Part shown: in pieces, positions 1-64,000 of the stretch
How positions within the stretch are numbered: position 1 is the first letter of the stretch
Layout of the letters: each line of letters starts with the position of its first letter
Assembly (NCBI RefSeq): GCF_002216795.1
Contig: NZ_CP022316.1
Coordinates: 2,445,205-2,509,204 of the forward strand
Reading direction: 5' to 3'
Source: Brachybacterium avium
GTDB lineage: Bacteria > Actinomycetota > Actinomycetes > Actinomycetales > Dermabacteraceae
DNA length: 64,000 bases
Program-made: the position numbers and the translations under genes
Notes under the pieces: generated by a model
Databases searched by the model: none
The model's input: only the letters and a program-made list of their open reading frames with translations
What the model was told of the DNA's origin: nothing

Positions 1-186
1 GTACGCCGGTCGGTGAGGGTTCTGCGGCTCAAGCTCGGATCCTGATCTCCGTGAGAGGTAGGATCTCTGGCGGATTGAGGTTGGGACCTGCTGGGAATCG
101 GGGCTTTTCAGTGCGGTGCCACCCTCATCATCATCGGGTGTCTCGACTAGGCTGGGCCGAACGTCACCGACCGGAAGAAGCAGCCC

Positions 187-1629
187 ATGAGCGATGTCCA
201 CCCCCCGCGCGAGGAGACCGACGACTTCACCCCGGACGGCCTCGAGGCCGCCGGCGCCGGAGGACCGGTGCAGGACACCGGGTACGTCAGACCCACCGAT
301 CCGCGCACGCTCGCCGCCCTCGAGCACTGGCAGGACCTGAAGTTCGGGCTGATCGTGCACTGGGGGCTGTACACGCATCTGGGGCAGGCGGGATCGTGGT
401 CCCTGTGCCGGGAGAACCTGGCGCCCTTCATGGCCATGAACGAGGACTTCCACGGCACCGAAGCCGAGTGGAACACGCACTACTACGAGTCCCGGCACAC
501 CTTCTCCGGACAGGACTACGACCCCCGGGAGTGGGCGCTGGCAGCGCGCGAAGCTGGCATGAAGTACCTGGTGCTCACCACCAAGCACCACGACGGCTTC
601 GCCATGTTCGACACGAAGTACTCCTCGCTGAAGTCGACCGCGGAGGACTGCGGGCTGGGCCGCGACGTGGTGCGGGAGACCTTCGACGCCTTCCGCGAGC
701 AGGGTCTCGAGACTGGCGTCTACTTTTCCAAGCCGGACTGGGCCCATCCCTCCTACTGGGACAAGGGCAGGGAGATCACAGATCGCTGGTCCAATGTGGA
801 TCCCGAGACGGAACCCGAGCATTGGCGTCCCTTCGTGGAGCACACCCATCGTCAGGTGGAGGAGCTGCTCACCGAGTACGGCGAGGTGAACGTGCTGTGG
901 CTGGACGGCGGCTGGTGCCGTGCCCCGCGGGAGCCGATCGCAATGGACGCTCTGGCCGATCGGGCCCGCGAGCTGCAGCCGGACATCCTCGTGGTGGACC
1001 GCACCGTCCACGGCCGCAACGAGAACTACCGCACGCCGGAGCAGGAGCTGCCCGAGGTGCGGCTGCCCTACCCGTGGGAATCCTGCATCACCTTCACCCG
1101 CGCCTGGTGCTCCTTCGCTCCGGAGGAGCGGACCAAGCCCGTCGGCGACGCGATCGCGAACCTGATCACGATCATCGCCCGCGGAGGGAACTACCTGCTG
1201 GGGGTGGGCCCGGATGCGACCGGCGCCATGAGCTCGCACATCAAGCGCGGACTGCAGGCCATCGGCACCTGGGTCGCGGCGCACGGATCGGCGATCTACG
1301 GCACCCGGGCCCTCGAGGCGGAACCGCGCCTGCAGGGCGCGGCCGCCCAGGAACAGTGGTTCACGACGGGATCGGACGGTGCGCTGAACCTGTTCTTCCT
1401 CCCGGAGGACATCCGGGGCCTGGACCGCGACCATCCTGCTCGCCTGCTGCCGGCGGGAGAGCTGCGCATCTCCAGCGCGGAGCTGCCGACGGGGCTGCTC
1501 ACCGCGAGGGTGCTGGACGGCGGCGCCGAGGTCCCGGTGACCCGCGATGGTGCAGACGCCGTGCTGCAGCTGCCGGCCGTCCCAGTGCGTTTTGCGGCCT
1601 GCGTGCGGATCGAGGGGGAGAGGTCATGA
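187..1629 (+). CDS. alpha-L-fucosidase, glycoside hydrolase family 29
   Basis: 480 aa ORF. The FGLIVHWG / KHHDGFAMFDT block is typical of GH29 fucosidases. No signal peptide. Stop overlaps the next start (ATGA). Confidence 0.85.
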   Translation: MSDVHPPREETDDFTPDGLEAAGAGGPVQDTGYVRPTDPRTLAALEHWQDLKFGLIVHWGLYTHLGQAGSWSLCRENLAPFMAMNEDFHGTEAEWNTHYYESRHTFSGQDYDPREWALAAREAGMKYLVLTTKHHDGFAMFDTKYSSLKSTAEDCGLGRDVVRETFDAFREQGLETGVYFSKPDWAHPSYWDKGREITDRWSNVDPETEPEHWRPFVEHTHRQVEELLTEYGEVNVLWLDGGWCRAPREPIAMDALADRARELQPDILVVDRTVHGRNENYRTPEQELPEVRLPYPWESCITFTRAWCSFAPEERTKPVGDAIANLITIIARGGNYLLGVGPDATGAMSSHIKRGLQAIGTWVAAHGSAIYGTRALEAEPRLQGAAAQEQWFTTGSDGALNLFFLPEDIRGLDRDHPARLLPAGELRISSAELPTGLLTARVLDGGAEVPVTRDGADAVLQLPAVPVRFAACVRIEGERS

Positions 1630-3062
1630 GCGATGCCCCGAACATCCTGTTCGTCCTGACCGACGACCAGGGACCCTGGGCGCTGGGCCGGGAGACTCCC
1701 GAGCTCCTCACCCCGACCCTGGACCGGCTCGCCGCGGAGGGCACCTACCTGGAGCGGTTCTTCTGCGCCTCTCCCGTGTGCTCCCCGGCCCGTGCCTCCC
1801 TGCTGACCGGCCGGATGCCGTCGGCGCACGGCGTGCACGATTGGCTGCGCCCGGAAGGGGTCGAGCCCCCGGGACCGCAGAGCGCCTACATCGACTCCCT
1901 CCCCACCTTCACCCAGGCGCTGGCGGATGGTGGCTACCATTGCGGCCTGGCCGGGAAATGGCATGTGGGCAACTCCCACGAGCCCGCCGCCGGTTTCGAG
2001 TACTGGTACACGCACCGGCTCGGCGGCAGCTCCTACTACGACGCCCCCATCTGGGAGTTCGACGAGGAGTCCGGCCGCACCACTGTCGAACCGCGTGAAG
2101 CGGAGGAGCCGCGCTACTTCACGGACGCGGTCGGGGACCACGGCGTGGACTTCCTGCGCCGCCACGCCGCCGAGGGAGAGGGCAGGCCGTTCTTCCTGCA
2201 GCTGGCCACCACGGCCCCGCATGCGCCGTGGACGAACGGCAACCATCCCGACGAGCTCGTGGACCTGTACGCCGACACCGATTTCCCCTCGGTCCCGGCG
2301 CCCGCACCGCATCCGTGGTCCAACGGCCGTGTCGTCGCGGATCCGGTCGAGCATCGCCACCGGAACCTGGCCGGCTACGCCGCCGCGGTCACCGGCATCG
2401 ATCGGATGCTGGCCCGGGTGCTCGCCGAGGCCGAGGAGCAGGGGCTGCTGGAGAACACCATCGTCCTGTTCACCTCCGACAACGGCTTCTCCTGCGGACA
2501 CCATGGCATCTGGGGCAAGGGGAACGGCACCTTCCCGCTGAATTTCTGGGAGAACTCGATCCGGGTCCCGTTCATCGCCTGGGGGCCGGGTCGGATCGCG
2601 GCCGGGCGGGTGAGTGATCACCTGGTCAGCGCCACCAGCGTGTTCGAGACGGTGCTGGAGCTCGCCGGCGTCACCGCGCCGCCGGATCCGCTGCGCATCG
2701 GGCGCAGCGTCGCCGCGCTGCTGACCACCGAGGAGCAGACCGTCGAGCCCCCGCCGTCGGAGATCCTGGTCCTGGACGAGTACGGCGACAACCGCATGAT
2801 CCGCACAACACGGTGGAAGTACGTCACGCGCCGCGAGGGGCCCGAGGAGCTGTACGACCTCGAGACCGATCCCGAGGAGGCGCGCGACCTCTCCGCGGAC
2901 CCGGCGTGCGCCGCAGTGCGGGACGATCTCGCCACCCGTCTGCGTGAGCGGTTCGCCCGGTGCAGCGAGCCCGGCCTGGACGGCTGGGACCTGCCGGTCA
3001 CCGGCAAGGGGCAGAACAGACCGCTGGGCAGCGAGGATCGACAGGGCGCCTTCGAGCAGTAG
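1626..3062 (+). CDS. Cys-type sulfatase (arylsulfatase family)
   Basis: An internal ATG at 1626 gives MSDAPNILFVLTDDQG, a sulfatase N-terminus. The C-S-P-A-R formylglycine motif is present (CSPARASLLTGR). The same-frame ORF 51-3062 upstream is a read-through artefact. Confidence 0.85.
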   Translation: MSDAPNILFVLTDDQGPWALGRETPELLTPTLDRLAAEGTYLERFFCASPVCSPARASLLTGRMPSAHGVHDWLRPEGVEPPGPQSAYIDSLPTFTQALADGGYHCGLAGKWHVGNSHEPAAGFEYWYTHRLGGSSYYDAPIWEFDEESGRTTVEPREAEEPRYFTDAVGDHGVDFLRRHAAEGEGRPFFLQLATTAPHAPWTNGNHPDELVDLYADTDFPSVPAPAPHPWSNGRVVADPVEHRHRNLAGYAAAVTGIDRMLARVLAEAEEQGLLENTIVLFTSDNGFSCGHHGIWGKGNGTFPLNFWENSIRVPFIAWGPGRIAAGRVSDHLVSATSVFETVLELAGVTAPPDPLRIGRSVAALLTTEEQTVEPPPSEILVLDEYGDNRMIRTTRWKYVTRREGPEELYDLETDPEEARDLSADPACAAVRDDLATRLRERFARCSEPGLDGWDLPVTGKGQNRPLGSEDRQGAFEQ

Positions 3063-3099
3063 CGGAGCGCCACCCCACCGGGGCGGCCCGGCCGCCCGC

Positions 3100-4566
3100 T
3101 CAGACGGCCGGCTCGTCCTCCGCCGCGGTGCCCCTCAGCGTCACGGCGAGGATCGTCGCGGCAGTGGTCAGCACCCCACCGAAGGCGAAGGCCCAGCCGG
3201 CGCCGCTGGCCTGGGCGACGCCGGTGGATGCCCCGGCCGCTGCCGCGACGGCGGAGCCGAGGGTCAGCAGCGCGATGAACACGGCCGTGCCCAGCGCCGC
3301 GGCGAGCTGCTGCAGGGTGTTGAGGATGGCGGAGCCGTGACCGTACAGCGAGCGCGGCAGCGCCCCCAGGGACAGCGCCATCAGCGGGGTCATGACCATG
3401 GCCATGCCGATGCCGAGAGGGATGTTCAGCGCGATGATCAGGCCCTGGGTGGCGTCGCCGTCCAGCAGCACCACCTCGAGCCAGCACGCCAGGGCCATCA
3501 GCGCGGCGCCGGGGACCACGAGCGGGCGCGGGCCCACCCGGTCGTAGGCGGCACCGACCAGCGGGCCGAGCACCCCGGAGGCGGCCGCGCCGGGCAGCAT
3601 GGTCAGGCCCACCGTGAAGGAGGACATGCCCAGCGCACCGGTCATGTACAGCGGCAGCGCCACGACCGTGCCGAGCATGGTGGCGAAGCTCAGCAGGATC
3701 ACCAGCACCGAGACCGAGAAGGTGCGGACCTTCAGCGGTCGCAGGTCCAGCAGCGGCTCCTGGCCGCGGGCGCGACGGCGCACCTGGCGGAAGGTGAACA
3801 GCGTCAGGGACAGCGCGCCCACCGCGAGGACGATCAGGGGCATCACGCGATTGCTGCCGTCGACGACGGCGCTGATCGAGGCCAGCGCGTAGATCATGCC
3901 GCCGAAGCCGATCGCGGACAGTACCACCGAGACGACGTCCAGCCCCACCTTCTCGGGATCGGTGTAGTTGCGCATGAACAGCAGGCCGATGACCAGGGCG
4001 ACCACGATGATCGGCAGCATCATCACGAACAGGCGGTGCCAGGACCAGTGCTCGAGGATGAAACCGGAGATCGACGGGCCGAGCGCCGGCGCGGCGGAGA
4101 TGACCACACCCACCAGCCCCATCACCAGGCCGCGGGCGCGCAGCGGCACCAGCGCGAGGATCGTGGTCATCAGCAGGGGCAGCACCATCGCGGTGCCCGC
4201 GGCCTGCACCACGCGTGCGCCCAGCAGCACCGTGAAGGTGGGTGCCGCCGCAGCGGCGAGGGTGCCGACCAGGAACAGCAGCATCGCGGTCGTGAACACG
4301 CTGCGGGTGGTCAGGCGCTTCATCAGGAAGCCGGTGGTCGGGATGACCACCGCCATCGTCAGCATGAACCCGGTGGAGAGCCACTGCGCGGTGACCGCGG
4401 TGATCGTGAGGTCCGCCATCAGCACCGGCAGCGCGACCGCCAGCATGGTCTCGTTCAGGATCATCACGAAAGCGGAGATCACCAGCACCGCGATGATCGG
4501 GGTGACCTTGACGCCCGCGGGCACGTCGCCGTCGGCTCCCGAGGTGCGGGCGCCGGGGGACTCGAC
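3100..4566 (-). CDS. MFS transporter, DHA2-type drug:H+ antiporter (14-TM-like)
   Basis: Highly hydrophobic 548-aa ORF (3100-4746) with motifs like LNETMLAVALPVLMADL...QWLSTGFMLT. The true start is uncertain; GTG candidates lie near 4512-4566. It is downstream of and on the same strand as the HK/RR pair. Confidence 0.7.
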   Translation of the reverse strand, partial: VESPGARTSGADGDVPAGVKVTPIIAVLVISAFVMILNETMLAVALPVLMADLTITAVTAQWLSTGFMLTMAVVIPTTGFLMKRLTTRSVFTTAMLLFLVGTLAAAAAPTFTVLLGARVVQAAGTAMVLPLLMTTILALVPLRARGLVMGLVGVVISAAPALGPSISGFILEHWSWHRLFVMMLPIIVVALVIGLLFMRNYTDPEKVGLDVVSVVLSAIGFGGMIYALASISAVVDGSNRVMPLIVLAVGALSLTLFTFRQVRRRARGQEPLLDLRPLKVRTFSVSVLVILLSFATMLGTVVALPLYMTGALGMSSFTVGLTMLPGAAASGVLGPLVGAAYDRVGPRPLVVPGAALMALACWLEVVLLDGDATQGLIIALNIPLGIGMAMVMTPLMALSLGALPRSLYGHGSAILNTLQQLAAALGTAVFIALLTLGSAVAAAAGASTGVAQASGAGWAFAFGGVLTTAATILAVTLRGTAAEDEPAV

Positions 4567-4800
4567 GGCGGGGAACTCTCCGGTGGGGTGGGCGTGTGCG
4601 TCGTCATGAGGGGACGTGCTTTCTTCATCGAGGTACCAGAGGGCCGGAACCCGCCATGTCCGCGCGCGCCCGAGAGGGGGCGGAGCAGTCGGGTCACCCT
4701 CCGGTGGGCCGACGGACACCGTCCGCGGCCACCCTGATCCTGTCACGGAGACCCGCTTTTCGTCACCGTGATATGAGACGCGCCCTCCTCGCCGCCGACC

Positions 4801-5502
4801 TCACCCCCGGTGCTGCTGCCACCACAGCGCCGCCTGCACCCGGGACTCCAGCTGCATCTTCACCAGCGCATGGGAGAGATGCGACTTCACCGTGGTGACC
4901 TCGACGAACAGCTCGCTCGCGATCTGCTGGTTCGTTCTGCCCCGCGCGACCAGGGCGAGCACATCCTCCTCCCGGCGGGTGAAGCGGGGAACGGGACCGG
5001 GCGGGGCGGGCGGCTCCGCGGCAGGCGGCGCGTCCGTCCCCCGTCCCTGCAGGGCCTCGAGCACGGCCCGGGTCGCGCTCGCGGAGAGCACCGCATCGCC
5101 ACGATGCACGTCCCGCACCGCGGCGAGGATCCGCTGCGGGCTCTCGGTCTTCACCAGATACCCGTCGGCCCCGGCCCGAAGCGCCCCGAGCACATAGTCG
5201 TCCAGATCGAAACCCGATATCACCAGCACGTTCGCACCGGTCTCGCGCAGCTGCGGGGTGATCTCGATGCCGGTGGCTCCCGGCATGCGCACGTCGGTGA
5301 GGACCACGTCCGGCCGGTGCTCACGGGTCGCGGCCACTGCGGCGTCGCCGTCGGCCGCCTCGGCGACCACGGTGATGTCCGGGGCGGAGCCCAGCAGCGC
5401 CACCAGTCCGGAGCGCACGGCCGGATGGTCCTCGGCCACCACCACCCGGATCGGCGGGGCCGGTGCCGCAGCGGCGCTGTCGTCGTGAGATGGGCGGGTC
5501 AT
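4801..5502 (-). CDS. two-component response regulator, NarL/LuxR family
   Basis: N-terminal receiver (VVVAEDHPAVRSGL...DVVLTDVRMPG) and C-terminal LuxR HTH (LTRREEDVLALVARGRTNQQIA). Start overlaps the HK stop. Confidence 0.85.
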   Translation of the reverse strand: MTRPSHDDSAAAAPAPPIRVVVAEDHPAVRSGLVALLGSAPDITVVAEAADGDAAVAATREHRPDVVLTDVRMPGATGIEITPQLRETGANVLVISGFDLDDYVLGALRAGADGYLVKTESPQRILAAVRDVHRGDAVLSASATRAVLEALQGRGTDAPPAAEPPAPPGPVPRFTRREEDVLALVARGRTNQQIASELFVEVTTVKSHLSHALVKMQLESRVQAALWWQQHRG

Positions 5503-6758
5503 GAGCGGGGCTCCTCGGCGAGACGGTCGGGACCAGGGCGGGAGATGCCGCGATCGACCTGCAGCGGCAGCTGGGCGAGCACCTCCCAGGTGTCGGCCGC
5601 AGCCCCGTCGGCCGAGGCCGGCGCGGGTCCCGAGCTCGCGCTGCCACCCACCGCCGCTGCCCGGTGCGCGATCGCTCCGCGCCCCATCCCGGTGCCCACC
5701 GCGCGGGGTGACCCGCGGTGATTGCGCAGCGCGAATCGCACCTCCGCCGCCTCCACCGCCGCCTCCATCGAGAGCGGTGCCCGGCCGTGGCGCACCGCGT
5801 TGGTGACGGCCTCGGCGCCGATCCGCAGCAGTGCGGCCTGCACCGCGGGATCCACCTGCCCGGGGTCGTGGAGGGCCGGGTCGATGCTGACCCGTGCCTC
5901 CGGGTCCCTGCCCCGCAGCCGCGAGGTCAGCGAGGGCCAGTCGAGGGTCGCCGACGGCAGGGTGCCCGCCTCCTCGGTGGAGAGCACCCCGATCATCGAG
6001 CGCAGGTCACGCAGCGCTGCATGCGCAGACTCCCGCGCGGTGGTCAGGGAGGCGTCTCGCGCGGGCCGGTCCTCGAGACTCGCGGCGAGGCTGGTGTGCA
6101 GGGACACGGCGCTGAGATGCCCGGCGATCACATCGTGCAGGTCATGGGCGATGCTGCGCCGTTCGGTCTCCACCGCGTGGGCGGCGCGGGTGGTGGCCAG
6201 CTCGTGCTCGAGGCCGGCGAGGTGCTCGGCGGAGCGTCGGGCGTCGCGGTGGTGGCGCACCTCCCAGCCCCACAGCAGCGGGGTCGAGATCAGCAGCGCC
6301 GAGATCAGCACGATGACGAAGACGACCTCGCCGGGCGCCCGGGCCAGCAGCCCGGCCAGCACCGCGAGCGCACCGACCGCGGACGCGATCCAGGTGGTGG
6401 CCCGGGCCAGGCGTCGGCTGCCGTGCATGACCGGGACGAACAGCGCCTCGAACAGCAGGAAGTACGCCGAGATCTGCCCACCCGCGACGATCTCGACGAG
6501 GCTGAGCGGACCGGCCATCGCCAGGACGACCGCGGGGCGCCGACGCCGCCAGAGCAGGCTCAGGCAGGCGGCGAGCATCAGCGCCACCGAGACCTCCGGC
6601 GGCCAGGCACCGTCCTGGACCAGGAAGCCGGAGTTCGCGACGCCGGAGGCCGCGAGCACCAGCACGAGCAGCGCATACATGCCCACCACCAGCAGGTCCC
6701 GCCCTGCCGCGGGTGGGTTCGCCGGGCCGGGGTCGGGGAGAGCCGGTGCGGGGGACAT
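5499..6758 (-). CDS. sensor histidine kinase, HisKA_3/DesK-like
   Basis: Start MSPAPALPD at 6758; the longer ORF to 7673 is an extension. N-terminal TM helices, H-box ERRSIAHDLHDVIAGHLS, HATPase_c region. Coupled to the RR at 4801-5502. Confidence 0.8.
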   Translation of the reverse strand: MSPAPALPDPGPANPPAAGRDLLVVGMYALLVLVLAASGVANSGFLVQDGAWPPEVSVALMLAACLSLLWRRRRPAVVLAMAGPLSLVEIVAGGQISAYFLLFEALFVPVMHGSRRLARATTWIASAVGALAVLAGLLARAPGEVVFVIVLISALLISTPLLWGWEVRHHRDARRSAEHLAGLEHELATTRAAHAVETERRSIAHDLHDVIAGHLSAVSLHTSLAASLEDRPARDASLTTARESAHAALRDLRSMIGVLSTEEAGTLPSATLDWPSLTSRLRGRDPEARVSIDPALHDPGQVDPAVQAALLRIGAEAVTNAVRHGRAPLSMEAAVEAAEVRFALRNHRGSPRAVGTGMGRGAIAHRAAAVGGSASSGPAPASADGAAADTWEVLAQLPLQVDRGISRPGPDRLAEEPRS

Positions 6759-6851
6759 GCTCCGAGGGTACGGCGGGAGCACCCTCCGAGCCCGGGGACT
6801 GCACGCAGTTCCTCCCAAGGGAGGAAGCGCAGGGGCCCGGCCGACGGGAGC

Positions 6852-7610
6852 ATGGAGGGCATGGAATCGTTGATGGACGCCGCCGGCCCGCTCGGCCTGG
6901 TCCTGCTCGCGCTGGTGGACTCCACCTCGATGGGTACCCTGGTGATCCCCGTGATCCTGCTCGTGGTGGGCCAGGGCGGGGCGCTGCGGATCGCCGGCCG
7001 CACCCTGCTGTACCTCGCGGTGATCGGGGTGTTCTACCTGCTGCTGGGCATCGCGCTGCTGGCCGGGCTGCTGCCGCTGATCGGCTCCTTCGGGCATCTG
7101 CTGGCCGCCCCGCAGGTGATGCTGGTGCTCGCCGTGATCGGGGTGCTGCTGGTCATCTGGTCCTTCCGTCTGGACCCCAAGGCCGTCGCCAAGCGTGGCG
7201 GCGATCCCGAGGCTGCGGCCCGCCGCTGGACCTCCCGTGCCCGCCGCGCCTCCGGCCGGCCCTCCCTCCTGATCGCGCTCGCGCTCACCGCGGGCGTCAT
7301 CGAGGCAGCGTCGATGATCCCGTACCTCGCCGCGATGGGGATCCTCGCCGATATGGAGGTGGGCCTCGCCTCCGGCTCCCTGCTCCTGGCGGGATACTGC
7401 GCCGTGATGATCCTCCCCGGTGCGCTGCTTTGCGGGGTGCGGGCCGTGCTCGGTGGCCGGGCCGATGCTCTCCTGGACCGCGTCCACGAGTGGGCGGTGA
7501 GGAACGCAGCCACCTCCCTCTCCTGGGTCGTCGGCATCATCGGCGTGCTCATCGCGCTGAACACCGCGGGCCCGGCCCTGGCCTGGCTCACCGGCAGCGG
7601 ATCGTCCTGA
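6852..7610 (+). CDS. polytopic membrane protein (GAP/DUF2910-like)
   Basis: An internal ATG (MEGMESLMDAAGPLGLVLLALVDSTSMGTL...) gives 252 aa with about 6 predicted TM helices. Divergent from the HK gene. The upstream part of ORF 5718-7610 is antisense to the HK. Confidence 0.5.
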   Translation: MEGMESLMDAAGPLGLVLLALVDSTSMGTLVIPVILLVVGQGGALRIAGRTLLYLAVIGVFYLLLGIALLAGLLPLIGSFGHLLAAPQVMLVLAVIGVLLVIWSFRLDPKAVAKRGGDPEAAARRWTSRARRASGRPSLLIALALTAGVIEAASMIPYLAAMGILADMEVGLASGSLLLAGYCAVMILPGALLCGVRAVLGGRADALLDRVHEWAVRNAATSLSWVVGIIGVLIALNTAGPALAWLTGSGSS

Positions 7611-7712
7611 CCGGCGGCCTGCGGGAACCAGCGCGATGACCGGCCGGTAGACTCCAGTGGTCCGACCGAACACCGCGCGCCGTCGCGCGGCAGCTCACAA
7701 GGGGATACCACG

Positions 7713-8789
7713 ATGACGCGCACGGATGACGGCCCCGAGCCCACGACCACGGCACCCTCGCCTCGGGCGACGGTGACCCTCGCCGACGTCGCCCGGGCCG
7801 CCGGGGTCTCCCTCGCCACCGCCTCCTTCGTGCTCTCCGGCCGCGGCACCTCCCGTTCCGCGGGATCGACCGCCACCAAGGAGAAGGTGCGCGCGGCCGC
7901 CGCTGAGCTGGGTTACGTCCCCAATCGCCACGCGCAGGCGATGCGCACGGGGCGCGGCGGCGGCATCGTGATGGCCCTGGGAACCCTCGATGACCCCTGG
8001 GGGGTGCAGCTCACCGCGAGGGTGCGCGATGACGCGCTGCGCCACGACCTCTCCACGCTGGTCCTGGCCGACGAGCGCTGGTTCGAGTACCTGCTGGGAG
8101 CCTCGGCCGACGCAGCCTTCATCACCAGCATCGACTTCATCGAGCAGGGCCCGGAGCGGGTGCGGCGCCTCGCCGCCTCGACCCAGACCGGGATCGTCGC
8201 GTTCAGTGCAGAGATGGAGCCCGAGGACTTCGACGTGGTCGCCTCCACCCCGACCTCGGCGATCGGTCGCGCCTATGCCCAGCTGCGCGGGCGCCACGAC
8301 CGGGTGCAGCTGCTCGCGCCGGACCTCTCGCGGCGCATCGGCGGCACCCTGGCACATCCGCGCACCCGTGCCTTCCTCGACGCGGCGCGTGCCCATGGCG
8401 ACACCTCCGCGGAGAGCCTGGTGCACATCGTCCCCGACGGCAGCCACGAGGCCTTCCTCGCCGGGCTCGCCTGGCTCACCGGCCCGGACCGCCCTGGGGC
8501 CGTCGTCTGCTTCACCGGGTACCAGGCCGTCGCGCTGCAGGTCGCGGCCGAGCGGGTCGGGCTGCGCGTCCCCGATGACCTGGAGTTCCTCTCCATCGGT
8601 GACATCCCCGCCTCCACCGAATTCTTCGGGCCCATCAGCTACTACGGTGTCGACGACGTGTTCGCACGGCTGTCGTCGATCATCGTGGATCGGGCCGTGG
8701 AGCGGGCCGGACGACCCGGCAACCTGCACACCTTCGACTGGGAGTTCTTCCCCGGCGTGACCACCCGCGAGACCGACGGAGCACGATGA
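7713..8789 (+). CDS. LacI-family transcriptional regulator
   Basis: N-terminal HTH (TLADVARAAGVSLATASFVLSG) and a periplasmic-binding-protein-like sugar-binding core. Confidence 0.85.
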   Translation: MTRTDDGPEPTTTAPSPRATVTLADVARAAGVSLATASFVLSGRGTSRSAGSTATKEKVRAAAAELGYVPNRHAQAMRTGRGGGIVMALGTLDDPWGVQLTARVRDDALRHDLSTLVLADERWFEYLLGASADAAFITSIDFIEQGPERVRRLAASTQTGIVAFSAEMEPEDFDVVASTPTSAIGRAYAQLRGRHDRVQLLAPDLSRRIGGTLAHPRTRAFLDAARAHGDTSAESLVHIVPDGSHEAFLAGLAWLTGPDRPGAVVCFTGYQAVALQVAAERVGLRVPDDLEFLSIGDIPASTEFFGPISYYGVDDVFARLSSIIVDRAVERAGRPGNLHTFDWEFFPGVTTRETDGAR

Positions 8790-10069
8790 CGACCACCTGG
8801 ACCCTGCCCGGCATGCGACTGAGCGACCTCACCCTGCCGGTGCCGCTGGACCACGCCGACCCCACCGGCGCGCAGCTCGAGGTGTTCGCCCGCGTGGTCA
8901 CCGCCGACGGCGGCGAGGACCGCCCGTACCTCGTCTTCCTGCAGGGCGGCCCCGGCTCCGAGGCGCCGCGCCCGCTTGAGGCCTCCTCACCCGGCTGGCT
9001 CGCCCGTGCGCTGCGCGAGCACCAGGTGGTGATGCTCGACCAGCGCGGCACCGGCCGCTCCACCCCCGTCGGCCCCGACACCCCGTTGCCCGAGGGCGCG
9101 ATCCCCGGAGCCGAGACCCTGCGCGAGGCGACCGCCTCGCAGCAGGCGCAGTACCTCACCCACTTCCGAGCCGACGCGATCGTCCGCGATGCCGAACTGC
9201 TGCGCGAGCATCTCGAGGTCGAGGCCTGGTCCCTGCTGGGGCAGTCCTTCGGCGGCTTCACCGCCCTGCGCTACCTCAGCGCCGCCGCCGGGAGCGTGGA
9301 GAAGGCACTGTTCACCGGCGGCCTGCCCACGGTCGGGCCCGGCATGGACGAGGTCTATGCCACCACCTGGCAGGGCATGATCGGTCGCAGCGAACGCTAC
9401 TGGGCCCGCTTCCCGGGGGACCGCGACCGCTTCCGCCGCCTCGCCGATGCTGCGGACGCCGGACGGCTGCGGCTCCCGGATGGTCAGCGGGTGGGAGTGG
9501 AACGACTGCGCCGCCTCGGCCACCTGCTGGGCGCCTCCCAGGGCGCCGAGCGTCTCCACTACCTGCTGGACCTCGACCCCTCCGCCCCGGCCCTGGCCCA
9601 TGACCTCGCCGCCGCGCTGCCCTTCGGTGGGCGCAATCCGCTGTACGCGGTGATCCACGAGAGCTGTTGGGCCGACGGGGTCGCCACCCGCTGGGCCGCC
9701 GATCGCGCCCAGCCGGCCGCGGTGAAGGAGGACCCGACGCTGCTGGCCGGGGAGCACATCCATCGCGACCTCTTCGCCGAGGATCCGGAGCTCGCCGTCT
9801 GGGCCGAAGCCGCAGACCTGCTCGCCGAGCACGAATGGCCGGCGCTGTACGACGAGTCCGCGCTGCGGGCGGCCGAGGTCCCCGGCGCTGCCGCGGTCTA
9901 CTACGACGACGCCTATGTGCCGCGCGAGTATTCGATGGCCACCGCCGCGCTCCTGCCGCGACTGCGGACCTGGGTCACCAGCGAATACGAGCACAACGGC
10001 CTGCGCGCGAGTAGGCAGGGCGTCCTGGACCACCTCCTCGACCTCGCCGCCGGCCGCCGCCCCGCCTGA
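8786..10069 (+). CDS. alpha/beta hydrolase, prolyl aminopeptidase (S33) family
   Basis: 427 aa. VMLDQRGTGRSTP and the nucleophile elbow GQSFGG. Start overlaps the LacI stop (ATGA). Confidence 0.75.
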   Translation: MTTTWTLPGMRLSDLTLPVPLDHADPTGAQLEVFARVVTADGGEDRPYLVFLQGGPGSEAPRPLEASSPGWLARALREHQVVMLDQRGTGRSTPVGPDTPLPEGAIPGAETLREATASQQAQYLTHFRADAIVRDAELLREHLEVEAWSLLGQSFGGFTALRYLSAAAGSVEKALFTGGLPTVGPGMDEVYATTWQGMIGRSERYWARFPGDRDRFRRLADAADAGRLRLPDGQRVGVERLRRLGHLLGASQGAERLHYLLDLDPSAPALAHDLAAALPFGGRNPLYAVIHESCWADGVATRWAADRAQPAAVKEDPTLLAGEHIHRDLFAEDPELAVWAEAADLLAEHEWPALYDESALRAAEVPGAAAVYYDDAYVPREYSMATAALLPRLRTWVTSEYEHNGLRASRQGVLDHLLDLAAGRRPA

Positions 10070-10317
10070 GCCGGGCCTGAGCCGCCGCGCCGCCCGCCCC
10101 GGGCCAGGCCAGAGCCTCCGCCCCGCCCGAGCCGGGCCAGGGCCTTCGCCCCTCCCGAGCCGGGGCCGGGCCGGGGCTCGAGAACAGCGGCGCACCGATC
10201 CGTTCCCCCGATCCCGTTCATGGGTGAGCGATATCGGGGGACTGGGCGCAGGGCGGTGGCGTGGCGTGGCGTGGAGCGATCAGCGCAACGGGTACGTGCG
10301 TGCCGCCCCCCCCCGCC

Positions 10318-11289
10318 TCAGGCGTCGACCACGAGCCGGAACCCCTTGTTGCCGCTGGCATCCTCGGCGGCGGTGGAGGAGCGGGCGGCGACCCGGTAGC
10401 GGTTGCAGTACGAGTCGTGGCACAGGTAGGACCCGCCGCGCATCACCCGCACATCGCCGGTGAGCGAGTCTGCAGGGCCTGTGGCCCAGGCGTCGCTGCA
10501 CCACTCCCACACGTTCCCGGCCACCTCGTACAGCCCGAAGCCGTTGGGCGGGAAGGACCGCACCGGTGCGGTGCCGAGGAACCCGTCCTCGAGGGTGTTG
10601 CGCACGGGGAAGGCACCCTGCCAGATGTTGCAGCGGTGCTCACCGCCCGGGGTCAGCTCCTCACCCCACGCGTAGCGGGCCTGGTCCAGGCCCCCGCGTG
10701 CGGCCTTCTCCCACTCCGCCTCGCGGGGCAGCCGCATCCCGCACCAGCTCGCGAACGCCTCCGCATCCCGCAGTGACACGTGCACCACCGGATGCTCGCC
10801 GCGCCCGGTGAGATCCGATCCCGGACCTTCCGGGGCGTCCCAGCGCGCACCTTCGACCGCCCGCCACCAGGGCGTGCCCGGCGGTTTGCGGCTCGCCCGG
10901 CGCAGCTCCTTCTCCAGCAGTGCACCGAACACGAACGACCAGCCGAACTCCTCGGCCTCGGTGACGTACCCGGTTTCGGCCACGAACGCCGCGAACTCGG
11001 CACCCGTCACGCAGGCGGCATCGATCCGGAAAGCGGGCACCTCGACCGTGCGCACGGGGGACTCGCCATCGCCCACGTTGCGGTCCGCATCCTCGGTGCC
11101 CATCCGGAAGGGCCCGGCCCCGATGAGCACGGCCCGCTGGGCACGGGCCCGGACCTCCGCGACCGGCGCGGCGATCGCGAGGAGCGAGGAATCCGCTGCG
11201 ACGTCGCGGGCATTCGCGGCGTCCCCGTCGGCCCCCGCGGGTTCCATCCCGGCCCGCCCGGCGGCGCAGCAGCTGCCCGTCCCTGCCAT
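10318..11289 (-). CDS. formylglycine-generating enzyme (FGE/SUMF1 family, sulfatase-maturating)
   Basis: 323 aa. The C-terminal block GLYEVAGNVWEWCSDAW...RVMRGGSYLCHDSYCNRYRVAAR is the FGE signature. Confidence 0.85.
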   Translation of the reverse strand: MAGTGSCCAAGRAGMEPAGADGDAANARDVAADSSLLAIAAPVAEVRARAQRAVLIGAGPFRMGTEDADRNVGDGESPVRTVEVPAFRIDAACVTGAEFAAFVAETGYVTEAEEFGWSFVFGALLEKELRRASRKPPGTPWWRAVEGARWDAPEGPGSDLTGRGEHPVVHVSLRDAEAFASWCGMRLPREAEWEKAARGGLDQARYAWGEELTPGGEHRCNIWQGAFPVRNTLEDGFLGTAPVRSFPPNGFGLYEVAGNVWEWCSDAWATGPADSLTGDVRVMRGGSYLCHDSYCNRYRVAARSSTAAEDASGNKGFRLVVDA

Positions 11290-11470
11290 CAGCAGTCCTT
11301 CCTCGCGTCGAGCGCGGACGGCGGCGCCGCGCAGACTTCACGGTAGCCCGGTTCGTCCCGTCGGCCGAAGCAGGAATGCGGAACCGGTGGTGACGCGGCG
11401 CACATCCCGGTACGGTCGATGATCGTGCGCCGGCGCGCACCCGATCCGACGACGACGACGGAGGTCTCCC

Positions 11471-12838
11471 GTGAACCAGGCACCATCTCGACGAACGGCC
11501 CGACAGGACGACGGGGGTGCCCGCCCCGGCCGCCGCCGGCTCCTGGCCTCCTTCGGCGCCCTCCCGGCCGGCGCCGTCCTCGCCTCCGCCGGCGCCGCCA
11601 CCGCCGCTCCCGGCGGCAAGGACAGAGGGAAGGGGAAGGGCGGCGCCGCCCACGGCGACTTCCGCCTCGGGGTGGAGAACCTGCTGGAGCCGGAGGCGCT
11701 GGAGACCCTGCGCGATGCGCGCGTCGGCCTGATCACCAACCCCACCGGCACCGACCGCGAGCTGCGCTCCACGATCGACCTGCTGGTCGAGGCCCAGGAC
11801 GCCGGCGGCTTCACGATGGCCGCCCTGTTCGGCCCCGAGCACGGGGTGCGCGGCGCCGAACCGGCCGGCGGCTCCGTCGGCGACTACATCGACGAGAAGA
11901 CCGGCCTGCCCGTCCGCTCCCTCTACGGCGACACCCAGAAGCCCACCCCGGAGATGCTCGCCGACGTGGACGTGCTGATCTTCGACATCCAGGACATCGG
12001 CACCCGCTTCTACACCTACATCTGGACGATGTACTACGCGATGGAGGCCGCCGGCGAGAACGGGAAGCGGTTCCTCGTGCTGGATCGTCCGAACCCGCTG
12101 GGCACCGATATCGAGGGCTTCCTGCTCGAGCCCGAGCTGTCGAGCTTCGTGGGGCTGCGCGAGATCCCGCAGACCCACGGCCTCACCGTGGGCGAGCTCG
12201 CCCAGCTGTTCAACGGCGAGTTCCTCGACGGCGTCGTCTCCCTCGAGGTGATCGCGATGAGCGGCTACGACGCCGAGGACCCCGCAGCCGCGGACCTCCC
12301 CTGGGTGCTGCCCTCCCCGAACATCCCCACCGCGGACACCGCCGTGGTCTACGCGGGCACGGGCCTGATCGAGTCGCTGAACATCTCCGAGGGCCGCGGC
12401 ACCACCATCCCGTTCCTCTGGTTCGGCGCCCCGTTCATCACCGAGTCCGATGTCGACGCGGTCATCGCGGAGCTGCAGGCCGCGGAGCTGCCGGGCGTGC
12501 TCTATCGGCCGATGTTCACCACCCCCGTCTCCTCCAAGCACGCCGGCGAGTTCTGCGGCGGCCTGCAGCTGCATGTCACGGATCCGCTCGCCTACGAGCC
12601 GGTGCGCACCGGCATCCACGTGCTCTCCGCGCTGCTGGCCACCGTCGAGGAGGTCGACTGGCGCGAGGGCGAGGACTGCCGCACCGAGGAGGACGTCTGC
12701 TGGATCGACAAGCTCTCCGGCACCAAGCGCACCCGCGCGATGCTCGAGGCGGGGGAGAGCGCCGAGTCGATCGTCACCGCCTGGCGCCGCGAGTCCCGCC
12801 GCTTCCAACTGACCACCGAGCGCTACCGCCTCTACTGA
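11471..12838 (+). CDS. DUF1343 family protein (NamZ-like exo-beta-N-acetylmuramidase family), Tat-secreted
   Basis: GTG start. Twin-arginine signal GRRRLLASFGALPAG. Conserved DUF1343 blocks (GLITNPTGTDREL...LFGPEHGVRGAEPAG, EGRGTTIPF). Confidence 0.7.
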   Translation: MNQAPSRRTARQDDGGARPGRRRLLASFGALPAGAVLASAGAATAAPGGKDRGKGKGGAAHGDFRLGVENLLEPEALETLRDARVGLITNPTGTDRELRSTIDLLVEAQDAGGFTMAALFGPEHGVRGAEPAGGSVGDYIDEKTGLPVRSLYGDTQKPTPEMLADVDVLIFDIQDIGTRFYTYIWTMYYAMEAAGENGKRFLVLDRPNPLGTDIEGFLLEPELSSFVGLREIPQTHGLTVGELAQLFNGEFLDGVVSLEVIAMSGYDAEDPAAADLPWVLPSPNIPTADTAVVYAGTGLIESLNISEGRGTTIPFLWFGAPFITESDVDAVIAELQAAELPGVLYRPMFTTPVSSKHAGEFCGGLQLHVTDPLAYEPVRTGIHVLSALLATVEEVDWREGEDCRTEEDVCWIDKLSGTKRTRAMLEAGESAESIVTAWRRESRRFQLTTERYRLY

Positions 12839-12851
12839 GCAGGAGCATCCC

Positions 12852-14621
12852 ATGAACCCCCAGCACCCCATCGCCCGCCGCACCTTCACCGCGGCCGCCC
12901 TCGCCGGAGCCGGCACCGCCATCGGCCTGCCCGCCGCCGCCCACGCCGCCCCCGCCGGGACGGGCGGGGACCGCCACCAGCACCGCATCGAGGAGCTCCT
13001 GGCAGGCATGAGCCTCGAGCAGAAGATCGGCCAGCTGTTCGTCGCCGTCGGCTACGGCGCCACCGCCGATGCGCCCCACCCCTCGAACACGGCCACCACC
13101 GGCGTGGACACCATCGCAGAGATCGTCCGCACCCATCACGTGGGCGGGCTGATCTACTTCGTGTGGAGCGACAACCTCCAGGACATCGAGCAGATCGCGA
13201 CGCTCTCGAACGACGCCCAGGACGCCGCCCGCGACAGCGGCGGCATCCCGCTGGTGATCAGCGCCGACGAGGAGCGCGGCGTGGTCTACCGCCTGCCCGC
13301 GCCCGCCACGCCCCTGCCGGGTCAGATGGCGCTCGGCGCCACCGGCTCCCGCGCCCATACCCGCAAGGCCGGGGACATCGTGGGCACCGAGATGCGGGCC
13401 GCCGGCCTCCACCAGGCCTTCTCGCCGGTGGTCGACGTCAACATCGAGGCGCAGAACCCGGTGATCGGGGTGCGCTCCCTCGGGGCGGACCCGCAGGCGG
13501 TCGCCCGCCTCGCCGCCGCTCAGATCCGGGGCATCCAGGGGGCGAACTGCTCCGCCGCGGCCAAGCACTTCCCCGGCCACGGGGACACCGCGACCGACTC
13601 CCATCTGGGGCTGCCGGTCATCGACCACACCCGCGAGGAGCTCGCCGCCCTCGACCTGCCGCCCTTCGTCGCGGCGATCGACGAGGGCGTGGACTCCATC
13701 ATGACCGCGCACATCATGGTCCCCGCGCTCGACGACTCCGGGGTCCCGGCGACCCTCTCGCCCCCGATCCTCACCGGCCTGCTGCGCGAGGAGCTCGGCT
13801 TCGAGGGCGTGATCGTCACCGATTCGCTCGCCATGGACGGGGTGCGCACCCTGTTCAGCGATGACCGGGTCCCCGTCGAGGCGATCCTCGCAGGCGCCGA
13901 CCAGATGCTCATGCCGCCGGACCTCACCGTCGCGATCGGCGGCGTGCGAGATGCCGTCGCCGACGGGGAGATCACCGAGGAGCGCCTGGACCGGTCCGTG
14001 CGCCGCATCCTGCGCCAGAAGCTCGAGCGCGGTCTGTTCGAGCAGGTGCAGGTCGACCCGGCCACGGCCGCCGACTCGATCGGGACCCGCCGCTCGATGA
14101 GCTCCGCCCAGCGCATGGCCGAGGACTCGATCACCCGGATCCTCGACGACGGCAGCACCCTCCCGCTCGCGAGCGGCACGAGAGTGCTGATCACCGGTAG
14201 CGGCACCACCGCGAAGTTCGAGGTGACCTCCCGCGAGCTGGCCACCCAGGGTCTGAAGGTCATCGCCCTGCCGGAGCCGGACCGCGAGCAGGCCGCCGTG
14301 GTCGCCGAGGGCGTCGACGCGGTGCTGGTGTTCACCTCCTCGGCCGGCTTCGTCACTCCCAGGACACAGGTGGAGCTGGTCGAGGCACTGGTCGCGACCG
14401 GCGTCCCCGTGATCCACGCCGCGCTGCGCAACCCCTACGACGTGGTGCACGTGGGAGATGTGGCGGTGTCGCTGGCGGCCTACGGCAACGCCGACGCCTC
14501 GCTGCGCGCGCTCGCCGGGGTGCTCCTCGGCGAGGTGCGGACCCGCGGCACGCTCCCGGTCCCGATCCCGCAGGCCGACGGCACCGGGGAGGCGTACCCG
14601 CTCGGGCACGGGCTGCGCTGA
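12852..14621 (+). CDS. glycoside hydrolase family 3 (beta-N-acetylhexosaminidase/NagZ-like), Tat-secreted
   Basis: SD aggagc 6 nt upstream. Tat-like signal (RRTFTAAALAGAGTAIGLPAAAHA). GH3 N-domain motif KHFPGHGDTATDSHLGLPVIDH. Confidence 0.85.
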   Translation: MNPQHPIARRTFTAAALAGAGTAIGLPAAAHAAPAGTGGDRHQHRIEELLAGMSLEQKIGQLFVAVGYGATADAPHPSNTATTGVDTIAEIVRTHHVGGLIYFVWSDNLQDIEQIATLSNDAQDAARDSGGIPLVISADEERGVVYRLPAPATPLPGQMALGATGSRAHTRKAGDIVGTEMRAAGLHQAFSPVVDVNIEAQNPVIGVRSLGADPQAVARLAAAQIRGIQGANCSAAAKHFPGHGDTATDSHLGLPVIDHTREELAALDLPPFVAAIDEGVDSIMTAHIMVPALDDSGVPATLSPPILTGLLREELGFEGVIVTDSLAMDGVRTLFSDDRVPVEAILAGADQMLMPPDLTVAIGGVRDAVADGEITEERLDRSVRRILRQKLERGLFEQVQVDPATAADSIGTRRSMSSAQRMAEDSITRILDDGSTLPLASGTRVLITGSGTTAKFEVTSRELATQGLKVIALPEPDREQAAVVAEGVDAVLVFTSSAGFVTPRTQVELVEALVATGVPVIHAALRNPYDVVHVGDVAVSLAAYGNADASLRALAGVLLGEVRTRGTLPVPIPQADGTGEAYPLGHGLR

Positions 14622-14629
14622 GCCGTGGG

Positions 14630-15881
14630 CTACGGGCGCGGGGCAGGGACCAGATCCTCGTGCGCCCGCCGTTCCGCTGCCTCCCGGGCCAGACGCCGAC
14701 GCCGCGCATTGACCCATGCAGTGGTGAACACCAGGCCGGTCACCACCATCACGGAGGTCATCACGCCGATCACCACGGCGAAGGTGGCCTGGAGGGTGGC
14801 CAGGGAGAGCAGGGCGCTGGAGATGATGATGCCCAGCGCGTTCGCGGTGCGCAGCTGCGCGAACACCTCGGCCCGGTGCTCGGGGCCACCAGACGGTCCA
14901 GCACCAGGGAGTAGTAGGTGGACAGCGGTGCCAGCACCGCTCCGACCAGCAGCGCCCCGATCACCGTGGTCGTCACCGAGTTCCCGAAGCCCACGGCCGC
15001 CACGCCGAGGGCGGTCACCGCGAGCCAGGCCAGCACGGTGCGGCGACGCGGCATCCGATTGTGCACGCTCACCCAGATCCCGCCGAGGATCGAGGTCACG
15101 CAGATCGCGACCGGGAACAGCACGCCCCAGGCCGCCGGCATCCCGAAGGAGACCGCCATCGAGACCGCGCCGATCTCGATCGCCGCGATCGACGCCGCGC
15201 TGGCCCCGCCGCACACGAGCCACAGCAGGATCATCGGGGTCAGGCGCAGCCGGCTGCGACGCTGCTCCGGGCCCGGAGCGGTGGCAGTCGCGATCCGCGG
15301 CAGCAGCAGCACCGGGCCCACCCCAGCACGACCATCGCCCAGGCCGCGGCCTGGGGGGAGAAGCTGCCCAGCGCTGCGGCGAGCACCGGGGAGCTGACGA
15401 AGACGACCTCGTTGAGGGTGGCGGCGATGCCGAGCGCCCGGGGCAGACGGCCTGCCGGCACCAGGTGGTTCAGCACGGCGCGCAGGTTCCCGTAGGCCGC
15501 ACCGTTGACCAGCCCGGCCAGCGCCGCACCGGCCACCACGAGCGGGAAGGGGGCGCCGAGGCCGGCGAGGAGGGCGATCCCCACCAGTGCCAGCGTGCGC
15601 AGGCCGATCAGCACCCGCAGGAGCGGGATCGGGGAGAAGCGGCGACCGAAGCGCGTGATCGGCACTGCGCCGAGCACCTGCGCGAGCGTCATCGCGAGCA
15701 TCATCGCCGCGCCGCTCGCGGCATCACCGGTCAGCGGCAGCGCGATCAGCGAGAACGCGATCGGAGCGGCGGCCTGCGGGACCGTGAAGGAGCCGTAGGA
15801 GGCGAACCAGCGCAGCAGGGGTCCGTTCGGCCGGCGCACCCGGGTGGGTGCGGCGGGGGCGAGAGCGGTGTGTCCGGCCAT
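14630..15881 (-). pseudogene. MFS transporter gene disrupted by two frameshifts
   Basis: Three consecutive minus-strand ORFs (15881-15240, 15321-14770, 15223-14630) in different frames together give an approximately 417-aa, 12-TM MFS protein. Frame switches occur near 15250-15300 and 14880-14900. Confidence 0.55.
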
Positions 15882-16028
15882 GGAGGACCTCCTTCGACGG
15901 GTGGGGAGCAGGGGCGATGCCACTACTGCGCAACATAGTGCGCACACGACCTGGTGCGCAATATAGTTCCCGTCACCCCGGCTAGGATTCGAGGCACAGA
16001 CGGCACCAGGACGGCCAGGAGGTCCGGG

Positions 16029-16646
16029 ATGAGCGGTGGGATGCGCCCCGCAGTGGTGGAGCTGCTCGGCGAGCGGATCCGCTCCGCGCGCCAGGAGCAG
16101 GACCTCAGCGTCGGCGCGCTCGCCGAGCTCAGCGAGGTCTCCCGCCGGATGCTCACCCAGATCGAGCTCGGCCAGGCGAATCCGTCGGTCGCGATCCTGG
16201 ATCGCATCGCTGCCGGGCTCGGCACCACCTTCGCCGCCCTGATGGGGGTGGGGGCAGGGGACGCGCCCGAGGGCGTCGAGATCTGGTCCACGAGCACCGG
16301 CAGCTGGGCCGTGCTGCTGGACGCGGTGGACACCGAGGCGCTCTCGGTGGAGACCTGGAAGTGGAAGCTGCTGGGCGAGGACGTCTACGAGGGCGGCGGG
16401 GGCATCCCGCTCCCGGGCCTCATGCATCACGTGATCGACGGGGCGCTCGAGATCGAGACCGACGAGTCCGTGCAGGTCATCGAGGCCGGGGGCTCCGGCC
16501 GGGTATCCGCCGGCGGGCCCTACCGCTATCGCGCCCAGCAGGGGCAGGCGGCCGTGTTCTTCAGCGTCGCCCTGCTCGCCCGCCCCGCGCGCGGGGCAGG
16601 CGGGAGCTACGGTGGACGGCACGACGATCGAGGAGGCACGTCATGA
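16029..16646 (+). CDS. XRE-family HTH transcriptional regulator with C-terminal cupin domain
   Basis: HTH_XRE (IRSARQEQDLSVGALAELSEVSRRMLTQIELGQANPSVAIL) followed by a cupin-like C-terminus. Divergent from the MFS pseudogene. Confidence 0.75.
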   Translation: MSGGMRPAVVELLGERIRSARQEQDLSVGALAELSEVSRRMLTQIELGQANPSVAILDRIAAGLGTTFAALMGVGAGDAPEGVEIWSTSTGSWAVLLDAVDTEALSVETWKWKLLGEDVYEGGGGIPLPGLMHHVIDGALEIETDESVQVIEAGGSGRVSAGGPYRYRAQQGQAAVFFSVALLARPARGAGGSYGGRHDDRGGTS

Positions 16647-16858
16647 GCGAGAAGTTCGCAGTCGGTGACCATGTCAGCTGGAACTCCGAGGCCGGTCGCG
16701 TCTCGGGCACCATCACCGAGGTCCACACGGAGGACTTCGACTACAAGGGCCACACCCGCCGTGCGAGCGAGGACGAGCCCCAGTACGAGATCGCCAGCGA
16801 CAAGACCGACCACATCGCCGCCCACAAGGGCTCCACGCTCCGCCGGCTCAGCAGCTAG
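16643..16858 (+). CDS. DUF2945 (hypervirulence-associated TUDOR-like) small protein
   Basis: 71 aa, MSEKFAVGDHVSWNSEAGRVSGTITEVHTEDFDYKGH... SD aggagg 7 nt upstream. ATGA overlap with the XRE stop. Confidence 0.6.
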   Translation: MSEKFAVGDHVSWNSEAGRVSGTITEVHTEDFDYKGHTRRASEDEPQYEIASDKTDHIAAHKGSTLRRLSS

Positions 16859-16929
16859 TCGGACACGCGGCGGCAGCAGTTCTGCGAAATGGGGGACGCC
16901 ACGGCGTCGTTGCCTGCACACTGAGGCTC

Positions 16930-17337
16930 ATGACGGCGAAGGATCAGCACAGCACCGTGTGGCGCGGACCGGTCACCGACCAGGAGCTCTCGAGCCTGCA
17001 CGCCGCCGCCTTCGACCACCCCGAGGAGCTCGAACCCTGGACGGAGCGGCTCGAGCGCTATTCCCTCGGCTGGGTCACGGTGCGGCGCGACGAGCGGCTG
17101 GTCGGCTTCTGCAACATCATCACCGACGGCGGGCACCACGCCTTCCTGCTCGACGTCATCGTCCAGCCCGGGCACCAGGGCACCGGCATCGGCAAGGAGC
17201 TCGTGCACCGCGCGATCGAGGAGTGCCGCTCCAGCGCCGTCGACTGGCTCCACGTCGACTTCGAGGCGGACCTGGGCCCCTTCTACATGACCGAGGGGCT
17301 GTTCCGACGCAGCACCGCCGGCATCTTGAAGGTCTGA
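16930..17337 (+). CDS. GNAT family N-acetyltransferase
   Basis: 135 aa. Acetyl-CoA-binding motif QPGHQGTGIGKELV. Confidence 0.75.
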   Translation: MTAKDQHSTVWRGPVTDQELSSLHAAAFDHPEELEPWTERLERYSLGWVTVRRDERLVGFCNIITDGGHHAFLLDVIVQPGHQGTGIGKELVHRAIEECRSSAVDWLHVDFEADLGPFYMTEGLFRRSTAGILKV

Positions 17338-17359
17338 GTCCACACCGTAGGCTGACCGC

Positions 17360-18244
17360 ATGAGTGCACCCACCCGCCGCCTCGGCTCCCTGACCGTCTC
17401 CGCCCTCGGACTGGGCGCCATGCCGCTGTCGATGGGGCGCGGCGAGCCCGCCCCGCACGACCGCGCGATGGCCACCGTCCACGCCGCCCTCGATGCCGGG
17501 ATCACCCTGCTCGACACCGCCGACATCTACGCCCCCAGCTGGGACACCATGGGGCACAACGAGAAGCTCGTCAGCGAGGCGCTGCGCAGCTGGAACGGGG
17601 ACCGCTCCTCGGTGGTGGTCGCCACCAAGGGCGGCATCACCCGCTCCGCAGAGGGCGGCGGCCGCGACGGCTCCGCCACCTATCTCCGCGCCGCGCTGGA
17701 GAAGTCGCTGGCGGCCCTCGGCACCGACACCATCGACCTGTACTACTGGCACCGCCCGGACCGCAGCATCCGCTACGCCGACGCCGTCGAGGCGCTCGCC
17801 GCTCTCCAGCAGGAGGGCCTGATCCGCGAGATCGGCATCTCCAACGCGAACGTCGAGGAGATCGACGTGGCCCGCGACGTGCTGGGCGAGGGCGGGCTGG
17901 CCGCCGTGCAGAACGAGTTCTCCCCGACCTTCTTCCACACCAGCCGCCACGAGCTCACCCACTGCGGCGAGCACGGCATCACCTTCGTGCCCTGGTCGCC
18001 GCTGGGCGGCACCGGCGGTGGGGCGGCCGCGGTGGGGGAGCGGTTCCCGCAGATCCAGCGCATCGCCGAGGCCCACGGCGTGAGCCCGCAGCAGGTGGTC
18101 CTGGCCTGGGAGCTGTCCCTGGGCGAGCATGTCCTCCCGATCCCCGGCGCCAGCCGTCCCGAGTCGATCACCGACTCCGCCGGCGCGCTGAGCCTCGAGC
18201 TCACCGACGCCGAGCGCGAGGAGCTGGACCGGATCATCGCCTGA
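17360..18244 (+). CDS. aldo/keto reductase
   Basis: 294 aa. LGLGAMPLS...IDLYYWHRPD...GISNANVEE blocks typical of AKR family oxidoreductases. Confidence 0.85.
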   Translation: MSAPTRRLGSLTVSALGLGAMPLSMGRGEPAPHDRAMATVHAALDAGITLLDTADIYAPSWDTMGHNEKLVSEALRSWNGDRSSVVVATKGGITRSAEGGGRDGSATYLRAALEKSLAALGTDTIDLYYWHRPDRSIRYADAVEALAALQQEGLIREIGISNANVEEIDVARDVLGEGGLAAVQNEFSPTFFHTSRHELTHCGEHGITFVPWSPLGGTGGGAAAVGERFPQIQRIAEAHGVSPQQVVLAWELSLGEHVLPIPGASRPESITDSAGALSLELTDAEREELDRIIA

Positions 18245-18463
18245 CGGTGAGGAGAATCCCGTGGCGGATCCCGGCCCAGGGGCGTAGCGTGTCCGCGTCC
18301 ACGTCGGGAGAGGAGCACGGCATGAGCATCACGCCTGCAGGGAGCGGGGCGGCCGGCACGGCCTGCTCGGTGTGACCCGGCGCGACCGCGCACCGTCATG
18401 AACATCGCCTGAACTCTCCCGCGCAGCCTGCCCGACCTCGGTGTCCGGTGCCGTGCGCCTCCC

Positions 18464-18973
18464 GTGAGGACCCCCATGATCCCCCTGACCGATTCCCTGA
18501 TCCGCAGCTCTTTCGTCAACGCCACCAAGGGCGAGGCCAAGCGTGCCCTGCTGCCCGACCTCGACGCCGTCGACTGGGAGCGCCTGGACCTGCTGGGCTG
18601 GCAGGACGCGAAGCGTCCGAAGCTGCACTACGTGAGCCTCGAGCTCGACGGCGAGGTGGCGACCATCCAGCTGCGCGGCGCTGAGCGTCCACCGGTGAAG
18701 AAGCTGCTGTGCTCCTGGTGCGAGGACATCGTCGACGGCAACCGGGCGGCGAGCTTCGTGGCTCCGCTGGGCGGCGACGCCGGCCGACGGGGCAACACCA
18801 TCGGCACCGCGATCTGCGCCGACCTGCGCTGCTCGCGCAATGTGCGCCGCGCGCCGTCCTCCTACGAGCTGCGCTCCGAGGATCCCGCGCTGCTGGCGTA
18901 CCACCGCGAGCAGAAGATCGCCGGCCTGCGGGAGCGCTCGACCCGCTTCGTCCGCGCCGTCAAGGCAGGCTGA
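18464..18973 (+). CDS. FBP domain protein (C-terminal treble-clef zinc finger)
   Basis: 169 aa. The N-terminus IRSSFVNATKGEAKRA and the C-terminal CSWCE...CADLRC cysteine pairs match actinobacterial FBP-domain proteins. An alternative start at 18476 is possible. Confidence 0.55.
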   Translation: MRTPMIPLTDSLIRSSFVNATKGEAKRALLPDLDAVDWERLDLLGWQDAKRPKLHYVSLELDGEVATIQLRGAERPPVKKLLCSWCEDIVDGNRAASFVAPLGGDAGRRGNTIGTAICADLRCSRNVRRAPSSYELRSEDPALLAYHREQKIAGLRERSTRFVRAVKAG

Positions 18974-19601
18974 TCACGACGTCCGCCCGGTCGCGGGTGC
19001 CCGCGACCAGGCGGGCGTTCTCCTCGTCGGTCCCCAGCGACCACTCCCGGGCGTCCCGCGGTGACTTCCCGAAACGCTGATGCCGCTCGATCAGCCGTCG
19101 GTGGCGCAGCGCCTCGGGCACCTCGACGAACCAGCGTGCATCCAGCAGTGCGCCGACGTGCACCCAGGGTCCCTGCTCGCACAGCAGATAGTTCCCCTCG
19201 GTGATGATCAGCGGCACCTCGGCGGGCACCTCGATCGCCCCGGCGAGGGGCTGTTCGAGGTCCCGTGCGAACATCGGCGCCCACACCGACGGATCCTGCG
19301 GCCTCGCCGCGTGCAGTCTCTGCAGCAGCGCCACATAGCCCGCGGCGTCGAAGGTGTCCGGTGCGCCCTTGCGCTGCGCACGGCCCAGCCGCTCCAGCGC
19401 CGCATCCGCGAGGTGGAAGCCGTCCATCGGCACCACCGCGCAGGAGCCCTCGGGCAGGCGCTCGGCCAGCAGCTCAGTGAGCGTCGACTTCCCGGCCCCG
19501 GGCGCGCCCGTGATCCCCAGCAGCCGCCGCCCGCCGCTGCGCCGCGCCTGGTCCAGCAGGGTCAGCGCGGCGGTGACGGCCTGCTCAGCGTGCATGCTCA
19601 T
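18960..19601 (-). CDS. P-loop nucleoside/nucleotide kinase (uridine kinase/PRK-like, FrcK-like)
   Basis: 213 aa. Walker A GITGAPGAGKST. Overlaps the helicase stop by 17 nt (same strand, coupled). Confidence 0.7.
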   Translation of the reverse strand: MSMHAEQAVTAALTLLDQARRSGGRRLLGITGAPGAGKSTLTELLAERLPEGSCAVVPMDGFHLADAALERLGRAQRKGAPDTFDAAGYVALLQRLHAARPQDPSVWAPMFARDLEQPLAGAIEVPAEVPLIITEGNYLLCEQGPWVHVGALLDARWFVEVPEALRHRRLIERHQRFGKSPRDAREWSLGTDEENARLVAGTRDRADVVISLP

Positions 19602-22600
19602 GCAACCGGACCTCGACCACCTCGCCGCGCAGCGGGAGATGCATCAGGATCCGCTGTGGTGCCCGGCCTGCCGCCGCCAGCGCGCGGGAGTAGGTGGACA
19701 GCTGCCCCAGGTACTCCCTCCGCACGTGCCCGACCGGATCCTCGCCCGGATACGATTTGTGATCCACCAGCACGATCTCGCCGGAGGGCAGGTGCAGCAG
19801 CGTGTCTACCCAGCCCTCCATCACCTGGGCATCCTCGTTCCACCAGGTGATCGGCTGCTCGGTGAGCTCTTCGGCGCCGGGGAAAGCGGCATCGACATGG
19901 TCCAGCCAGGCCTGCCCCGCTCCGGCCAGCGCGTCGGCGCCGAGCGCCCGCTGCACGCTCCAGCGCTGCACCAGTCGCCGTGCGGCCCGCTCGCGCTGGC
20001 CCGTGTCCAGGGCGCGCAGGGGCAGGGCGAGGTAGCCGTGCACGGCCTCGCCCACCCGCTCCCAGCCCTGACCACCGGCCGGGACCAGCCGTGGCCCGAT
20101 CCGCACCGGCTCCTGCACGGCGCCGAGCTCCTCGCGGGACTCGGTGCCCGAGGCCTGGAACCGTGCTGACGCGCCACGCACTGTGGCAGGGCGCGGCAGC
20201 GACAGATCGGTCGCGGCCAGCGGGCTGCGACCGGAGCGATAGCCGGGGGAGTCCTCGTCGACCTCGGTCGTCGTCGCCCGGACCACCGCGGGCAGCGTCA
20301 CCGATCCGAGCTGCAGCGCCTCGGTCCCGACCTCCCAGCGCACCAGCGGCTCCTCGCCCGGCTCCGGCAGCAGGGCGTCCAGCACCGGCGCGGAGCCGTG
20401 ACCGCTGAGCACCGTCACGTCCCGCGCCCGGGTGAGCGCGACGTACTGCAGGCGCCCGGCCTCGTCCCGCTCCGTCTCCGCGCTGCGCAGCGCATGCGCG
20501 GATTCCGCGAGCCGCTCCTGCAGGGGGGCGAAGCGGGGGAGCACCTTCGGCCAGTAGCGCAGGGCACGGCCGGTCAGCGGCTCCATCACGTCCAGCTCTG
20601 CGGCCGGGACCACGAACACGCCGCTGGTGCCGGAATGCTCTTTGGGATCCTGCTGCATGACCACCACCTGGGGCCACTCCAGGCCCTTCGCGCCGTGGAT
20701 CGTGCCCACCCAGACGGTGCCGGGGGTGCCGGTCAGGTCCGGGCCGCGGTCGGTGTCCTCGAGCGCCGCCCGCAGCCCGGTCAGCGTGATCGGGGCGGAG
20801 GCGGAACGAGCCTGGTCGGCGTACTCCGCGGCGACCTTGCGCAGCGCGTCCAGGGTGCGCAGCCGCTGGTCCGGGGTGGACCAGGAACGGATCAGCTCGG
20901 GCAGGTCGAGGGCGTCGGCGAGGCCGGTGATCATCTCGACGGGGGTGAGGGAGATGCACTCCTCGCGCAGGCTTCGCAGCCCGGCGAGCACATCGGCCTG
21001 CCACCAGGAGCGGAAGACCTGCCGTCGGGCCTCGTCGTCCGGCGCGGCGGTGAGCTGGGCGAACCAGCGGCCGTGCGCGGGATGCCCGGTCAGCAGGTCC
21101 ACCAGTTCGGTGAGGGCGAGGGTGTCGCTGCCGTCGAGGGTGACCGCGAGCGCCGCGCGCATGAGGCGACCCTCCCGGGAGGCGAGCAGCGGCACCCCCT
21201 CGCCGGAGGCGGGGATCCCGCGGGCGGTGAGCGCCTCGACCACCTGTGCGGCCTGGGCGTTCGAGCGGACCAGCACGGCGATGTCCTCCGGCCCCGCGCC
21301 CTCCTCGGACAGCAGCGAGAGCACTCCGTCGGCGACGCCGCGCGCATGCTTGGCCTGCGACGGCCGGCCACTGTACTGCGGGGTCCAGGCCTCGAGCCGG
21401 CCCTCCGGATGGTCGCGCTCGGCCCGGGCGCGTGCCGCCTCGGGCGCCGCGGTGAGCACCACCTGCGCTCGGGGGAGCTGCGGGAAGATCCGGGGGAACA
21501 CCTGGTTGACCAGCTCGAGCACCTGGTCCTGGGAGCGCCAGGAGTGCTCGAGATCGTCGACCGTGCCCTCGCCGAGCGTCGAGGAGCCGGCGCGGATCTC
21601 GTCCAGCACCCCCAGCATGAGGTCCGGGTCTGCGTCGCGGAAGCTATAGATCGCCTGTTTCGGGTCCCCCACCCAGATCAGGTCCTCGACCAGCTCGCCG
21701 AGGGCCAGGAACAGGGCGAGCTGGATGGGGGAGGTGTCCTGGAACTCGTCGACCGCGAGCAGCCGGAACCGGGAGCGGACTGCGGTGCGGGCGCGCTCGC
21801 TGCGGCGCAGCACCTCCAGGGCGAGGACCTCCTGGTCGATGAAGTCCATCAGCCCCAGCTCGTCCTTGTACCGCGCGTAGGCGTCCAGGGAGGTGGCCGC
21901 AGTGGTCATGACCAGGGTGATCAGCGCGCGCACATCGGCTTGGAACTGCGGGTTCGCCGGCAGTTCGGCCTTGATCTGCTGCGCGATACCCACCAGCGCC
22001 GTGTCCGTGTCCTTGCCGTAGACATACCCTTTCTCGCCGCCGGCGGCCTTGGAGGCGGTGACGGCGGAGAGCTTCGCCCACTGGGACCAGGGAGCCCGGT
22101 CCCGGCGCGCCAGGGTGCGGCGCAGCGATTCCAGCGCGTCGATCCCCTTCCGCACCGAGTTCAGCGATCCCTTGGCGATCGGCGGCTTGCCGGCACCGGT
22201 CGCGGGCGCCTCGGAGGCGGCGAGGTCCTCGCGCAGGCCCCGGATCGCCGTCTCCAGGCCGCTGAGCCAGGCGGCGCGCCGGTCCGGTCCCTCCACGAGC
22301 CGTGCGGCCCCGCGGTACTCCTGCCAGGCGGTATCGGCCGCGTCCCGCAGCTGTTGCGCGCCGATGGCGTTGGTCCGCGCCTTCTCGGCGAGGGAGCGCA
22401 CGTGGGCGCGCCAGGACGGGGAGCTGCCGAAGGAGAAGGCGGGATCCTCGTCGCCATCGTGCTCGGTGCGGGCCAGCAGGTCGCTGGCGCGGGAGCCCGC
22501 CTCGGCGGCGGCCTCGTCGATCGCGGCGGAGAATGCGGCCTTCTGCCGGACCTCGTCCAGCTCCTGCACATCGGGCGAGATCCCGAGATCCAGCGCGAAT

Positions 22601-22881
22601 TCGCGCACCAGGCGCCCCGCCACCGAGTTGACGGTGCCGATCAGGGCGCTGCCGACGCCCTGGGCATCGTCGAAGCGGTGCTGCTCCAGCAGCGTGCGGT
22701 GCACGCGGTCCACCAGCTCGGAGGCCGCTCTGCGGGTGAAAGTGGTCGCGATCAGCTGCGAGGGGTGCAGGCCCTCCCCGATGCGGTCGGCGATCTCGTG
22801 GGTCAGCCGGTGGGTCTTGCCGGACCCTGCCGAGGCGTTGATCAGGGTGAAGCTCATCGTCCGTCTCCGATCAGCCCGCAC
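19585..22881 (-). CDS. UvrD/AddA-type ATP-dependent helicase with C-terminal PD-(D/E)XK nuclease
   Basis: 1098 aa. Walker A INASAGSGKTHRLT. UvrD motifs (DEFQDTSPIQ, VGDPKQAIYSFR). Nuclease-type C-terminus. Confidence 0.85.
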   Translation of the reverse strand: MRADRRRTMSFTLINASAGSGKTHRLTHEIADRIGEGLHPSQLIATTFTRRAASELVDRVHRTLLEQHRFDDAQGVGSALIGTVNSVAGRLVREFALDLGISPDVQELDEVRQKAAFSAAIDEAAAEAGSRASDLLARTEHDGDEDPAFSFGSSPSWRAHVRSLAEKARTNAIGAQQLRDAADTAWQEYRGAARLVEGPDRRAAWLSGLETAIRGLREDLAASEAPATGAGKPPIAKGSLNSVRKGIDALESLRRTLARRDRAPWSQWAKLSAVTASKAAGGEKGYVYGKDTDTALVGIAQQIKAELPANPQFQADVRALITLVMTTAATSLDAYARYKDELGLMDFIDQEVLALEVLRRSERARTAVRSRFRLLAVDEFQDTSPIQLALFLALGELVEDLIWVGDPKQAIYSFRDADPDLMLGVLDEIRAGSSTLGEGTVDDLEHSWRSQDQVLELVNQVFPRIFPQLPRAQVVLTAAPEAARARAERDHPEGRLEAWTPQYSGRPSQAKHARGVADGVLSLLSEEGAGPEDIAVLVRSNAQAAQVVEALTARGIPASGEGVPLLASREGRLMRAALAVTLDGSDTLALTELVDLLTGHPAHGRWFAQLTAAPDDEARRQVFRSWWQADVLAGLRSLREECISLTPVEMITGLADALDLPELIRSWSTPDQRLRTLDALRKVAAEYADQARSASAPITLTGLRAALEDTDRGPDLTGTPGTVWVGTIHGAKGLEWPQVVVMQQDPKEHSGTSGVFVVPAAELDVMEPLTGRALRYWPKVLPRFAPLQERLAESAHALRSAETERDEAGRLQYVALTRARDVTVLSGHGSAPVLDALLPEPGEEPLVRWEVGTEALQLGSVTLPAVVRATTTEVDEDSPGYRSGRSPLAATDLSLPRPATVRGASARFQASGTESREELGAVQEPVRIGPRLVPAGGQGWERVGEAVHGYLALPLRALDTGQRERAARRLVQRWSVQRALGADALAGAGQAWLDHVDAAFPGAEELTEQPITWWNEDAQVMEGWVDTLLHLPSGEIVLVDHKSYPGEDPVGHVRREYLGQLSTYSRALAAAGRAPQRILMHLPLRGEVVEVRLHEHAR

Positions 22882-25601
22882 AGCTGGGCGTAGTCTCCGA
22901 TGCCGCAGTGGTCCTCGACCAGCACCCGTCCCCGCCCGCGGGCGGCCTCGCGCGCCGTCCCGATCGCGGTGCGGCGCTTGGCGTAGGGCGCATCGGTCTT
23001 CAGGCCTGCCTCATCGAGCAGGGTCCGGCAGCCGAGCCGCACCTGTCCCGCGGCGATCTCGTCGAGCGCCTCGGAGGCGCTGGCGAGCATCCGCTGCCAG
23101 GCGTCGTCGACGTCCATCGGGGGGCGGTGGCGCGGATCCAGGGCCGGCTCAGCGGCGACGAACTCTCCGCTGCGCAGCAGGAAATACCCCACCCCAGCAG
23201 GCTCAGCCGGCTCAGCAGATTCGCCCGGCCCTGCTGCCTCCTGGGCGAGCGACCAGGCGTAGGTGGCGAGCTGGATCGCGTCCCCGCTGTCATAGAGATC
23301 CGCGTAGCGGCGCAGGCTGCTGGTCCACTTCAGGTCCAGGATCAGCGGTCTCCCGGCGGCGTCGACGGCGTCCACGTCCCGGGAGCCGGCGATGATCACC
23401 GGGTGCGGTCCGGTGTCCAGCGGCAGCTCCAGCGGCAGTTCGAAACGGGTCTCGGTGCCGGTGATCTGCAGGCCGGCCTCGGCGGTGCGCCCGAACAGCT
23501 CGGCGAGGGAGCGGCCGGCGCGGCCGCGGATCTCGGCACGCTCGGCGGCGCGGCCGGGCAGGTCCAGCTCGGAGGCGAGCTGCGGGACCAGCTGGTCGAA
23601 GACCTCGCCGATGCGCTCGGCCGACGGGGGTGTCAGCGACCGGCCGCGCTCCTGCACGAGGGTCTCCACCACCGCGTGCACCAGGGTGCCGATCATCCGC
23701 GGCCCGGTGGGCAGGGCCGCGACGGAGGCCGGGCGGATCCCCAGCGCGTACTGCAGCACCCAGCGGTGCGGGCAGCCGATGAGCGTGTCGAGCTGGCTGT
23801 ACGAGACCCGGCTCGGCAGCAGATGCGTGAGGTCCCCCGCCGTGCGCGAGGCGGAGGTGTCGGGGCAGGGGTGCTCCTCGGCGGGGGTCCGCACCTCCAG
23901 GCTGCGCCCTGCGAGGGACCAGCGGTCGCCGTCCAGCAGCGATTCCGGGGTGAGCCGGTCCTGTTCCGTGCGCCCGGCATCGGTCTCCAGGCGGGCGAGC
24001 AGGCTGCTGGGCCGCCCGGCGTCCTCGAGCCGCCTTCCCGGCAGCACCGCGATCACCGTGTCCGCCCCGGCCAGGCCCGCGATCCCAGCCTCGACCTGCA
24101 GGGCGGTGAGTGTCTCGGGCTCCAGCAGGTGGGCTCCGCCGGCGGTCAGCGCCGCAGTCTCCCCCTCGTCCCAGAGGACCGGGGGCGAGACGCCGTCCGC
24201 CTCCGGACCCCACCACAGCACGGTGCCGCCGGTGGCCGGCAGCTGGGCGGGGCGGGTGGTCACGGTCCACTCCGCGACCTCCGCGCCGGCGAGAGCGGAG
24301 CTGCCCCCGCCGCCGCAGGCGTCGATGATCTGCTGCACGGTGCGGCGGCTGAGCGGGGTCGAGGGGTCGAGCATCCCCAGCACCTGGCGCAGCGTCTGCA
24401 CCTGGGTGAGGCTCGCCCGCAGGTCGCCGTCGCGGTGGCCGACGGCGCGCAACCTGTCCGCGAGCCATCCCAGACGGGTGGAGAGCACCTCCGGGAACAG
24501 GGCATCAGCCGGGAGCGGATCGGTCACCAGGCGATCGATCTCGCGGGCAGAGACCATCACCTTCGCCGCGTCCTCGCGCTCCTGCAGCCGGGCGAGGGCC
24601 TCGCGCCAGGCCGGGCCGCCCACCCCGGGCTCGCTCGCCAGCGCGCGCAGCAGCGCCCGGCGCACCGGTGCCGGCACCAGCCCGATCGGGTCCCCCTCGG
24701 CCTCGAGCGCGGGCAGCACCCGCAGATCCAGCAGTGCGGCGAGCTGGTGGACATCCACCGGCGCGGTCGCGACGTCCAGGTACAGCCCCAGCACCTGGTG
24801 GGAGGCACGATCGGTGGAGCTCTCCACCGCGCCCACCGCCGGCAGCTCCCGCCGGTGCAGGGCCGCGTCGAGCACGGCGGTATCCGTGGTGGCCAGCACA
24901 TGCAGTCCCGTGGAGGGACCGGCGGCGAGGTACCGCGCGGCGACATCCGCGGCGGTCCATTCATCGCGGCACTGGACCACGACCACCTCGGGCGGTGCCC
25001 CGTCGCGGGCACTGCGCCGCGCGACCTCGACCCCGGCCGCGCCCAGCAGCGTCAGCAGTCGCGGCCACAGCCCGGGCAGGTTCGCCGGATCCTCCGCCGC
25101 GAGCAGACGGTCGATCCCGAGCGGCCAGTCGGCGCCTTCCCGCGCGAGCTCGGCGACCACCTCGGCGAGATCGTCGGCAGCACCCGGGGCGAGCGTCGCC
25201 GGATCCCCGTCGGCATCGACCGTGCCGGGCATCCCCACCACCGCATGACGCTCCACTGCGGCCAGTGCCGCGAGCCGCGGCGGCAGATCCGCATCCTCCG
25301 CCGCTCGCCACCCGGCGTCCACCGCGGCGTCGCGCCAGCCCAGCAGCTGCCGGGCGGTGCTCCACGGGTCGAGCGCGAAGGAGCGTGCGGGCCAGAACCC
25401 GTCCTGCTCGCACTGCTCGATGAGCCGCAGGTACTGCGCGGTCCGCACCGCCGGATCGATCGAGGGTCGGCTCAGCCCCAGCCGGGTCTGCAGCAGACCG
25501 AGCAGCCCGCGCGGCCCCATCCGCACCTGTCCGGCCGTCCCGCCGGAGGCGGCGTCGGCCCAGGAGGCGCCGTCGAGGGACCAGCCGAACTCGATCTGCA
25601 T
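22854..25601 (-). CDS. AddB/AdnA-like PD-(D/E)XK nuclease subunit (no Walker A)
   Basis: 915 aa, first in the operon. C-terminal nuclease motif (ILDLKWTSS...Y). No P-loop was found. Overlaps the helicase gene by 28 nt. Confidence 0.7.
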   Translation of the reverse strand: MQIEFGWSLDGASWADAASGGTAGQVRMGPRGLLGLLQTRLGLSRPSIDPAVRTAQYLRLIEQCEQDGFWPARSFALDPWSTARQLLGWRDAAVDAGWRAAEDADLPPRLAALAAVERHAVVGMPGTVDADGDPATLAPGAADDLAEVVAELAREGADWPLGIDRLLAAEDPANLPGLWPRLLTLLGAAGVEVARRSARDGAPPEVVVVQCRDEWTAADVAARYLAAGPSTGLHVLATTDTAVLDAALHRRELPAVGAVESSTDRASHQVLGLYLDVATAPVDVHQLAALLDLRVLPALEAEGDPIGLVPAPVRRALLRALASEPGVGGPAWREALARLQEREDAAKVMVSAREIDRLVTDPLPADALFPEVLSTRLGWLADRLRAVGHRDGDLRASLTQVQTLRQVLGMLDPSTPLSRRTVQQIIDACGGGGSSALAGAEVAEWTVTTRPAQLPATGGTVLWWGPEADGVSPPVLWDEGETAALTAGGAHLLEPETLTALQVEAGIAGLAGADTVIAVLPGRRLEDAGRPSSLLARLETDAGRTEQDRLTPESLLDGDRWSLAGRSLEVRTPAEEHPCPDTSASRTAGDLTHLLPSRVSYSQLDTLIGCPHRWVLQYALGIRPASVAALPTGPRMIGTLVHAVVETLVQERGRSLTPPSAERIGEVFDQLVPQLASELDLPGRAAERAEIRGRAGRSLAELFGRTAEAGLQITGTETRFELPLELPLDTGPHPVIIAGSRDVDAVDAAGRPLILDLKWTSSLRRYADLYDSGDAIQLATYAWSLAQEAAGPGESAEPAEPAGVGYFLLRSGEFVAAEPALDPRHRPPMDVDDAWQRMLASASEALDEIAAGQVRLGCRTLLDEAGLKTDAPYAKRRTAIGTAREAARGRGRVLVEDHCGIGDYAQLCGLIGDGR

Positions 25602-25738
25602 GAACGCTCCTGTGTCGCAGGTCTCAGGCCCCTGTGGGACCGCAGTCCCACCCTAGGGGAGGGGCCGACGTCCGAGCCCTGCGACGCAGCCATCGCGGGC
25701 CAGGAGATCAGGAGACCACCGCCGAGGCCCCGGAGAGC

Positions 25739-27238
25739 TCAGAAGCGCGCGAACTCCCGCACCCACGCCGCCTCGGACTGCACGGGCCGTCCGGGCACCA
25801 GCGCGCCGTCGGCCACGAAGCCCTCCTCGCGCCCGGCCAGCTCCCCGGCCAGCAGTTCGCGAAGACCTGCCAGCTCCTCCGCGTGCTCCGCCGAGTCGGC
25901 GAGGTCCCGCTCCTCGTGCGGATCGGCCTCGAGATCGAAGAGCTGTTCGTGCCCGTCGCCGGAGAACCACACGTACTTGAAGCGCTCGGAGCGGATCCAC
26001 TGCATCGAGTGACGCCCCAGCGAGCCGATCAGATGCTCCCCGTGCAGATGGTCGCGCACCGTGCCGCCGGCCGTCGCCGCACGCAGATCGCCGCCGTCCA
26101 GACCCTCCGGCACCTCGACGCCGGCGAGCCCCAGCATCGTCGGCATCAGGTCCCGCAGCTCGGCGATCCCGGCGACCTCTCCCGGCGCTCCCCAGCCCTC
26201 CCGCCAGCGCGGCGGGACATGCATCACCAGCGGCACCCGGGCGGAGCCCTCGTATCCCACGGACTTCCGGTACATGTCGTGATCGCCCATCATGTCGCCG
26301 TGGTCGGAGACGAACACGATCACGGTGTCCTCGAGCAGGCCCTGATCCGAGAGCGTCTCCTTCAGCCGGTTCAGCTGCAGGTCGATGAACTCGATCGATC
26401 CGTAGTAGCCGGCCCGCACCTGCTGGTGGGTGCTCTCCTTCTGCGCCCCGAACTCCGCCTCGGAGCCGAAGTCGTGGCGGTGCTCGTCGAACCGGACGAC
26501 CCAGTCGCCCATCGCCCGCCGGGGGGACCGGCGATCGCGGTACTTGTCCCACAGCCACTGCGGGGGATCGAACGGTGCATGCGGCCGATGGAAGGACATG
26601 TAGAGGAAGAACGGTCGGGTCGGATCGCGCCGTTCGAGGAAGCGGAACGACTCATCGGCCACCCAGCGGGTGGGGTGCAGCCGCTCCTGACGCTCCCAGG
26701 GCCGGGCCGTCATCGCATTGCACCCGATCCCCGTCTCCTGGTAGTCGGCACGCGGATCACCGGTCTCGCGACGGAGGAACTCCACGTAGTCGTCGATCCG
26801 GGCCGACGGGCCGCGGCTGAGCTGCCGTGAGGTGTGCAGGAATCCGTCGTGCAGGAGCACCTCGTCGAAGCCGCACCGCGCGCGATCGGGGAACACGTGC
26901 ATCTTCCCCACGCCGAAGGTCTGGTACCCGGCCTCGCCCAGCGTGGACTGCAGCGTCACCGGATATGCATCGGGGAAGGAGATCCCTTCCCGGTAGCCGT
27001 AGCGACCGTGCAGGGCGGGGGACTTCCCGGTGAACATCGCGACCCGCGCGGGAACGCACGTCGGGGTGGCGGAATAGGCCCGGGTGAATCGGTATCCGCC
27101 CCGCGCCATGTCGTCGAGGTTCGGGGTGTCGATGTGGTCGTTGCCGGCGACGCCCATCGCATCGGCGCGCATCTCGTCGACGCAGACCAGGATGATGTGG
27201 GGTCGTTCGTAGGAGGGGGTGGTCACGGCAGCGGTCAA
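25739..27238 (-). CDS. Cys-type sulfatase
   Basis: HIILVCVDEMRADA... with the C-V-P-A-R motif (TPTCVPARVAMFTGK). TTG start at 27238 (overlapping the permease stop) or GTG at 27229. The ORF extension to 27652 is antisense to the permease. Confidence 0.8.
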   Translation of the reverse strand: MTAAVTTPSYERPHIILVCVDEMRADAMGVAGNDHIDTPNLDDMARGGYRFTRAYSATPTCVPARVAMFTGKSPALHGRYGYREGISFPDAYPVTLQSTLGEAGYQTFGVGKMHVFPDRARCGFDEVLLHDGFLHTSRQLSRGPSARIDDYVEFLRRETGDPRADYQETGIGCNAMTARPWERQERLHPTRWVADESFRFLERRDPTRPFFLYMSFHRPHAPFDPPQWLWDKYRDRRSPRRAMGDWVVRFDEHRHDFGSEAEFGAQKESTHQQVRAGYYGSIEFIDLQLNRLKETLSDQGLLEDTVIVFVSDHGDMMGDHDMYRKSVGYEGSARVPLVMHVPPRWREGWGAPGEVAGIAELRDLMPTMLGLAGVEVPEGLDGGDLRAATAGGTVRDHLHGEHLIGSLGRHSMQWIRSERFKYVWFSGDGHEQLFDLEADPHEERDLADSAEHAEELAGLRELLAGELAGREEGFVADGALVPGRPVQSEAAWVREFARF

Positions 27239-28149
27239 CCTTTCACTGCGCCGGAGAAGGACTCGATGAAGTACTTCTGGAGAACGATGAATACGATGAT
27301 GATCGGCAGCAGGGCGATCGTCGACGCGGCCGACATCATGCCCCAGTCGCTGAAATACTGGTTCTGGAGGCTGTAGATGCCCACGGCGAGCGTGCGCAGA
27401 TCCGGCTGGGAGAGCGTGAGCACCAGGGGGAGCAGGAAGTCGTTCCAGGCGTGCATGAACTGCAGGATGACCGCAGTGGCGAGGACGGGTTTCGCCAATG
27501 GGAGGTAGACCTGCGCGAAGATGCGGAGGAACCCCGCACCGTCCATGGTCGCCGCCTCTTCGAGCTCTTTGGGGAGCTGCGCGAAATAGCCGGCGAAGAG
27601 GAGCACGACGATCACGCTCACGCCGCCCGCCTCGGCGAGCGTGATGCCCCACAGGCTGCCCGAAAGTCCGAGGCTGTCGATCAGGTCGAAGATCGGGATC
27701 ACGGTGTATCCCTGCGGGAGGAATACGACCAGTGCGAGCAGCGCGTAGATGACCTTCTTCCCCGGGAAGGTGTAGCGGCCGAGGACGTATCCGAGAAGGG
27801 CGTTCACGGTCACGGAGATCAGGATCGACATCCCGGTCACGAAGATCGTGTTCAGGAAATACCGGCCCATGTCGGCTTCGTGCCAGGCGCGGACATAGCT
27901 GTCCAGGTGGAGTGTCGAGGTGAACGGGTTCAAGGACCCGAAGATCTCCGCGTTCGACTTCAGCGAGCTGGAGAACACCCAGATGAAGGGGTAGACCCAG
28001 ACCAGCGCGATCGGCAGCAGGATGAAGATGCCGACGATCAGCGCGAGCCGTTCGGAGCGCTTGAGGCGCCGGCGGCGGGGCGAGGGCTGCGGCGCCTCTT
28101 CGGTCGCGGCGACTCCCGCGTCCGGCATCGCTGTGGTGTTCAGGCTCAT
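27235..28149 (-). CDS. carbohydrate ABC transporter permease (MalG-like)
   Basis: Start MSLNTTAMPD. 305 aa. The EAATMDGAGFLRIF motif is typical of sugar ABC permeases. Confidence 0.8.
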   Translation of the reverse strand: MSLNTTAMPDAGVAATEEAPQPSPRRRRLKRSERLALIVGIFILLPIALVWVYPFIWVFSSSLKSNAEIFGSLNPFTSTLHLDSYVRAWHEADMGRYFLNTIFVTGMSILISVTVNALLGYVLGRYTFPGKKVIYALLALVVFLPQGYTVIPIFDLIDSLGLSGSLWGITLAEAGGVSVIVVLLFAGYFAQLPKELEEAATMDGAGFLRIFAQVYLPLAKPVLATAVILQFMHAWNDFLLPLVLTLSQPDLRTLAVGIYSLQNQYFSDWGMMSAASTIALLPIIIVFIVLQKYFIESFSGAVKG

Positions 28150-29120
28150 CGGTCGAGCCTCGCTCTCTGATCGGCGACGAGTTTCAGCGCCCAGGCCTGC
28201 AGCAGGGCGATCAGCAGGGTGGCGAGTCCGAAGAAGCAGCCTGCCGCAGAGGCGTAGCCGAGGCGTGGTATCCCTCCGGCGGCATCCGGTGCGAAGGCGG
28301 TGCGGAAGATATATACCTCCACGACCTCCGAGGAGTAGTACGGGCCACCACCGGTCAACGCCTGGATCAGGGCGAAGGCGTGCAGGTTCTCGTTCGCGGT
28401 GAGGATCACGATGATCACCGCGAAGGGGATCAGGATCGGCAGGGTGATCTTGATGAGCTGCTGGACGGCGCCGGCCCCGTCGACCTCGGCAGCCTCGTAG
28501 TACTCCGACGGCACGGTCTGCAGCGCAGCGAGCCAGTAGATGAGGGTCATCCCGAAGTTCTTCCACGTATGGAGCAGCAGTGCGCTCCACAGTGCCAGGT
28601 GCGGATCTGACAGGAACTCGATCGGGGTGTCGGTGAGCCCAGTGCTCTTGAGGAAGAAGGCGATCGGCCCGTTGCTGGGGGAGAGGACGAAGGTGAGCAC
28701 GACGCCGATGACCGAGGCGGCCGCCATCACCGGCAGGAAGAACACCGTACGGAAGAAGGTCGAGAGTCTGCCGCGGATGATGTTGTTCAGGACGATCGCG
28801 AGGATCAGTGCGAGCGCGACGCGCAGCGGGACCCCGATGAGGACGAAGACCATCGAACGGCCGAAGGATCCCCAGAACATCCCGTCGCCGAGGAGCTCGC
28901 GGTAGTTGGACAGGCCCACGAAGCTCTTGGCATCGCTGAACCCGTTCCACTGCGTGAGGGAGAAGTACCAGGAGGCGCCCATCGGGTAGAAGACGAACAT
29001 GGCGGTCAGCACCATGCCGGGGATGATGAAGAGATAGATCCAGAACAGATCACCGCGGCGCGCGCGCACCCGCCGGGCGGGCGCGCGCCGACGAGGCGGC
29101 GAGAGGGCGGTCGAGGTCAT
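28146..29120 (-). CDS. carbohydrate ABC transporter permease (MalF-like)
   Basis: Start MTSTALSPP. 325 aa, 6 TM. EAAEVDGAGAVQQLIKITLP motif. Confidence 0.8.
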   Translation of the reverse strand: MTSTALSPPRRRAPARRVRARRGDLFWIYLFIIPGMVLTAMFVFYPMGASWYFSLTQWNGFSDAKSFVGLSNYRELLGDGMFWGSFGRSMVFVLIGVPLRVALALILAIVLNNIIRGRLSTFFRTVFFLPVMAAASVIGVVLTFVLSPSNGPIAFFLKSTGLTDTPIEFLSDPHLALWSALLLHTWKNFGMTLIYWLAALQTVPSEYYEAAEVDGAGAVQQLIKITLPILIPFAVIIVILTANENLHAFALIQALTGGGPYYSSEVVEVYIFRTAFAPDAAGGIPRLGYASAAGCFFGLATLLIALLQAWALKLVADQRARLDR

Positions 29121-29121
29121 C

Positions 29122-30657
29122 TCAGCCCTCGAGCTCGTCGTAGTCCTGCGCCGTGTAGTCGAGGCTCGGATCCCAGTTCGGGAACTGGAGCTGAGAGATG
29201 TCGACGTCCGCACCTTCGGTCTGTGCGGCGTCGAAGGCCTTCTCCATCGCCTCGTCGAGACGCGAATCAAGGTCGGACAGCGCTGCCTCCGCGTCGCTGA
29301 TCTGGCCGGTCAGGATCCCCTCGATGGTCCCCGCGATGCCGGGGTCGGTGGCCTGGAGGTTGAGCTTGACGACCCCGGCGTGCTCGCTGCGGATCTCGAA
29401 CTGCGGGCAGGCGCGCATGTAGGTGGCCGCGAGATCGGCGACCAGCTTGGCCCTCGGGTTGAGCGCGGAGGTGTCGGCGGAGGAGTTCGCCTCCTCGATC
29501 GTGGACTGGAAGAAGCCCTCGGTGAGCTCCACCATCGCCCGCTGCCCCTCGAGCGACCCCATGAACTTGATGACGGCTGCGGCGGCATCCGTGTTCGTGC
29601 TGTCGGCGTACAGCCAGGACATGTTTGCCCCGGTCTCCCGGAACGGGATGGTGTATTCGCTGCCGTCGGGGGAGGGCAGGGGGAGGATCGTGTACTCGAA
29701 ATCGGGATAGTCCTTGGCCCACTGCGAGATGTCCCACGGCCCGTTGAGGGAGATCCCGGCCAGTCCGGAGGGGAACTGGGCGCGAGCGTCCGCGTCCTTC
29801 AGCGTGAGGTATCCGGGGACGAAGGAGCCGTCATCGATCATCGAGCGCACGAAGTCCAGGGCCTCGAGGAACTCCGGTGCGGAGTACTCGTACTTCCCGG
29901 TCCGCATGTTCATGCCTTCGGAGTTGCCCAGCCAGCCCGCGGTGTTCGCGAGGTTCGCGATCACGATGTCCAGGTGATCGGAGGTCGAGAGGATTCCCGG
30001 CGTGCCCGAGGCGGTGATCTCCTTGGCCAGGGACCGGAGGTCGTCCCAGGTGGACACTGATTCCACGGGGGTCGACACGCCGGCGGCCTCGGCCGCTTCA
30101 TGGGAGATGTATTGGGTGATGTCCAAGCGCCGGGTCGAGTTCATCGGCCAGCTGTAGACCTTGCCGTCGAAGACGTGCACGCCGTTGATCAGTGCGGTGT
30201 CGGGGAATCCCGCCTTCCACTCCGCGAAGTCGGGAATCGCGTCATCGAGGGGCTGGACCCAGCCTTCGCTGATCGCGGACTCGGCCGGGACGTTCTGCGG
30301 CAGCGCGAAGACGTCCGGCGCTGAGCCGTTCCGGATCCCCAGCGGCACCACCTGATTGACCTGGTCCCATCCCGAACCGTCGTACTGGACCTGGATCTCG
30401 GGGAACTGCTCGCCGAAGCTGGTGATCACCGGATCGATGAACAGTGCCTTGAGGTCGCCGGAGTCCATCCAGCTCAGCGCCGTGGCCTGTGAGGCATCTG
30501 CGTCGAAGTCGAAGGAGAAGTCCTCGGACCCGGCGGCGACCTCCTCGGCACCGGTGCCGGAACCGGTCTCGACGGAGCACGCGCTCAGACCGGCCGCGAG
30601 CGCTGCCGCGCCACCGATCAGGGAGCGACGACGGAATCGGGGGGTGCTGACGGTCAT
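29122..30657 (-). CDS. extracellular solute-binding lipoprotein (oligosaccharide ABC SBP, family 1)
   Basis: 511 aa. Tat/lipobox N-terminus (RRRSLIGGAAALAAGLSAC). Large SBP typical of oligosaccharide transporters. Confidence 0.8.
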   Translation of the reverse strand: MTVSTPRFRRRSLIGGAAALAAGLSACSVETGSGTGAEEVAAGSEDFSFDFDADASQATALSWMDSGDLKALFIDPVITSFGEQFPEIQVQYDGSGWDQVNQVVPLGIRNGSAPDVFALPQNVPAESAISEGWVQPLDDAIPDFAEWKAGFPDTALINGVHVFDGKVYSWPMNSTRRLDITQYISHEAAEAAGVSTPVESVSTWDDLRSLAKEITASGTPGILSTSDHLDIVIANLANTAGWLGNSEGMNMRTGKYEYSAPEFLEALDFVRSMIDDGSFVPGYLTLKDADARAQFPSGLAGISLNGPWDISQWAKDYPDFEYTILPLPSPDGSEYTIPFRETGANMSWLYADSTNTDAAAAVIKFMGSLEGQRAMVELTEGFFQSTIEEANSSADTSALNPRAKLVADLAATYMRACPQFEIRSEHAGVVKLNLQATDPGIAGTIEGILTGQISDAEAALSDLDSRLDEAMEKAFDAAQTEGADVDISQLQFPNWDPSLDYTAQDYDELEG

Positions 30658-30733
30658 GGATGCCTCCTTGCATCGCCGTGCGGCCCGAGCCGGTCACGGA
30701 CGTCCGTGGTATTTCGATTAACCATCACCTACA

Positions 30734-31828
30734 ATGTGTGATGTGAACCACTCTGTCAAGACCATGTCGAGCAGCGATCAGAAAGGTTCGGCTCGGCGGC
30801 CGACCCAGGCGGACGTCGCACGCCTGGCAGGCGTGTCCACCGCGACCGTCTCCCACGTGCTGAGCGGCCGCGCCGACCGCAAGGGAGCCGGGAACGCGCA
30901 GACCCGAGCCAGGGTCGAGCGCGCGATGAAGCAACTCGATTACCGCCCGAACTGGGCAGGGCGCGCACTGCGCCGGCAGCGCACCGGCCTCGTCGGTGCG
31001 CTCGTCTCAGCGGGAGGCAATCCGTGGCGGGACAGCCTGATCACCGTGGCGAAGCGGGAGCTCGCGAAGCGCTCGCTCGACCTCGTCGTCTTCCCCGACG
31101 TCGGGGAGGACGAGGCGACCGACAGGCTCGCGGAACTCCTGGACCGCGGTGCGGTGGACGCCTGCTTCACGGTGCATCTGGAGGAGGCGGGCGAGGTGGC
31201 GGAACGCCTGGAACGGTGCCCGATCCCGAGTGTGGCCTTCGCCGAAGGGGACGCCGCCGGCCTCCCGACCGTGCGGCACGGCTATGCGGAGGCCGCGGCG
31301 GAGGCCGCCGTCCGACTGCGCGACAGAGGGGTGCGACGATTCATGATCGCTACCGAGGCGATGGGGCCGGGGCACAGCCTCTGGCGCGACGTCGTCGACC
31401 CGATCCGCACGGCTCTGGCAGGGGGCGATGCCGACGAACTGAGGGCCGAGCACCTCGAGATCGACTACCGGATCAGCGCCGATCTCGGTCCCCTGGACTG
31501 GGCGTCCCTCGAGGCTGCCGGACCGGAGGACCCGATCGTGCTGATGTGCTCGAGTGACCGGTTGGCGATCCAGATCGCGGCCGAATGCGAACGACGGTCG
31601 ATCGACATCGGGCGGGCCGTCGGGGTCGTGGGCCGCGGCGATATCGCCGAGGCCGCAGAGCGCCGCATCCCGCTGAGCACACTGGGCACGTCGGAGACCA
31701 GGTACGAGGACGTCTTCGCAGCTCTCGCGGCGTCGGCCGAGAGCGGCGAGAAGCTCGAGTCGGGCTGGGAGTTCCCCTGGCATGTGATCGAGCGGGCGTC
31801 CACCGCCGGGATCGGCCGGCAGGCATGA
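30734..31828 (+). CDS. LacI-family transcriptional regulator
   Basis: HTH (TQADVARLAGVSTATVSHVLSG). Divergent from the SBP-permease-sulfatase operon. Alternative start at 30764. Confidence 0.85.
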   Translation: MCDVNHSVKTMSSSDQKGSARRPTQADVARLAGVSTATVSHVLSGRADRKGAGNAQTRARVERAMKQLDYRPNWAGRALRRQRTGLVGALVSAGGNPWRDSLITVAKRELAKRSLDLVVFPDVGEDEATDRLAELLDRGAVDACFTVHLEEAGEVAERLERCPIPSVAFAEGDAAGLPTVRHGYAEAAAEAAVRLRDRGVRRFMIATEAMGPGHSLWRDVVDPIRTALAGGDADELRAEHLEIDYRISADLGPLDWASLEAAGPEDPIVLMCSSDRLAIQIAAECERRSIDIGRAVGVVGRGDIAEAAERRIPLSTLGTSETRYEDVFAALAASAESGEKLESGWEFPWHVIERASTAGIGRQA

Positions 31829-31831
31829 GCG

Positions 31832-31862
31832 AGGGCCCGGCGCATTCGCTGCGCCGGGCCCT
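31832..31862. terminator. perfect 13-bp stem hairpin between convergent genes
   Basis: agggcccggcgca-ttcgc-tgcgccgggccct. Lies between the LacI stop (31828) and the SPFH stop (31878). Confidence 0.5.
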
Positions 31863-31877
31863 CGGGGCGGTCCGGTC

Positions 31878-32995
31878 TCAGAACTGGTCGGCAGATCCCG
31901 GATGAGCCCACGGCGGCTGTGAGTCCTGGGTCTGCTGCCGCGCCTCACGGGCACGCTGCTCGGCCTGCTGCCGAGCTCGCGTCGCGCGCTGCTCCTCCTG
32001 CTCGCGCAGCTGATCGGCGGAGACGCGCCGACGGTCCTCGACCTCATCCGCGTCGGCGTCCTTCGACGCCTCGGCGGCGGCCTGTGACTGCAGCATCGCT
32101 GTGCGGATCTCGTCCCCATGGAGCCGACGGCGCCGGGGTTCGAGGGCAGGTACAGCACGTTGGAGCGGGAGTTCCGGGCCACGTCCTGCATGGTGTCGAA
32201 GTACTGCGTCATCAGCAGCAGCTGCTCGGCGGAGTTCTCGATGCCCACCTTGCGCAGCATCTCGTACTGCTCGGCGATGCCCAGTGCGATCGCCTTGCGC
32301 TGGGCGGCGACGCCCTCACCCTGGAGGCGCTTGGACTCGGCCTCGGCCTCGGCCTGGGTGACGCGCTTGATCTTGTCCGCCTCGGCGAGCGACTGGGCCG
32401 CGACCCGGTCGCGCTGGGCGGCGTTGATGGAGTTCATCGAGTCGCGCACCCGCTGGTCCGGGGAGATGTCCTGGACCAGGGTGTTGATGATGTAGAAGCC
32501 GAACTCCCGCATGCGCTCCGAGAGCGTGGACTCGACGCTGCGGGCGATGTCGTCCTTCGACTCGAAGGCCTGGTCCAGCTCGAGGCCGGACAGCGCCGAG
32601 CGCACGGTGTCGAACACGTAGGAGCGGATCTGCGCCTCGGGGTTCGACAGCTTGTAGTACGCGTCGATGACCTGCTCGTCGCGGATCTTGTACTGGACCG
32701 CGACCGGCACGTTGACGAACACGTTGTCCTTGGTCTTGGACTCGATGTTCACCTCGAGCTGCTGCACGCGCAGCGAGACCGGTCGGGTGGTGTTGTCGAT
32801 GAACGGGGTCTTGAAGTTCAGGCCCGCCTGCGCGACCCGCTTGAACTTGCCGAACCTCTCGACGATGATCGCTTCCTGCGTGTGCACCGTGAACATCAGC
32901 GAGGTGCGCAGCCCGCCGAACAGCAGCGCCGCGACGACCACGACGAGTATCAGGACGCCCACGATGACGACCAGGGCGACGATTGCGCCTTCCAT
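31878..32995 (-). CDS. SPFH/band-7 (stomatin/prohibitin-like) membrane protein; apparent frameshift near 32100-32200
   Basis: N-terminal TM plus SPFH domain in one frame (32995 down to about 32100). The charged coiled-coil tail (EIRTAMLQSQAAAEASKDADADE...) is in another frame, ending at 31878. The main frame otherwise runs 800 nt antisense into the LacI gene. Confidence 0.6.
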
Positions 32996-33057
32996 GTGTT
33001 CCCCTTTTCTTGGTGATGAAGTCTGTGACCTACGCTACCAACCGAGCCGGTTGGTCG

Positions 33058-33546
33058 TCACCGCAGACCGAGCTCGCTCTCGATCCGTCGGGCGATCCGC
33101 ACGGGCGGCACCAGCGGGGCATAGCGGCGCAGCACCTTCCCCTCGCCGTCGATGAGGAACTTGGTGAAGTTCCAGGCGATGCGGCCGCCGATCACCCCGG
33201 CCTTCTGCGCGCACATCCACTTCCACAGCGGGTGCGCGGTGGGCCCGTTGACGTCGATCTTCGAGAACAGCGGGAAGCGGACGTCGTAGGTGGAGGCGCA
33301 GATCTCCTTGGTCTCCTCGTCGGTGCCGGGATCCTGGTGGAACTGGTCCGAGGGGAAGCCGAGCACCGTGAAGCCGTGCTCCGCGTAGCGGTCCGTCAGC
33401 TCCTGCAGGCTCGTCAGCTGGGGGGTGAAGGCGCACTCGGTGGCGATGTTGACGACGAGGACCAGACGTCCGCGGTACTCACTCATCTCCCGATGCTCAC
33501 CATCGATGGTGAGAGCGGAGAAGTCGTGGAAAGTCGACTCGGACAT
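33058..33546 (-). CDS. glutathione peroxidase family protein
   Basis: 162 aa. LVVNIATECAFTPQ (peroxidatic Cys), FPSDQFHQDPG, WNFTKFLID. Confidence 0.85.
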   Translation of the reverse strand: MSESTFHDFSALTIDGEHREMSEYRGRLVLVVNIATECAFTPQLTSLQELTDRYAEHGFTVLGFPSDQFHQDPGTDEETKEICASTYDVRFPLFSKIDVNGPTAHPLWKWMCAQKAGVIGGRIAWNFTKFLIDGEGKVLRRYAPLVPPVRIARRIESELGLR

Positions 33547-33668
33547 GGTCTCCTGACTCGGCTAGTAGGTGACGTGCGCCTCCATCGTAGAACGCAGTCC
33601 TGGGCGTGCGCCGGGACCGCGGGCTCAGGCTCTGCCTTCTGCCTGGGCTCCTGCCGCTCGTTCCTCGC

Positions 33669-34580
33669 TCAGGCGAGGAACGCATCGACCTCGTCGCGGG
33701 TCGGGGCGCTCTCGGTCCCGCGCCGGGTCACAGCGATCGCCGCGGCGGCGTTCGCGCGGGTGGCGGCGGATTCCCAGTCCGCACCGAGGGCACGCTCTGC
33801 CAGCAGCACCCCGGTATGGGTGTCACCGGCGCCGTTGGTGTCCACTGGCGTCTGCGGGAAAGCGGGGATCTGGGTGCCACGACCGTGGTGGAAGACCAGG
33901 CATCCCCGCTCCCCGTCCCGCACGACCACCACCGCGCCGGGGCGCAGGCGCCGGCGGAGCGCCTCCGGGGTGTCCTCGAGCGCATCGAGATCGGTCAGCG
34001 CTCGCGCCTCGTCGGCGTTCGAGGTCCACACCGTGGTGCAGGCCAGCACCCGCTGCCGGACCTCGCGGGGGAAGTCGGCGAAGGGGGCGCCGGGATCGAG
34101 CACCACATCCACGTCGGCCGGCAGTGTCTCGAGGAACTCCAGCAGCGGCTCCCGGGTGGGCTCGAACAGGCTGTACCCGGAGATGCACACCAGGTCCCCC
34201 ACCTGTGGCTCGAGGGTCGCGAGCGAGGTGGCGGTGATCTGCCGCTCCGCCCCGTACACGGTGAGGAACGTCCGTTCGGCCGACGGTTCCAGCAGCACCG
34301 TGCAGTACCCGGTATCGGCGTCGGGGCGCGGCGCATCGGAGAGGGCGACCCCGTCCCGGGCCAGCGCCTCCCGGATCAGGTCGCCGTACGGACCGGTGCC
34401 GTGCGCCCCGCCGTGCACCGCCACTGCCCCGGTGCGGGCAGCCGCGATCAGTGTGGTCACCGCGCCGCCCGCGTACTTCTGCTCACGGCGCACGTTGGCG
34501 TTCCCGCCGCGCGGCGGGAGCTCGTCGATCTCGAGGATGAGGTCGACGAGCGCCTGGGCGGTGTGGAGCACGCGGGACAT
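33669..34580 (-). CDS. PfkB-family carbohydrate kinase (ribokinase-like)
   Basis: Start MSRVLHTAQALVDL. 303 aa. C-terminal DTNGAGDTHTG anion-hole motif. Confidence 0.8.
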   Translation of the reverse strand: MSRVLHTAQALVDLILEIDELPPRGGNANVRREQKYAGGAVTTLIAAARTGAVAVHGGAHGTGPYGDLIREALARDGVALSDAPRPDADTGYCTVLLEPSAERTFLTVYGAERQITATSLATLEPQVGDLVCISGYSLFEPTREPLLEFLETLPADVDVVLDPGAPFADFPREVRQRVLACTTVWTSNADEARALTDLDALEDTPEALRRRLRPGAVVVVRDGERGCLVFHHGRGTQIPAFPQTPVDTNGAGDTHTGVLLAERALGADWESAATRANAAAAIAVTRRGTESAPTRDEVDAFLA

Positions 34581-34610
34581 GGGCACGAGTCTAGGTGGGA
34601 GCATGAGCCC

Positions 34611-36503
34611 ATGCCCCCTGCTCCCGCTGGATCCCGCCGCCGCGGCCCGCTGCTCGTCCTCGTCTCCCTCCTCGCGATCATCGCCGTGGTGATCGCTGTT
34701 CTGCAGTGGCGGGACCGCTTCGGCTCCGGCGAGGCGGAGGCCGAGGAGCTCGCCGCCGCGCTCTCCGCGGGCGAGGCCCCGGACCAGGCCGAGCACGACC
34801 GGATCCTCGGCCCGCTGCTCGAGGCCGGGGCGGTCCCGCAGGTCTCCCTCGCCGACCCCGGCAGCGCCCGGGACGGCATCCGCACCGCCACCCTCGAGTG
34901 GACCTGGACCCTTCCGAATGGCGACGGGACCTGGGAGTACACCACCCCCGCGACCCTGCGCCGCGGCGAGGACGGCTGGAGGGCGGAGCTCGCCCCCGCG
35001 GCCTATGCCCCTGACCTCACCGCGAGCGAGCACCTCGAGCTCACCACGCTCGACCCGGCGCTGGGCAGCATCACCGATCGCGACGGCACCGTGCTGTTCA
35101 GCGAACTGCCGGTGATCACGCTGGGCTTGGACAAGACGCAGCTCGATGAGGGCGAGCTGGACTCCTCCGCACGGGACCTGGCCGGACTGCTCGGCATCGA
35201 CGCCGACCGCTACGCGCAGAGCGTCACGGGCCACGGCCCCGACGCGTTCGTCGCCGCGCTGACCATCCGCGAGGAGGCCGCGGGCGACTATCCACTGGAA
35301 GAGGCCGCACAGGTCGCCGGGTACCTCGCCGTGGACGGGACCCGGCCCCTGGCCATCCAGCGCGACTACGCGCCGGGTGTGCTCGGCTCCCTGCGGGAGG
35401 CCAGCGCCGAGGACATCGAGGACTCCGACGGGCAGCTCGAGGCCGGGGACCTGGTCCCCAGCGGCGGCGTGATCGCCGCGGCCCGCGACGAGGTGCTCGG
35501 CACCCCCGGCCTCGAGGTCCGCGCGGTCGACGAGGACTCCGACGCCACCCGTTCCCTGCACCGCATCGAGCCGGTCGACGGCAGCGCCGTGCCCACCACG
35601 CTGGATGACGATGTGCAGCGCCTGGCCACCGCCGCGATCTCCGAGGAGGACTCGCCCTCGGCCGTGATCGTGCTGCAGCCCTCGAGCGGGGATGTGCTCG
35701 CCGCCACCCTCGGGCCGACCGGTCAGTCCTACCCGGTGGGTCTCGTCGGCCGGTACGCCCCGGGCTCGACCTTCAAGGCCGTCACCGCACTGTCCCTCCT
35801 GCGCGCGGGCCTCACCCCGGACACCGAGATCGAGTGCCCCGAGACCGCGGTCGTCGCGGGCCGCAGCTTCAAGAACGCCGACTCGATGAACCCCTCCCTG
35901 TTCGGGACGATGCCGCTGCGCTCCGCGATCGCCCACTCCTGCAACACGGCGATGCTGCTCCAGCACGAGACGGTGGACCAGGTGGCCCTCGCCGATGCCG
36001 CGACCACGCTCGGCATCGGCCAGGACGCCCCGGCGGGTCTGGACGCGTTCATGGGCTCGGTGGATCCGCAGGACACCGGGGCCGAGCACGCCGCGGCGAT
36101 GATGGGGCAGGGCCGCGTGCTCGCCTCACCGCTGTCGATGGCGGTGGTGCTCGCGAGCGTGCAGAACGGCGCGACCGTCGCCCCGCGGATCCTCGCCGAC
36201 CAGCAGCCGGTCACCCCGGAGGTACCCACCCCGCTCACCGAGCAGGAGACCGCGCAGATGCAGGAGATGCTGCGCGGAGTGGTCACCGACGGCAGCCTCG
36301 ACGAGTTCGCGGACCTGCCCGGCGAGCCCGTGATCGGCAAGACCGGCACCGCCGAGTGGGTGGACGAGGACGGCGAGCTGAAGCTCCACTCCTGGGTGAT
36401 CGTCGCCCAGGGCGACCTGGTGGTCGCGGCCTTCGTCGAGGACGGCAGCTACGGCTCGGTCACCGCCGGACCGATCGCCCGCGAGGTGCTCGAGGGGCTC
36501 TGA
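34611..36503 (+). CDS. penicillin-binding protein, transpeptidase-domain (membrane-anchored)
   Basis: Start MPPAPAGSRRRGPLLVLVSLLAII (TM anchor). SxxK (GSTFKAV), SxN (HSCN) and KTG (GKTGTAE) motifs. Confidence 0.75.
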   Translation: MPPAPAGSRRRGPLLVLVSLLAIIAVVIAVLQWRDRFGSGEAEAEELAAALSAGEAPDQAEHDRILGPLLEAGAVPQVSLADPGSARDGIRTATLEWTWTLPNGDGTWEYTTPATLRRGEDGWRAELAPAAYAPDLTASEHLELTTLDPALGSITDRDGTVLFSELPVITLGLDKTQLDEGELDSSARDLAGLLGIDADRYAQSVTGHGPDAFVAALTIREEAAGDYPLEEAAQVAGYLAVDGTRPLAIQRDYAPGVLGSLREASAEDIEDSDGQLEAGDLVPSGGVIAAARDEVLGTPGLEVRAVDEDSDATRSLHRIEPVDGSAVPTTLDDDVQRLATAAISEEDSPSAVIVLQPSSGDVLAATLGPTGQSYPVGLVGRYAPGSTFKAVTALSLLRAGLTPDTEIECPETAVVAGRSFKNADSMNPSLFGTMPLRSAIAHSCNTAMLLQHETVDQVALADAATTLGIGQDAPAGLDAFMGSVDPQDTGAEHAAAMMGQGRVLASPLSMAVVLASVQNGATVAPRILADQQPVTPEVPTPLTEQETAQMQEMLRGVVTDGSLDEFADLPGEPVIGKTGTAEWVDEDGELKLHSWVIVAQGDLVVAAFVEDGSYGSVTAGPIAREVLEGL

Positions 36504-36522
36504 CCTCCAGCGCGCGAGACCC

Positions 36523-38586
36523 TCAGAGCCCGGCCGCCACCTCGACCGCCTGACGGATGGCCCGTTCGGCATCCAGCTCCGCGGCGACGTCGGCCCCGCC
36601 GATCACATGCACCCGCGGCGTGCGGCCCTTCCGCGCGGCGGTCACTTCCGCGGCGAGATCATCCACGCTCACCTGCCCGGCGCAGACCACGATCGTGTCC
36701 ACCGCGAGCACCGTCTCCTGCTCGTCCTCGACGAGGTGCAGACCGTCCTCGTCGACGTGACGGTAGGTCACGCCGCGGTGCTGGATCACGCCTGCATGGC
36801 GCAGCTCCGCCCGGTGCACCCAGCCGGTGGTGCGGCCCAGCCCCGCCCCGATCCGGGTCTCCTTGCGCTGCAGCAGATGGACCTCGCGCCGCGGCTCCTC
36901 GACCGGACGGGTGGTGACGCCGCCGCGGTGCTCCTCATCGGCCGGGACGACGCCCCAGTGCTGCTTCCAGGCGGCGATGTCCAGGGTGGGGGAGGGGCGC
37001 GGGGCGCTGAGGAACTCGGCCACGTCGACCCCGATGCCGCCCGCACCGATGATCGCCACCCGCTGACCGGCCTCGGCCCGGCCCTCGAGCAGGTCGGCAT
37101 AGCTGATCACCTGCGGCCCGCCTTCGGCGGGCAGCGTGATCTCGCGCGGTACGACGCCGGTGGCGACGATGACGTCGTGGAAGCCGGCCAGGTCGCGGGC
37201 CGTCGGCCGGGTCTCCAGCCGGATCCCGACGCCCGCGGCCGCCAGCCGCATCCGCCAGGACTGCAGCGCCTGCGCGTAGTCCTCCTTGCCGGGAATGCGA
37301 GCGGCCAGCCGCAGCTGCCCGCCGATCTCGGCGGTGGCCTCGTAGAGGGTGACGATATGGCCGCGCTCGGCGGCGGCGAGTGCCGCCTCGAGCCCCGCGG
37401 GTCCCGCGCCGACGACGGCGACCTTGCGGGCGCGGCGCTCGATCACCGGCTTCAGCACCAGCTCCGTCTCAAACCCGGCCCGGGGGTTGACCAGGCAGCT
37501 GGCCCGCTTCCCGACGAACACCTTGTCCAGGCAGGCCTGGTTGCAGGAGATGCAGGCGACGACCTGCGCCGCCTGATCGTCGGCGAGCTTGCGCGGCAGG
37601 TGCGGGTCCGCGAGCAGTGGTCGGGCCATGGAGACCAGATCCGCCTGACCGCCGGCGAGGACCTCCTCGGCGACCGCGGGATCGTGGATCCGGTTCGAGG
37701 CGATGACCGGCACATCGACCAGGTCGCGCAGCGCCGCCGCGTTCTCGGCGAAGGCGGCGCGCGGCACGGAGGTGACGATCGTGGGGACCCGCGCCTCGTG
37801 CCAGCCGATGCCGGAGGAGAGCACATCCACACCGCGCTCGGTGAGGCCGTGGGCGAGAGCGGTGGTCTCCTGCCAGGTCTGGCCGCCCGGGACCAGATCC
37901 AGCAGGGAGATGCGGTAGCTGAGCAGGGCGCCCTCGCCGATCGCCTCACGCACCGCGGCGGCCACGGCCAGCGGCAGCGCCCGTCGCCCCTCGGCCCCGC
38001 GCCCCCAGCGGTCCCGGCGCCGGTTCGTGGCGGGAGCGAGGAACTGGTTGAGCAGGTAGCCCTCGGAGCCCATGATCTCGACGCCGTCGTACCCGGCCTC
38101 GACCGCGAGGCGGGCCGCCTCGGCGAAGTGCTGGACGGTGCGTCCCACGCCGCGGCGGGTCAGGCGCCGGGCGCGGAACGGGGAGAGCTTGGACTTCCCC
38201 GCGGCCGACGAGGCGGCCAGCGGATGGAAGGCATAGCGGCCCGCGTGCAGCAGCTGCAGCAGGATCCGGCCGTCGGCCTCGTGGACCTCGCGGGTGATCA
38301 CCCGGTGGCCGCGCAGGGTGCGGTCATCGGCCTGGGCACCGCGCGGGGTGAGGCGACCGGTGCGGTCGGGGGAGAAGCCTCCGGTGACGATCAGCCCGAC
38401 GCCGCCGCGGGCGCGCTCGCCGAGATAGGCGGCGAGCTTCTTCGCGTCGGCCGGGCGGTCCTCGAGGCCCACATGCATCGAGCCCATCACGATCCGGTTG
38501 CGCACCTCGAACGGTCCCAGGTCCAGCGGCGAGAGCAGCCGGGTGAAGGAGCGGCGTGCGGTCGGAGAGGGAAGCGGCACTGACAT
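36523..38586 (-). CDS. fadH: 2,4-dienoyl-CoA reductase-like NADH:flavin oxidoreductase (OYE domain + FAD/NAD(P) domain)
   Basis: Start MSVPLPSPTARRSF. Old-yellow-enzyme N-domain plus C-terminal pyridine nucleotide-disulfide oxidoreductase domain (VAVVGAGPAGLEAAL). Confidence 0.8.
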   Translation of the reverse strand: MSVPLPSPTARRSFTRLLSPLDLGPFEVRNRIVMGSMHVGLEDRPADAKKLAAYLGERARGGVGLIVTGGFSPDRTGRLTPRGAQADDRTLRGHRVITREVHEADGRILLQLLHAGRYAFHPLAASSAAGKSKLSPFRARRLTRRGVGRTVQHFAEAARLAVEAGYDGVEIMGSEGYLLNQFLAPATNRRRDRWGRGAEGRRALPLAVAAAVREAIGEGALLSYRISLLDLVPGGQTWQETTALAHGLTERGVDVLSSGIGWHEARVPTIVTSVPRAAFAENAAALRDLVDVPVIASNRIHDPAVAEEVLAGGQADLVSMARPLLADPHLPRKLADDQAAQVVACISCNQACLDKVFVGKRASCLVNPRAGFETELVLKPVIERRARKVAVVGAGPAGLEAALAAAERGHIVTLYEATAEIGGQLRLAARIPGKEDYAQALQSWRMRLAAAGVGIRLETRPTARDLAGFHDVIVATGVVPREITLPAEGGPQVISYADLLEGRAEAGQRVAIIGAGGIGVDVAEFLSAPRPSPTLDIAAWKQHWGVVPADEEHRGGVTTRPVEEPRREVHLLQRKETRIGAGLGRTTGWVHRAELRHAGVIQHRGVTYRHVDEDGLHLVEDEQETVLAVDTIVVCAGQVSVDDLAAEVTAARKGRTPRVHVIGGADVAAELDAERAIRQAVEVAAGL

Positions 38587-38703
38587 AGGGCTGATTCTGC
38601 CAGCAACCGCCGACGCTGCTGCGTCGAGGCACCGCGCCGCCCGGTCCCGCATGCACTGCGTACCCTGGAGGAGACCCCCTGTCACCGGAGCGAGGAGCCC
38701 CCA

Positions 38704-39306
38704 TTGTCGTCGCGCATGCTGATCATCGTCGATGTCCAGAACGACTTCTGCGAAGGCGGTGCGCTGGGCGTCGAGGGCGGGGCCGAGGTCGCGGCCCGGA
38801 TCGTCGGCCTCGTGCGATCACAGGAGGAGCGGTACGACCGCATCCTGGTCAGCCAGGACTGGCATCGCGGGGACACGGACAACGGCGGGCACTTCGCCGT
38901 CCCGCCGGCCGCACCGGATTTCGTCGACACCTGGCCGGTGCACTGCGTGGCGGAGACACCCGGCGCAGCGCTGCACCCGGAGATGGCGGCGCTCGCCGCG
39001 GAGCTGGGGGATCGGCTCGAGATCGTGCAGAAGGGCTACGGCCTCCCCTCCTACAGCGTCCTGGAGGGCACGGTCGTCGCCACCGATGAATCGGTGCAGG
39101 ATCTGCTCGCCGACGGCGACTGGGAGCGGATCGACGTGGTGGGTCTCGCCTATGACTTCTGCGTGCGGGAGACGGCGCTCGGTGCGGTGGCGGCCGGCGC
39201 ACCGGTGCGGGTGCTCAGCGATCTCACCGCTGCCGTGCATCCGGCGGGGATCCCCGCGCTCGAGCAGGAGCTGGCGGAGGCAGGCGTGGAGATCACCGCT
39301 TCCTGA
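38704..39306 (+). CDS. pncA: isochorismatase-family nicotinamidase/pyrazinamidase
   Basis: MLIIVDVQNDFCEGGAL... 200 aa with a Cys-containing catalytic region. Confidence 0.75.
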   Translation: MSSRMLIIVDVQNDFCEGGALGVEGGAEVAARIVGLVRSQEERYDRILVSQDWHRGDTDNGGHFAVPPAAPDFVDTWPVHCVAETPGAALHPEMAALAAELGDRLEIVQKGYGLPSYSVLEGTVVATDESVQDLLADGDWERIDVVGLAYDFCVRETALGAVAAGAPVRVLSDLTAAVHPAGIPALEQELAEAGVEITAS

Positions 39307-39355
39307 GGGCGAGGGACGGTCCGGGGCGGCTGCTGCGCCGTCGTCAGTCGCCGGA

Positions 39356-41197
39356 TCAGAAGGGCGGCGTGGTCTCGTCGAGGGTGGGCCCGGGAGGGAT
39401 GATCCGGCGGGCATGACGGCCGGGGTAGGCCTTCGCGAACGCGTCGGCGCGCTGCTCCGCGACCCGTTCCGTGCGGGGTCGGGCCTTCTCCTCGGCGTGG
39501 AGACGCGTCGCGTCCGCGTGGGCGCGCTGGTGGACTCGCCAGGCTCGTTCGAGTGCTTCGACGGAGTGTGGTGTGAGGAGATCCGTGTTCTCTCTGGTGC
39601 GGGTCCGGACTTCGCCGTCGAGGACCCAGGACGTCTCCCTTGGCCCTGCGGTGGTGGAGCCGTCCCCGCCGCCGGGATCGTCGTCCGGGTTGCGGGTGGG
39701 GTCGATCAGTCCGGCGGTCTTGAGCTTGTGGTGCAGCCAGCAGAGCCGGTGGAGGTTCCACAGGCTGGTCTGGCCGCCCTTGCCGGGATGGTCGTGGTCG
39801 TACTCGATGATGTGGTCGTCCTCCGCCGCGATCACGGTGGCCCGGGTGCAGCCGGGCGCGGCGCAGACGGCGTGGCGTAGCCGCAGCTGGAGCCGCATCT
39901 GTGCAGTCGGGTGATAGGTCTGGGCGGTCACGGGAAGGTGGGCGCCGCTGATCGGATCGGTCAGGATCCGCTGCCAGGTGCTCTCCCCGGCCGCGAGCAG
40001 TCGTGCCTGCTCTGCCGGGACCGGTGTCATCCCCTCCAGCATCGCGGGCGCATCATCGACACCCAGCAGCGTGGTGGCGGGGACGGTGACCAGGATCTTG
40101 TACGGGCTCGAGGTCTCCTGGACGGGGTCGATGTCCAGGACCGAGTGGACCAGGATCGCGTATCGCAGCGTGCGCAACGAGAGGGCTCTGCCGCGCTCGT
40201 GGAGGTTCTCATCGATGTCGAAGGGCAGCGGTCCTTCGACCCCGTCCTCCAGACCGGCACGCTGGGCCTTCTGGACGGTGCGGGAGGCGATGTCGAGCCG
40301 GTGGGCGAGGGCCTGGATCTCCGGGATCGGACCCGTGACGTACAGCGAGGCGGTGCCGGTCTCGGTGTTGACGTCCACGATCTCCACGTTTCGGGACTCC
40401 GACGGCGGAGTGGGGACCGTTCCCGCGACCGCCAGGGCGACGGCGAGGGTGACCTGCTTGTCGAAGGTCGCCTTCGACACCGACGGGATCTCCACGCCGG
40501 ACATATGGGCGTCGACCTGCCGGACCTGGTCCTCGGACAGGCGACGGACGTGCCGGATCAGGGAGTGGTGCCAGGCCTCGGGCAGGTCCCCTGCGCGCAC
40601 GTGCTCGAAGGTCAGCGGCATCCACTCCACGGCGGTGTGGGCGTCGGTGACCTGCACCTGAGCATGGAAGCAGCTGCACCGCAGCCCGGTTGCGACCTTC
40701 AGCGCCGTCACATCCGCGTCATCCAGCAGCCCCTGCACGGCGGGGTCCTCTCGGAAGAACGTCGAGAGCTGACGGAGCTGATGGGCATAGAGCCGGGCAC
40801 GGGTCTTCATCGTCTGATGCATCGAGAGCACCCGAGCTGCTTCGAGGCTGCCGGGCTCGACCTCCTCCAGGATGTACTCCTCGGACAGTGCGCGCCGCGC
40901 CCGCGCCCGCCATGTCGGGGAGTCGGCGGAGGAGGGGGCGACACGAGCGGTGCGGACATGTCCGGGATCCTCAGCGGCGGCCTCGCCGGCCGGGTCGTGG
41001 CCCTCGACAGCGGGATCCCGAGGCCTGTCGACGTCGTCGTGCGACCTGCCGACCGCGTCGTGCGTCCCGCCGGAGGCGTCTGTGCGACCGAACTCCTGGT
41101 CCTCGAACTCACCCACCGTCGCCACCCCCTCCCCGCGCCAGAGCACTTCTCGAACCGCATCTGCGATATCCCTCAACCGTATTCTGTGCGCAACCAA
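39356..41197 (-). CDS. DUF222 domain protein with C-terminal HNH endonuclease (REP13E12-type)
   Basis: C-terminal HNH (CAAPGCTRA...DHIIEYDH...NLHRLCWLHHKLK). True start uncertain; an internal M at about 40822 is possible. Confidence 0.65.
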   Translation of the reverse strand: MVAHRIRLRDIADAVREVLWRGEGVATVGEFEDQEFGRTDASGGTHDAVGRSHDDVDRPRDPAVEGHDPAGEAAAEDPGHVRTARVAPSSADSPTWRARARRALSEEYILEEVEPGSLEAARVLSMHQTMKTRARLYAHQLRQLSTFFREDPAVQGLLDDADVTALKVATGLRCSCFHAQVQVTDAHTAVEWMPLTFEHVRAGDLPEAWHHSLIRHVRRLSEDQVRQVDAHMSGVEIPSVSKATFDKQVTLAVALAVAGTVPTPPSESRNVEIVDVNTETGTASLYVTGPIPEIQALAHRLDIASRTVQKAQRAGLEDGVEGPLPFDIDENLHERGRALSLRTLRYAILVHSVLDIDPVQETSSPYKILVTVPATTLLGVDDAPAMLEGMTPVPAEQARLLAAGESTWQRILTDPISGAHLPVTAQTYHPTAQMRLQLRLRHAVCAAPGCTRATVIAAEDDHIIEYDHDHPGKGGQTSLWNLHRLCWLHHKLKTAGLIDPTRNPDDDPGGGDGSTTAGPRETSWVLDGEVRTRTRENTDLLTPHSVEALERAWRVHQRAHADATRLHAEEKARPRTERVAEQRADAFAKAYPGRHARRIIPPGPTLDETTPPF

Positions 41198-41228
41198 TAC
41201 TGAAGGGTCACCATGAAATGGGGATGAA

Positions 41229-41294
41229 TCTGTGGATAACTCCGCTGTGTGGAGGAATGGTTCTGTGGATAACCACCAGGTGTGGAGGAACGAT
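41229..41294 (+). repeat. two tandem 33-bp units, each TCTGTGGATAAC-N6-GTGTGGAGGAA (contains TGTGGATAA, the reverse complement of DnaA box TTATCCACA)
   Basis: Direct tandem duplication read from the sequence. Further TGTGGNGGA copies at about 41407 and 41505. Locally AT-richer than the genome. Confidence 0.7.
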
Positions 41295-41534
41295 CCGCGC
41301 AGACGACTCGCGAGTGACCCGCAAGAACGATGTCTGAGCAGGTCGAGAGGCGTTGTGGGCCGATATCGCGCCTGCCTGCCGTGCGGACTGTCGAGAAAGC
41401 CTCCGGTGTGGCGGAAACCCGGTTCGCAGAGGGAGGAAAAGGGTGATGAACGGCGCCTCGATCGAAGTCAAGAGGGGTCCGGAAAATGTGCAAAAAGCGG
41501 AGTGTGGAGGAAAGGTGCGCGGGACTTTCTGTCG

Positions 41535-41582
41535 TCGGCACCTTTCCTACTCGGCACCTTTCCTCTTCGGCACCTATCCTCC
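41535..41582 (+). repeat. three tandem 16-bp repeats TCGGCACCT(T/A)TCCTnn, followed by CCGGCTsCTCC x2
   Basis: tcggcacctttcctac / tcggcacctttcctct / tcggcacctatcctcc, about 150 nt upstream of the AAA ATPase start. Confidence 0.7.
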
Positions 41583-41733
41583 CCGGCTGCTCCCCGGCTC
41601 CTCCCCGTCGGCGCCTTCCCCTCCGGTGCAGCGCCGCGCCGGGCCGCCGCACCGGAGCCCTCCCGCGACGCCTGCCCGCGCCGCCCACACGCGAGGCCTG
41701 TACATACACCGACATACAGAGCACCATGGCTCC

Positions 41734-42990
41734 ATGGCGATCTCTCCCTCGAACCGCATGCCGCCCTCGCACCGCACGACATCCACCAGCCCCGCGGCCG
41801 CCCGCACCATCTCTGGGGCCAACCCCTTCACCCCCGGCTTCGGCCTCACTCCGATGATCCTCGCCGGACGCGAGGTGGCGATCGACGAGTTCACCGCGGC
41901 GCTCGCCGGGAACATCCCCGAGGCGCGGGCGATCCTGATCTCCGGCGCCCGCGGCTCCGGCAAGACCGTGCTGCTGACCGAGTTCCGGGAGCTCGCGCTC
42001 GAGGCGGGCTGGACCGATCTGCGTATGCACACCTCCTCCACCTCGCTCATCGAGGAGCTGCGCAGCCAGGCCATCGCCCGCCTGCGGGAGATGGATCCGG
42101 AGGCCGAGATCTCCCGGCTCACCTCCGCGCGGGCGTTCAACGTCGGCGCCTCCCGGGATATCGTCCGGCGCTACGAGGGGGAGGGGGAGGTGCTCACCAC
42201 GGTGCTGGACCGACTCGCCCAGCTGTGCGACGAGGACGGCGGCGGTCTGCTGATCACCCTGGACGAGCTGCAGTCGGTGGACCGCGACCAGCTGCACGCC
42301 CTCACCCAGCACGTGCAGGACCTCATCGGCTCCGGCCATGCGGTCGCCTTCATCGCTGCCGGGGTGCGCCCCGGAGTCGACGCCCTGCTGGACCACGAGC
42401 GCACCACCTTCCTGCGCCGGGCGCACCGGATCGAGGTGGGCAGCGTCGACGTCGGCACGGCGGCGGAGGCGATCCGCATGACCATCGCCGACACCGCGCG
42501 GACGATCACCCCGGAGGCGACGGTGCTGGCCGGCGAGATCTCGCGGGGCTATCCGTACCTGATCCAGCTCATCGGGTCGAAGGCCTGGCAGAACAGCGGT
42601 GACGCGGAGACCATCGAGATCGAGGACGTGCGCGGCGGGCGGGAATCCGTGATCGCGGCGATGATCAAGAACGTCCACGGCCCGGCGCTGCGGGGGCTGA
42701 GCTCCCGCAAGCGCGAATACCTCCACGCGATGCTCGAGGACGAGGGCCCCTCCGCCGTCGGCGACATCGCCCGGCGAATGGACATCGACCCCCGCAACCA
42801 GTCCACCTACCGCGAGCGGCTCATCGAGGAGGAGCTGATCCGACCAGCCGGGCGCGGCTTCGTCGAGTTCGCGCTGCCCTACCTCGGCGACGCGCTGCGG
42901 CACGAGGCGCGGGAGGGAGTGGGGGCCGACGTCGAACCCGATAAGGGAGTTAGTCGTTCCCATCGGGCCCGGCGCAAGGGCCGACCATAG
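41734..42990 (+). CDS. AAA-family ATP-binding protein with C-terminal winged-helix (Arch_ATPase/DUF4143-like)
   Basis: Start MAISPSNR. Walker A ILISGARGSGKTVLL. Walker B LLITLDELQ. C-terminal wHTH (SAVGDIARRMDIDPRNQSTYRERLIEEELI). The minus-strand ORF 41173-43314 opposite is an artefact. Confidence 0.65.
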   Translation: MAISPSNRMPPSHRTTSTSPAAARTISGANPFTPGFGLTPMILAGREVAIDEFTAALAGNIPEARAILISGARGSGKTVLLTEFRELALEAGWTDLRMHTSSTSLIEELRSQAIARLREMDPEAEISRLTSARAFNVGASRDIVRRYEGEGEVLTTVLDRLAQLCDEDGGGLLITLDELQSVDRDQLHALTQHVQDLIGSGHAVAFIAAGVRPGVDALLDHERTTFLRRAHRIEVGSVDVGTAAEAIRMTIADTARTITPEATVLAGEISRGYPYLIQLIGSKAWQNSGDAETIEIEDVRGGRESVIAAMIKNVHGPALRGLSSRKREYLHAMLEDEGPSAVGDIARRMDIDPRNQSTYRERLIEEELIRPAGRGFVEFALPYLGDALRHEAREGVGADVEPDKGVSRSHRARRKGRP

Positions 42991-43021
42991 TCGATGGTCA
43001 TGGCCCGGCTGCGTCAGTAGC

Positions 43022-43531
43022 GTGGACGACGCCATGAACTCGAGATCCCTCGCTCCGTCCCGCCCGGCACGCAGCGGCACCACCGGGCCCATCACCCGTG
43101 GGCTGCGATGGCTCGGCGTGCTCGCCGCCGGTGGGATCACGGCGTGGATCATCGTGCGGTACCCCTCCCTCCCGGACACCGTCGCCACGCATTTCACGGT
43201 GAGCGGGCAAGCCGACGACTGGGGACCGAAATGGTCGATCCTGGTGCTCGCCGGCGTGATGCTGCTCCTCTCGCTGGCCCTCGCCGCACTGTCGGTACGC
43301 CCGCGGCTCTTCAACTATCCGGTGGCGGTCACCGCGAGCAACGCCCAGGCCATCTACCGCGAAGGGGAGCGGATGATGGTCGGGACGCTGCTCGGCGTGG
43401 TGCTGCTCTATCTCGGGATCGCCTGGTCCGTGGTGCTGACCGGCGGAACGGCGCTGACCGTCAGCGGGATCGTGCTGATGCTCGCAGCGACCATCATCGG
43501 GATCGTGCGCCTGGTGCGCGTCGGGCGCTGA
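43022..43531 (+). CDS. DUF1648-family membrane protein
   Basis: N-terminal motif RYPSLPDTVATHFTVSGQADDWGPK, then 3 TM helices. 169 aa. Confidence 0.55.
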   Translation: MDDAMNSRSLAPSRPARSGTTGPITRGLRWLGVLAAGGITAWIIVRYPSLPDTVATHFTVSGQADDWGPKWSILVLAGVMLLLSLALAALSVRPRLFNYPVAVTASNAQAIYREGERMMVGTLLGVVLLYLGIAWSVVLTGGTALTVSGIVLMLAATIIGIVRLVRVGR

Positions 43532-43541
43532 GAGCCCGCCC

Positions 43542-44642
43542 TCAGACCCGGGCGAGGGCGAGCGCGAGGTTGTCCGGTCCGCCGGCGGTCAGCGCCAGCT
43601 CGACGAGCGACCCCGCCAGCGCCTCGAGATCCTCCGTCCCGCCGGTCAGCGCCTGGGCGAGGACCGCGGGATCCACCACGGCGTGCAGCCCGTCGGTCGC
43701 CACCAGCACCAGATCCCCCGGGGCGAGCCGGCGCATCAGCAGATCCGGGGCGGTGGGGGCGCCCGCAGCGAGGGCGCGGTTCAGCACGGCACGCTCCGGA
43801 TGCGCGGCGACCTCCTCGGGGGAGAGCCGGCCCGCCTCGACCAGGGAGCGCAGGCGGGTGTGGTCCTGGGTGACGTGCTCGACCTGCCCGCCGTGCACCC
43901 GCACCACCCGGGTGTCCCCGAGATGCGCCACGTGCAGTCGATCCCCATCGAGCACCGCCGCGGTGAGGGTGGAGCCGGCATCTCCCTTGGTCGGTACCAG
44001 CGCTTCCACCGCGGACCACGCCGTCTCCAGCGCGGTGAGCGGCGCGGCCGACGGGTCGGCTCCGAGCTCGCGCTCGAGCGCCGCCGCGAGCGTCGACAGG
44101 ATCCGCGACGCGAGATCGTCCGCGCTGCCGAAGCCGTCGGCGACGGCGAGCAGGGTGCGCCCGCCGGGAAGCTCGCGCACGAGCACGGCATCCTGCTGGG
44201 CGGTGCGCACCAGGCCCTGATGCAGCGCCGAGGCGGTGCGGGGCGCAGCGGTGGCTGAGGTGGGGGAGATGGTCATGATGTCCTCCGAAGGGAGCTCCCC
44301 GAGATCACGGGCGAGGGCGGTGACGGCGGCGGCGCGGGAGAGGGCGTCGGCCTCCTCCTGCCGCCACCACGAGCGCAGCTCCGCAGCAGCGGCGCCGGTC
44401 TCCAGATCGCACAGCACGCCGATGCGGGCGAGCCCCATCCCGAGGCCGCGCAGCGCGGCGATGAGTCGGGCCCGCTGCACCTGGTCCGTCCCGTAGGAGC
44501 GGTAGCCGGTGAACGGGTCGACCCGGCGCGGCACCAGCAGCCCCGAGTCGGCGTAGAGGCGCAGCGCCTTCGGGCTCAGGCCGCTCGCGGCGGCCAGCTC
44601 CCCGATGCTCAGCAGCGTCTCGTCCATGCGATCCTCCGTCAT
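43542..44642 (-). CDS. MerR-family HTH fused to PP2C-type Ser/Thr phosphatase domain
   Basis: N-terminal MerR HTH (LSIGELAAASGLSPKALRLYADSGLLVPRR). C-terminal PP2C-like block (LAVADGFGS...DGLH...GGPDN). Confidence 0.7.
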   Translation of the reverse strand: MTEDRMDETLLSIGELAAASGLSPKALRLYADSGLLVPRRVDPFTGYRSYGTDQVQRARLIAALRGLGMGLARIGVLCDLETGAAAAELRSWWRQEEADALSRAAAVTALARDLGELPSEDIMTISPTSATAAPRTASALHQGLVRTAQQDAVLVRELPGGRTLLAVADGFGSADDLASRILSTLAAALERELGADPSAAPLTALETAWSAVEALVPTKGDAGSTLTAAVLDGDRLHVAHLGDTRVVRVHGGQVEHVTQDHTRLRSLVEAGRLSPEEVAAHPERAVLNRALAAGAPTAPDLLMRRLAPGDLVLVATDGLHAVVDPAVLAQALTGGTEDLEALAGSLVELALTAGGPDNLALALARV

Positions 44643-44774
44643 GCCTCACCCGATCTCCCGGGCACCGGGTCCGTCCCGGTGATGACCACGCTCGGGATTG
44701 TCCCCGGGGAGAGTCAAGCCGTGCGCGGGGAAATTCCGTCGACCAGCGAGGATCCCGCATGATCCACTGACCCC

Positions 44775-45815
44775 ATGCATCTGACGATCCGCCACCTGGA
44801 CCCCACCTCCGAGGTCGAGCTTGACCAGTATCTCGCCCTGGACAGGGCACTGGACGAGCACACCTACGGCGGCAGCCAGGCGATGACCCGCGAGCAGCTG
44901 CGCACGCAGCTCGCCGGCTCCCCGTACTGGAGCGTGCGGCGCTGGGTCGCCGTCGTCGAGTCGATGGAGGGCGGCGAGAGCCTCGTCGGCCGCGCCAGCA
45001 CGTTCATGCCGCTGCAGGAGAACCTCGAGACCATCTCCGTCGGCGTCTCCATCCATCCCGCGTTCCGCGGCCAGGGGATCGCGACCGCGATGGTCCAGGA
45101 GGTGCTGCTCCCCGCGATCCGCGAATCCGGCCGCACCCTGGTCGAGGGGTACGGCGAGATTCCGGCCGACGGCGACGCCGACGCCCCTGAGCTGCCGGTG
45201 AACCGTCTGGCCCGCCGGGTCGGGATCACCCGCAAGAACCTCGCCGTCTGCCGCGCGCTGCCGCTCCCCCTGAACGAGACGCTGCTGGAGACGCTGCAGG
45301 CCGAGGTCGAGGAGGAGCTCGGCGAGTACCGCATCGAGCTGTGGGACGGCGAGATCCCCGAGGAGCACCTGCTCGCCTACGGCCTGCTGCTGCGCCAGCT
45401 CGAGCTCGACGAGCCCGACGAGGAGGTCGAGCACGAGGCGTCCGAGTACACGCCGGAGCGCATCCGCGAGAGCGAGCGGCGGATGCGCGAGGCGGGAACG
45501 GCGCGGATCGCCGCGGTCGCCCTCGCGCCCGACGGCAGCTTCGTCGGCAACTCCGAGGTCCACGTCCACACCGCGCCGGGCAGCACCCTCGGCTGGCAGG
45601 AGAACACCCTGGTCATGCCCGAGCATCGGGGGCACCGGCTGGGCCTCGCGCTGAAGGTCGCCACCCATCGGCAGCTGCGCGAGCGCGCCCCGCAGCTGCG
45701 CTCGCTGGTGACCTGGAACTCGCATGTGAACCCGTGGATGATCGAGATCAACGAGAAGCTCGGATACCAGATCGTGTACCGGGAGCTGGTGCTGCAGGGC
45801 CGACCCTCGCTCTGA
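44775..45815 (+). CDS. tandem double-GNAT acetyltransferase
   Basis: 346 aa with two acetyltransferase-like halves (HPAFRGQGIATAMV; EHRGHRLGLALKVA). The architecture resembles MshD-type two-domain GNATs. Confidence 0.65.
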   Translation: MHLTIRHLDPTSEVELDQYLALDRALDEHTYGGSQAMTREQLRTQLAGSPYWSVRRWVAVVESMEGGESLVGRASTFMPLQENLETISVGVSIHPAFRGQGIATAMVQEVLLPAIRESGRTLVEGYGEIPADGDADAPELPVNRLARRVGITRKNLAVCRALPLPLNETLLETLQAEVEEELGEYRIELWDGEIPEEHLLAYGLLLRQLELDEPDEEVEHEASEYTPERIRESERRMREAGTARIAAVALAPDGSFVGNSEVHVHTAPGSTLGWQENTLVMPEHRGHRLGLALKVATHRQLRERAPQLRSLVTWNSHVNPWMIEINEKLGYQIVYRELVLQGRPSL

Positions 45816-45892
45816 GTCCCCGACACGCCGCCCCGCCTCCCGTTCCCTGCCGCCCGTCGGGCTAGGTTCGGCGGCACGGGAAGGGGCTGTAG

Positions 45893-47110
45893 ATGACCGT
45901 GCAGGCGAAGCACCGCAGGAAGTCGCGGCGAGGGCGACCGCATGAGCAGTTCACCATCGCCATCGCGATCCTCTCGCTGGTGATGGCCGGAGGTATGGTC
46001 GCCGGCCTCGCGACCAGCGCGATCGGGCCCGACGACGGGCGGACGGCCGCCGGCGCGGCACCGGAGATGCCGCCGGGCGACCCCTCGGACACCACCCGCC
46101 TGGTGCATCTGGACCGCATCACCGGGGACATCACCCCGAAGTCCGTGGTCGCGAGCCCCACCGGCACCGTCATCGCCAACAACATGATGTACAGCCACTC
46201 CTCGACGCTGTACGACGCCGAGACCCTCGAGCTCACCGACACGGTCCGCGACGAGGTCGACCTCGCCGAGTTCGGCGTCCCGGAGCGGGCCGGGGTCACC
46301 CAGGGCGCTCCCGTCGAGGCGGTGTTCTCACCGGATGGGAAGTACGCCTACGTCTCCCAGTACCGGCTCCAGGGCCCCGGCGCGGGCGAGGTCGCGCACG
46401 ACGACTGCCGGGCCGGCGAGCAGGTCGGGCCCTCCGCGGTGTTCCGCCTCGACGTCGCCGCCGGCCAGTGGGACCAGGTGATCGAGGTGGGCCGGGTCCC
46501 GAAGTTCATCTCCCTCTCCGCGGACGGCAGCCGCGCCCTGGTCTCGAACTGGTGCGACGAGACCGTCTCCGTGCTCGACCTCGAGGCCGGGCAGGAGACC
46601 CGGGTGATCCCCATCGACTCCGCACCCCGCGGCAGCGTGATCCTGCCCGACAATCGCACCGCCTATGTGACCGCGATGTTCGCCGATGAGCTGTTCCGGG
46701 TGGACCTCGTCACCGGCGAGAGCGAGCTCGTGCTCGAGACCGGCCGCAAGCCCCGCCACCTGGTGCTCTCACCCGATGCGAGCAGGATGTATCTGACCGT
46801 CTCCGGCAGCGACCGGCTGGTCGAGCTCGACGCCTCCACCGGTGAGGTGCTGCGCACCGCCGAGACCGGCCGCGAGCCCCGCACCATGGCGATCTCCCCG
46901 GACGGCCTGGCGCTGTACATCGTGAACTACTACGCCAACACCGTCTCCAAGTTCGACACCGCGACACTGCAGGAGATCCAGACGGTCGAGGTGGGGAAGA
47001 ACCCCATCGGCATCACCTACGAACCCACCCAGCGCCGGGTCTGGGTCGCGAACTACGCCGGCTCGATCGACGTCTTCGACGACACCGCCGGTGGCACCAT
47101 GGAGCCATGA
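45893..47110 (+). CDS. YVTN-family beta-propeller repeat protein with N-terminal TM anchor
   Basis: TM segment (FTIAIAILSLVMAGGMVAGL), then repeated about 40-aa units (YVS..., ALVSNWCDETVSVLD, YLTVSGSDRLVELD, LYIVNYYANTVSKFD). Confidence 0.6.
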   Translation: MTVQAKHRRKSRRGRPHEQFTIAIAILSLVMAGGMVAGLATSAIGPDDGRTAAGAAPEMPPGDPSDTTRLVHLDRITGDITPKSVVASPTGTVIANNMMYSHSSTLYDAETLELTDTVRDEVDLAEFGVPERAGVTQGAPVEAVFSPDGKYAYVSQYRLQGPGAGEVAHDDCRAGEQVGPSAVFRLDVAAGQWDQVIEVGRVPKFISLSADGSRALVSNWCDETVSVLDLEAGQETRVIPIDSAPRGSVILPDNRTAYVTAMFADELFRVDLVTGESELVLETGRKPRHLVLSPDASRMYLTVSGSDRLVELDASTGEVLRTAETGREPRTMAISPDGLALYIVNYYANTVSKFDTATLQEIQTVEVGKNPIGITYEPTQRRVWVANYAGSIDVFDDTAGGTMEP

Positions 47111-47574
47111 ACCAGAACATCGACGGCATCGTCACCGCCTCCCGGGAGGTTGCTGCCCCGGCCGAGACGCTCTTCGCCCTGATCGCCGACCCTGCGCAGC
47201 AGCCCCGCTGGGACGGCAACGACAACCTCGCCGACGCCGCACCCGGCCAGCGGGTCCATGCCGTCGGCGACGTGTTCGTGATGACGAACCAGAACGGCGG
47301 GGTGCGCGACAACCACATCGTCGCCTTCGCCGAGGGGCGCGAGATCGCCTGGCGCACCGCACCGCACGGCGAGCAGCCGCCCGGCCACCAGTGGGGCTGG
47401 CAGCTCGAACCGCTCGCAGATGGCGGAACCCGTGTCACCCACACCTACGACTTCACCGCACTGCCGGCCGAGCAGGAGAAGCGCCTGGCCAAGGCACGCC
47501 TGATGACTCCCGAGAAGCTGCGGGCCTCGATCGACCGCCTGGCGGCGCTCGCCGAGGAGGGCGAGGACTCCTGA
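47107..47574 (+). CDS. SRPBCC (polyketide cyclase/dehydrase-like) family protein
   Basis: 155 aa. ATGA overlap with the upstream gene. Sequence compatible with a START/Bet v1-like fold. Confidence 0.6.
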   Translation: MNQNIDGIVTASREVAAPAETLFALIADPAQQPRWDGNDNLADAAPGQRVHAVGDVFVMTNQNGGVRDNHIVAFAEGREIAWRTAPHGEQPPGHQWGWQLEPLADGGTRVTHTYDFTALPAEQEKRLAKARLMTPEKLRASIDRLAALAEEGEDS

Positions 47575-47627
47575 GCTCGCCGCAGGAACCACCGGATCGG
47601 CCCGTCGACCCCAGGACCCGCGGGCCG

Positions 47628-48113
47628 ATGATGGACCCCGCCGTCGCCCGGATCGAATCGACGATCGAACAGGCGATGCGCCGCGGCGACTTCGACGACC
47701 TGCCCGGGGCCGGGGAGCCGCTGGACCTGCCCGCCTCCCACGACCCGGACTGGTGGATCAACCAGCGCCTGGCCAACGGCGAGATCGATCGCGAGGCGCT
47801 GCTGCCGGTGGTGGTGCTGCTGCGCAAGGAGTACGAGCGGCGCGAGCAGACCCTCGCCGCCCTCCCGCACGAGCGCGCCGCACGCGAGTACGCCGAGGAC
47901 TTCACCGAGCGGGTCCACCAGGACCGCCGCGCGAACCCCTTCCAGACGATGCTCGCCCCGGCCTGGGATCCGGAGGACGCGGCGCGGCGCTGGCGGGAGC
48001 TGCGGGCGGCGGCGCCGGAGCCCGCGCCGGTGCCGACGGAGCCGCAGCCCCCGCACGCACCGGCCGCTCGGTCACCGCGCCGGCGGTGGTGGCCCTTCGG
48101 CAGGCGGACCTGA
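47628..48113 (+). CDS. DUF1992 (DnaJ-like) domain protein
   Basis: IESTIEQAMRRGDFDDLPGAGEPLDL motif typical of DUF1992. The upstream part of ORF 47091-48113 overlaps the SRPBCC gene in another frame. Confidence 0.5.
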   Translation: MMDPAVARIESTIEQAMRRGDFDDLPGAGEPLDLPASHDPDWWINQRLANGEIDREALLPVVVLLRKEYERREQTLAALPHERAAREYAEDFTERVHQDRRANPFQTMLAPAWDPEDAARRWRELRAAAPEPAPVPTEPQPPHAPAARSPRRRWWPFGRRT

Positions 48114-49013
48114 TCAGCGGGCCTGCCCACCGCGCCCGCAGGCGGCGCGCCACTCCTCGGGGTCGGCCACAGCAGGCGGCGCACCGTTCGCCCGCAGCCA
48201 GGTGCACACGTTCACGCAGTCGCGGCGCAGGAACTCCGCGCCGTGCGGATTCGCGATCAGGTCCAGTACCTGCGGGACGTCGATGATCACGGGATCGGGC
48301 TCGGACTGCCGGGTGTCGGCGAGGAGGTTGTACGGGGAGAGGTCGCCGTGGACCAGGCCCAGCTGGGCGAGGTCGATGACCACGCCCCGCAGCAGCTCCG
48401 CCCAGCGCGTGATCGTGGCAGCGTCTGGCGTCGTCTCGTGCAGGCGCGGGGCCGCGACGGCACCGCGCTCGTCGTCGGTACCGATGAACTCCATCAACAG
48501 CTCGGTGCCGAGGATCTGCACCGGGTACGGGACCGGCAGACCGGCCTGCCAGAGCCGGCCCAGCACGTCGAACTCGGTGCGGGCCCACTGCGAGGCCGCC
48601 ACCTGCTTGCCGAACGCTGAGCTCTTGGCGACCGCTCTGGCCTCCCTCGAGTCCTTGAGACGGCGGCCCTCGGTGTAGGCGTGGGAACGATGGAAGGTCG
48701 AGTGCTCGGGTGAGCGGTAGCGCTTGGCGACCAGCAGAGCAGCCTCGCCCGCGGCGCCGGTGAGGTGCTCGGTGGGCAGGGCGCGCTCGATGAGGAAGGC
48801 ATCCGCCTCCTTACCGGTCTTGAGGATCCCGAGCTCGGTATCGATCGCGCCGTCATGCTGGACCACCCAGTCGGGGAAGGGCTGCGGGCCGCGATCGATG
48901 ATGTGGGCGGTCTCCGGCCATGTGGACCAGCGCTGGTCGTCGTCGAGCTCGGCGACGGAGAGGAAGTGCATCGACTTCGCGAAGAAGGCGTCCCGGTCGA
49001 AGGACGTGGTCAT
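48114..49013 (-). CDS. RIO-type atypical serine protein kinase
   Basis: 299 aa. GKEADAF, ELLMEFIG, catalytic LVHGDLSPYNLL motifs. Confidence 0.7.
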   Translation of the reverse strand: MTTSFDRDAFFAKSMHFLSVAELDDDQRWSTWPETAHIIDRGPQPFPDWVVQHDGAIDTELGILKTGKEADAFLIERALPTEHLTGAAGEAALLVAKRYRSPEHSTFHRSHAYTEGRRLKDSREARAVAKSSAFGKQVAASQWARTEFDVLGRLWQAGLPVPYPVQILGTELLMEFIGTDDERGAVAAPRLHETTPDAATITRWAELLRGVVIDLAQLGLVHGDLSPYNLLADTRQSEPDPVIIDVPQVLDLIANPHGAEFLRRDCVNVCTWLRANGAPPAVADPEEWRAACGRGGQAR

Positions 49014-49241
49014 GGGATCTCCTGAGGGAGGACCTGCGAATGCTCAGCAGGTCGGAGCGGAAGGGAGGACTGCACGGGTCAGCACGGCGGGGACCATCAG
49101 CTCCTCCTTCCCTCAGGGCTCCATCCGGAACCGGTATCACCGTACGACGGGGAGGCGGCGGGGCGCGAGGGAATTCTCGGAGCCTGGGGAGCGCCGGGGG
49201 AGGAGTGGCCCGGAAGCCGTCCGCTGCGGGACACTGTTCCC

Positions 49242-49973
49242 ATGTTTCTCGAGAACCTCGGCGTCGACGCCCTGGACCCTCTCCGCCTCGGCCGCTTCTG
49301 GGAAGCGGCGCTGGGCACGACCTCGCTCACGGTGGAGCCCGACCTCCTCGAGACGCGGCTGGACCTCGACGGGACCGCGTATCTGGACCTGTGCTTCGTG
49401 CGGGTGCCCGCACCGAACCAGGCGCCGCTGCGCCTGCAGCTCGCGCTGCGCGGCGGGACGGAGCAGGCCGACGTGGTCGAGCGCCTGCGAGGACTCGGCG
49501 CCGAGGAGCTCGACAGCGGGCATGGTGGGCAGCCCCGGGGCGAGCTCGCCGACGTCGAGGGGAGAGCCTTCCGCGTGAGGGGCGAGCAGGAGGAGTGCGT
49601 CGATACGGGACCGCTCGCGGCGGTGCTGCTGGAGTCCGCCGATCCGGAGCGGGACGCGGAGTTCTGGGCCTGGCTGAGCGGCTGGGCGCCGGCGCCGGAC
49701 CGCGGGGCGCACACCCTGCGCCACCCGTCCCTGCATGGACCGCTGCTCGAGCTCGTCCCGGAGCGGGCGCCCAAGCGGCCCGATGCGAAGAATCCGATCC
49801 ACCTCGACGTGCGCCTCGAGCCGGGCGAGGACCCCGAGGAGATCGCCGCCGAGATCGAGCGGCGCGGCGGCCGCGAGATGCACCCCGACTGGGGAGAGCT
49901 GCCCTGGCGGGTGCATCAGGACCCCTCCGGGAACGAGTTCTGCGTGCTGCCCGCGCCGGCGGTCGCGCCGTGA
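49242..49973 (+). CDS. VOC/glyoxalase-like family protein (two-module)
   Basis: 243 aa. Weak glyoxalase/bleomycin-resistance fold similarity. Confidence 0.5.
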   Translation: MFLENLGVDALDPLRLGRFWEAALGTTSLTVEPDLLETRLDLDGTAYLDLCFVRVPAPNQAPLRLQLALRGGTEQADVVERLRGLGAEELDSGHGGQPRGELADVEGRAFRVRGEQEECVDTGPLAAVLLESADPERDAEFWAWLSGWAPAPDRGAHTLRHPSLHGPLLELVPERAPKRPDAKNPIHLDVRLEPGEDPEEIAAEIERRGGREMHPDWGELPWRVHQDPSGNEFCVLPAPAVAP

Positions 49974-50332
49974 GCGACGGGCGGCGGACCGCCGCCTTCC
50001 TGTCCGTGCTGCTGGGGGCGGCCGGGGTCCTGCACCTCACCCGGCCCGCACCCTTCGACAGCATCGTCCCGCCCGTACTGCCCGGGCCGGCGCGCACCTA
50101 CACCTGCGCCTCGGGCGCGGCGGAGCTCGTCGTCGCGGGCCTGCTCGCGCATCCGCGCACCCGCCGCCTCGGCGGGCACGCTGCGACCGCACTGCTGGTC
50201 GCCGTGTTCCCCGCGAATGTGCAGATGGCGTACGACTGGCGCCATGCCCGACCGCGGAAGCGGGTGATCGCGCTGGCACGCCTGCCGCTGCAGGGCGTGC
50301 TCATCGCGCAGGCTCGGCGCGTGGCGCGATGA
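49970..50332 (+). CDS. small DoxX-like membrane protein
   Basis: GTG start overlapping the VOC stop (GTGA). 120 aa with 3 hydrophobic segments. Its stop overlaps the MFS start (ATGA). Confidence 0.4.
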   Translation: MSDGRRTAAFLSVLLGAAGVLHLTRPAPFDSIVPPVLPGPARTYTCASGAAELVVAGLLAHPRTRRLGGHAATALLVAVFPANVQMAYDWRHARPRKRVIALARLPLQGVLIAQARRVAR

Positions 50333-51573
50333 CCGCGCCCCTGACCCTCCCCGTCGACGGCCTCGAGCGGCGTCGGGTCCAGCGACGCACCATCGCGGTG
50401 CTGATCGCGGGCCAGATCATCTCCGGCCTCGGGATCGGTGCGGCGGTGAGCATGGGCGCGCTGCTGGTCGCCGCAGTGACCGGCAGCGAGGCGTGGTCCG
50501 GGATGGCCGCGACGATGAACACCCTCGGTGCCGCGCTGTTCGCCATCCCCCTGGCGCTGCTCGCCCGTCGCCGGGGCCGACGGATCTCCCTGACCACCGG
50601 AGCCGTGACGGCAGCGCTCGGCGCCTTCGCAGTGGTCGTCTCCGCGGTCCTCGACAACCCGTTCCTGCTGCTGCTGAGCATGGCGGTGCTGGGCATCGGC
50701 TCCGCCCTGAACTTCCATTCACGGTTCGCCGCCACCGACCTGGCGACCGACTCCACCCGCGGCCGGGACCTCTCCCTGGTGGTGTGGTCCACGACGATCG
50801 GCGCCGTCGTCGGCCCGAACCTCGCCGAGCCCAGCGACGTCCTCGGCCGCTCCCTGGGCCTGCCGGAGCTCACCGGCGGTTTCGTGATCGCCGCGGCCGC
50901 TCAGCTGCTGGGCGCCCTGCTCTACGCGGTCGCGCTGCGCCCGGACCCGCTGCTGCTCGCCCTGGGTCCGCATCGCGCAGTGCCCGCCGGGCCGCAGCGA
51001 CGGGCCGCGCGAGGCCTCGCGATCCTGCGCAGCAACCTCACCGCCCGCCGCGCGGTGCTGGCCACCAGCCTCAGCCATGCGGTGATGGTGGCGCTGATGG
51101 GGATGACACCCATCCACCTGATGGGCCACGGCGCGGACCTCACGATCGTCGGGATCACCATCAGCCTCCACATCGCCGGGATGTTCGGGATCTCCCCAGT
51201 GTTCGGTCTGCTCACCGACCGGGTCGGGGGCCGGGCGGTGATCCTGCTCGGCCAGGTGCTGCTGACGGCGGCGCTGCTGGTCGCGGCGCTGGGATCCCAG
51301 AGCAACCAGCTGGTCGCGATCGCTCTGGTGCTGCTGGGGTTGGGGTGGTCGGCCTCCAACGTCGCCGGGTCCACGATGCTCAGCGGCGCCGTCCCCGTCG
51401 AGCAGCGGCCCGCCACCCAGGGCACCTCGGACCTGCTGATGAACCTCGCCGGTGCGGGCGGTGGGGCGCTGGCCGGGCTGATCCTGGCCGGGGTCGGCTT
51501 CTCCGGCCTCGCCCTCTGCCTCCTGATGCCGGTCGCCGTGGTGACCCTCGACCAGCTGGTGCGGCGCCGCTGA
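50329..51573 (+). CDS. MFS transporter
   Basis: Start MTAPLTLPVDGL. 414 aa, 12 TM. The longer ORF from 49735 is a read-through. Confidence 0.8.
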   Translation: MTAPLTLPVDGLERRRVQRRTIAVLIAGQIISGLGIGAAVSMGALLVAAVTGSEAWSGMAATMNTLGAALFAIPLALLARRRGRRISLTTGAVTAALGAFAVVVSAVLDNPFLLLLSMAVLGIGSALNFHSRFAATDLATDSTRGRDLSLVVWSTTIGAVVGPNLAEPSDVLGRSLGLPELTGGFVIAAAAQLLGALLYAVALRPDPLLLALGPHRAVPAGPQRRAARGLAILRSNLTARRAVLATSLSHAVMVALMGMTPIHLMGHGADLTIVGITISLHIAGMFGISPVFGLLTDRVGGRAVILLGQVLLTAALLVAALGSQSNQLVAIALVLLGLGWSASNVAGSTMLSGAVPVEQRPATQGTSDLLMNLAGAGGGALAGLILAGVGFSGLALCLLMPVAVVTLDQLVRRR

Positions 51574-51596
51574 GACGGGCGAGAGCTGACGAATGC

Positions 51597-51633
51597 CCCA
51601 CATCATTACTATCGACCATAGTAACTATGTGGG
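51597..51633. promoter_or_regulatory. 37-bp imperfect palindrome CCCACAT-CATTACTATCGACCATAGTAACT-ATGTGGG (core TACTAT-N5-ATAGTA) about 40 nt upstream of dsbA-like gene
   Basis: Inverted repeat read from the sequence. The core CATTACTATCG...ATAGT recurs at about 56546-56568. Confidence 0.6.
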
Positions 51634-51675
51634 AGGGTAGCGCCGGATGCCGCACCCGACCCGACCGGAGGACCC

Positions 51676-52455
51676 ATGTCTCGCGCCCATCGATCCGACC
51701 CCACGCATGCGTCGCGGGACGGCGTCCTGCGTCGCTGGGGGATCCCGGTGGGGATCGGGGTCGCCGTCGCCGCGCTGATCGCCGGGGTGTTCTGGGTTCA
51801 GCAGGAACCGGCGACCACGCCCACGCAGGGCAGCGGCGGGAGCTCGACGAGCTCCGAGCAGCCGGCGGCGATCGAGCATCCGGAATCGGTGGCCGCCCCC
51901 GATCTCAGCTCCCAGGAGGGGCGGGATCCCGATGACCAGCTCGCCGAGGGGCCCGTCGATGCGCCGGTCGTGCTGGTCATGTTCTCGGACTTCCAGTGCT
52001 CGTTCTGTGCGAAGTGGTCCGACGAGACCCTGCCGGAGATGCGCGAGTACGTCGAGCGCGGTGAGCTGCGCATCGAGTACCGCGATGTGAACATCTACGG
52101 CGAGGACTCCGAGCGCGCCGCCCGGGCGAGCCTCGCTGCCGCGATGCAGGGTGAGCATGCGCAGTACCACGCACTGCTGTTCGAGGACGGCGAGATCCGC
52201 TCCGGCCAGGGGCTCAGCGAGGAGTCGCTGGTCGAGCTGGCCGGGCAGATCGGCCTGGACACGGAGCAGTTCGCGGCCGATATGAACTCGGAGCAGGTCG
52301 CCGAGACGATCGCGGAGAACGCGCAGCAGGGCATCGACCTCGGGGCGATGTCGACCCCGGCCTTCATCATTGGCGGCACCCCGACCGCCGGCGCGCAGCC
52401 CACCGAGGTGTTCACCGAGCTGGTGGACAAGGCGCTGGCCGAGAGCGAGGGCTGA
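51676..52455 (+). CDS. DsbA-family thiol:disulfide oxidoreductase (thioredoxin fold), membrane-anchored
   Basis: TM anchor (GIPVGIGVAVAALIAGVFWV). CxxC active site FQCSFCAKW. Confidence 0.8.
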   Translation: MSRAHRSDPTHASRDGVLRRWGIPVGIGVAVAALIAGVFWVQQEPATTPTQGSGGSSTSSEQPAAIEHPESVAAPDLSSQEGRDPDDQLAEGPVDAPVVLVMFSDFQCSFCAKWSDETLPEMREYVERGELRIEYRDVNIYGEDSERAARASLAAAMQGEHAQYHALLFEDGEIRSGQGLSEESLVELAGQIGLDTEQFAADMNSEQVAETIAENAQQGIDLGAMSTPAFIIGGTPTAGAQPTEVFTELVDKALAESEG

Positions 52456-52456
52456 G

Positions 52457-53335
52457 ATGGAGGTCGGACTCCTCACCGCCTTCTTCGGCGGGGCGCTCGC
52501 GCTCCTCAGTCCGTGCGGAGCGCTCCTGCTGCCGGGCTTCTTCGCCTCCACCGTGACCTCCCGCGCCGCCCTGCTCCCGCACGCCGTGGTGTTCTATCTC
52601 GGTCTGGTGGTGACCCTGGTCCCGCTCGGCGTCGGCGCCGGGGCGCTCGGAGCCCTGGTGATCGGGCACCGCACCCTGCTGATCGGCATCACCTCGCTGG
52701 TGCTGGTGCTGCTCGGCGCCCTGCACGCCCTGGGCCTCGGCTTCGATCTCAGCCGGGCCCTCCCGGGCTTCGACCGTCTCCAGCAGCGCTCGACCCAGGG
52801 CTCCGGGCTCGCCCGCAGCTTCGTGCTCGGCGCCGTCGGCGGGATCGCCGGATTCTGCGCGGGGCCGATCCTCGGCGCCGTGCTCACCCTGGCCATGGGT
52901 CAGGGGAACATGCTCCTGGCCGGGATCCTGCTCGCCGTTTACGGCGCCGGGATGGTGGTGCCGCTGACCATCCTGGCGGCGGTCTGGAACCGCCTGGGCA
53001 GCCGGGGCAGGAACCTGCTGCGCGGCCGCGAGTTCACGCTGCTGGGGCGACGCCTGCACACCACCACCTTCATCACCGGAGTGGTGATCATCGCCCTCGG
53101 CATCGTGTTCTGGGTGACCAACGGCCTGGTCACCATGCCCTCTCTCGTCCCCACCAGCACCCTCGCCCGCTGGCAGGCGGGCAGCGCCGGTCTCAACGAC
53201 CCCGTCGTGCAGATCGCCGTGATCCTCGCGCTCGGGGCCCTGGCCCTGCTGCTGTGGTGGCGGTGGGACCGGCGTCGGCGGCGGGAGCAGGACGCCCCGA
53301 CCACCATCACCCTGACCCCGGGGAGGCGGCCATGA
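52457..53335 (+). CDS. ccdA: CcdA/DsbD-family cytochrome c biogenesis-type thiol:disulfide transporter
   Basis: Start MEVGLLTAFFGGALALLSPCGALLLPGFF. 292 aa polytopic, with a second Cys (GFCAGPILG). Confidence 0.8.
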   Translation: MEVGLLTAFFGGALALLSPCGALLLPGFFASTVTSRAALLPHAVVFYLGLVVTLVPLGVGAGALGALVIGHRTLLIGITSLVLVLLGALHALGLGFDLSRALPGFDRLQQRSTQGSGLARSFVLGAVGGIAGFCAGPILGAVLTLAMGQGNMLLAGILLAVYGAGMVVPLTILAAVWNRLGSRGRNLLRGREFTLLGRRLHTTTFITGVVIIALGIVFWVTNGLVTMPSLVPTSTLARWQAGSAGLNDPVVQIAVILALGALALLLWWRWDRRRRREQDAPTTITLTPGRRP

Positions 53336-54549
53336 GGCGCCGCAGCGTCCTGGCCGCCCTGCCGCTGGGTCTGCTCGGCCTCAGCGCCTGCGGTCCGGAC
53401 GGCGGCGGCGAGCCCGCCGGTCCGGCGCCGGCGGCCCCGGTCGAGCACCCCGAGCCCGTGCAGGTCGGCGAGCTCGCCGAGGTGGTGGAGTACACCGAGG
53501 TGCGGCTGCCGCTGGAGATGACCCCGATGGTCGTCGTCGACCCCGGCTGGACCGCCGTCCCCCTCCAGCTCGACGGCATCTTCCTCGGCTATCGCGAGGA
53601 GGAGGAGCAGCTGCGGTTCCTCGCCGTCGACCAGGACGGCACCGTGCTGTGGCGGGCGGACCGCCCCCTGAGCTGCACCGGGTACGTGCTGACCCGCGGG
53701 CCGAAGAAGACGCCGATCGCGGTGCTCGCCGATCTGGCCGCCGCCGAGCAGGAGGGGGCCTGGGCGATGACCCTGACGGCCTATGACCTGCGGACCGCCG
53801 AGCCCCTCTGGGGCCCGGTCGAGGCGCCCGGCCCCCAGGCCGCCCCCGGCCTGGTCTATGCGGCACCGACCGATCAGGCGATGGGGGAGGGCGGCCCGCG
53901 CACGGCGCTGTCCGGCGTCACCGGGGAAGTCCTGCTGGCCGAGGTGGATCTCGCCGACGGCCGCATCCTCGGCGAGCATCTGGGCGCGCTGGTGCGCACC
54001 GAGGGCTCCGAGCTGCTGGCCAGCGGCGCCGCCGGCGAGGAGCTCTGGCGCAGCCCGTTGCCCGCCGGGGTCGAACCGGCCCGGGCACGGTTGCGCGGCA
54101 CCGTCGATCCGACCACCTCCTTCGCCGTGATCGGCGACCAGGACTCGCCCGGTGCGGTGATCGACCTCGCCGACGGCCGGGTGATCGCCGAAGGCGCGGA
54201 TGCCGTGGCCCGGGATCACGTCCTCGAGATCACCGTGGTCGTCTCGGGCACGACCGTGCGCGGGCTCGAGGACGACGGCACCGAGAAGTGGACCCATGAG
54301 GATCCCGAGCCGCTCCAGCTGCTCTGCGCCGGGGAGCGCCTGGCCTACGCCGTCCGCCCCGAGGAGGGCACGCTCGTGGTGCTGGACACGAACCACGGCC
54401 TGATGGTCCAGCCCTACGACGTCGACCTGACCGGACCGCTCGCCGTCCCCCAGGTGTTCTCCGCGGACACCGCCGCCGCCGTGCGCATCGAGGAGCAGTT
54501 CTTCCTGGTCACCACCGAGTTCGACGAGGACTTCGGCCTGCGGGAATGA
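53332..54549 (+). CDS. secreted lipoprotein of unknown function (possible beta-propeller)
   Basis: Lipobox LLGLSAC. 405 aa. ATGA overlap with ccdA. Confidence 0.5.
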   Translation: MRRRSVLAALPLGLLGLSACGPDGGGEPAGPAPAAPVEHPEPVQVGELAEVVEYTEVRLPLEMTPMVVVDPGWTAVPLQLDGIFLGYREEEEQLRFLAVDQDGTVLWRADRPLSCTGYVLTRGPKKTPIAVLADLAAAEQEGAWAMTLTAYDLRTAEPLWGPVEAPGPQAAPGLVYAAPTDQAMGEGGPRTALSGVTGEVLLAEVDLADGRILGEHLGALVRTEGSELLASGAAGEELWRSPLPAGVEPARARLRGTVDPTTSFAVIGDQDSPGAVIDLADGRVIAEGADAVARDHVLEITVVVSGTTVRGLEDDGTEKWTHEDPEPLQLLCAGERLAYAVRPEEGTLVVLDTNHGLMVQPYDVDLTGPLAVPQVFSADTAAAVRIEEQFFLVTTEFDEDFGLRE

Positions 54550-54553
54550 GCGC

Positions 54554-55552
54554 TCACAGCAGCAGCGGGCAGCCGTTCAGCAGCAGCACGGCATAGGGGG
54601 CGACGGCGACCGCCGCGAGGCCGAGCAGCGCCGCCAGCAGGGCGGACAGCGTGACGACCGGCACCAGCGCCGAGCGCGCGGCCGCCGGGGAGACCAGGTG
54701 CCCGATCCGGTCGGGTCCGATGCCCGCCGGTCCCCTCGCGTGCAGCAGGGCGCCGGGCGCGGCTGACGGCCCGGGGGCCCCGCACTCGCCGAGGGTGAGC
54801 AGTGCGCTGGCCAGGGCCGGGGTGCCGCTGCGGTGCCGGGAGGCGTCGTCCGCGGCGATCTCCAGCAGGTGCGGCACCGCGACCGCGACCGCATCGAACA
54901 GCGGGATGAGGCGCAGCGGGCCGACCATCGCCTCCAGCACCGCCAGCAGCGTGTGATGGTGCTGGGCGAGATGGGCCGCCTCATGCTCGAGGACGGCGGA
55001 GAGCTCGTCCGCGCCCAGGGAGTCCAGCAGGCCGCGGGAGACGACGATGCCTCCGCGGCGGCGCGGCAGCGCGAACGCCAGCGGCGTCGGATCCGGGACC
55101 AGCAGCACCCGATGTCCGGCGAGGACGGTGCGCACCGCCGACGCCCGCACCTCGGCGAGGACGGACCGCGTGGATCGGGCCCGGCGGAGCAACCCCCGCA
55201 CGGCGGCCGTCCCCATCAGCACGGTCCCGGCCAGTGGCAGCAGGAGCAGGGCCGCCATCGGCACCGGCAGCTCGACCGGGGCGGCGGCGAAGGGGCTGGC
55301 CGCGGCGAGGCAGCGCTGGCAGACCTCGCCGGCGGAGCCCGCGAGCAGCCGGGGACCGCTGGGCAGCCCGGCCAGGGCCACGCTGAGCACCGCCGCCGCC
55401 GTCGACCACACCGCCAGGGCCCCGAGCAGCAGCCCGGAGGCCAGGCGCGGGGCGCGCATCAGCAGCGGGGAGCTCCAGCGCACCAGGCGCGGACCGGTCA
55501 ATGCGAGCAGGACGAGCGCGAGGGTGAGCAGCGCGAACAGGGGAAGCGTCAC
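54554..55552 (-). CDS. M56-family (BlaR1-like) metallopeptidase lacking a C-terminal sensor domain
   Basis: 332 aa, 4 TM. Zinc motif HEAAHLAQHHH. Start overlaps the BlaI-like stop. Confidence 0.8.
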   Translation of the reverse strand: MTLPLFALLTLALVLLALTGPRLVRWSSPLLMRAPRLASGLLLGALAVWSTAAAVLSVALAGLPSGPRLLAGSAGEVCQRCLAAASPFAAAPVELPVPMAALLLLPLAGTVLMGTAAVRGLLRRARSTRSVLAEVRASAVRTVLAGHRVLLVPDPTPLAFALPRRRGGIVVSRGLLDSLGADELSAVLEHEAAHLAQHHHTLLAVLEAMVGPLRLIPLFDAVAVAVPHLLEIAADDASRHRSGTPALASALLTLGECGAPGPSAAPGALLHARGPAGIGPDRIGHLVSPAAARSALVPVVTLSALLAALLGLAAVAVAPYAVLLLNGCPLLL

Positions 55553-55962
55553 GCCGGCGCCGATCCGGGATCCGGGGCGCCGGTGCCGTCGTGGCCGTTG
55601 AGGTACTCGCGCAGCAGCGCGGCCTCCCGATCGTCCATGCCCTTGACGAAGCGCAGGATCGAGGCGCTGCGGTCATTGCTGCTGGACAGCGCCTGCTCCA
55701 TCAGTCGGGCGGCGTGCTCCGAGCGCGGGTGGCGCGGTCGATACCGCACCGAGCGCCCCACCCGGCAGCCGGAGACCAGGTCCTTGCGCCCGAGATTCGA
55801 GAGCACCGTGGCGATCGTGGTGTATGCGTGGTGGTCGCCCAGGCCGGAGATCAGCTCGCGGATCGTCAGCTCCTCGTGCTCCCACAGCTGCTCCATCACC
55901 TGCTGCTCCAGGGTCCCCAGACGCACCTGCTGGAAGGGTCGGGAGTCCTCGGTCCCGCTCAT
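55549..55962 (-). CDS. BlaI/MecI/CopY-family transcriptional repressor
   Basis: Start MSGTEDSRPFQQ. Winged-helix EQQVMEQLWEHEELTIRELISGL. 137 aa. The longer ORF up to 56154 is a read-through. Confidence 0.8.
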   Translation of the reverse strand: MSGTEDSRPFQQVRLGTLEQQVMEQLWEHEELTIRELISGLGDHHAYTTIATVLSNLGRKDLVSGCRVGRSVRYRPRHPRSEHAARLMEQALSSSNDRSASILRFVKGMDDREAALLREYLNGHDGTGAPDPGSAPA

Positions 55963-56528
55963 AGGATCGCCGCCGAACGGGCCGAACGGGCCGGCTCCGC
56001 AGTGGGGAGGGGGCAGGCGACCTGGCCCCGCAGGCGCGAGAGCACCGCGATCACCGAGAGCACGAGGGCGAGGGCGGCCAGGAAGGGCTGGGCGGGCGCG
56101 AACCAGGTCAGCGCCCCGCTGTACCCGAGCGCGAGCAGCGCGAGCTTGTTGCACACGGGGCAGCCCACGGCGAACCAGGCCAGCATGCCGGCCGCGGTCC
56201 CGGTGCGGGCATCACGGCGCTCGCCGGCGTCGGCGGCGCTCCCGGACCGTGCCGCGCGGTCTCCCGGAGGCGCCACGTAGGTGGCGATCAGGAGACCCAT
56301 CAGGGCGGAGGTGAGCAGCCAGACCGGGTAGTTCCACGGCACGGTGGGGATGTCCCGGGAGAAGAGCGAGTTGGGGATCAGCACGGTCGCCAGTCCCATG
56401 GCGATCGCGATCCCGGTCGCGGCGACGACGGCGGTGAGCACCTGCCGGATGCCCCATCCCCGCAGTGCGGAGGCGGACAGGCGGAGGGTCTCCCCGAGGA
56501 GGCGGGGCCAGCGCGAGATCTGTGGCAT
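55959..56528 (-). CDS. small membrane protein with intramembrane CPVC motif, first gene of the BlaI/M56 operon
   Basis: About 190 aa, 4-5 TM. WFAVGCPVCNKLALLALGY. Stop overlaps the BlaI start. Start coordinate +/-3. Confidence 0.45.
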   Translation of the reverse strand: MPQISRWPRLLGETLRLSASALRGWGIRQVLTAVVAATGIAIAMGLATVLIPNSLFSRDIPTVPWNYPVWLLTSALMGLLIATYVAPPGDRAARSGSAADAGERRDARTGTAAGMLAWFAVGCPVCNKLALLALGYSGALTWFAPAQPFLAALALVLSVIAVLSRLRGQVACPLPTAEPARSARSAAIL

Positions 56529-56545
56529 GGCCTTCACTATGCCTC

Positions 56546-56568
56546 ATTCATTACTATCGCGGATAGTC
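56546..56568. promoter_or_regulatory. CATTCATTACTATCGCGGATAGTCG dyad (TACTAT-N5-ATAGTc) immediately upstream of the membrane-protein/BlaI/M56 operon
   Basis: Shares the 11-mer CATTACTATCG and the dyad architecture with the site at 51597-51633. Confidence 0.6.
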
Positions 56569-56605
56569 GTCGTGAGGAGGTCGTCGGCCGCGGCGAGCCG
56601 ACCGC

Positions 56606-58117
56606 TCAGAGCCGGGCCTCGAGCCGTCCAGCGACCACGGTCGCCAGCACCCAGGTCTCCCGCAGCCGCTCCGCCGTCTCCCGGGCCGCGGAGTCGTCCA
56701 TCAGGCCGTCGGCCCCCAGCGGCACGTCGGCGAAGGGGTCCTCCTCCAGCAGCACCACATCACCCACCCCGCCCACCTGGAGGGAGGTGACGCCGTCGGT
56801 CGAGGCGGCGAGGGCCTCGCGGGGCTGCAGCTGCTGCTCGGGATGCCAGCCCGAGCGCTCATCGGCGCTGCGGTGCACGGCGGCGGCCATCGCCAGCCAC
56901 GGGTCCAGCGGCGCGACCGGGGCATCGGAACCCAGCGCGAGCGGCACCCCGGCGCGCAGCAGATCCCGCAGCCGGAAGGCCTGGGTGCCGTGGCCGGGCC
57001 AGAGGGACTCGGTGGCATCACGATCGTCCAGCAGGTGCGCGGGCTGCACGGAGGCGGTGACGCCGAGGGCCGCCATCGCGTCGATGTCGTCTTCGGTGAG
57101 CATCTGCGCATGCTCGATGCTCGCGGTGATGCCGACGGCCCGGATCGCCTCGAGCGCGACCTGCGCGGCGGCATCGCCGATCGCATGCACCGCCGCGTCG
57201 AGCCCCTGGGCCTTCGCCTGGGCAAGGGCGTCCCGCAGCGCCTGCGGGCCCACGCTGAGGACCCCGCGCCCGGCATAGCCATGGCCGTCGGTGTACGCAT
57301 CGCGGGTGTATGCCGAATGGGAGCCGAGCGCCCCGTCGACGATCACCTTCAGCGGGCCCATCGTCACCAGGCCCCGCGCATCCAGCACCGTCCCCGTCGG
57401 GCCGGGGGCCGCCGCGAGCTCCTCGGGATAGACGGAGGTGCGGATCCGCATCCGCGGCGCACGCAACGGCCAGGTCTCCCAGGGACGCCCCCACTCCATG
57501 TCCACCAGCCCCACCACCCCGCGCTGCAGCGCCTGCCGCTGCATCATCGCCGCCCCGGTCGCAACGGCATCGGCGACCCCGGGCAGCACCGGCAGCAGGG
57601 GGACCACCGAGAACCACTCCTCCTCGGCCACGATCCCGTCCCGCGGGGGCAGCGCCAGCCGATGCAGCGCCGCCGAGTTCAGCCAGGCATGGTGGGCATC
57701 CCCGCCGATCAGCACCGTCGGGACCGAGCCCGTCGCCTCGTCGAGCGCCGGCACCGTCGGCTGCACGGCGAAGTCCACCAGGCGATGCCCGAACCCGACC
57801 AGCGCCTGATCCCTCATGCCCGCCTCGCGGCGCGCGGCCAGCTCGGCCCGCACCAGCTCGAGGATCACCCCCACGCTGCCCGCGCCGCCGGTGTCCAGGC
57901 GGGCATGGGCCTGCGCGAGCTGCCCGGTGTGGACATGCCGGTCCCACAGCCCGGGGATCGCGAGCGCTCCCTCGCCGTCCAGGGCCTCCTCGCCGGGCAC
58001 GGGGGAGAGGTCCGGGGCGATCTCGGTGATCACGCCGTCATGGATCCGCAGGTCCACCGGCGCGTCAGGAGCTTCGCCCGTGGCGGCGTCGAACGGCCGC
58101 ACCTGTCTGATCAGCAC
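56606..58117 (-). CDS. amidohydrolase-family metal-dependent hydrolase (amidohydro_3-like)
   Basis: GTG start at about 58117 (VLIRQVRPFDAATG). HVHTGQ and AVHAIGDAA metal-binding blocks. The ORF continuation to 59239 is antisense to the ABC ATPase. Confidence 0.7.
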   Translation of the reverse strand: MLIRQVRPFDAATGEAPDAPVDLRIHDGVITEIAPDLSPVPGEEALDGEGALAIPGLWDRHVHTGQLAQAHARLDTGGAGSVGVILELVRAELAARREAGMRDQALVGFGHRLVDFAVQPTVPALDEATGSVPTVLIGGDAHHAWLNSAALHRLALPPRDGIVAEEEWFSVVPLLPVLPGVADAVATGAAMMQRQALQRGVVGLVDMEWGRPWETWPLRAPRMRIRTSVYPEELAAAPGPTGTVLDARGLVTMGPLKVIVDGALGSHSAYTRDAYTDGHGYAGRGVLSVGPQALRDALAQAKAQGLDAAVHAIGDAAAQVALEAIRAVGITASIEHAQMLTEDDIDAMAALGVTASVQPAHLLDDRDATESLWPGHGTQAFRLRDLLRAGVPLALGSDAPVAPLDPWLAMAAAVHRSADERSGWHPEQQLQPREALAASTDGVTSLQVGGVGDVVLLEEDPFADVPLGADGLMDDSAARETAERLRETWVLATVVAGRLEARL

Positions 58118-58219
58118 CGATCCAGAGTAGCCCCCGCCGGGCAGACCATGACGACTGTCATGGGCAGGGGGTGATCGCGGGGACTGGGGCGCGGCGCCCG
58201 CGGCCGGGAGGCTGGAGCC

Positions 58220-59176
58220 ATGACCACGACGACCGCGCCCGTTCCCGACACCTCGACCATCACCGCTGCGATCAGCCTCTGCGGCGTCACCAGGACCTAC
58301 GGCGGCGTTCGCGCCCTGGACAGCCTCGACCTCGAGATCCGCCCCGGCGAGATCGTCGCGCTGCTGGGCCCCAACGGTGCCGGCAAATCCACCGCGATGG
58401 AGATGATGGTGGGGATCGCGACACCGGAGGCCGGGCAGGTGCACATCCTCGGCACCGACCCAGCCACCGCCACCCGCACCGGACTGATCGGCACCATGCT
58501 CCAGGCCGGCGCGCTGCTGCCCGACCAGAGCGTCCGCTCGATGCTGCGGATGCTCCACTCCCTGCAGGCCCACCCCATGCCGATGGACGAGGTCGTCTCC
58601 CAGGCCGATGTCGGTGAGCTGCTGCGGCGGAAGATGGGGGCGCTCTCCGGCGGGCAGGCCCAGCGGGTCCGCTTCGCGATCGCCCTGCTCGGCGACCCGC
58701 AGGTGCTGCTGCTGGACGAGCCCACCGTCGGCATGGACATCGGCGCCCGCCGCGCCTTCTGGGGCCAGATGCGCGCCGTCGCCGCGACCGGCCGCACCGT
58801 CGTCTTCGCCACCCATCAGCTCGAGGAGGCCGAGCGCGAGGCCGCCCGCGTCGTGGTCATGGATCGCGGCCGCGTGGTCGCCGACGGCACCGGCGCCGAG
58901 ATCAGCGCCGCCGTCGCCGGGCGCGTGATCACCCTGGGCGGCGTCGCGCCCGCCCAGATCGCGAACCTTCCCGGGGTCGAGAGCGCCGCGGCCGACGAGA
59001 CCGACCCGCGCCGGGTGCGCGCCCTCTGCACGGACTCCGATGCGGCACTGGCCGCACTGTTCACCGGACCCCTCGCCGCCGAGGTCCACGAGGTCCTGGT
59101 CTCCGCACCCGGCCTCGAGGAGGCGTTCTTGCGCATCACCGACCACGACGCCGACCACGAAGGAGACCGCCGATGA
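58220..59176 (+). CDS. ABC transporter ATP-binding protein
   Basis: Walker A GPNGAGKST. Signature LSGGQAQR. Walker B LLLDEPT. Confidence 0.85.
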   Translation: MTTTTAPVPDTSTITAAISLCGVTRTYGGVRALDSLDLEIRPGEIVALLGPNGAGKSTAMEMMVGIATPEAGQVHILGTDPATATRTGLIGTMLQAGALLPDQSVRSMLRMLHSLQAHPMPMDEVVSQADVGELLRRKMGALSGGQAQRVRFAIALLGDPQVLLLDEPTVGMDIGARRAFWGQMRAVAATGRTVVFATHQLEEAEREAARVVVMDRGRVVADGTGAEISAAVAGRVITLGGVAPAQIANLPGVESAAADETDPRRVRALCTDSDAALAALFTGPLAAEVHEVLVSAPGLEEAFLRITDHDADHEGDRR

Positions 59177-60039
59177 GCCACCCCGCCGCCACCGCTGCAG
59201 GAACCACCACCGACCTTCGGAGCTCCGCCATGACGTCACCGCCCGAGAACATCACGCTCACGTCCACAGCGCCTGCCGCCCGCGCCGCGGCCGCCCCCTC
59301 GGACGCCTCCCGCACTCTGCGCTATGCGCTGCACACCACGGCGATGACCGTCACCGACGTCATGTTCATGGTCTTCACCATCGCGATGCCGGTGGGGATG
59401 TACCTGCTGTTCGGGATGATGTTCGGCGACCAGGGCGGGGGAGAGGCCCGCGGGATGATCATGGTGAACATGGCCGCCTACGGCGGGCTCGGCGCCGCCG
59501 TCACCGCCGGCACCCAGATCCAGGAGGACCAGCGCACCGGCTTCCTGCGCCAGCTGATCGTCGCCGGGCTGTCGCCGCGCTCCTTCCTGGCCGGTTCCGT
59601 GATGGCCGCCAGCGCCGTCATCATCCCGGCGCTGATCGCGGTGAGCGTGGTGGGGCTCGCGACCGGCGTCGAGGTCGGCCCGGCCGCATTCCTCCTCACC
59701 ATCGTGGTGCTCTGGCTGGGGCTGCTGCCCACGATCCTCATCGGCATCGTGCTCGGCATGGTGCTCAAGGGCGGCACCGCGATGGCCGGCGGCGTCGTCA
59801 CCATGATGGCGATGGCGATCTTCGGCGGGCTCTGGATGCCGCTGGAGATGTTCCCGACCTGGATGCAGCAGATCGGTCACGCGATCCCCACCTACTGGAT
59901 CTCCCAGCTGGGGCAGTGGTCGATGTACGGCGGAGACCTGCCGGTGACCGGGCTGCTGGTGATCGGTGCCTGGACCCTCGGGCTCGGCGTGCTGTGCGCC
60001 CTCAGCCTGCGCGGCGCGGTGGGCCTGAAGCGCCGCTGA
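59173..60039 (+). CDS. ABC-2 type transporter permease
   Basis: 288 aa, 6 TM. ATGA overlap with the ATPase. Confidence 0.75.
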   Translation: MSHPAATAAGTTTDLRSSAMTSPPENITLTSTAPAARAAAAPSDASRTLRYALHTTAMTVTDVMFMVFTIAMPVGMYLLFGMMFGDQGGGEARGMIMVNMAAYGGLGAAVTAGTQIQEDQRTGFLRQLIVAGLSPRSFLAGSVMAASAVIIPALIAVSVVGLATGVEVGPAAFLLTIVVLWLGLLPTILIGIVLGMVLKGGTAMAGGVVTMMAMAIFGGLWMPLEMFPTWMQQIGHAIPTYWISQLGQWSMYGGDLPVTGLLVIGAWTLGLGVLCALSLRGAVGLKRR

Positions 60040-60043
60040 CACA

Positions 60044-61204
60044 ATGACCTCCATGCGGACACGTGAGGCGATCGAGCGGGAGACCTGGGTGCGCGGCACC
60101 GAGGCAGAGGCCGCGGCACGCCCCGTCACCCCGCGCGGGATCCTGCGGGCAGCGAAGGAGTCCGGCGGGCTCGCCTTCTCGATCCCCCCGGTGCTGTTCA
60201 TCATGATCCCCGTCGTGTTCGCGTGGACCCAGGCGCCCGCCCGCGCGGCGCTGCTGGTGACGGTGATGCTCGCGCTCTATGCGCTCCTGTTCGTCGCCAC
60301 CAGCGGCATCGGCCTCTACCCGCTGCGGATACGGGTGCTCTGGTTCGCGGCCTGCACCCTGCTGCTGCTGGCCATGATCCCGCTGCTCGGACCGAACCTG
60401 CTGTTCATGGTGATGTTCCAGGCCATGACGCACGTGCTGCTGCTGCCCTGGCGCTGGGCGCTGCCCTCGATGCTGCTGATGAGCCTGACCGTCGTGGTGC
60501 TCGCCTTCGTCCTGGACGTGCCGATCGCGGCCGGCCTGGCGGTGATGGGCACAGTGATGTCCTGGGGCATCGGGTACGGGGTGCGCCAGCAGATGCTCCA
60601 GGAGCAGCTCGAGGCCGCCCAGCAGCGCAACGCCGTGCTCGCCGTCGCCGCGGAGCGCGAGCGGATCGGCCGCGACCTCCACGACCTCGTCGGCCACTCC
60701 CTCACCTCGCTGACCATCTCCGCGCAGCTCGCCCGCCGCCTGCTGGACTCGGACCCCGAGGCGGCCCGCATCCAGCTCGAGCACATCGAGGTCACCGTGC
60801 GCCAGGCGCTCGCGGACGTCCGCGCGACCGCCAGCGGCATGCAGCACGTGCGCGCCGCGACCGAGATCGCCTCCGCCCGCACGGTGCTGGGCACCGTCGG
60901 CATCCAGGCCGAGGTCCCCACCGCGCTGCCCCCGTTGCACGACGACCTCGCCGAGCTGTTCGGCTTCGTCATCCGCGAAGGGGTCACCAACATCGTGCGC
61001 CACTCCCGCGCCACCCGCGCCGAGATCCGCGTCGACGAGAACTCCGTGAGCGTCGAGGACGACGGCGTCGGCATCGCCCAGGGCGCGGAGCGCTCCGGGC
61101 TGCGCGGCCTCGAGGCGCGGGTGGCGCTCGCCGGCGGTCGCCTCGAGGTGGCCTCCAGCGAGACCGGCACCCGCGTCACCGCAGTGATGGGAGCGACCTC
61201 ATGA
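60044..61204 (+). CDS. sensor histidine kinase, HisKA_3 family (membrane, no large extracytoplasmic domain)
   Basis: N-terminal TM block. H-box ERERIGRDLHDLVGHSLTSL. HATPase_c (REGVTNIVRHS...DDGVG). Confidence 0.8.
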   Translation: MTSMRTREAIERETWVRGTEAEAAARPVTPRGILRAAKESGGLAFSIPPVLFIMIPVVFAWTQAPARAALLVTVMLALYALLFVATSGIGLYPLRIRVLWFAACTLLLLAMIPLLGPNLLFMVMFQAMTHVLLLPWRWALPSMLLMSLTVVVLAFVLDVPIAAGLAVMGTVMSWGIGYGVRQQMLQEQLEAAQQRNAVLAVAAERERIGRDLHDLVGHSLTSLTISAQLARRLLDSDPEAARIQLEHIEVTVRQALADVRATASGMQHVRAATEIASARTVLGTVGIQAEVPTALPPLHDDLAELFGFVIREGVTNIVRHSRATRAEIRVDENSVSVEDDGVGIAQGAERSGLRGLEARVALAGGRLEVASSETGTRVTAVMGATS

Positions 61205-61836
61205 TCCGCCTGGTGGTCGCGGACGACCAGGCGATCCTGCGCTCCGGCCTGGTCGCGCTGCTGGGCCTGGAATCCGATGTGGAGGTGGTGGGGGAGGCGG
61301 CCGACGGGGCGGGCACCCTCGCCGCCGTCGCCGAGCATCACCCCGATGTGCTGCTGCTGGACGTGCAGATGCCGGCCGGCACCACGGCCGACGGGAAGCC
61401 CGGACCGAAGGACGGCATCGCCGTCGCCGAGACCCTGCGAGGAGCCGCGCAGGCGCCGCGGATCATCGTGCTGACCACCTTCGGCAGGGCCGGCTACCTG
61501 CGCCGCACCATGGAGGCCGGGGCCGGCGGGTTCATGGTCAAGGACACCCCCGTCGAGCAGCTGGTGGACGCGATCCGCCGCGTCCACCAGGGATTGCGGG
61601 TGGTGGATCCGGAGCTGGCCGCCCAGTCCCTCGCCGTCGGCTCCAGCCCGCTGACGCTCAAGGAGACCGAGGTGCTGCAGGCCGCCGCCGCCGGCGGCAC
61701 CACCGCCCGCATCGCCCAGTCCCTCTTCCTCTCCGAGGGCACCGTGCGCAACCACATCTCCGCCGCGATCGGGAAGCTCGGGGTGACGGGCCGTGCCGAG
61801 GCCGTGAGGGCCGCCTCCGAGAACGGCTGGATCTGA
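61201..61836 (+). CDS. two-component response regulator, NarL/LuxR family
   Basis: Receiver (RLVVADDQAILRSGL...LLLDVQMP) plus LuxR HTH (LTLKETEVLQAAAAGGTTARIA). ATGA overlap with the HK. Confidence 0.85.
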   Translation: MIRLVVADDQAILRSGLVALLGLESDVEVVGEAADGAGTLAAVAEHHPDVLLLDVQMPAGTTADGKPGPKDGIAVAETLRGAAQAPRIIVLTTFGRAGYLRRTMEAGAGGFMVKDTPVEQLVDAIRRVHQGLRVVDPELAAQSLAVGSSPLTLKETEVLQAAAAGGTTARIAQSLFLSEGTVRNHISAAIGKLGVTGRAEAVRAASENGWI

Positions 61837-61869
61837 GCCCTCCGCAGTCCGGCCGCGTACCCTGCCGGG

Positions 61870-62808
61870 GTGACCACGATCGAATCCCTGCTCGGCATGC
61901 TGATCAACATCAGCGTCCCGGCCTTCGCGATCGCGTCCATGCTCTCGATGGGGCTGCGCACCCCGCTGCGCGCCTTCCGCCGGCAGCTGCGCGACCGTCG
62001 CACCGTCTTCGCCGTGCTCGGTGCGAACTTCGTGGTGGTCCCGGCCGTGGGCACCCTGCTGATCTGGCTTATGGAGGGGCTGCTCCCGCACCAGACCGGC
62101 GAGGGCTTCGTCATCGCCCTGTGCGCCGCCGGCGCCCCCTTCGTGCTGCAGCTCGGGGCGATGGCGCGCATCCCCTACGGCGAGACCGCCGGACCGATGG
62201 CGGTGCTGCTGCTCGGCTCGATCCTCTTCATGCCGCTGGTGGTGCCGTTCCTGCTGCAGGACGTGTCCGTCCACGGCTGGTCGGTGGCACGGCTGCTGCT
62301 GGGCACCATGCTCTCGCCGATGATCGCGGGCATCGTCATCGCCGCCGTCTGGCCGGGGCGCGCCGATCGGTTCGCGCGCATCGCGGGCGGTGTCGCCGCG
62401 GTCTCCGCGGTGCTGATGTTCCTCTCCGGCTTCGGGGCGAACAGCGGTCTGGTGCTGAGCCTGGTGTTCTCTCCAGTGCTGCTGGTGGCCGCAGGCCTGG
62501 TGGCGCTGGCGTTCGTCGCCGGGCGCTTCGCCGGTGACCTGGCAGGGGAGACCCTCACCGTGCCCGACGGCCCCGCGATCCTCACCAGCCAGCGCAACAT
62601 CGCCGCCGCCCTGCTGGTGGCCCGCACCGGGACCGGCGGAGCGGACGGCGACGGCTCGATCGTGGTCGCGATCCTGCTGCTCAGCGCCGTCGGCTTCGTG
62701 ATGCTGGTGCCCTACGCCCTGCTCAGCGGGGTGCTGCGCCGCCACCGGGCGGGGGAGAAGATCTCCCTCGGGGTGCTGCTGGGCGTCGTCGGCCCGAAGA
62801 GCGACTGA
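61870..62808 (+). CDS. bile acid:sodium symporter (BASS/AEC-like) family transporter
   Basis: 312 aa, 8-10 TM. Weak family resemblance only. Confidence 0.5.
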   Translation: MTTIESLLGMLINISVPAFAIASMLSMGLRTPLRAFRRQLRDRRTVFAVLGANFVVVPAVGTLLIWLMEGLLPHQTGEGFVIALCAAGAPFVLQLGAMARIPYGETAGPMAVLLLGSILFMPLVVPFLLQDVSVHGWSVARLLLGTMLSPMIAGIVIAAVWPGRADRFARIAGGVAAVSAVLMFLSGFGANSGLVLSLVFSPVLLVAAGLVALAFVAGRFAGDLAGETLTVPDGPAILTSQRNIAAALLVARTGTGGADGDGSIVVAILLLSAVGFVMLVPYALLSGVLRRHRAGEKISLGVLLGVVGPKSD

Positions 62809-62810
62809 GC

Positions 62811-63006
62811 ACCGCGCCGCGCTGCGCACTGCACCCCCGCGCGCCGCGCTGCGTCCCTGCGCTGCGCTGCTCCGCCTCGCGCCGCGCTGCGTTACCCCTC
62901 GGTACCCAGTCTGAGCTGTCGCTATCGCGTTACGGCGGCGACAGCTGAGGCAGGTTACTGAGGAGTACCAGACTTGCGCCGACGAGCCAGTCTTGCGCCG
63001 ACGAGC
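62811..63006. repeat. GC-rich array of short direct repeats (GCGCCGCGCTGCG x3; CAG(A/T)CTTGCGCCGACGAGC x2) with an embedded 9-bp-stem hairpin
   Basis: 13-mer copies at about 62811, 62843 and 62879. A 19-mer tandem at 62969-63006. Hairpin agctgtcgc-N13-gcgacagct at about 62910-62950. Confidence 0.6.
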
Positions 63007-63099
63007 AGGTTGCCGGGTGCCGAGGAGTCCGGGTGCCGCGGAGCATGGGGAGAGGAGTCCCACGTGGGCAGGCGCTGTGCGGACACCTAGGCTTGAGCG

Positions 63100-63999
63100 G
63101 TGTCCTCCCTGCTGCGCATCATCCGCTTCACCCGTGCCCTCGCCCCGCTGTACACCGCGATCATCGTCTGCTCGGTGCTCACCGCGGTCGCGGGCCTGGC
63201 GGTCCCCTTCCTGATCGGTCATGCCACAGACACCGTGGCCGGCGCTGTGAACGGCCAGACCGCGACCGGCACCGCAGTGCGGACCGTGCTCCTGATCGCC
63301 GGGGCGGTGCTGCTGGCGGAGCTGGCCGTGACCGTGATCTCCAACGTTGGCGGATGGTTCGGCGACGTGATGAGCAACCGGATGCGCACCATCCTCTCGG
63401 TGCGCTACTACGACAAGCTGCTGCACCTGCCGCAGCGCTGGTTCGACGGCGAGATCACCGGCACCATCGTGGCCCGGTTGAACCGTTCGATCACCGAGAT
63501 CACGAACTTCACCAAGATGATGTCGAACTCCTTCGCCTCGATGCTGATCACCACCGTCGCGGTGCTCGCCATCAGCGCCTGGTACGCCTGGCCGCTCACC
63601 GTGCTGCTGCTCATCGTGTTCCCCGTCTACGTGTGGCTGACCTCGTTGACCTCCGTGAAGTGGCAGCGCCTCGAGGGGCGCAAGAACGAGCAGATCGATA
63701 TCGCCTCGGGCCGCTTCGCCGAGGTGGTCGGCCAGATCCGGGTGGTGAAGTCCTTCGTGCGCGAGCGCGGGGAGCTCGAGGACTTCTCCCGCCGCTTCCG
63801 CTCCACCGATGCGACCACCCGCGAGCAGTCCACCCACTGGCACCGGATGGACGTGATCCGGCGGGCGTTCCTGAACCTCATCTTCTTCGGGATCTACGCG
63901 ATCATCTTCGTGCGCACCGTGCAGGGTGCCTTCTCCCTCGGCGAGATGGTGCTGCTGGTGCAGCTGATGGCCATGGCCAAGGCGCCGGTGGAGTCGATG
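63100..63999 (+). CDS. ABC exporter, fused TMD(-NBD) type, 5' partial (runs off window end)
   Basis: GTG start. VSSLLRIIRFTRALAPLYTAIIV... six-TM ABC_membrane domain pattern (ITNFTKMMSNSFASMLITTVAV). Confidence 0.7.
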   Translation, partial: MSSLLRIIRFTRALAPLYTAIIVCSVLTAVAGLAVPFLIGHATDTVAGAVNGQTATGTAVRTVLLIAGAVLLAELAVTVISNVGGWFGDVMSNRMRTILSVRYYDKLLHLPQRWFDGEITGTIVARLNRSITEITNFTKMMSNSFASMLITTVAVLAISAWYAWPLTVLLLIVFPVYVWLTSLTSVKWQRLEGRKNEQIDIASGRFAEVVGQIRVVKSFVRERGELEDFSRRFRSTDATTREQSTHWHRMDVIRRAFLNLIFFGIYAIIFVRTVQGAFSLGEMVLLVQLMAMAKAPVESM

Positions 64000-64000
64000 A

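Follow-up and report, generated by a model that had tools for sequence, protein, structure and literature searches.

A conserved DnaA-box-like array as a putative promoter module of HNH endonuclease genes in Brachybacterium

A divergent intergenic spacer of 617 bp (41117-41733) in the Brachybacterium chromosome separates a gene for a DUF222/13E12-like HNH endonuclease (minus strand, GTG start at 41116) from one for an Orc1/Cdc6-like AAA+ ATPase (ATG start at 41734), and it carries a phased array of DnaA-box-like sequences. We analyzed this array within a 64-kb stretch of DNA, referred to here as the window. The array is very probably a protein-binding regulatory module of the divergent HNH gene's promoter, carried in front of each HNH paralogue in Brachybacterium. 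Judging from the box sequences, DnaA is the most likely candidate for the protein that binds it. The full statement, in which DnaA is what occupies the promoter module, has in our judgment slightly less than an even chance of being right.

Every element listed in the preliminary description, including the perfect boxes, the duplication, the tandem 16-mers and the 11-mers, was recovered where it had been placed, as was a local drop in GC content (0.50-0.53 within 41150-41300, compared with a window value of about 0.72). The two copies of TGTGGATAA lie 33 bp apart within a direct duplication of 33 bp (41221-41253 and 41254-41286, 76% identity), and there are no others in the window. The window's only copies of TGTGGAGGA are boxes 1a and 1b, both 7/9 matches to the DnaA box, and one further copy at 41503; a scan of the window placed TGTGGCGGA at 41407. 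All copies of these three sequences are on the plus strand. Two elements had been overlooked: box 3, which has the same orientation as the others, and a degenerate second module, TGTGCAAAA-N7-TGTGGAGGA, at 41487-41511. The first half of this distal module (block C) is degenerate in the window, and most other species among 18 upstream regions have TGTGGATAAC there. The stringent E. coli DnaA consensus is TT(A/T)TNCACA, which TTTTGCACA in block C still fits. The 33-bp unit is also duplicated at loci L001, L002, L019 and L038 and at the B. faecium paralogue L156.

Table 1. Features of the HNH-ATPase intergenic region and its flanking genes (window coordinates).
Feature	Coordinates	Strand	Evidence or remark
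DUF222/13E12-like HNH endonuclease gene, 586 aa	39356..41116	-	GC3 0.86 in frame; start GTG 41114-41116
HNH ribosome-binding site (GGAGGGGGTGG)	41122..41132	-	Sequence reading; purine-rich, kept in orthologues
Conserved block TGAGGGATATCGCA, directly downstream of -10	41162..41175	-	Kept in L001, L002, L004-L006, L019
HNH -10 hexamer TACGGT (TANNNT)	41176..41181	-	Aligned with TATTCT of B. faecium and L039
PafBC-type -26 position, degenerate TTGGTT for TGTCGG	41192..41197	-	Same spacing as B. faecium L157 and L039
Box 3 TGGGGATGA (TCATCCCCA read toward HNH)	41219-41227	+	DnaA box match 7/9; 3 bp from the first perfect box
Box 2a TGTGGATAA, perfect DnaA box (TTATCCACA)	41231-41239	+	Kept in 15/17 orthologous loci and ~50 metagenomic copies
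Box 1a TGTGGAGGA, second half of the bipartite unit	41248-41256	+	Extended conserved form TG(T/G)GGAGGAAnGGT
Box 2b TGTGGATAA, second perfect box	41264-41272	+	Product of the 33-bp unit duplication
Box 1b TGTGGAGGA, duplicated unit	41281-41289	+	DnaA box match 7/9
Distal module (block C) AGTCAA-N15-TGTGCAAAA-N7-TGTGGAGGAAAGGTG	41466-41517	+	Alignment of 18 upstream regions
Tandem 16-mers TCGGCACCTTTCCTCC, 3.3 copies, 86% matches	41535-41587	+	Lineage-specific
Tandem 11-mers TCCTCCCCGGC, 2.8 copies	41577-41607	+	Lineage-specific simple repeat
Block D CCTGTACATACACCGACATACAG, tandem (T/C)ACA(T/C)ACA, 15 nt before the ATPase start	41697..41719	+	Kept in 18/18 loci
AAA+ ATPase gene, C-terminal winged helix, 418 aa	41734..42990	+	Pfam AAA_16 1.6e-14

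Exact TGTGGAYAA sequences numbered two where 0.08 were expected (whole window, both strands); both fall in this spacer, and 1 of 100 shuffles contained two. TGTGGNGGA, taken alone, was seen 4 times against 2.3 expected, a difference that is not significant. Since TGTGGNGGA is not enriched in the window and the copy of TGTGGCGGA at 41407 is kept only in L001, that copy may be a chance occurrence.

Conservation between sequences is stronger evidence than these chance statistics that the array is real. In 263 kb of Brachybacterium sequence retrieved by protein similarity, all 29 copies of TGTGGAYAA lie in this one intergenic region and in one orientation. The bipartite unit TGTGGATAAC-N7-TG(T/G)GGAGGAA is conserved genus-wide. 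Its second half-site is constant as GGAGGAA, with TGTGG, TGGGG and TAGGG all found in front of it. The perfect box is TTATCCACA, replaced by TTGTCCACA in L008, L010, L068, L076, L103 and L160, and variation in the box falls mostly at positions that DnaA tolerates (1-3 and 5). DnaA-like 9-mers in the same orientation are confined to offsets -17, 0 and +12, and the opposite orientation has none. A DnaA-like 9-mer with no more than two mismatches sits at the offset of box 3 in 22 of 82 copies; the median for other offsets is 0.

The array belongs to the HNH gene and not to the ATPase gene. Among the 66 loci with sufficient 5' sequence, 54 have the start of a divergent HNH/DUF222 gene less than 700 nt from the array, and the inverted arrangement was seen at 2 loci. 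HNH-linked arrays are found in unrelated contexts: upstream of tRNA-Met plus a pentapeptide-repeat gene, and elsewhere beside the convergent ispE-ksgA pair, recG-rsmD or an NYN-domain gene. Each site has between two and five boxes in the same orientation, one or two of them high-affinity. There are many copies per genome, and up to 9 different copies of the module came from a single metagenome. The 10-mer is invariant 5' of paralogues whose proteins are just 29-42% identical, which points to one common trans-acting factor. The preliminary description had named a genome-wide dispersed repeat family as an outcome that would count against it; the array is indeed dispersed, but its copies are a conserved 5' module of HNH paralogues. 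All array-bearing organisms that have names are Brachybacterium, and the array was absent at the single DUF222-HNH gene checked in Kocuria. Literature searches on DUF222/HNH and REP13E12 returned no description of such a motif. A viral source was rejected, as 46 matches in viral contigs, together with the matches in low-GC metagenomes, all came from one gut-phage coding sequence (GC about 0.37) and are a chance pattern match.

The HNH gene starts at GTG 41116 rather than TTG 41197, which sets the left edge of the spacer, and the motif (V/M)G(E/D)FE at this start is kept together with the ribosome-binding site in 17 orthologues. The protein itself gave a weak Pfam HNH match (E=0.018) and no DUF222 match, and homologues at 54-65% identity carry PF02720. 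The names given to homologues are HNH endonuclease, DUF222 and 13E12 repeat family protein, the last of these also borne by one Brachybacterium paralogue. The family is multi-copy: B. faecium yielded two paralogues, at about 0.709 Mb and 3.58 Mb of CP001643.1, and B. vulturis a second one. PDB sequence searches with the HNH protein and the ATPase yielded P-loop-level matches only, and PADLOC assigned nothing meaningful to the HNH, ATPase or DUF1648 protein.

Read toward the HNH gene, the module consists of a weak box, T(T/C)CTCC(A/C)CA, a gap of 8 bp, a perfect box, TT(A/G)TCCACA (as a 10-mer, GTT(A/G)TCCACA), often 3 bp and the third box TCATCCCCA, and then exactly 21 bp to a promoter of DNA-damage type, which has either a PafBC-type motif (tGTCgg-N10-tAnnnT) or a LexA box overlapping its -10. 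B. faecium L157 has this order as TTCCTCCACA-N8-TTATCCACA-TAT-TCATCCCCA-N21-TGTCGG-N10-TATTCT. The PafBC consensus is tGTCgg(N10)tA(N3)T, with tGTCgg at -28 to -23 (PMC8635444). It is matched in full in the orthologues B. faecium L157, L039 and L005 and the paralogues L042, L064 and L091; in B. faecium and L039, it is TATTCT that completes the motif TGTCGG-N10-TATTCT. The -26 element lies 21 nt or 32-33 nt from the perfect 10-mer, the longer offset occurring where the extra turn is occupied by box 3 or its degenerate remnant, so the proximal box is always 21 nt from the -26 element. This spacing is fixed in orthologues and paralogues alike. PafBC-like motifs were found in 9 of 90 segments downstream of the box (shuffles gave 0.38 and the opposite strand 0), and LexA-like boxes in 5 of 90 (against 0.67); a recognizable motif of either type is limited to 14 of the 90 segments.

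The window's own copy has the same phasing with a degenerate -26 element. This position, which lacks the GTC triplet, has box 3 at a distance of 21 nt on one side and the -10 at 10 nt on the other. Because this element is degenerate, the window's HNH copy may no longer be PafBC-dependent. In the conserved block directly downstream of the -10, HNH transcription would probably start, or the block would form part of the 5' UTR; the start is predicted about 7 nt past 41176 on the minus strand. We found no sigma-70-like promoters or intrinsic terminators in 41000-41900.

Given this layout of boxes, 21 bp and promoter, a box-bound protein would occupy one helical face around -50 to -80. There it would modulate a putatively DNA-damage-responsive promoter, and expression of the HNH family would thereby be coupled to replication status. 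Damage induction of the promoter is suggested by analogy with M. tuberculosis, where DNA damage induces the 13E12 genes, which are bound by LexA and/or have RecA_NDp (PMC3381160). Among the three options offered in the preliminary description, the fixed 21 bp to the PafBC-type -26 element favors a DnaA-regulated promoter, with DnaA as the candidate regulator.

A DnaA-binding cluster had been proposed, and what stands of that proposal is a phased, one-orientation array containing perfect, conserved DnaA-box sequences, for which DnaA itself is a candidate. A second reading keeps the HNH-promoter module as it is, assigns it to a protein other than DnaA and takes the match to the DnaA box as coincidental; we regard this as a substantial possibility, though not as the probable outcome. 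The binder could then be a Brachybacterium-specific regulator (for example, a WYL or wHTH protein recognizing direct TG(T/G)GGA repeats 17 bp apart) or a conserved domain of the HNH/DUF222 proteins. The full conserved unit, AAT-n-TGTGGATAAC-N7-TG(T/G)GGAGGAAnGGT, is longer than a DnaA box, its second half is set by GGAGGAA and not by CCACA, and its 17-bp period is unlike known DnaA arrays. Genome-wide mapping of mycobacterial DnaA found five sites, none of them at 13E12 genes (PMC7738170). A genus-specific factor is an equally natural binder, because all named carriers of the array are Brachybacterium and the Kocuria gene lacks it. On the other side, the first half of the unit is identical to the canonical box, and the variant seen most often there is the second canonical form, TTGTCCACA. 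For E. coli DnaA, a double-box rule holds in vivo, with gaps of 2-3 bp between boxes of the same orientation (PMC11317965). By sequence, the 3-bp gap between boxes 2a and 3, a layout shared by the 22 copies with a third box, matches this rule, but the 8-bp gap to box 1, the universal partner, does not. Autoregulation by the product of each paralogue is unlikely because the 10-mer is invariant among such divergent paralogues, and we found no candidate regulator gene linked to the arrays.

The arrays could form a distributed, datA-like sink that titrates or inactivates DnaA and tunes initiation, in which case their association with the HNH genes would be hitch-hiking. The abundance of copies, each with several boxes in one orientation, would suit such a role, and non-oriC DnaA-box clusters in B. 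subtilis are reported to affect initiation (PMC3245932). However, the strict 21-bp phasing with HNH promoter elements and the constant divergent orientation both argue for a promoter-linked role, high-affinity boxes are few at each site, and no IHF-like site was identified, so we consider a sink improbable. The single titration site proposed earlier is not supported, as the array belongs to a family with dispersed members. We give still less weight to the idea that the units serve as promoters or ribosome-binding sites for transcription directed away from the HNH gene, yielding a small ORF, an sRNA or the downstream gene's leader, with GGAGGAA as a Shine-Dalgarno sequence. A GTG or ATG often follows 4-10 nt past GGAGGAA, and GTG 41514 in the window is in frame with the ATPase gene. 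Yet no small ORF is conserved, several units have no start codon at all, the ispE context has no downstream gene in that direction, the halves of the unit are not complementary, and the segment from block C to the ATPase gene varies widely in length and sequence between species. Extending the ATPase upstream to GTG 41514 was rejected in view of this variation, the conservation of block D and of the CCATGG start context, and the onset of homology past 41734. A structured RNA was likewise rejected, since the half-sites do not pair and an Rfam scan of 40900-42000 gave one sub-threshold chance match only. Least credible of all is a cryptic or integrated replicon origin, in which the ATPase would be the initiator and the boxes and tandem repeats its iterons; for the box array, this reading is largely refuted. 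The predicted Orc1/Cdc6-like fold of the ATPase, its homologues on 115 actinobacterial plasmids (and one in Citricoccus that follows parA-parB beside an integrase) and short tandem repeats 5' of the gene in all ATPase homologues would be in keeping with it. The boxes, however, are absent upstream of ATPase homologues elsewhere and present at HNH paralogues with no ATPase nearby. The 16-mers and 11-mers, described before as tandem iterons, are confined in an 18-locus alignment to the window and L001, its closest relative. No AT-rich unwinding element was found (the lowest GC in 100-bp windows is 0.50), and cumulative GC skew has no inflection at 41 kb in the window.

The array is neither an origin nor part of an insertion. 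More than 10 species share the order PBP, OYE, isochorismatase, HNH, ATPase, DUF1648, at a chromosomal locus that is syntenic genus-wide, so an insertion of 39.3-43.0 kb is not supported. As had been noted, dnaA and dnaN are absent nearby, the neighbors being the HNH and ATPase genes. A tblastn search with an M. tuberculosis DnaA sequence found no dnaA near exact matches to the bipartite unit. In three complete genomes, the orthologous locus is 0.66-0.74 Mb from coordinate 1; ssb-rpsR-rplI of B. faecium is close to the other end of its record.

Several described systems resemble this module in part. Non-oriC DnaA-box clusters (the DBCs of B. subtilis and the DnaA regulon of E. coli) likewise have perfect TTATCCACA or TTGTCCACA boxes in one orientation upstream of a promoter, and they provide a precedent for a link to DNA-repair and replication-stress genes. 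As in the double boxes of the E. coli regulon (PMC11317965), many Brachybacterium copies have a second box 3 bp away. Unlike those clusters, the Brachybacterium array recurs at dispersed sites as a 5' module within a multi-copy HNH family, in one genus among named examples, and its GGAGGAA partner at an 8-bp gap is unlike any described DnaA arrangement, with DnaA here a candidate binder. The 13E12 promoters of M. tuberculosis serve the same type of multi-copy gene family (DUF222 plus HNH) and are of the same types by sequence, with tGTCgg-N10-tAnnnT or GAAC-N4-GTTC overlapping the -10. In a non-exhaustive search, PMC3381160 and PMC8635444 mention no upstream DnaA-box-like array at 13E12 or PafBC-dependent promoters. 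The -26 element, by comparison, has decayed in the Brachybacterium window, where damage induction is proposed by analogy. E. coli datA and DARS are also DnaA-box clusters away from oriC. They are unique loci with a defined box geometry, IHF or Fis sites and control of the DnaA nucleotide state, whereas the Brachybacterium element is repeated at many promoters, promoter-phased, with one or two strong boxes per site. Plasmid iteron origins and archaeal ORB elements by orc1/cdc6 share with this locus the placing of direct repeats beside the gene of an Orc1/Cdc6-like AAA+ winged-helix protein, which can also be plasmid-borne. In contrast, the DnaA-like boxes do not track the ATPase (only the (T/C)ACAYACA/CTAACA repeats of block D do), and the Brachybacterium locus is chromosomal and syntenic and lacks an unwinding element.

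Genes of the 13E12/DUF222-HNH type are abundant in Actinobacteria, including M. tuberculosis, and their function and regulation are obscure. DNA damage induces them in M. tuberculosis, where they also mark large-inversion breakpoints (PMC3381160, PMC13157036). A phased, strictly conserved DnaA-box array in front of each HNH paralogue of one genus offers a cheap, testable hypothesis, namely that DnaA or a specific factor co-regulates them with PafBC or LexA. If DnaA binds, the concept of DnaA as a replication-stress transcription factor would also cover Actinobacteria and a family of repeat genes; if it does not, the array would be a cautionary case of a perfect, conserved DnaA box that is not a DnaA site. 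A further scenario, which we think rather unlikely, is that a possibly selfish, multi-copy DUF222-HNH family recruited genuine DnaA boxes at a set spacing from its PafBC- or LexA-type promoters, that DnaA and damage regulators jointly control the nucleases, and that the boxes, dispersed in their dozens, act as a distributed DnaA sink. Were this so, it would be a new link among DnaA, the LexA-independent damage response of actinobacteria and the 13E12 family. For annotation, the lesson is that clusters of DnaA boxes in high-GC genomes are not necessarily origins.

Some minor features of the spacer lie outside the HNH module. Each 16-mer repeats the GGAGGAAAGGTGC half-site flank in inverted form, with complementarity to 41507-41518 at 12 of 12 positions. 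A hairpin between block C and the 16-mers was rejected, as its z-scores (-1.9 and -1.6) were not significant and the repeats are not conserved. Block D is part of the ATPase gene and not of the box array: locus L015 has the ATPase and block D and lacks both the HNH gene and the boxes, and equivalents of block D (CTAACA-N5-CTAACA or GTACAC repeats) lie in front of distant ATPase homologues, both chromosomal and plasmid-borne. The boxes were absent at the homologues from Citricoccus, Tersicoccus, B. muris, B. sp. EF45031 and plasmids, and an association of the motif with the ATPase family was rejected on this ground. The ATPase scored 17 bits against TIGR02928 (cut-off 181), with similar scores for RuvB and PABY2304. 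Its AF2 model (mean pLDDT 84) has a predicted Orc1/Cdc6-like fold, for which the top Foldseek matches were 2qby_A, 2v1u_A and 1fnn_A (E ~1e-11), with a TM-score of 0.63 to 1w5t_A.

The array of DnaA-box-like repeats is very probably a cis-regulatory module that accompanies DUF222/13E12-like HNH genes throughout the genus. To our reading this kind of module before such genes is previously undescribed. It occupies a divergent intergenic spacer of 617 bp (41117-41733) within a high-GC actinobacterial chromosome segment (GC about 0.72) that protein-based retrieval places in Brachybacterium. The nearest locus is that of B. vulturis (L001), whose ATPase is 95% identical in amino acid sequence. The HNH start, (V/M)G(E/D)FE at a GTG, is kept in 17 orthologues; TTG 41197, a site without conservation in the orthologues, was rejected as the start. 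Because the gene order PBP, OYE reductase, isochorismatase, HNH(-), ATPase(+), DUF1648, MerR-PP2C(-), GNAT, beta-propeller is shared by more than 10 Brachybacterium species, the stretch 39.3-43.0 kb is not an insertion within the genus, a possibility that the preliminary description had raised.

Alignment of 18 upstream regions defined four conserved blocks (A-D) amid otherwise free-drifting spacer sequence. The elements listed in the preliminary description were all found where claimed, on a single strand. Exact TGTGGAYAA occurs twice in the window, both times in the array (0.08 expected), and 29 of 29 copies in 263 kb of Brachybacterium DNA retrieved by protein similarity fall in this intergenic region; TGTGGNGGA by itself showed no enrichment in the window. 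Two complete bipartite units, each a DnaA-box-like half, N7 and a TG(T/G)GGAGGAA half, lie inside the 33-bp duplication, and GC content drops to 0.50-0.53 over 41150-41300. The tandem 16-mers and 11-mers are not iterons; among the aligned regions, L001 alone shares them with the window. The 16-mer repeats the GGAGGAAAGGTGC flank in inverted form, and the hairpin formed by the two was not significant. Between these repeats and block D is a GC-rich inverted repeat (41621-41657; 18-nt arms, 83% complementary, 1-nt loop) without a T-run, common to L001 only.

Features of the HNH-ATPase spacer and its flanking genes
Feature	Position	Strand	Description
HNH protein gene	start GTG 41114-41116	-	586 aa, C-terminal HNH motif; GGAGGGGGTGG precedes start
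Block A	41162-41181		HNH-proximal
Box 3	41219-41227	same orientation as other boxes	TGGGGATGA; 3 bp from first perfect box
Block B			AATGGGGATGAAT-n-TGTGGATAAC-N7-TG(T/G)GGAGGAAnGGT
Block C	~250 bp beyond block B		second block-B-like unit; TGTCAA before it
Distal unit	41487-41511		degenerate; lies in block C
Block D	41697-41719		CCTGTACA(T/C)ACA-nnn-ACA(T/C)ACA; immediately before ATPase start
AAA_16 ATPase gene	start ATG 41734	+	418 aa

The boxes go with the HNH gene. When metagenome contigs were scanned with TGTGGATAAC-N(6-8)-TGKGGAGGA, some 50 high-GC matches emerged that share one extended consensus in many flanking contexts. An HNH/DUF222 paralogue of 500-600 aa, an assignment supported by Pfam HNH and DUF222 matches, stands divergently and immediately 5' of the array at 54 of the 66 loci with enough sequence. 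The surroundings of such loci include tRNA-Met with a pentapeptide-repeat gene, recG-rsmD, an NYN-domain gene, and a convergent ispE-ksgA-rsmI cluster that leaves no gene downstream along the box direction. Isolate genomes bear this out: B. faecium carries one array at its counterpart of the window locus (0.705-0.716 Mb) and another beside a paralogue (3.574-3.586 Mb), and the array also precedes a second B. vulturis paralogue and one B. hainanense gene. One relative (L015) retains the ATPase and block D but has neither HNH gene nor boxes; in another (L011) the HNH gene is missing and a single relic unit is all that remains. The ATPase family reaches Citricoccus, Tersicoccus, Corynebacterium, Arthrobacter and 115 actinobacterial plasmids. 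Every distant ATPase homologue examined lacks the boxes and has a block-D-like tandem repeat just before its start (CTAACA-N5-CTAACA or GTACAC repeats), so it is block D, and not the boxes, that goes with the ATPase. One Kocuria DUF222-HNH gene is without the array and all named homologues are Brachybacterium; the array appears to be confined to one genus.

Low-GC matches of the 26-nt pattern (among L026-L155, e.g., L110-L155) were set aside. They represent one conserved coding sequence, reading ...TATGTGGATAACGTGAAATTTGGGGAGGA..., on gut phage contigs of about 150 kb (GC about 0.37), and are a chance match with no relation to the actinobacterial element. The one-orientation rule has exceptions at two loci, L160 (B. 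hainanense, 2700-2990) and L031, versus 54 standard divergent ones: each has one additional upstream bipartite unit that is flipped and points at the HNH gene.

Toward the HNH gene, the order is T(T/C)CTCC(A/C)CA, 8 bp, GTT(A/G)TCCACA, an optional 3 bp plus TCATCCCCA, 21 bp, promoter, RBS and start codon. Two kinds of promoter lie 3' of the array. The PafBC type, TGTCGG-TGGTGACGGG-TATTCT in B. faecium with similar promoters in L042, L064, L091, L039 and L005, matches the published consensus tGTCgg(N10)tA(N3)T in all of these (PMC8635444). In the LexA type (L076, L073, L053, L068, L159), GAAC-N4-GTTC overlaps a TAAAAT -10. Of 90 segments following a box, 9 contain a PafBC-like motif, compared to 0.38 in shuffles and 0 on the opposite strand, and 5 contain a LexA-like box, versus 0.67. 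The perfect 10-mer is offset from TGTCGG by either 21 nt or 32-33 nt. Since the extra turn is the box 3 slot, which in some copies holds a degenerate remnant alone, the distance between the promoter-proximal box and the -26 element is a constant 21 nt, which places the array around -50 to -80. The window keeps this spacing, with box 3, 21 nt, a -26 hexamer decayed to TTGGTT (41192-41197), N10 and TACGGT (41176-41181). In M. tuberculosis, 13E12 family genes are LexA-bound and/or RecA_NDp-bearing and are induced by DNA damage (PMC3381160). The promoter types at the array fit that behavior, and by analogy we infer that the Brachybacterium HNH genes are damage-inducible.

An origin of replication, one of the options in the preliminary description, is not what the array represents. 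OriC was rejected: neither dnaA nor dnaN is nearby, and both an unwinding element and a skew switch are absent. Three complete genomes have the locus 0.66-0.74 Mb away from coordinate 1, and ssb-rpsR-rplI of B. faecium is near the record end. The adjoining ATPase (41734-42990) has a predicted Orc1/Cdc6-like fold with AAA+ domain, lid and winged helix (AF2 model pLDDT 84; Foldseek hits 2qby_A, 2v1u_A and 1fnn_A at E ~1e-11). Despite this, a plasmid-type origin is out, since the boxes do not accompany the ATPase gene. A structured RNA, a small ORF and an outward-facing promoter were also rejected for the array. What survives of the earlier interpretation is DnaA-box-like sites at a regulated promoter.

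What binds the boxes is a well-defined, testable question as far as DnaA is concerned, and on sequence grounds we consider DnaA the leading, if tentative, candidate. The box core is exactly TTATCCACA, and the commonest variant is TTGTCCACA, which we take to be the usual actinobacterial DnaA box. Variation is mainly at positions 1-3 and 5, and boxes occur only at offsets -17, 0 and +12, in a single orientation; the +12 box lies at a 3-bp gap, the spacing favored in vivo by E. coli DnaA (PMC11317965). The 10-mer is invariant even before paralogues with just 29-42% identity, which speaks for a single conserved factor acting in trans and against each paralogue regulating itself. However, there is a universal partner half-site 8 bp away, defined by GGAGGAA and preceded by TGTGG, TGGGG or TAGGG, and box 3 is recognizable in only 27% of copies. 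The apparent one-genus range also counts against DnaA, as do mycobacterial DnaA maps, which have five sites and none at 13E12 genes (PMC7738170). That a factor other than DnaA binds the boxes is only somewhat less probable.

Short tandem repeats (GTACAYACA or CTAACA, ~11 bp apart) lie 10-25 nt before the start of all examined ATPase homologues, including plasmid-borne ones, and the Citricoccus homologue follows parA-parB beside an integrase. One possibility is that the ATPase binds DNA and regulates its own gene; another is that it derives from a plasmid factor for maintenance or replication that was domesticated in the chromosome of Brachybacterium.

The N-terminal part of the HNH protein is poorly conserved between species, and its coding sequence contains a 21-bp tandem repeat (41024-41089; 3.1 copies, 77% matches). 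For most orthologues, homology sets in only around residue 60-100 of the ORF of 613 aa counted from TTG 41197. Contigs of draft assemblies L001, L006 and L010 break off within the HNH gene that lies upstream of the ATPase, which is consistent with a multi-copy repeat beyond the assemblers' resolution. The B. faecium HNH paralogues L156 and L157 (CP001643.1; 3.58 and 0.71 Mb) share 92% DNA identity over ~1.6 kb, a stretch that begins ~160 nt into the coding sequence. Across the 5' ends and upstream regions similarity is only weak, with 77% over the 78 bp of the box region. This pattern suggests that the paralogues have undergone gene conversion, a process reported for the 13E12 genes of M. tuberculosis. 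Elsewhere in the window, 26000-34000 has lower GC (0.63-0.69) and looks like ordinary accessory metabolism, with an apparent sugar ABC-transporter, LacI-type regulator, SPFH/band-7 protein and glutathione peroxidase identified by eye from ORF translations.

Follow-up and report, generated by a model that had tools for sequence, protein, structure and literature searches.

Background

In the cyanobacterium Synechocystis, a BlaI-type factor, PetR, is paired with PetP, an M56 protease that has no sensor domain; copper triggers degradation of the factor, and the ligands have been proposed to be conserved residues in the TM2-TM3 loop of PetP. On the side of thiol-disulfide chemistry, TsdA of Corynebacterium diphtheriae is a cryptic, membrane-tethered DsbA-like oxidoreductase that is normally silent and induced under stress. 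No description of BlaI/M56-type control of thiol-disulfide genes was found in the full-text literature searched, in agreement with a preliminary description of the locus studied here, which had called such a regulatory link not standard. In this regard, we have analysed two operons in a 64-kb stretch of DNA from Brachybacterium avium (the window), and propose, with a probability of roughly 0.7, that a BlaI-type repressor and a cysteine-bearing M56 protease control both their own operon and a dsbA-ccdA-lipoprotein operon via a common operator. This is a real and conserved regulon that has apparently not been described before.

Gene content of the two operons

The genes assigned earlier to both operons hold in an ORF check and by Pfam matches. 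The forward-strand operon begins with a DsbA-like thiol-disulfide oxidoreductase (51676..52455; Pfam Thioredoxin_4 1.5e-21, DSBA 9.7e-18) featuring an N-terminal TM anchor, a CSFC active site and a cis-Pro loop STP, with the RBS GGAGG located 7 nt 5' of the ATG, and a PDB sequence search places the protein closest, among solved structures, to C. diphtheriae DsbA/TsdA (4PWO/7UNN, E 2e-33). The ccdA gene (52457..53335, forward; Pfam DsbD_TM 2e-11) starts one base after the dsbA stop (TGAGATG) and encodes a CcdA/DsbD_TM membrane electron transporter that keeps both family-invariant cysteines (alignment C20, C134). Its stop is overlapped (ATGA) by the ATG of a lipoprotein gene (53332..54549, forward; signal peptide and lipobox LSAC, PQQ_2/BamB-like beta-propeller 2.6e-9), an accessory member that is present in Brachybacterium and Streptomyces and missing in Rhodococcus.

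The reverse-strand operon encodes a 4-TM membrane protein with a CPVC motif (55959..56528; recognised by conserved motifs, topology and promoter alignment), a 137-aa winged-helix repressor of the BlaI/MecI family (55549..55962), the ATG of which overlaps the CPVC-gene stop (ATGA), and an M48/M56-type zinc metallopeptidase with four TM helices (54554..55552; HEAAH, EIAADD), the GTG start of which overlaps the blaI stop (GTGA). With stops and starts overlapping or abutting throughout, the three genes of each operon are predicted to be translationally coupled. The most likely start codon of the CPVC gene is a conserved ATG at 56528, rather than the first GTG of the ORF at 56537, and the mRNA would then be leaderless or nearly so.

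Membership of the repressor in the BlaI family is borne out (Penicillinase_R 2.8e-22; M. tuberculosis BlaI 2G9W, E 7.9e-15), while the CopY-type label that it had also been given fails because the C-terminal CxCx4CxC is absent. Where S. aureus BlaI is cleaved, the repressor has a conserved Phe, but the preceding residue is Arg or His, not Asn, which counts against the mechanism proposed below.

The CPVC protein represents an uncharacterised actinobacterial 4-TM family with the invariant motifs TVLIPN, WNYPVW, FAVGCPVCNK and GQVxCP, and has no match in Pfam. Its gene shares a single operon with dsbA-ccdA in pAD51, and the protein P0392 is a natural CcdA-CPVC fusion. Operon sharing and gene fusion tie it to CcdA, and it is more plausibly a putative third member of the thiol-disulfide effectors than the product of a gene simply carried along in the operon.

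For the peptidase, the Pfam match at E<0.01 is to M48, not M56, and all Foldseek matches in the PDB with a probability of at least 0.4 are zinc metalloproteases, either of M48/M56 type or of a related minimal type (selecases); S. aureus BlaR1 gives the top query TM-score, yet the likeness is weak (E 0.08, TMq 0.34). Across the homologues HExxH and ExAAD are invariant. The chain ends only 15 residues past the last TM helix and thus has no penicillin-binding sensor. The earlier wording, a sensor-less M56, is right in that this 4-TM protease of M48/M56 type has no penicillin-binding domain, but predicted extracytoplasmic cysteines are present: C78-x-x-C81 in the TM2-TM3 loop and C328 in the C-terminal tail are invariant in alignment A3, their outward placement being predicted solely from hydropathy and the positive-inside rule. 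The CxxC occurs in 115/117 homologues and the C-terminal Cys also in 115/117, and the two exceptions look mis-framed. The CxxC-bearing loop corresponds to the one that was proposed as copper sensor in cyanobacterial PetP.

Operator dyads

The motif TACTAT-N5-ATAGT is present at exactly two sites in the window, against 0.01 expected, one upstream of dsbA-ccdA-lipoprotein and the other upstream of the CPVC/blaI/M56 operon, confirming the shared motif previously noted at 51597-51633 and 56546-56568. When the window was scanned for TACTATNNNNNATAGT with at most one mismatch, only 51607-51622 and 56552-56567 were recovered, each on both strands, and 0/100 shuffles reached four matches (expectation 0.01). 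For the longer common string CATTACTATCG-N3-ATAGT there are perfect matches at 51604-51622 and at 56549-56567 (0.00 expected), and the proposed 6-5-6 TAC...GTA layout of the dyad also proved correct.

Before dsbA, the operator, supported by motif scan, shuffles and conservation, is a real although imperfect 37-bp palindrome at 51597..51633 (arms of 16 nt, 88% complementary, spacer of 5 nt) with the core dyad TACTAT-CGACC-ATAGTA at 51607-51623. The distance of about 40 nt to the DsbA gene given in the preliminary description applies to the end of the palindrome (42 nt from the ATG), but not to the end of the core dyad (52 nt). The downstream arm of the palindrome (AACTATGTGGG) is what is left of a second dyad, overlapping the first, that has decayed here but is intact in other Brachybacterium species.

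Before the CPVC-blaI-M56 operon, the predicted autoregulatory site at 56552..56568 (motif scan, conservation) reads GACTAT-CCGCG-ATAGTA in the gene direction and, unlike the dsbA-side site, has no extended stem. At a 17-bp period it is accompanied by a degenerate promoter-proximal dyad at 56535..56551 (ATGAAT-GAGGC-ATAGTG in the gene direction), recognised from ten aligned Brachybacterium promoters and from the tandem dyads of other genera. The conserved half-site of this dyad, GGCATAGTG, is also a -10-like hexamer, CATAGT, located 7 nt before the ATG. All three features are annotated without strand.

Conservation across Actinobacteria

The comparison sample included 24 cassette-bearing actinobacterial loci (418,781 bp), where 48/50 matches to ACTAT-N5-ATAGT are located in dsbA or CPVC/blaI promoters, and the link between dyad and promoter spans at least five actinobacterial orders. 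The link also survives a change in operon arrangement, from convergent in Brachybacterium to divergent in Microbacterium, Salinibacterium, Rhodococcus, Nocardia, Streptomyces and Ornithinimicrobium, in which the divergent operons have a common intergenic region with two to three tandem dyads, again at a 17-bp period. Every blaI operon in the related loci is preceded by one dyad, and in dsbA-ccdA-CPVC cassettes without blaI (pAD51, pREL1) no dyad was found in 16.5 kb each. Further, distant BlaI homologues have 6-5-6 dyads of their own, TACTAC-N5-GTAGTA, and in L022 such a dyad precedes the blaI homologue by about 60 nt. With the dyad tracking blaI in this manner, comparative genomics supports the predicted co-regulation of both operons. 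Neither in the window nor in any related locus was a beta-lactamase or PBP2a target found.

Proposed mechanism

In the proposed mechanism, a dimer of the 137-aa BlaI-family protein would bind (T/G)ACTAT-N5-ATAGT(A/C) dyads overlapping the -10 regions of two promoters, those of its own operon (CPVC protein, blaI, M56) and of dsbA-ccdA-lipoprotein, and both operons would be repressed when no signal is present. The co-transcribed M56 membrane protease would take the role of BlaR1 or PetP, with the invariant CxxC of the TM2-TM3 loop and the C-terminal Cys on the outward side of the membrane in place of a penicillin-binding domain. Modification of these thiols by Cu(I) or another soft metal, by reactive sulfur species or sulfite, or by a shifted extracytoplasmic thiol-disulfide poise, may lead the cytoplasmic zinc-protease domain to cleave the repressor, and thereby derepress both operons. 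In three loci (L001, L016, L032) blaI and the operators are kept without a nearby M56 gene, and proteolysis by a linked M56 therefore cannot be the sole route. The induced products would be the membrane-anchored DsbA-like oxidoreductase, CcdA as presumed electron importer, the CPVC membrane protein and, here, the beta-propeller lipoprotein; together they may constitute a pathway for extracytoplasmic thiol-disulfide reduction or isomerisation and for repair, by analogy with the copper-induced Scs and DsbDEG systems.

Candidate inducing signals

Recurrent neighbours of the cassette are persulfide/sulfite-handling and copper-resistance genes, neither kind being present in the window. One tentative reading is that the three outward M56 cysteines bind Cu(I), a role proposed for the methionines in the PetP loop, and that DsbA-like, CcdA and CPVC proteins repair non-native disulfides formed under copper catalysis, in the manner of ScsBC or DsbDEG. 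PetRP does respond to copper, and copper-induced systems with DsbA-like and DsbD-like proteins are known, namely Scs and P. aeruginosa DsbDEG/DsbRS. Copper-related genes also occur next to some cassettes: in L010 a CopB-like P1B ATPase comes after blaI-M56, CPVC-blaI-M56 of an S. mirabilis plasmid is located amid DUF305, DUF6153, HMA and P-type ATPase genes, the Rubrobacter CPVC gene resides in a CsoR/copper-binding-protein/ATPase island, and a P-type ATPase adjoins dsbA-ccdA-CPVC in pAD51. However, the L010 ATPase lacks an ACTAT dyad and comes with a separate CsoR-type palindrome, metal genes are absent near most chromosomal cassettes, the variants found in metal islands have diverged furthest (~40% identity), and the CxxC is missing from the M56 of S. 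mirabilis.

It is also possible, if doubtful, that a reactive sulfur signal (sulfide, polysulfide, persulfide or TauE-exported sulfite) attacks or persulfidates the outward M56 disulfide or thiols, with the regulon repairing sulfur-damaged cysteines of exported proteins or moving sulfane sulfur across the membrane. Genes for a CstR/CsoR-like regulator, persulfide-dioxygenase-rhodanese, rhodanese, TauE, DsrE, DUF302 and TrxA are found beside the cassette in seven independent loci, including four with blaI-M56, chromosomal or plasmid-borne (L009, L011, L029, L033), one with blaI but no M56 (L032) and two without blaI-M56 (L037, L038), and in L028, L032, L033, L037 and L038 the gene after M56 or ccdA is DsrE-like. 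In Rubrobacter, the CPVC gene is predicted to be co-transcribed with that of a secreted rhodanese and, in favour of a sulfur signal, the authors of an Arthrobacter plasmid study placed their 'CYT' cluster, which is this cassette, with their sulfur module. Against it, such genes are absent from the window and from most Brachybacterium loci, and the association may be explained by shared mobile islands.

Alternative explanations of the dyads

It is very improbable that the dyads serve some unlinked regulator with blaI adjacent by coincidence, or that the 37-bp palindrome acts at the RNA level, as a hairpin or terminator for the MFS gene upstream. The palindrome does lie 24 nt past the stop codon of that gene, with a folding energy of -21.2 kcal/mol (z = -2.06), but it has no U-tract, terminator call or Rfam match, and its extended stem is missing at the second site. 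Across the ten aligned Brachybacterium promoters the half-sites are invariant, whereas spacers and flanks vary freely and show no compensatory changes, as expected for a site bound by protein. An unlinked regulator, in turn, is at odds with the presence of one dyad before every blaI operon and its absence from blaI-less cassettes. Direct metal sensing by a CopY-like repressor, with the protease irrelevant, is extremely unlikely, as the likeness to TIGR02698 CopY_TcrY is weak (E 6.4e-5, 23 bits, far under the 121.95-bit cut-off), the C-terminus has neither CxCx4CxC nor CxC, and the lone cysteine, C65, is not conserved in close relatives.

Comparison with known systems

Our preferred reading, joint control by the repressor and the cysteine-bearing protease, resembles the plastocyanin/cytochrome c6 copper switch PetR/PetP of Synechocystis sp. 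PCC 6803 in the co-transcription of a BlaI-family protein with a 4-TM M48/M56 protease that has no C-terminal sensor, in conserved soft-ligand residues within a short outward TM2-TM3 loop, and in an inverted-repeat operator with a 5-bp spacer. The two differ in the loop ligands (two Met in PetP, CxxC plus a C-terminal Cys here), the operator (GAC-N5-GTC versus ACTAT-N5-ATAGT) and the targets (petE and petJ versus thiol-disulfide genes). Additionally, petRP mRNA is unchanged on copper addition, whereas the Brachybacterium dyad overlaps the promoter of the blaI operon itself, and PetR/PetP belongs to a different phylum and has no CPVC partner gene.

With BlaI/BlaR1 and MecI/MecR1 (Staphylococcus, Bacillus) and M. 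tuberculosis BlaI/BlaR (Rv1846c/Rv1845c), the locus has in common a repressor and a membrane zinc protease in a single, here putatively autoregulated, operon, the winged-helix domain, the HExxH in a cytoplasmic loop and the Phe at the staphylococcal cleavage-site position. The putative sensor is, however, cysteine-based instead of the penicillin-binding domain of BlaR1/MecR1, and the regulon differs from that of BlaI/MecI in consisting of envelope thiol-disulfide genes. CopY/TcrY of Firmicutes belong to the same fold family by their N-terminal part and likewise have a dyad operator of the TAC...GTA type, but CopY is defined by the C-terminal metal site CxCx4CxC (or CxC) and senses metal directly, with no protease.

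Among the effectors, Scs (ScsB/ScsC) and P. aeruginosa DsbDEG likewise combine a DsbA-fold protein with a DsbD/CcdA-family electron importer, induced there as an envelope stress response, and ScsC is among the PDB sequence matches to the DsbA-like protein (4GXZ, 6NEN, 6MHH; E ~1e-5). These systems are Gram-negative and periplasmic, are not known to include a CPVC-family protein, and are under the control of a two-component system, for example CpxRA or DsbRS, instead of a BlaI/M56 switch. TsdA (DIP0397), the nearest homologue of the DsbA-like protein with a solved structure, is a paralogue in another genomic context, its locus having no ccdA, CPVC, blaI or M56 genes.

Gene content and operon organisation

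Open reading frames and profile searches confirmed the gene content that the preliminary description had proposed. The plus strand encodes a membrane-anchored DsbA-like protein with the active site CSFC (51676-52455), CcdA (52457-53335) and a lipoprotein with a BamB/PQQ-like beta-propeller (53332-54549). Convergent to this dsbA operon, the minus strand encodes a four-helix membrane protein with a CPVC motif (55959-56528/56537; hereafter CPVC), a 137-aa repressor of the Penicillinase_R family (blaI; 55549-55962) and a 332-aa HExxH membrane peptidase (M56; 54554-55552). The genes overlap or abut within each operon, with the junctions TGAGATG and ATGA on the plus strand and ATGA and GTGA on the minus strand, an arrangement that indicates translational coupling.

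A candidate operator shared by the two promoters

In the 64-kb window, TACTAT-N5-ATAGT with at most one mismatch matches only at 51607-51622 and 56552-56567, where 0.01 matches are expected, and both dyad sites carry an exact copy of CATTACTATCG-N3-ATAGT (0.00 expected), as had been reported. The 37-bp palindrome around the first dyad (51597-51633) was likewise found, although it is imperfect, its 16-nt arms being 88% complementary. Judged against other Brachybacterium species, in which a second, overlapping dsbA dyad is intact (AACTATGTGGGATAGTG, versus AACTATGTGGGAGGGTA in the window), the downstream arm of this palindrome is a remnant of that second dyad. An RNA element or terminator was considered for the palindrome and rejected, with no Rfam match, no terminator call and a modest fold z-score. 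In addition, across the aligned Brachybacterium promoters the half-sites do not change, the 5-bp spacers vary freely and the flanks cannot be aligned, the pattern that a protein-binding site leaves and not an RNA stem.

At the repressor's own operon, CPVC-blaI-M56, the dyad reads GACTAT-N5-ATAGTA, lies 23 nt 5' of the first gene and is kept in all blaI-bearing relatives among the compared loci. The conserved half-site GGCATAGTG lies 7 nt upstream of the conserved ATG at 56528, and CATAGT at this promoter has the A2 and T6 of a -10 hexamer. Since this -10-like element is so close to the start codon, the CPVC-blaI-M56 mRNA is probably leaderless or nearly so, with the candidate operator overlapping the -10 position. 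At the dsbA promoter the half-sites TACTAT and AACTAT are also -10-like and are followed by a 5' untranslated region with GGAGG. A scan for sigma-70 consensus promoters gave zero matches, a consensus that is uninformative for high-GC Actinobacteria.

Farther along the window, past an amidohydrolase gene, the stretch 58220-61836 holds genes for an ABC transporter, with its ATPase (58220-59176) and ABC-2-type permease (59173-60039), then for a histidine kinase (60044-61204) and, with its end at 61836, for a LuxR-type response regulator; no dyad is associated with them.

Conservation of the dyad across loci

The comparison set comprised 25 genome loci with a gene for a relative of the repressor, the nearest being that of B. 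vulturis (91% repressor identity), together with loci reached through CPVC homologues and plasmid searches. In the 24 cassette-bearing loci (418,781 bp in total), ACTAT-N5-ATAGT with at most one mismatch had 50 matches; the promoter regions of dsbA and the CPVC/blaI operon account for 48 of them. The dyads follow the operons through rearrangement. In Brachybacterium the two operons are convergent and have one dyad site each. A divergent layout, with a single short intergenic region between the operons, occurs in Microbacterium, Salinibacterium, Stackebrandtia, Rhodococcus, Nocardia, Streptomyces, Ornithinimicrobium and an Arthrobacter plasmid; the shared region contains two or three tandem dyads in most of them, with a period of typically 17 bp. 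The dsbA-ccdA-CPVC cassettes that have neither blaI nor M56, on the plasmids pAD51 (Arthrobacter) and pREL1 (R. erythropolis), had no dyad in 16.5 kb each. More distant BlaI homologues are accompanied by related 6-5-6 dyads (TACTAC-N5-GTAGTA), as in locus L022, where a TACTAC-type dyad lies about 60 nt 5' of the blaI homologue.

The 48 of 50 promoter matches, the invariant half-sites and the tracking of blaI by the dyad, together with the rearrangement of the operons, thus lend strong support to the reading put forward earlier, that the repressor autoregulates and co-regulates dsbA-ccdA(-lipoprotein) through a shared candidate operator.

The two remaining matches form a tandem pair of perfect ACTAT-N5-ATAGT sites in an intergenic region of a Microbacterium plasmid (NZ_CP072877; L033, 13868-13898), about 3 kb past the M56 gene and 5' of a gene for a 182-aa hypothetical protein, which is a possible extra regulon member. 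On the R. qingshengii plasmid pLP2 (L035), four TACTAT-N5-ATAGTA-type dyads occur within 14 kb (at 254, 6970, 11976 and 13614), upstream of genes for a CPVC-like protein, an MMPL transporter and an M23 peptidase; as no blaI is in view, these dyads may belong to a larger plasmid regulon whose regulator acts in trans.

The repressor is of the BlaI type

The repressor matches PF03965 over 114 of its 115 profile positions, with 79.7 bits (cut-off 22.6; E 2.8e-22), and is homologous to M. tuberculosis BlaI (2G9W, E 7.9e-15). The CopY/TcrY subfamily is defined by a C-terminal metal-binding motif, CxCx4CxC or CxC, and in the repressor this motif is absent, with no Cys past residue 65; TIGR02698 reached 23.2 bits, below its cut-off of 121.95. 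The sole Cys of the repressor is not conserved in the alignment with its relatives. Of the earlier label 'BlaI/CopY-type' the first half therefore stands and the second falls: by its sequence the repressor is BlaI-type, not CopY-type. A conserved Phe in the motif ASIL(R/H)-FV aligns to the HF of M. tuberculosis BlaI, and Arg or His precedes it at the staphylococcal cleavage position, which in S. aureus BlaI/MecI is Asn-Phe in the C-terminal dimerisation helix.

The M56 peptidase and its putative sensor

All sequences in an alignment of 36 peptidases share H190, E191, H194 and E231-x-A-A-D235. Four transmembrane helices, with a cytoplasmic zinc-protease domain between TM3 and TM4, are predicted from hydropathy and the positive-inside rule, and the AF2 model has a pLDDT of 82. 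The peptidase matches PF01435 (M48) at 7e-10 and does not reach PF05569 at E<0.01; many of its homologues have precomputed PF05569 matches and the NCBI name M56. All Foldseek PDB matches with a probability of at least 0.4 were M48/M56-type or related minimal zinc metalloproteases (selecases), and S. aureus BlaR1 had the top query TM-score among the PDB matches, with weak E-values. The match to BlaR1 8EXQ had a probability of 1.00 but an E-value of 0.08 and a TMq of 0.34, and the peptidase resembles BlaR1 at the level of the clan.

The peptidase had been called sensor-less. This is right for the C-terminal extracellular penicillin-binding (class D beta-lactamase-like) domain, which is absent, the protein ending 15 residues past TM4; it does not hold for the cysteines, as an invariant CxxC and a C-terminal Cys, both predicted to face outward, are present. 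The TM2-TM3 loop motif (D/E/G)VCQRCLAAASPF and a Cys in the short C-terminal tail (GC motif) each occur in 115 of 117 full-length peptidase homologues, the two exceptions looking mis-framed, and C78, C81 and C328 are invariant in the 36-sequence alignment. Both the loop CxxC and the tail Cys are placed outside the membrane by the same hydropathy and positive-inside predictions.

Some relatives (L001, L016 and L032) keep blaI and the dyads with no linked M56 gene. B. vulturis HQB-332 (L001, 9795-10538) lacks the M56 gene, and an internal deletion leaves its CPVC gene matching only over residues 1-45 and 163-185; it keeps blaI, the two dyads and the dsbA operon, so the signalling arm may have been lost naturally in this locus. 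In Brachybacterium sp. UMB0905 (L016, 9394-10390) neither CPVC nor M56 accompanies blaI, and a dyad separates it from a divergent pair of SMR-type small multidrug-resistance genes; the nearby dsbA-ccdA-lipoprotein operon retains its own dyad.

The DsbA-like protein and CcdA

The DsbA-like protein is above the cut-offs of both PF13462 and PF01323 and has an N-terminal transmembrane helix, CSFC at residues 108-111 and a cis-Pro STP loop. Its nearest solved relative is C. diphtheriae DsbA/TsdA (4PWO, E 2e-33), which has isomerase/reductase activity in vitro and can replace MdbA as oxidase in vivo. TsdA was dropped as an experimental anchor for the cassette because it is a paralogue, and the C. 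diphtheriae tsdA locus (L031), without ccdA, CPVC, blaI or M56, is unrelated to the cassette. A T-to-G suppressor mutation in the tsdA promoter derepresses the cryptic tsdA 30-fold; it was ascribed to a better -10 box, and a repressor site was not tested there (PMC9974433). A copper-induced plasmid DsbA of Kineococcus radiotolerans was also considered and could not be tied to the cassette, the plasmid searches having returned no Kineococcus record.

CcdA matches PF02683 with 44 bits (cut-off 27.1), and all 13 orthologues aligned share its C20 and C134. CcdA/DsbD_TM proteins have six transmembrane helices, of which TM1 and TM4 each contain one conserved Cys. Paired with CcdA, the DsbA-like protein may act in the reduced state, as an isomerase or reductase. 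Among NCBIfam models (window 51676-53335), the best match of the DsbA-like protein was the Rcas_1661 thioredoxin-like (seleno)lipoprotein (E 1.3e-32) and that of CcdA the rhodanese/DsbD fusion TsoB, both far below cut-off and both selenoprotein-linked families; they hint at a further DsbD-rhodanese (sulfur) connection.

The CPVC membrane protein family

CPVC had no relative in Pfam, NCBIfam, PDB sequence or fold searches. It has been annotated as a second 'CcdA' (PMC6305408); the idea of a divergent CcdA was rejected, as hhalign of the CPVC against the CcdA alignment gave a probability of 0.65%. The family is well conserved. A word-indexed search had 1518 matches, and a count of clusters at 50% identity gave 914 at E <=1e-3 and 545 at 1e-10. 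Its invariant motifs are TVLIPN, WNYPVW, FAVGCPVCNK and GQVxCP; the CxxC lies inside TM3 and the third Cys on the predicted cytoplasmic side. Three arrangements link CPVC to thiol-disulfide genes without the regulators: in pAD51 it belongs to the dsbA-ccdA operon, in pREL1 it is divergent from dsbA-ccdA, and in a metagenomic protein of 457 aa (P0392) a complete CcdA (DsbD_TM, both Cys) is naturally fused to a complete CPVC domain in which GCPVCNK and the C-terminal Cys are present. The fusion junction is consistent with a cytoplasmic N-terminus of the CPVC domain. On a Streptomyces mirabilis plasmid, CPVC accompanies blaI-M56 without dsbA-ccdA. Two apparent CPVC-BlaI fusions (P0381 and P0374) are frameshift artefacts whose sequences degenerate past GCPVCNK.

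Candidate signals and a possible mechanism

Genes with a sulfur theme adjoin the cassette in the related loci L009, L011, L029, L032, L033, L037 and L038, encoding a CstR/CsoR-like regulator, a persulfide-dioxygenase-rhodanese, rhodaneses, the sulfite exporter TauE, DsrE, DUF302 and TrxA. A plasmid survey placed the cluster with a sulfur-metabolism module, without analysing its regulation (PMC6305408). As regards copper or other metals, a CopB-like ATPase gene follows blaI-M56 in L010, and the most divergent family members lie in DUF305/DUF6153/HMA/P-type-ATPase or CsoR/copper-binding-protein islands. Copper-induced DsbA-like/DsbD-like systems of Gram-negative bacteria, Scs and DsbDEG, are known. 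In the 64-kb window neither the sulfur nor the copper/metal neighbourhood genes occur.

Locus L010 is from Ca. Brachybacterium merdavium (5525-9360); its P1B ATPase, on the same strand as blaI-M56, has a CPH motif and a His-rich N-terminus, with the CsoR-type palindrome ATACCCCCTGGGGGTAT 5' of it. The CPVC gene is missing there, and the half-site GCATAGTGG alone is left upstream of blaI. In Nocardia grenadensis (L041, 10830-11255) a gene for an LpqS-family lipoprotein lies 2 kb from the cassette, a proximity that may be coincidental; LpqS is copper-responsive in M. tuberculosis.

The common denominator of these signals is thiophilic stress on exported cysteines, and the inducer candidates are, in no order of preference, copper, reactive sulfur or sulfite, and general disulfide stress. 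A more speculative reading, to which we give a probability of roughly one in four, is that the module would be a self-contained envelope redox-stat. The M56 protease would read the envelope thiol-disulfide state directly and feedback would correct that state, with the outward CxxC and C-terminal Cys of M56 being substrates of the very DsbA-like/CcdA/CPVC pathway that M56 controls. The CPVC family would then be a new class of membrane relay working with CcdA, for thiol-disulfide exchange or possibly for sulfane sulfur or Cu(I).

Implications and comparison with known systems

Many exported proteins of Actinobacteria are folded with disulfide bonds and, to our knowledge, how these bacteria sense and correct envelope thiol damage is poorly known. 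The module would provide a dedicated sensor-regulator pair for this, along with a defined operator and regulon, and would link envelope disulfide chemistry to copper or reactive-sulfur stress across chromosomes and mobile plasmids of Rhodococcus, Streptomyces, Arthrobacter and Microbacterium. It would also imply that signal transduction by BlaR1-type proteases is general, with a few cysteines able to serve as the sensor in place of an antibiotic-binding domain. Further, CPVC represents a conserved, unannotated membrane family tied to CcdA by gene fusion, and the promoter-operator pair is a possible biosensor for the inducing stress.

The removal of a BlaI-type repressor by a BlaR1-type protease is known already, with PetRP as a non-antibiotic precedent. 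Full-text literature searches turned up neither a dsbA-ccdA regulon under BlaI/M56 control nor any account of the CPVC family. New, it appears, are the putative sensor built on cysteines, the operator, the regulon of thiol-disulfide genes, the partner family CPVC and the wide conservation in Actinobacteria. If correct, this would be the second non-antibiotic use of the BlaI/BlaR1-type switch, after that in cyanobacteria. By analogy, the closest functional precedent is PetR/PetP of Synechocystis, a BlaI-type factor, degraded when copper is present, and an M56 protease without a sensor domain. The authors describing PetP propose two conserved Met of its TM2-TM3 loop as ligands and note that the same loop contacts the sensor domain in BlaR1. 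Both systems pair an adjacent BlaI-type gene (with a 4-nt overlap here) with a sensor-domain-less M56 that has conserved TM2-TM3 loop residues, and the window peptidase, like PetP, ends shortly past its last transmembrane helix. The two differ in the putative loop ligands, which are Cys here and Met in PetP.

Follow-up and report, generated by a model that had tools for sequence, protein, structure and literature searches.

We lean toward viewing genes A, B, and C, which encode a small membrane protein with a CPVC motif, a repressor, and a membrane protease, as half of a regulon of six genes, of the BlaI/BlaR type and concerned with envelope thiol stress, in which gene C would be the sensor and gene A would act as a relay together with CcdA, and we hold this with slightly better than even confidence. 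The trigger of the regulon is probably a soft metal or another thiol-reactive agent. A preliminary description of the locus had treated A-B-C as a three-gene module; the trio is indeed a conserved unit, but is incomplete, being half of a six-gene unit with a common predicted operator (Table 1). Searches of the literature yielded no published description of this gene combination. Coordinates refer to the 64-kb stretch of Brachybacterium avium DNA that was analyzed, referred to below as the window.

TABLE 1 Genes and predicted operators of the six-gene cluster, in window coordinates
Feature	Coordinates	Strand	Description	Start codon	Stop codon
Second operator copy	51608..51622		ACTATCGACCATAGT; 54 nt upstream of gene D		
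Gene D	51676..52455	+	Membrane-anchored DsbA/TsdA-like thiol-disulfide oxidoreductase, active site CSFC		
Gene E	52457..53335	+	CcdA/DsbD-type transmembrane thiol-disulfide electron transporter		
Gene F	53332..54549	+	Lipoprotein with PQQ_2/BamB-like beta-propeller		
Gene C	54554..55552	-	332-aa M48/M56-clan zinc membrane protease, BlaR1-like topology	GTG, 55552-55550	54556-54554
Gene B	55549..55962	-	BlaI/MecI-type winged-helix repressor, 137 aa	ATG, 55962-55960	TGA, 55551-55549
Gene A	55959..56528	-	Small CPVC membrane protein, 189 aa, four transmembrane (TM) segments	ATG at 56528	TGA, 55961-55959
Predicted BlaI-type operator	56553..56567		ACTATCGCGGATAGT; 25-39 nt upstream of gene A ATG		

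RESULTS

Organization and spread of the gene cluster

Genes A, B, and C lie on the minus strand and, as the preliminary description had it, overlap: the A stop and the B start share the sequence ATGA, and the B stop and the C start share GTGA. These 4-nt overlaps are kept in 41 of 53 loci for A/B and in 45 of 53 for B/C, which is far beyond chance. To place them in context, we use a census anchored on gene A that comprises 80 loci, all species-level actinobacterial representatives. A-B-C synteny is found in 59 of the 80, spanning several orders, and 52 contain the set of B, C, D, and E, with or without F. The order is shuffled while the set is kept: the two halves are convergent in Brachybacterium and divergent in most loci, with other arrangements including B-C-D-E-A in P. 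autotrophica and D-E::A-B-C in Micromonospora.

This linkage bears on one reading of gene A, proposed in the preliminary description, in which A substitutes for the missing BlaR1 sensor domain: it would be the signal receptor, with its CPVC motif binding a metal or changing redox state and relaying this to gene C within the membrane. In its favor are the A-B-C order itself, the overlaps, which imply a fixed stoichiometry, and the presence of gene A beside B-C even where D/E are missing, as on an S. mirabilis plasmid (L090) and at one further locus (L079). Synteny and conservation of the CPVC, the two checks that the preliminary description had named, both came out in its favor (for CPxC, see below), so that A and the BlaI/M56 pair have a well-supported functional link; whether that link is one of reception is taken up with the cysteines of genes C and A.

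The cluster is also mobile. A 10.5-kb island bearing it shows 97 to 99% identity between copies from different orders and one on a plasmid, which is what a resistance module would be expected to show. Plasmid copies are surrounded by P-type ATPase, NixA, DUF305, CDF, ArsR, and CsoR genes, and a P-type ATPase gene adjoins the cluster in 5 of the 80 loci. The commonest extra neighbors are sulfur-detoxification genes, not metal genes, with cst-like sulfur genes adjoining the cluster in 15 of the 80 loci. Both kinds of neighbor, like the mobility of the island, fit a thiol-reactive signal for the regulon, but they point to two different signal classes and could be mere fellow passengers on mobile islands. 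They also bear on a second reading of gene A, as a MerT-like importer or scavenger of soft metals (Hg, Cu, Ag, Cd), with D acting like MerP, E reducing D, and BlaI/M56 doing no more than regulating a metal-resistance cluster. The mobility of the island, the metal-resistance genes around the plasmid copies, and the adjacent P-type ATPase genes agree with such a role, whereas the predominance of sulfur genes among the neighbors does not.

Gene B and its predicted operator

Gene B very probably encodes a BlaI-type repressor. Its product matches Pfam Penicillinase_R (PF03965; 79.7 bits against a cutoff of 22.6, 2.8e-22), and its closest solved structure is 2g9w (7.8e-15), that of M. tuberculosis Rv1846c. 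By comparison with the S. aureus sequence, an X-Phe position in gene B may align with the known cleavage region of BlaI. The NCBIfam CopY_TcrY model scores 23.2 bits against a cutoff of 121.95, which places gene B outside the CopY subfamily, whose members are recognized by a C-terminal CxCxxxxCxC metal site. No cysteine is conserved among 29 gene B orthologues, and gene B is therefore not the sensor.

The palindrome ACTAT-N5-ATAGT precedes both operons, A-B-C and D-E-F, and comparison of the loci makes it the predicted operator of gene B. When the window was scanned for ACTATC-N3-GATAGT with two mismatches allowed, only two matches were returned, both in the two promoter regions. The 80 loci (737 kb) contain 152 palindrome sites, 107 of them upstream of A, 22 upstream of D, which has sites of its own when the two genes are not divergent, and 21 elsewhere, mostly as tandem pairs before further genes such as lnt. 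Upstream of A there are one to three tandem copies about 17 bp apart; of 64 loci that have B, 60 carry them, versus 1 of 16 loci without it. The perfect correlation of the operator with a B gene downstream of A is a further point for A as the receptor. In the more distant system versions (L089, L090, and L102) this exact motif is missing, and the 'cryptic' tsdA promoter of C. diphtheriae has neither the operator nor the cluster context. One operator-linked gene (cluster 9) was considered as a sortase candidate; Pfam gave no match and the assignment was dropped. A scan of positions 51400-56800 for sigma-70 promoters and terminators returned nothing, such a scan being uninformative for a high-GC actinobacterium.

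Gene C and its external cysteines

The gene C product is, with strong support from its sequence, a zinc membrane protease that resembles BlaR1 but has no sensor domain. It has four TM segments and a zinc motif, HEAAHLAQHHH, at residues 189 to 199, and HEAAH and a downstream E-x-x-x-D are invariant among orthologues. The window protein passes the Pfam Peptidase_M48 threshold (39.5 bits, cutoff 20.3) and fails that of Peptidase_M56 (12.6 bits, cutoff 31), although many orthologues match both M48 and M56 (PF05569) and bear the NCBI name 'M56 family metallopeptidase'. The AF2 model (pLDDT 87.6, pTM 0.86) has S. aureus BlaR1 (8exq) as its best Foldseek match in the PDB. The protein ends 7 residues past TM4 and thus has no sensor domain, as the preliminary description had recognized, and Pfam finds no penicillin-binding (transpeptidase) domain in it. 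Such a 'minimal M56' protein is not unusual, since most M56 proteins are without a penicillin-binding domain (PMC13492132).

What does set gene C apart is a triad of cysteines, extracytoplasmic by predicted topology: C78-x-x-C81 in the TM2-TM3 loop is conserved in 100% of orthologues, and C328 in the 7-residue external tail in 95%. In BlaR1, the sensor domain and the loop interact at the equivalent positions. The triad is missing from paralogues without A and D/E, and distant sensor-less M56 paralogues, among them the M. tuberculosis BlaR type, have neither the triad nor a gene A. In the two CxxC-type C proteins that were examined from the C side, A is upstream in both. We conclude that gene C is likely the sensor, and the possession of its own conserved external triad argues against A as the receptor.

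Gene A, an undescribed membrane protein family

Gene A is a member of an undescribed membrane protein family. It has no match in Pfam or NCBIfam, its homologues (more than 1955) are all actinobacterial and all annotated as hypothetical, and the family comprises 923 clusters at 50% identity. The AF2 model of gene A has a pLDDT of 76.6, and searches by fold and in the PDB revealed no relative. The positive-inside rule applied to 84 homologues predicts four TM segments with both termini inside, placing the CPVC in the middle of TM3, in agreement with the intramembrane location first proposed, and C172 at the cytoplasmic end of TM4. The family signature consists of CP(V/I/T)CNK in TM3, a QP that begins TM4, and the cytoplasmic C172. 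All 84 close homologues and 108 of 111 distant homologues retain CPxC, but it is not the only conserved-looking feature, as had been supposed: full or nearly full invariance is also seen for TVLIPN, R58, WNYPVW, N127-K128, Q147-P148, R165, and C172.

The near-invariance of CPxCNK would suit a receptor, but several features of gene A do not. Its cysteines are in the membrane or on the cytoplasmic side, distant from the external cysteines of gene C. Gene A occurs with D/E but without B/C at three loci (L007, L013, and L014) and alone at 12 of the 80, and all its cysteines are retained in every case. Its natural fusion partner is CcdA, not the protease; the CcdA::A fusion (WP_216933193.1) is seen in two Micromonospora genomes. 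In P. autotrophica, gene A comes after CcdA at the far end of the operon. The functional link of A to the BlaI/M56 pair thus stands, whereas its substitution for the BlaR1 sensor domain is weakened by the triad, by the location of its own cysteines, by the loci without B/C, and by the CcdA fusion; we regard A as the receptor to be quite unlikely.

The C-terminal half of gene A appears to resemble MerT. Gene A scores below the gathering threshold of Pfam MerT (PF02411; 11.4 bits, cutoff 32.9), and sub-threshold matches are present in 17 of 84 members of the family (best E, 0.009). With hhalign, the probability is 59% against a single MerT sequence and 89.1% against a five-sequence MerT profile (E, 2.2e-6), with residues 102-170 of A aligned to MerT 2-73 at 39% identity over 66 columns, which are mostly hydrophobic. 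When plasmids were searched by tblastn at E ≤ 10, with the C-terminal half of A as the query, no annotated MerT was recovered, so that the link is provided by profile methods only. The aligned region corresponds to TM1-TM2 of MerT and has the same topology and cysteine order: both proteins have a cysteine motif in the first helix of the pair, an ALG(F/Y)SGA loop motif, and a cysteine just past the second helix on the cytoplasmic side. They differ in that A has CPxC where MerT has vicinal CC, and one cytoplasmic cysteine where MerT has two; A also has two additional N-terminal TM segments and is without MerT's TM3.

The profile match and the shared cysteine layout, together with a weak similarity of gene D to ScsC-type copper-resistance proteins (about 1e-5), are further points for the MerT-like importer; the ScsC similarity also fits a soft-metal signal for the regulon. 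Against it, A lies below the Pfam threshold and is without TM3 and the second cytoplasmic cysteine of MerT, and no MerR, MerP, or MerA gene is present in the window, the 80 loci, or the plasmid records examined. Import of a toxic metal with no detoxifying enzyme is hard to rationalize, and we consider this role unlikely, although worth keeping in view.

Genes D, E, and F

Gene D matches Pfam Thioredoxin_4 (1.5e-21, 77.7 bits) and DSBA (9.7e-18, 65.1 bits), and its CxxC is 100% conserved. Its closest PDB entries are those of C. diphtheriae TsdA/CdDsbA (4pwo and 7unn; E about 1e-33). Genes D and A occur together in 62 of the 80 loci, 58 of which also have E. Gene E matches Pfam DsbD_TM (3.9e-11, 43.1 bits, cutoff 27.1), its TM cysteines C20 and C134 are 100% conserved, and its orthologues bear the PGAP name 'cytochrome c biogenesis CcdA family protein'. 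Gene F, present in 40 of the 80 loci, matches PQQ_2 (4.7e-09) and has a 100% conserved lipobox cysteine; its start overlaps the gene E stop by 4 nt, and it runs toward gene C, the stops of the two being 4 nt apart.

The relationship of gene D to TsdA raises the question as to whether A, possibly with F, could be a membrane oxidase of the DsbB/VKOR/DsbI type that reoxidizes D, the cluster then providing a TsdA-like back-up for oxidative folding. TsdA can replace the oxidase MdbA and is stress induced, A is a four-TM protein with a CxxC, and H. pylori DsbI is reported to join a DsbB-like domain to a beta-propeller (PMC4597128). Nonetheless, gene A has no Pfam match to DsbB or VKOR even at E ≤ 1, and it is without the extracytoplasmic cysteine pairs of these enzymes, its CxxC being mid-membrane and its remaining cysteine cytoplasmic. 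Moreover, A is fused to or in an operon with CcdA, a supplier of reducing power, which together with an oxidase would make a futile cycle. We consider the oxidase reading highly improbable.

DISCUSSION

We envisage a thiol-stress regulon with gene C as the sensor, which would work as follows. Gene C itself would sense the signal through its three outward-facing cysteines, the CxxC between TM2 and TM3 and the cysteine of the tail after TM4, which a thiol-reactive agent would bridge or oxidize. The likeliest agent is a soft metal such as Cu(I), with reactive sulfur species or oxidants as alternatives. The end of TM4 would thereby be tied to the loop, an effect produced in BlaR1 by the acylated sensor domain, switching on the cytoplasmic protease, and the gene B product would be cleaved. 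Derepression would then yield more D, kept reduced by E (CcdA), and more of lipoprotein F; some genomes would also make more Lnt or DsrE-like proteins. The proteins so raised would repair or protect exposed thiols, and recovery of the thiols would reset the sensor. Gene A, in this regulon, may be a MerT-related, cysteine-lined membrane relay and a physical partner of CcdA, the partnership being favored by the natural fusion and by the loci with D/E but without B/C. Its mid-membrane CPxCNK and cytoplasmic cysteine would carry either a thiophilic ligand or reducing equivalents from one side of the membrane to the other, and translational coupling would keep it in a fixed ratio with B and C.

A bolder extension, which we offer tentatively and think rather unlikely, is that A, CcdA, and the Cys-triad protease are joined in a single membrane complex, a new thiol-based transmembrane signaling device in which the A relay, of a previously unknown kind, moves a thiophilic ligand or reducing equivalents between envelope and cytoplasm and thereby sets the state of the protease's external cysteines. 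If so, the complex would link the thiol or metal status of the envelope directly to proteolysis of a BlaI repressor, and the large class of sensor-less BlaR proteins would for the first time have a member with a defined signal and accessory subunit. Of the BlaR-like proteases, about 94% are without a penicillin-binding domain, and hardly any of these have a known signal (PMC13492132). This subfamily offers an unusually clear handle: three external cysteines on the protease, a predicted operator, a coherent regulon (DsbA-like protein, CcdA, lipoprotein, and sometimes Lnt), and the accessory gene A. Widespread in Actinobacteria, the system travels from order to order on a plasmid-borne island in the manner of resistance determinants. 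Identifying the signal, whether copper, a different soft metal, or reactive sulfur, would establish a new response of high-GC Gram-positive bacteria to thiol stress in the envelope, and would assign a function to a new protein family that is naturally fused to CcdA.

Comparison with known systems

Pairing of a DsbA-fold CxxC protein with a DsbD/CcdA-type transporter, as in D and E, is also encoded by ScsB/ScsC (copper tolerance), CcdA-Etrx of S. pneumoniae, and TsdA/CdDsbA of C. diphtheriae, although none of these has known BlaI/M56 control or an A-like protein. CdDsbA has been proposed to be held reduced by a CcdA-like protein (PMC4546943). However, the in vivo activity of C. diphtheriae TsdA is that of an oxidase (PMC9974433), and gene D therefore need not be a reductase. 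Unlike gene D, C. diphtheriae tsdA is outside such a cluster; it adjoins a HAD hydrolase gene, and the suppressor mutation lies in its -10 box (PMC9974433).

The regulatory half of the cluster resembles BlaR1/BlaI and MecR1/MecI of Staphylococcus and Bacillus, which likewise combine a Penicillinase_R repressor with a four-TM zinc protease with a cytoplasmic HExxH, in an autoregulated operon with a palindromic operator (here predicted). The differences are that the present system has no penicillin-binding sensor domain and no beta-lactamase target; that it has a 7-residue external tail with one cysteine and a CxxC in the TM2-TM3 loop; and that gene A leads the operon and the regulon consists of DsbA-like, CcdA, and lipoprotein genes.

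A precedent that favors gene C as the sensor is PetRP of Synechocystis, in which copper must be present for the sensor-less M48/M56 protease to degrade the BlaI-type repressor, with proposed ligands in the TM2-TM3 loop (bioRxiv 10.1101/2020.07.31.226407). The two systems share a BlaI-type repressor without CopY cysteines, a sensor-less four-TM M48/M56 protease, overlapping repressor and protease genes, ligand residues (proposed) in the same loop, and a palindromic operator with an N5 spacer (GAC-N5-GTC for PetR). The PetP loop has two Met residues, whereas gene C has the CxxC and the terminal cysteine, and PetRP, which is cyanobacterial and controls photosynthetic electron carriers (the cytochrome c6/plastocyanin switch), has neither an A-like gene nor a Dsb/CcdA regulon.

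Absence of a sensor domain is the rule among M56 proteins, and the sensor-less BlaIR systems, including M. tuberculosis Rv1846c/Rv1845c, M. abscessus BlaIR, and C. difficile CenIR, have the same architecture as B-C (PMC13492132). The M. tuberculosis-type orthologue P0222, in a thioesterase-blaI-blaR-gnd-guaB context, differs in having no CxxC, no terminal cysteine, and no A, D, or E neighbors. The M. tuberculosis-type BlaR is a paralogous subfamily separate from gene C.

The six-gene unit

The preliminary description of three overlapping genes at 54554-56528 is confirmed by the ORF coordinates on the minus strand, with the stop and start codons sharing ATGA (A/B) and GTGA (B/C). The link between the CPVC membrane protein (A) and the BlaI/M56 pair (B and C) is real, but the module comprises six genes rather than three, and includes an oxidoreductase (D), a transporter (E), and a lipoprotein (F), identified first by a rough clustering of genes at the loci and then by tblastn searches using the window proteins.

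Coordinates of the genes and palindromic sites in the window
Feature	Position	Strand	Length	Description
Gene A	56528 (ATG) to 55961-55959 (TGA)	minus	189 aa	CPVC membrane protein
Gene B	55962 (ATG) to 55551-55549 (TGA)	minus	137 aa	BlaI-type repressor
Gene C	55552 (GTG) to 54556-54554 (stop)	minus	332 aa	M48/M56-clan membrane protease
Gene D	51676-52455			Membrane-anchored DsbA-like protein, CxxC; Pfam Thioredoxin_4 and DSBA
Gene E	52457-53335			CcdA-type transporter
Gene F	53332-54549			Beta-propeller lipoprotein
Palindrome	56553-56567			Upstream of A
Palindrome	51608-51622			Upstream of D

B matches the Pfam Penicillinase_R (BlaI/MecI/CopY) repressor family (79.7 bits), and its nearest solved structure is 2g9w (M. 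tuberculosis BlaI Rv1846c). C carries HEAAHLAQHHH and passes the Pfam Peptidase_M48 threshold, with a weak match to Peptidase_M56; the two matches often occur together in its orthologues, for which the NCBI name is 'M56 family metallopeptidase', and S. aureus BlaR1 is the top structural match to its AF2 model (pLDDT 87.6, pTM 0.86). The nearest structures to D are C. diphtheriae TsdA/CdDsbA, and for A we found neither a Pfam or NCBIfam family nor a fold or PDB relative. Close relatives assign the window to a Brachybacterium species. Genes in the flanks (48114-51573 and 56606-59176) look unrelated to the cluster, and encode a RIO-type kinase, a glyoxalase-like protein, an MFS transporter, an Amidohydro_3 enzyme, and an ABC ATPase (labeled from the ORF translation rather than Pfam). 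The stops of the convergent F and C genes are just 4 nt apart (54549-54554) with no intrinsic terminator predicted, and the A-B-C and D-E-F transcripts may overlap as antisense.

There are more than 1955 A homologues in the database (923 clusters at 50% identity), every named one being an actinobacterial 'hypothetical' protein. Of 80 loci, one per species, 59 have B and C behind A in unchanged order, and the 4-nt overlap persists in 41 (A/B) and 45 (B/C) of 53 loci. CPxC is present in 84/84 close and 108/111 distant A homologues, together with N127, K128, Q147, P148, R165, and C172. Neither of the two outcomes named beforehand as refuting the preliminary description (loss of synteny with BlaI/M56 pairs, or a CPVC that is not conserved) was thus observed. 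A lies beside all of B to F in 35 of the 80 loci, B, C, D, and E in 17, D and E only in three, B and C only in three, none of them in 12, and other partial sets in 10. D-E-F is divergent from A-B-C in most genomes and convergent in Brachybacterium; the same set is ordered B-C-D-E-A on a Pseudonocardia autotrophica plasmid, and D-(E fused to A)-B-C in Micromonospora. The pattern was confirmed by independent gene calls and Pfam labels in Stackebrandtia, Ruania, and Demequina, and by PGAP annotation on a Microbacterium plasmid.

A predicted shared operator

The AT-rich palindrome ACTATC-N3-GATAGT, with at most two mismatches, has just two occurrences in the 64-kb window, upstream of A and of D. 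A looser pattern, ACTA[TC]-N5-[AG]TAGT, gives 152 sites in the 80 loci (737 kb), of which 107 are within 200 nt upstream of A, usually as one to three copies 16-17 bp apart, 22 precede a D gene with a promoter of its own, and 21 are elsewhere, mostly as tandem pairs preceding further genes. Sites upstream of A or D are present in 60/64 loci with B but in only 1/16 without it, and that single locus (L067) is a truncated contig. On comparative grounds, this distribution strongly supports the palindrome as the operator of B, and A-B-C and D-E-F as a single autoregulated regulon.

In some genomes the regulon takes in a DsrE-like protein or the apolipoprotein N-acyltransferase Lnt (L027, L030, L032, and L043; confirmed by Pfam). 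The lnt gene is either inside the operons or after its own operator-site pair, and on Streptomyces plasmid pFRL4 lnt and lgt come straight after an A-like gene (L043:1-1344; L027:6839-8452; L030:259-1935; L094:5923-8852). A tandem operator pair also precedes a gene whose 194-aa product has an N-terminal TM segment and several cysteines (L034:9876-10496, L081:10868-11488, and the corresponding positions in L036, L037, L042, and L044); no Pfam family was found for this protein, which is a further candidate regulon member.

The role of A

Topologies were derived from hydrophobic segments and K+R counts, averaged over 84 A and 86 C homologues. A has four TM segments (N-in/C-in), and the CPVC is indeed intramembrane, in mid-TM3, where the AF2 model has a helix break (122-123); C172 is at the cytoplasmic end of TM4. 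In two Micromonospora genomes, A is fused to the CcdA C-terminus (WP_216933193.1); the linker at the junction is cytoplasmic and Arg-rich, as the N-in topology of A would require. The gene for WP_216933193.1 (L102:5001-6374) belongs to one operon, D-E::A-B-C, immediately preceded by CsoR-like, rhodanese, and TauE genes. A is also found with D/E but without B/C or an operator (L007, L013, and L014), and is tied to CcdA/DsbA-like genes at least as closely as to protease C. Upstream neighbors of A in loci without B, C, D, and E (L059, L065, L071, and L050) include an OsmC-fused deacetylase of the PIG-L/LmbE type, a thioredoxin (both labeled by sequence reading), and a CsoR-like regulator, again with a thiol-redox theme. 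The suggestion that A could substitute for the missing BlaR1 sensor domain is partly supported: the linkage to the BlaI/M56 pair holds, but A is more probably a Cys relay associated with CcdA than a replacement sensor.

A possible likeness to MerT provides a further lead, rather than a family assignment. MerT matches below the Pfam threshold occur in 17/84 A members, and A residues 102-170 align with MerT 2-73 using hhalign and a five-sequence MerT profile built from annotated plasmid genes (89% probability, E 2.2e-6, 39% identity). The Tn501 MerT sequence used matches annotated merT genes in >1800 plasmids at 100% identity. In the alignment, the first helix holds a Cys motif, the loop reads ALG(F/Y)SGA, and a Cys comes just past the second helix.

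A candidate sensor in protease C

Direct sensing of metal by B seems unlikely, as no conserved cysteine was seen in the orthologue comparison and B does not pass the CopY model. In BlaR1, the sensor domain signals via the TM2-TM3 loop. C has the BlaR1 topology, with this loop outside, the protease domain inside, and a 7-residue tail outside. Conservation across C orthologues is 100% for C78 and C81 (VCQRCL motif, on a short helix within the external loop) and 95% for C328 in the outer tail. These cysteines are absent from more distant sensor-less M56 paralogues, none of which has A, D, or E nearby; one has the genomic setting usual for M. tuberculosis Rv1845c (thioesterase-blaI-blaR-gnd-guaB). 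We infer that the CxxC and terminal Cys form a minimal built-in sensor, making C a candidate carrier of its own sensor.

Genomic company and mobility

Soft-metal resistance genes are one of two recurring kinds of neighbor. Distant plasmid copies are found among metal genes: P-type ATPase, NixA, DUF305, and DUF6153 genes in metal-resistant S. mirabilis, and ArsR, CDF, CsoR-like, and Cu-binding protein genes in Rubrobacter. P-type ATPases adjoin the cluster in 5/80 loci; D itself has weak similarity to copper-resistance proteins of the ScsC type. Reactive sulfur species are hinted at as an alternative signal by cst-like sulfur detoxification genes (MBL-rhodanese, rhodanese-YgaP, TauE/SafE, CsoR/CstR-like, and DsrE), which adjoin the cluster in 15/80 loci and in L081, L091, L097, and L102. 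These sulfide/persulfide genes are at L081:1-2936, L091:1-1850, L097:6038-9355, and L102:750-4132. Both sets of neighbors point to stress on exposed thiols.

A 10.5-kb island containing the six-gene cluster and cst-like genes is 97-99% identical at the nucleotide level in Microlunatus, Microbacterium, Thermocrispum, a propionibacterium, and Haematomicrobium, and 98.9% identical to a Microbacterium plasmid (NZ_CP072877.1). Such identity across genera of three orders and a plasmid (L034, L036, L037, L038, L042, and L044, all whole, and L081:1005-11547) indicates recent horizontal transfer.

Comparison with known systems

A transpeptidase domain is present in merely ~6% of ~15,000 M56 proteins, so a minimal M56 protease is ordinary, and sensor-less BlaR-like proteases are the rule and not the exception (PMC13492132). 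Literature searches found no description of an M56 subfamily with an external Cys triad, the accessory protein A, or a DsbA-like/CcdA regulon with this operator, all of which appear to be undescribed; the system is of the BlaIR type with a new protein family (A) attached. The Synechocystis protease PetP, likewise sensor-less and of the M48/M56 type, requires copper to degrade the BlaI-type PetR, and its proposed ligands are conserved Met residues in the TM2-TM3 loop (bioRxiv 10.1101/2020.07.31.226407). In C, this loop carries the CxxC. Given PetRP and the resemblance of A to MerT, a soft metal, for example Cu(I), would be slightly ahead of reactive sulfur species as the signal.
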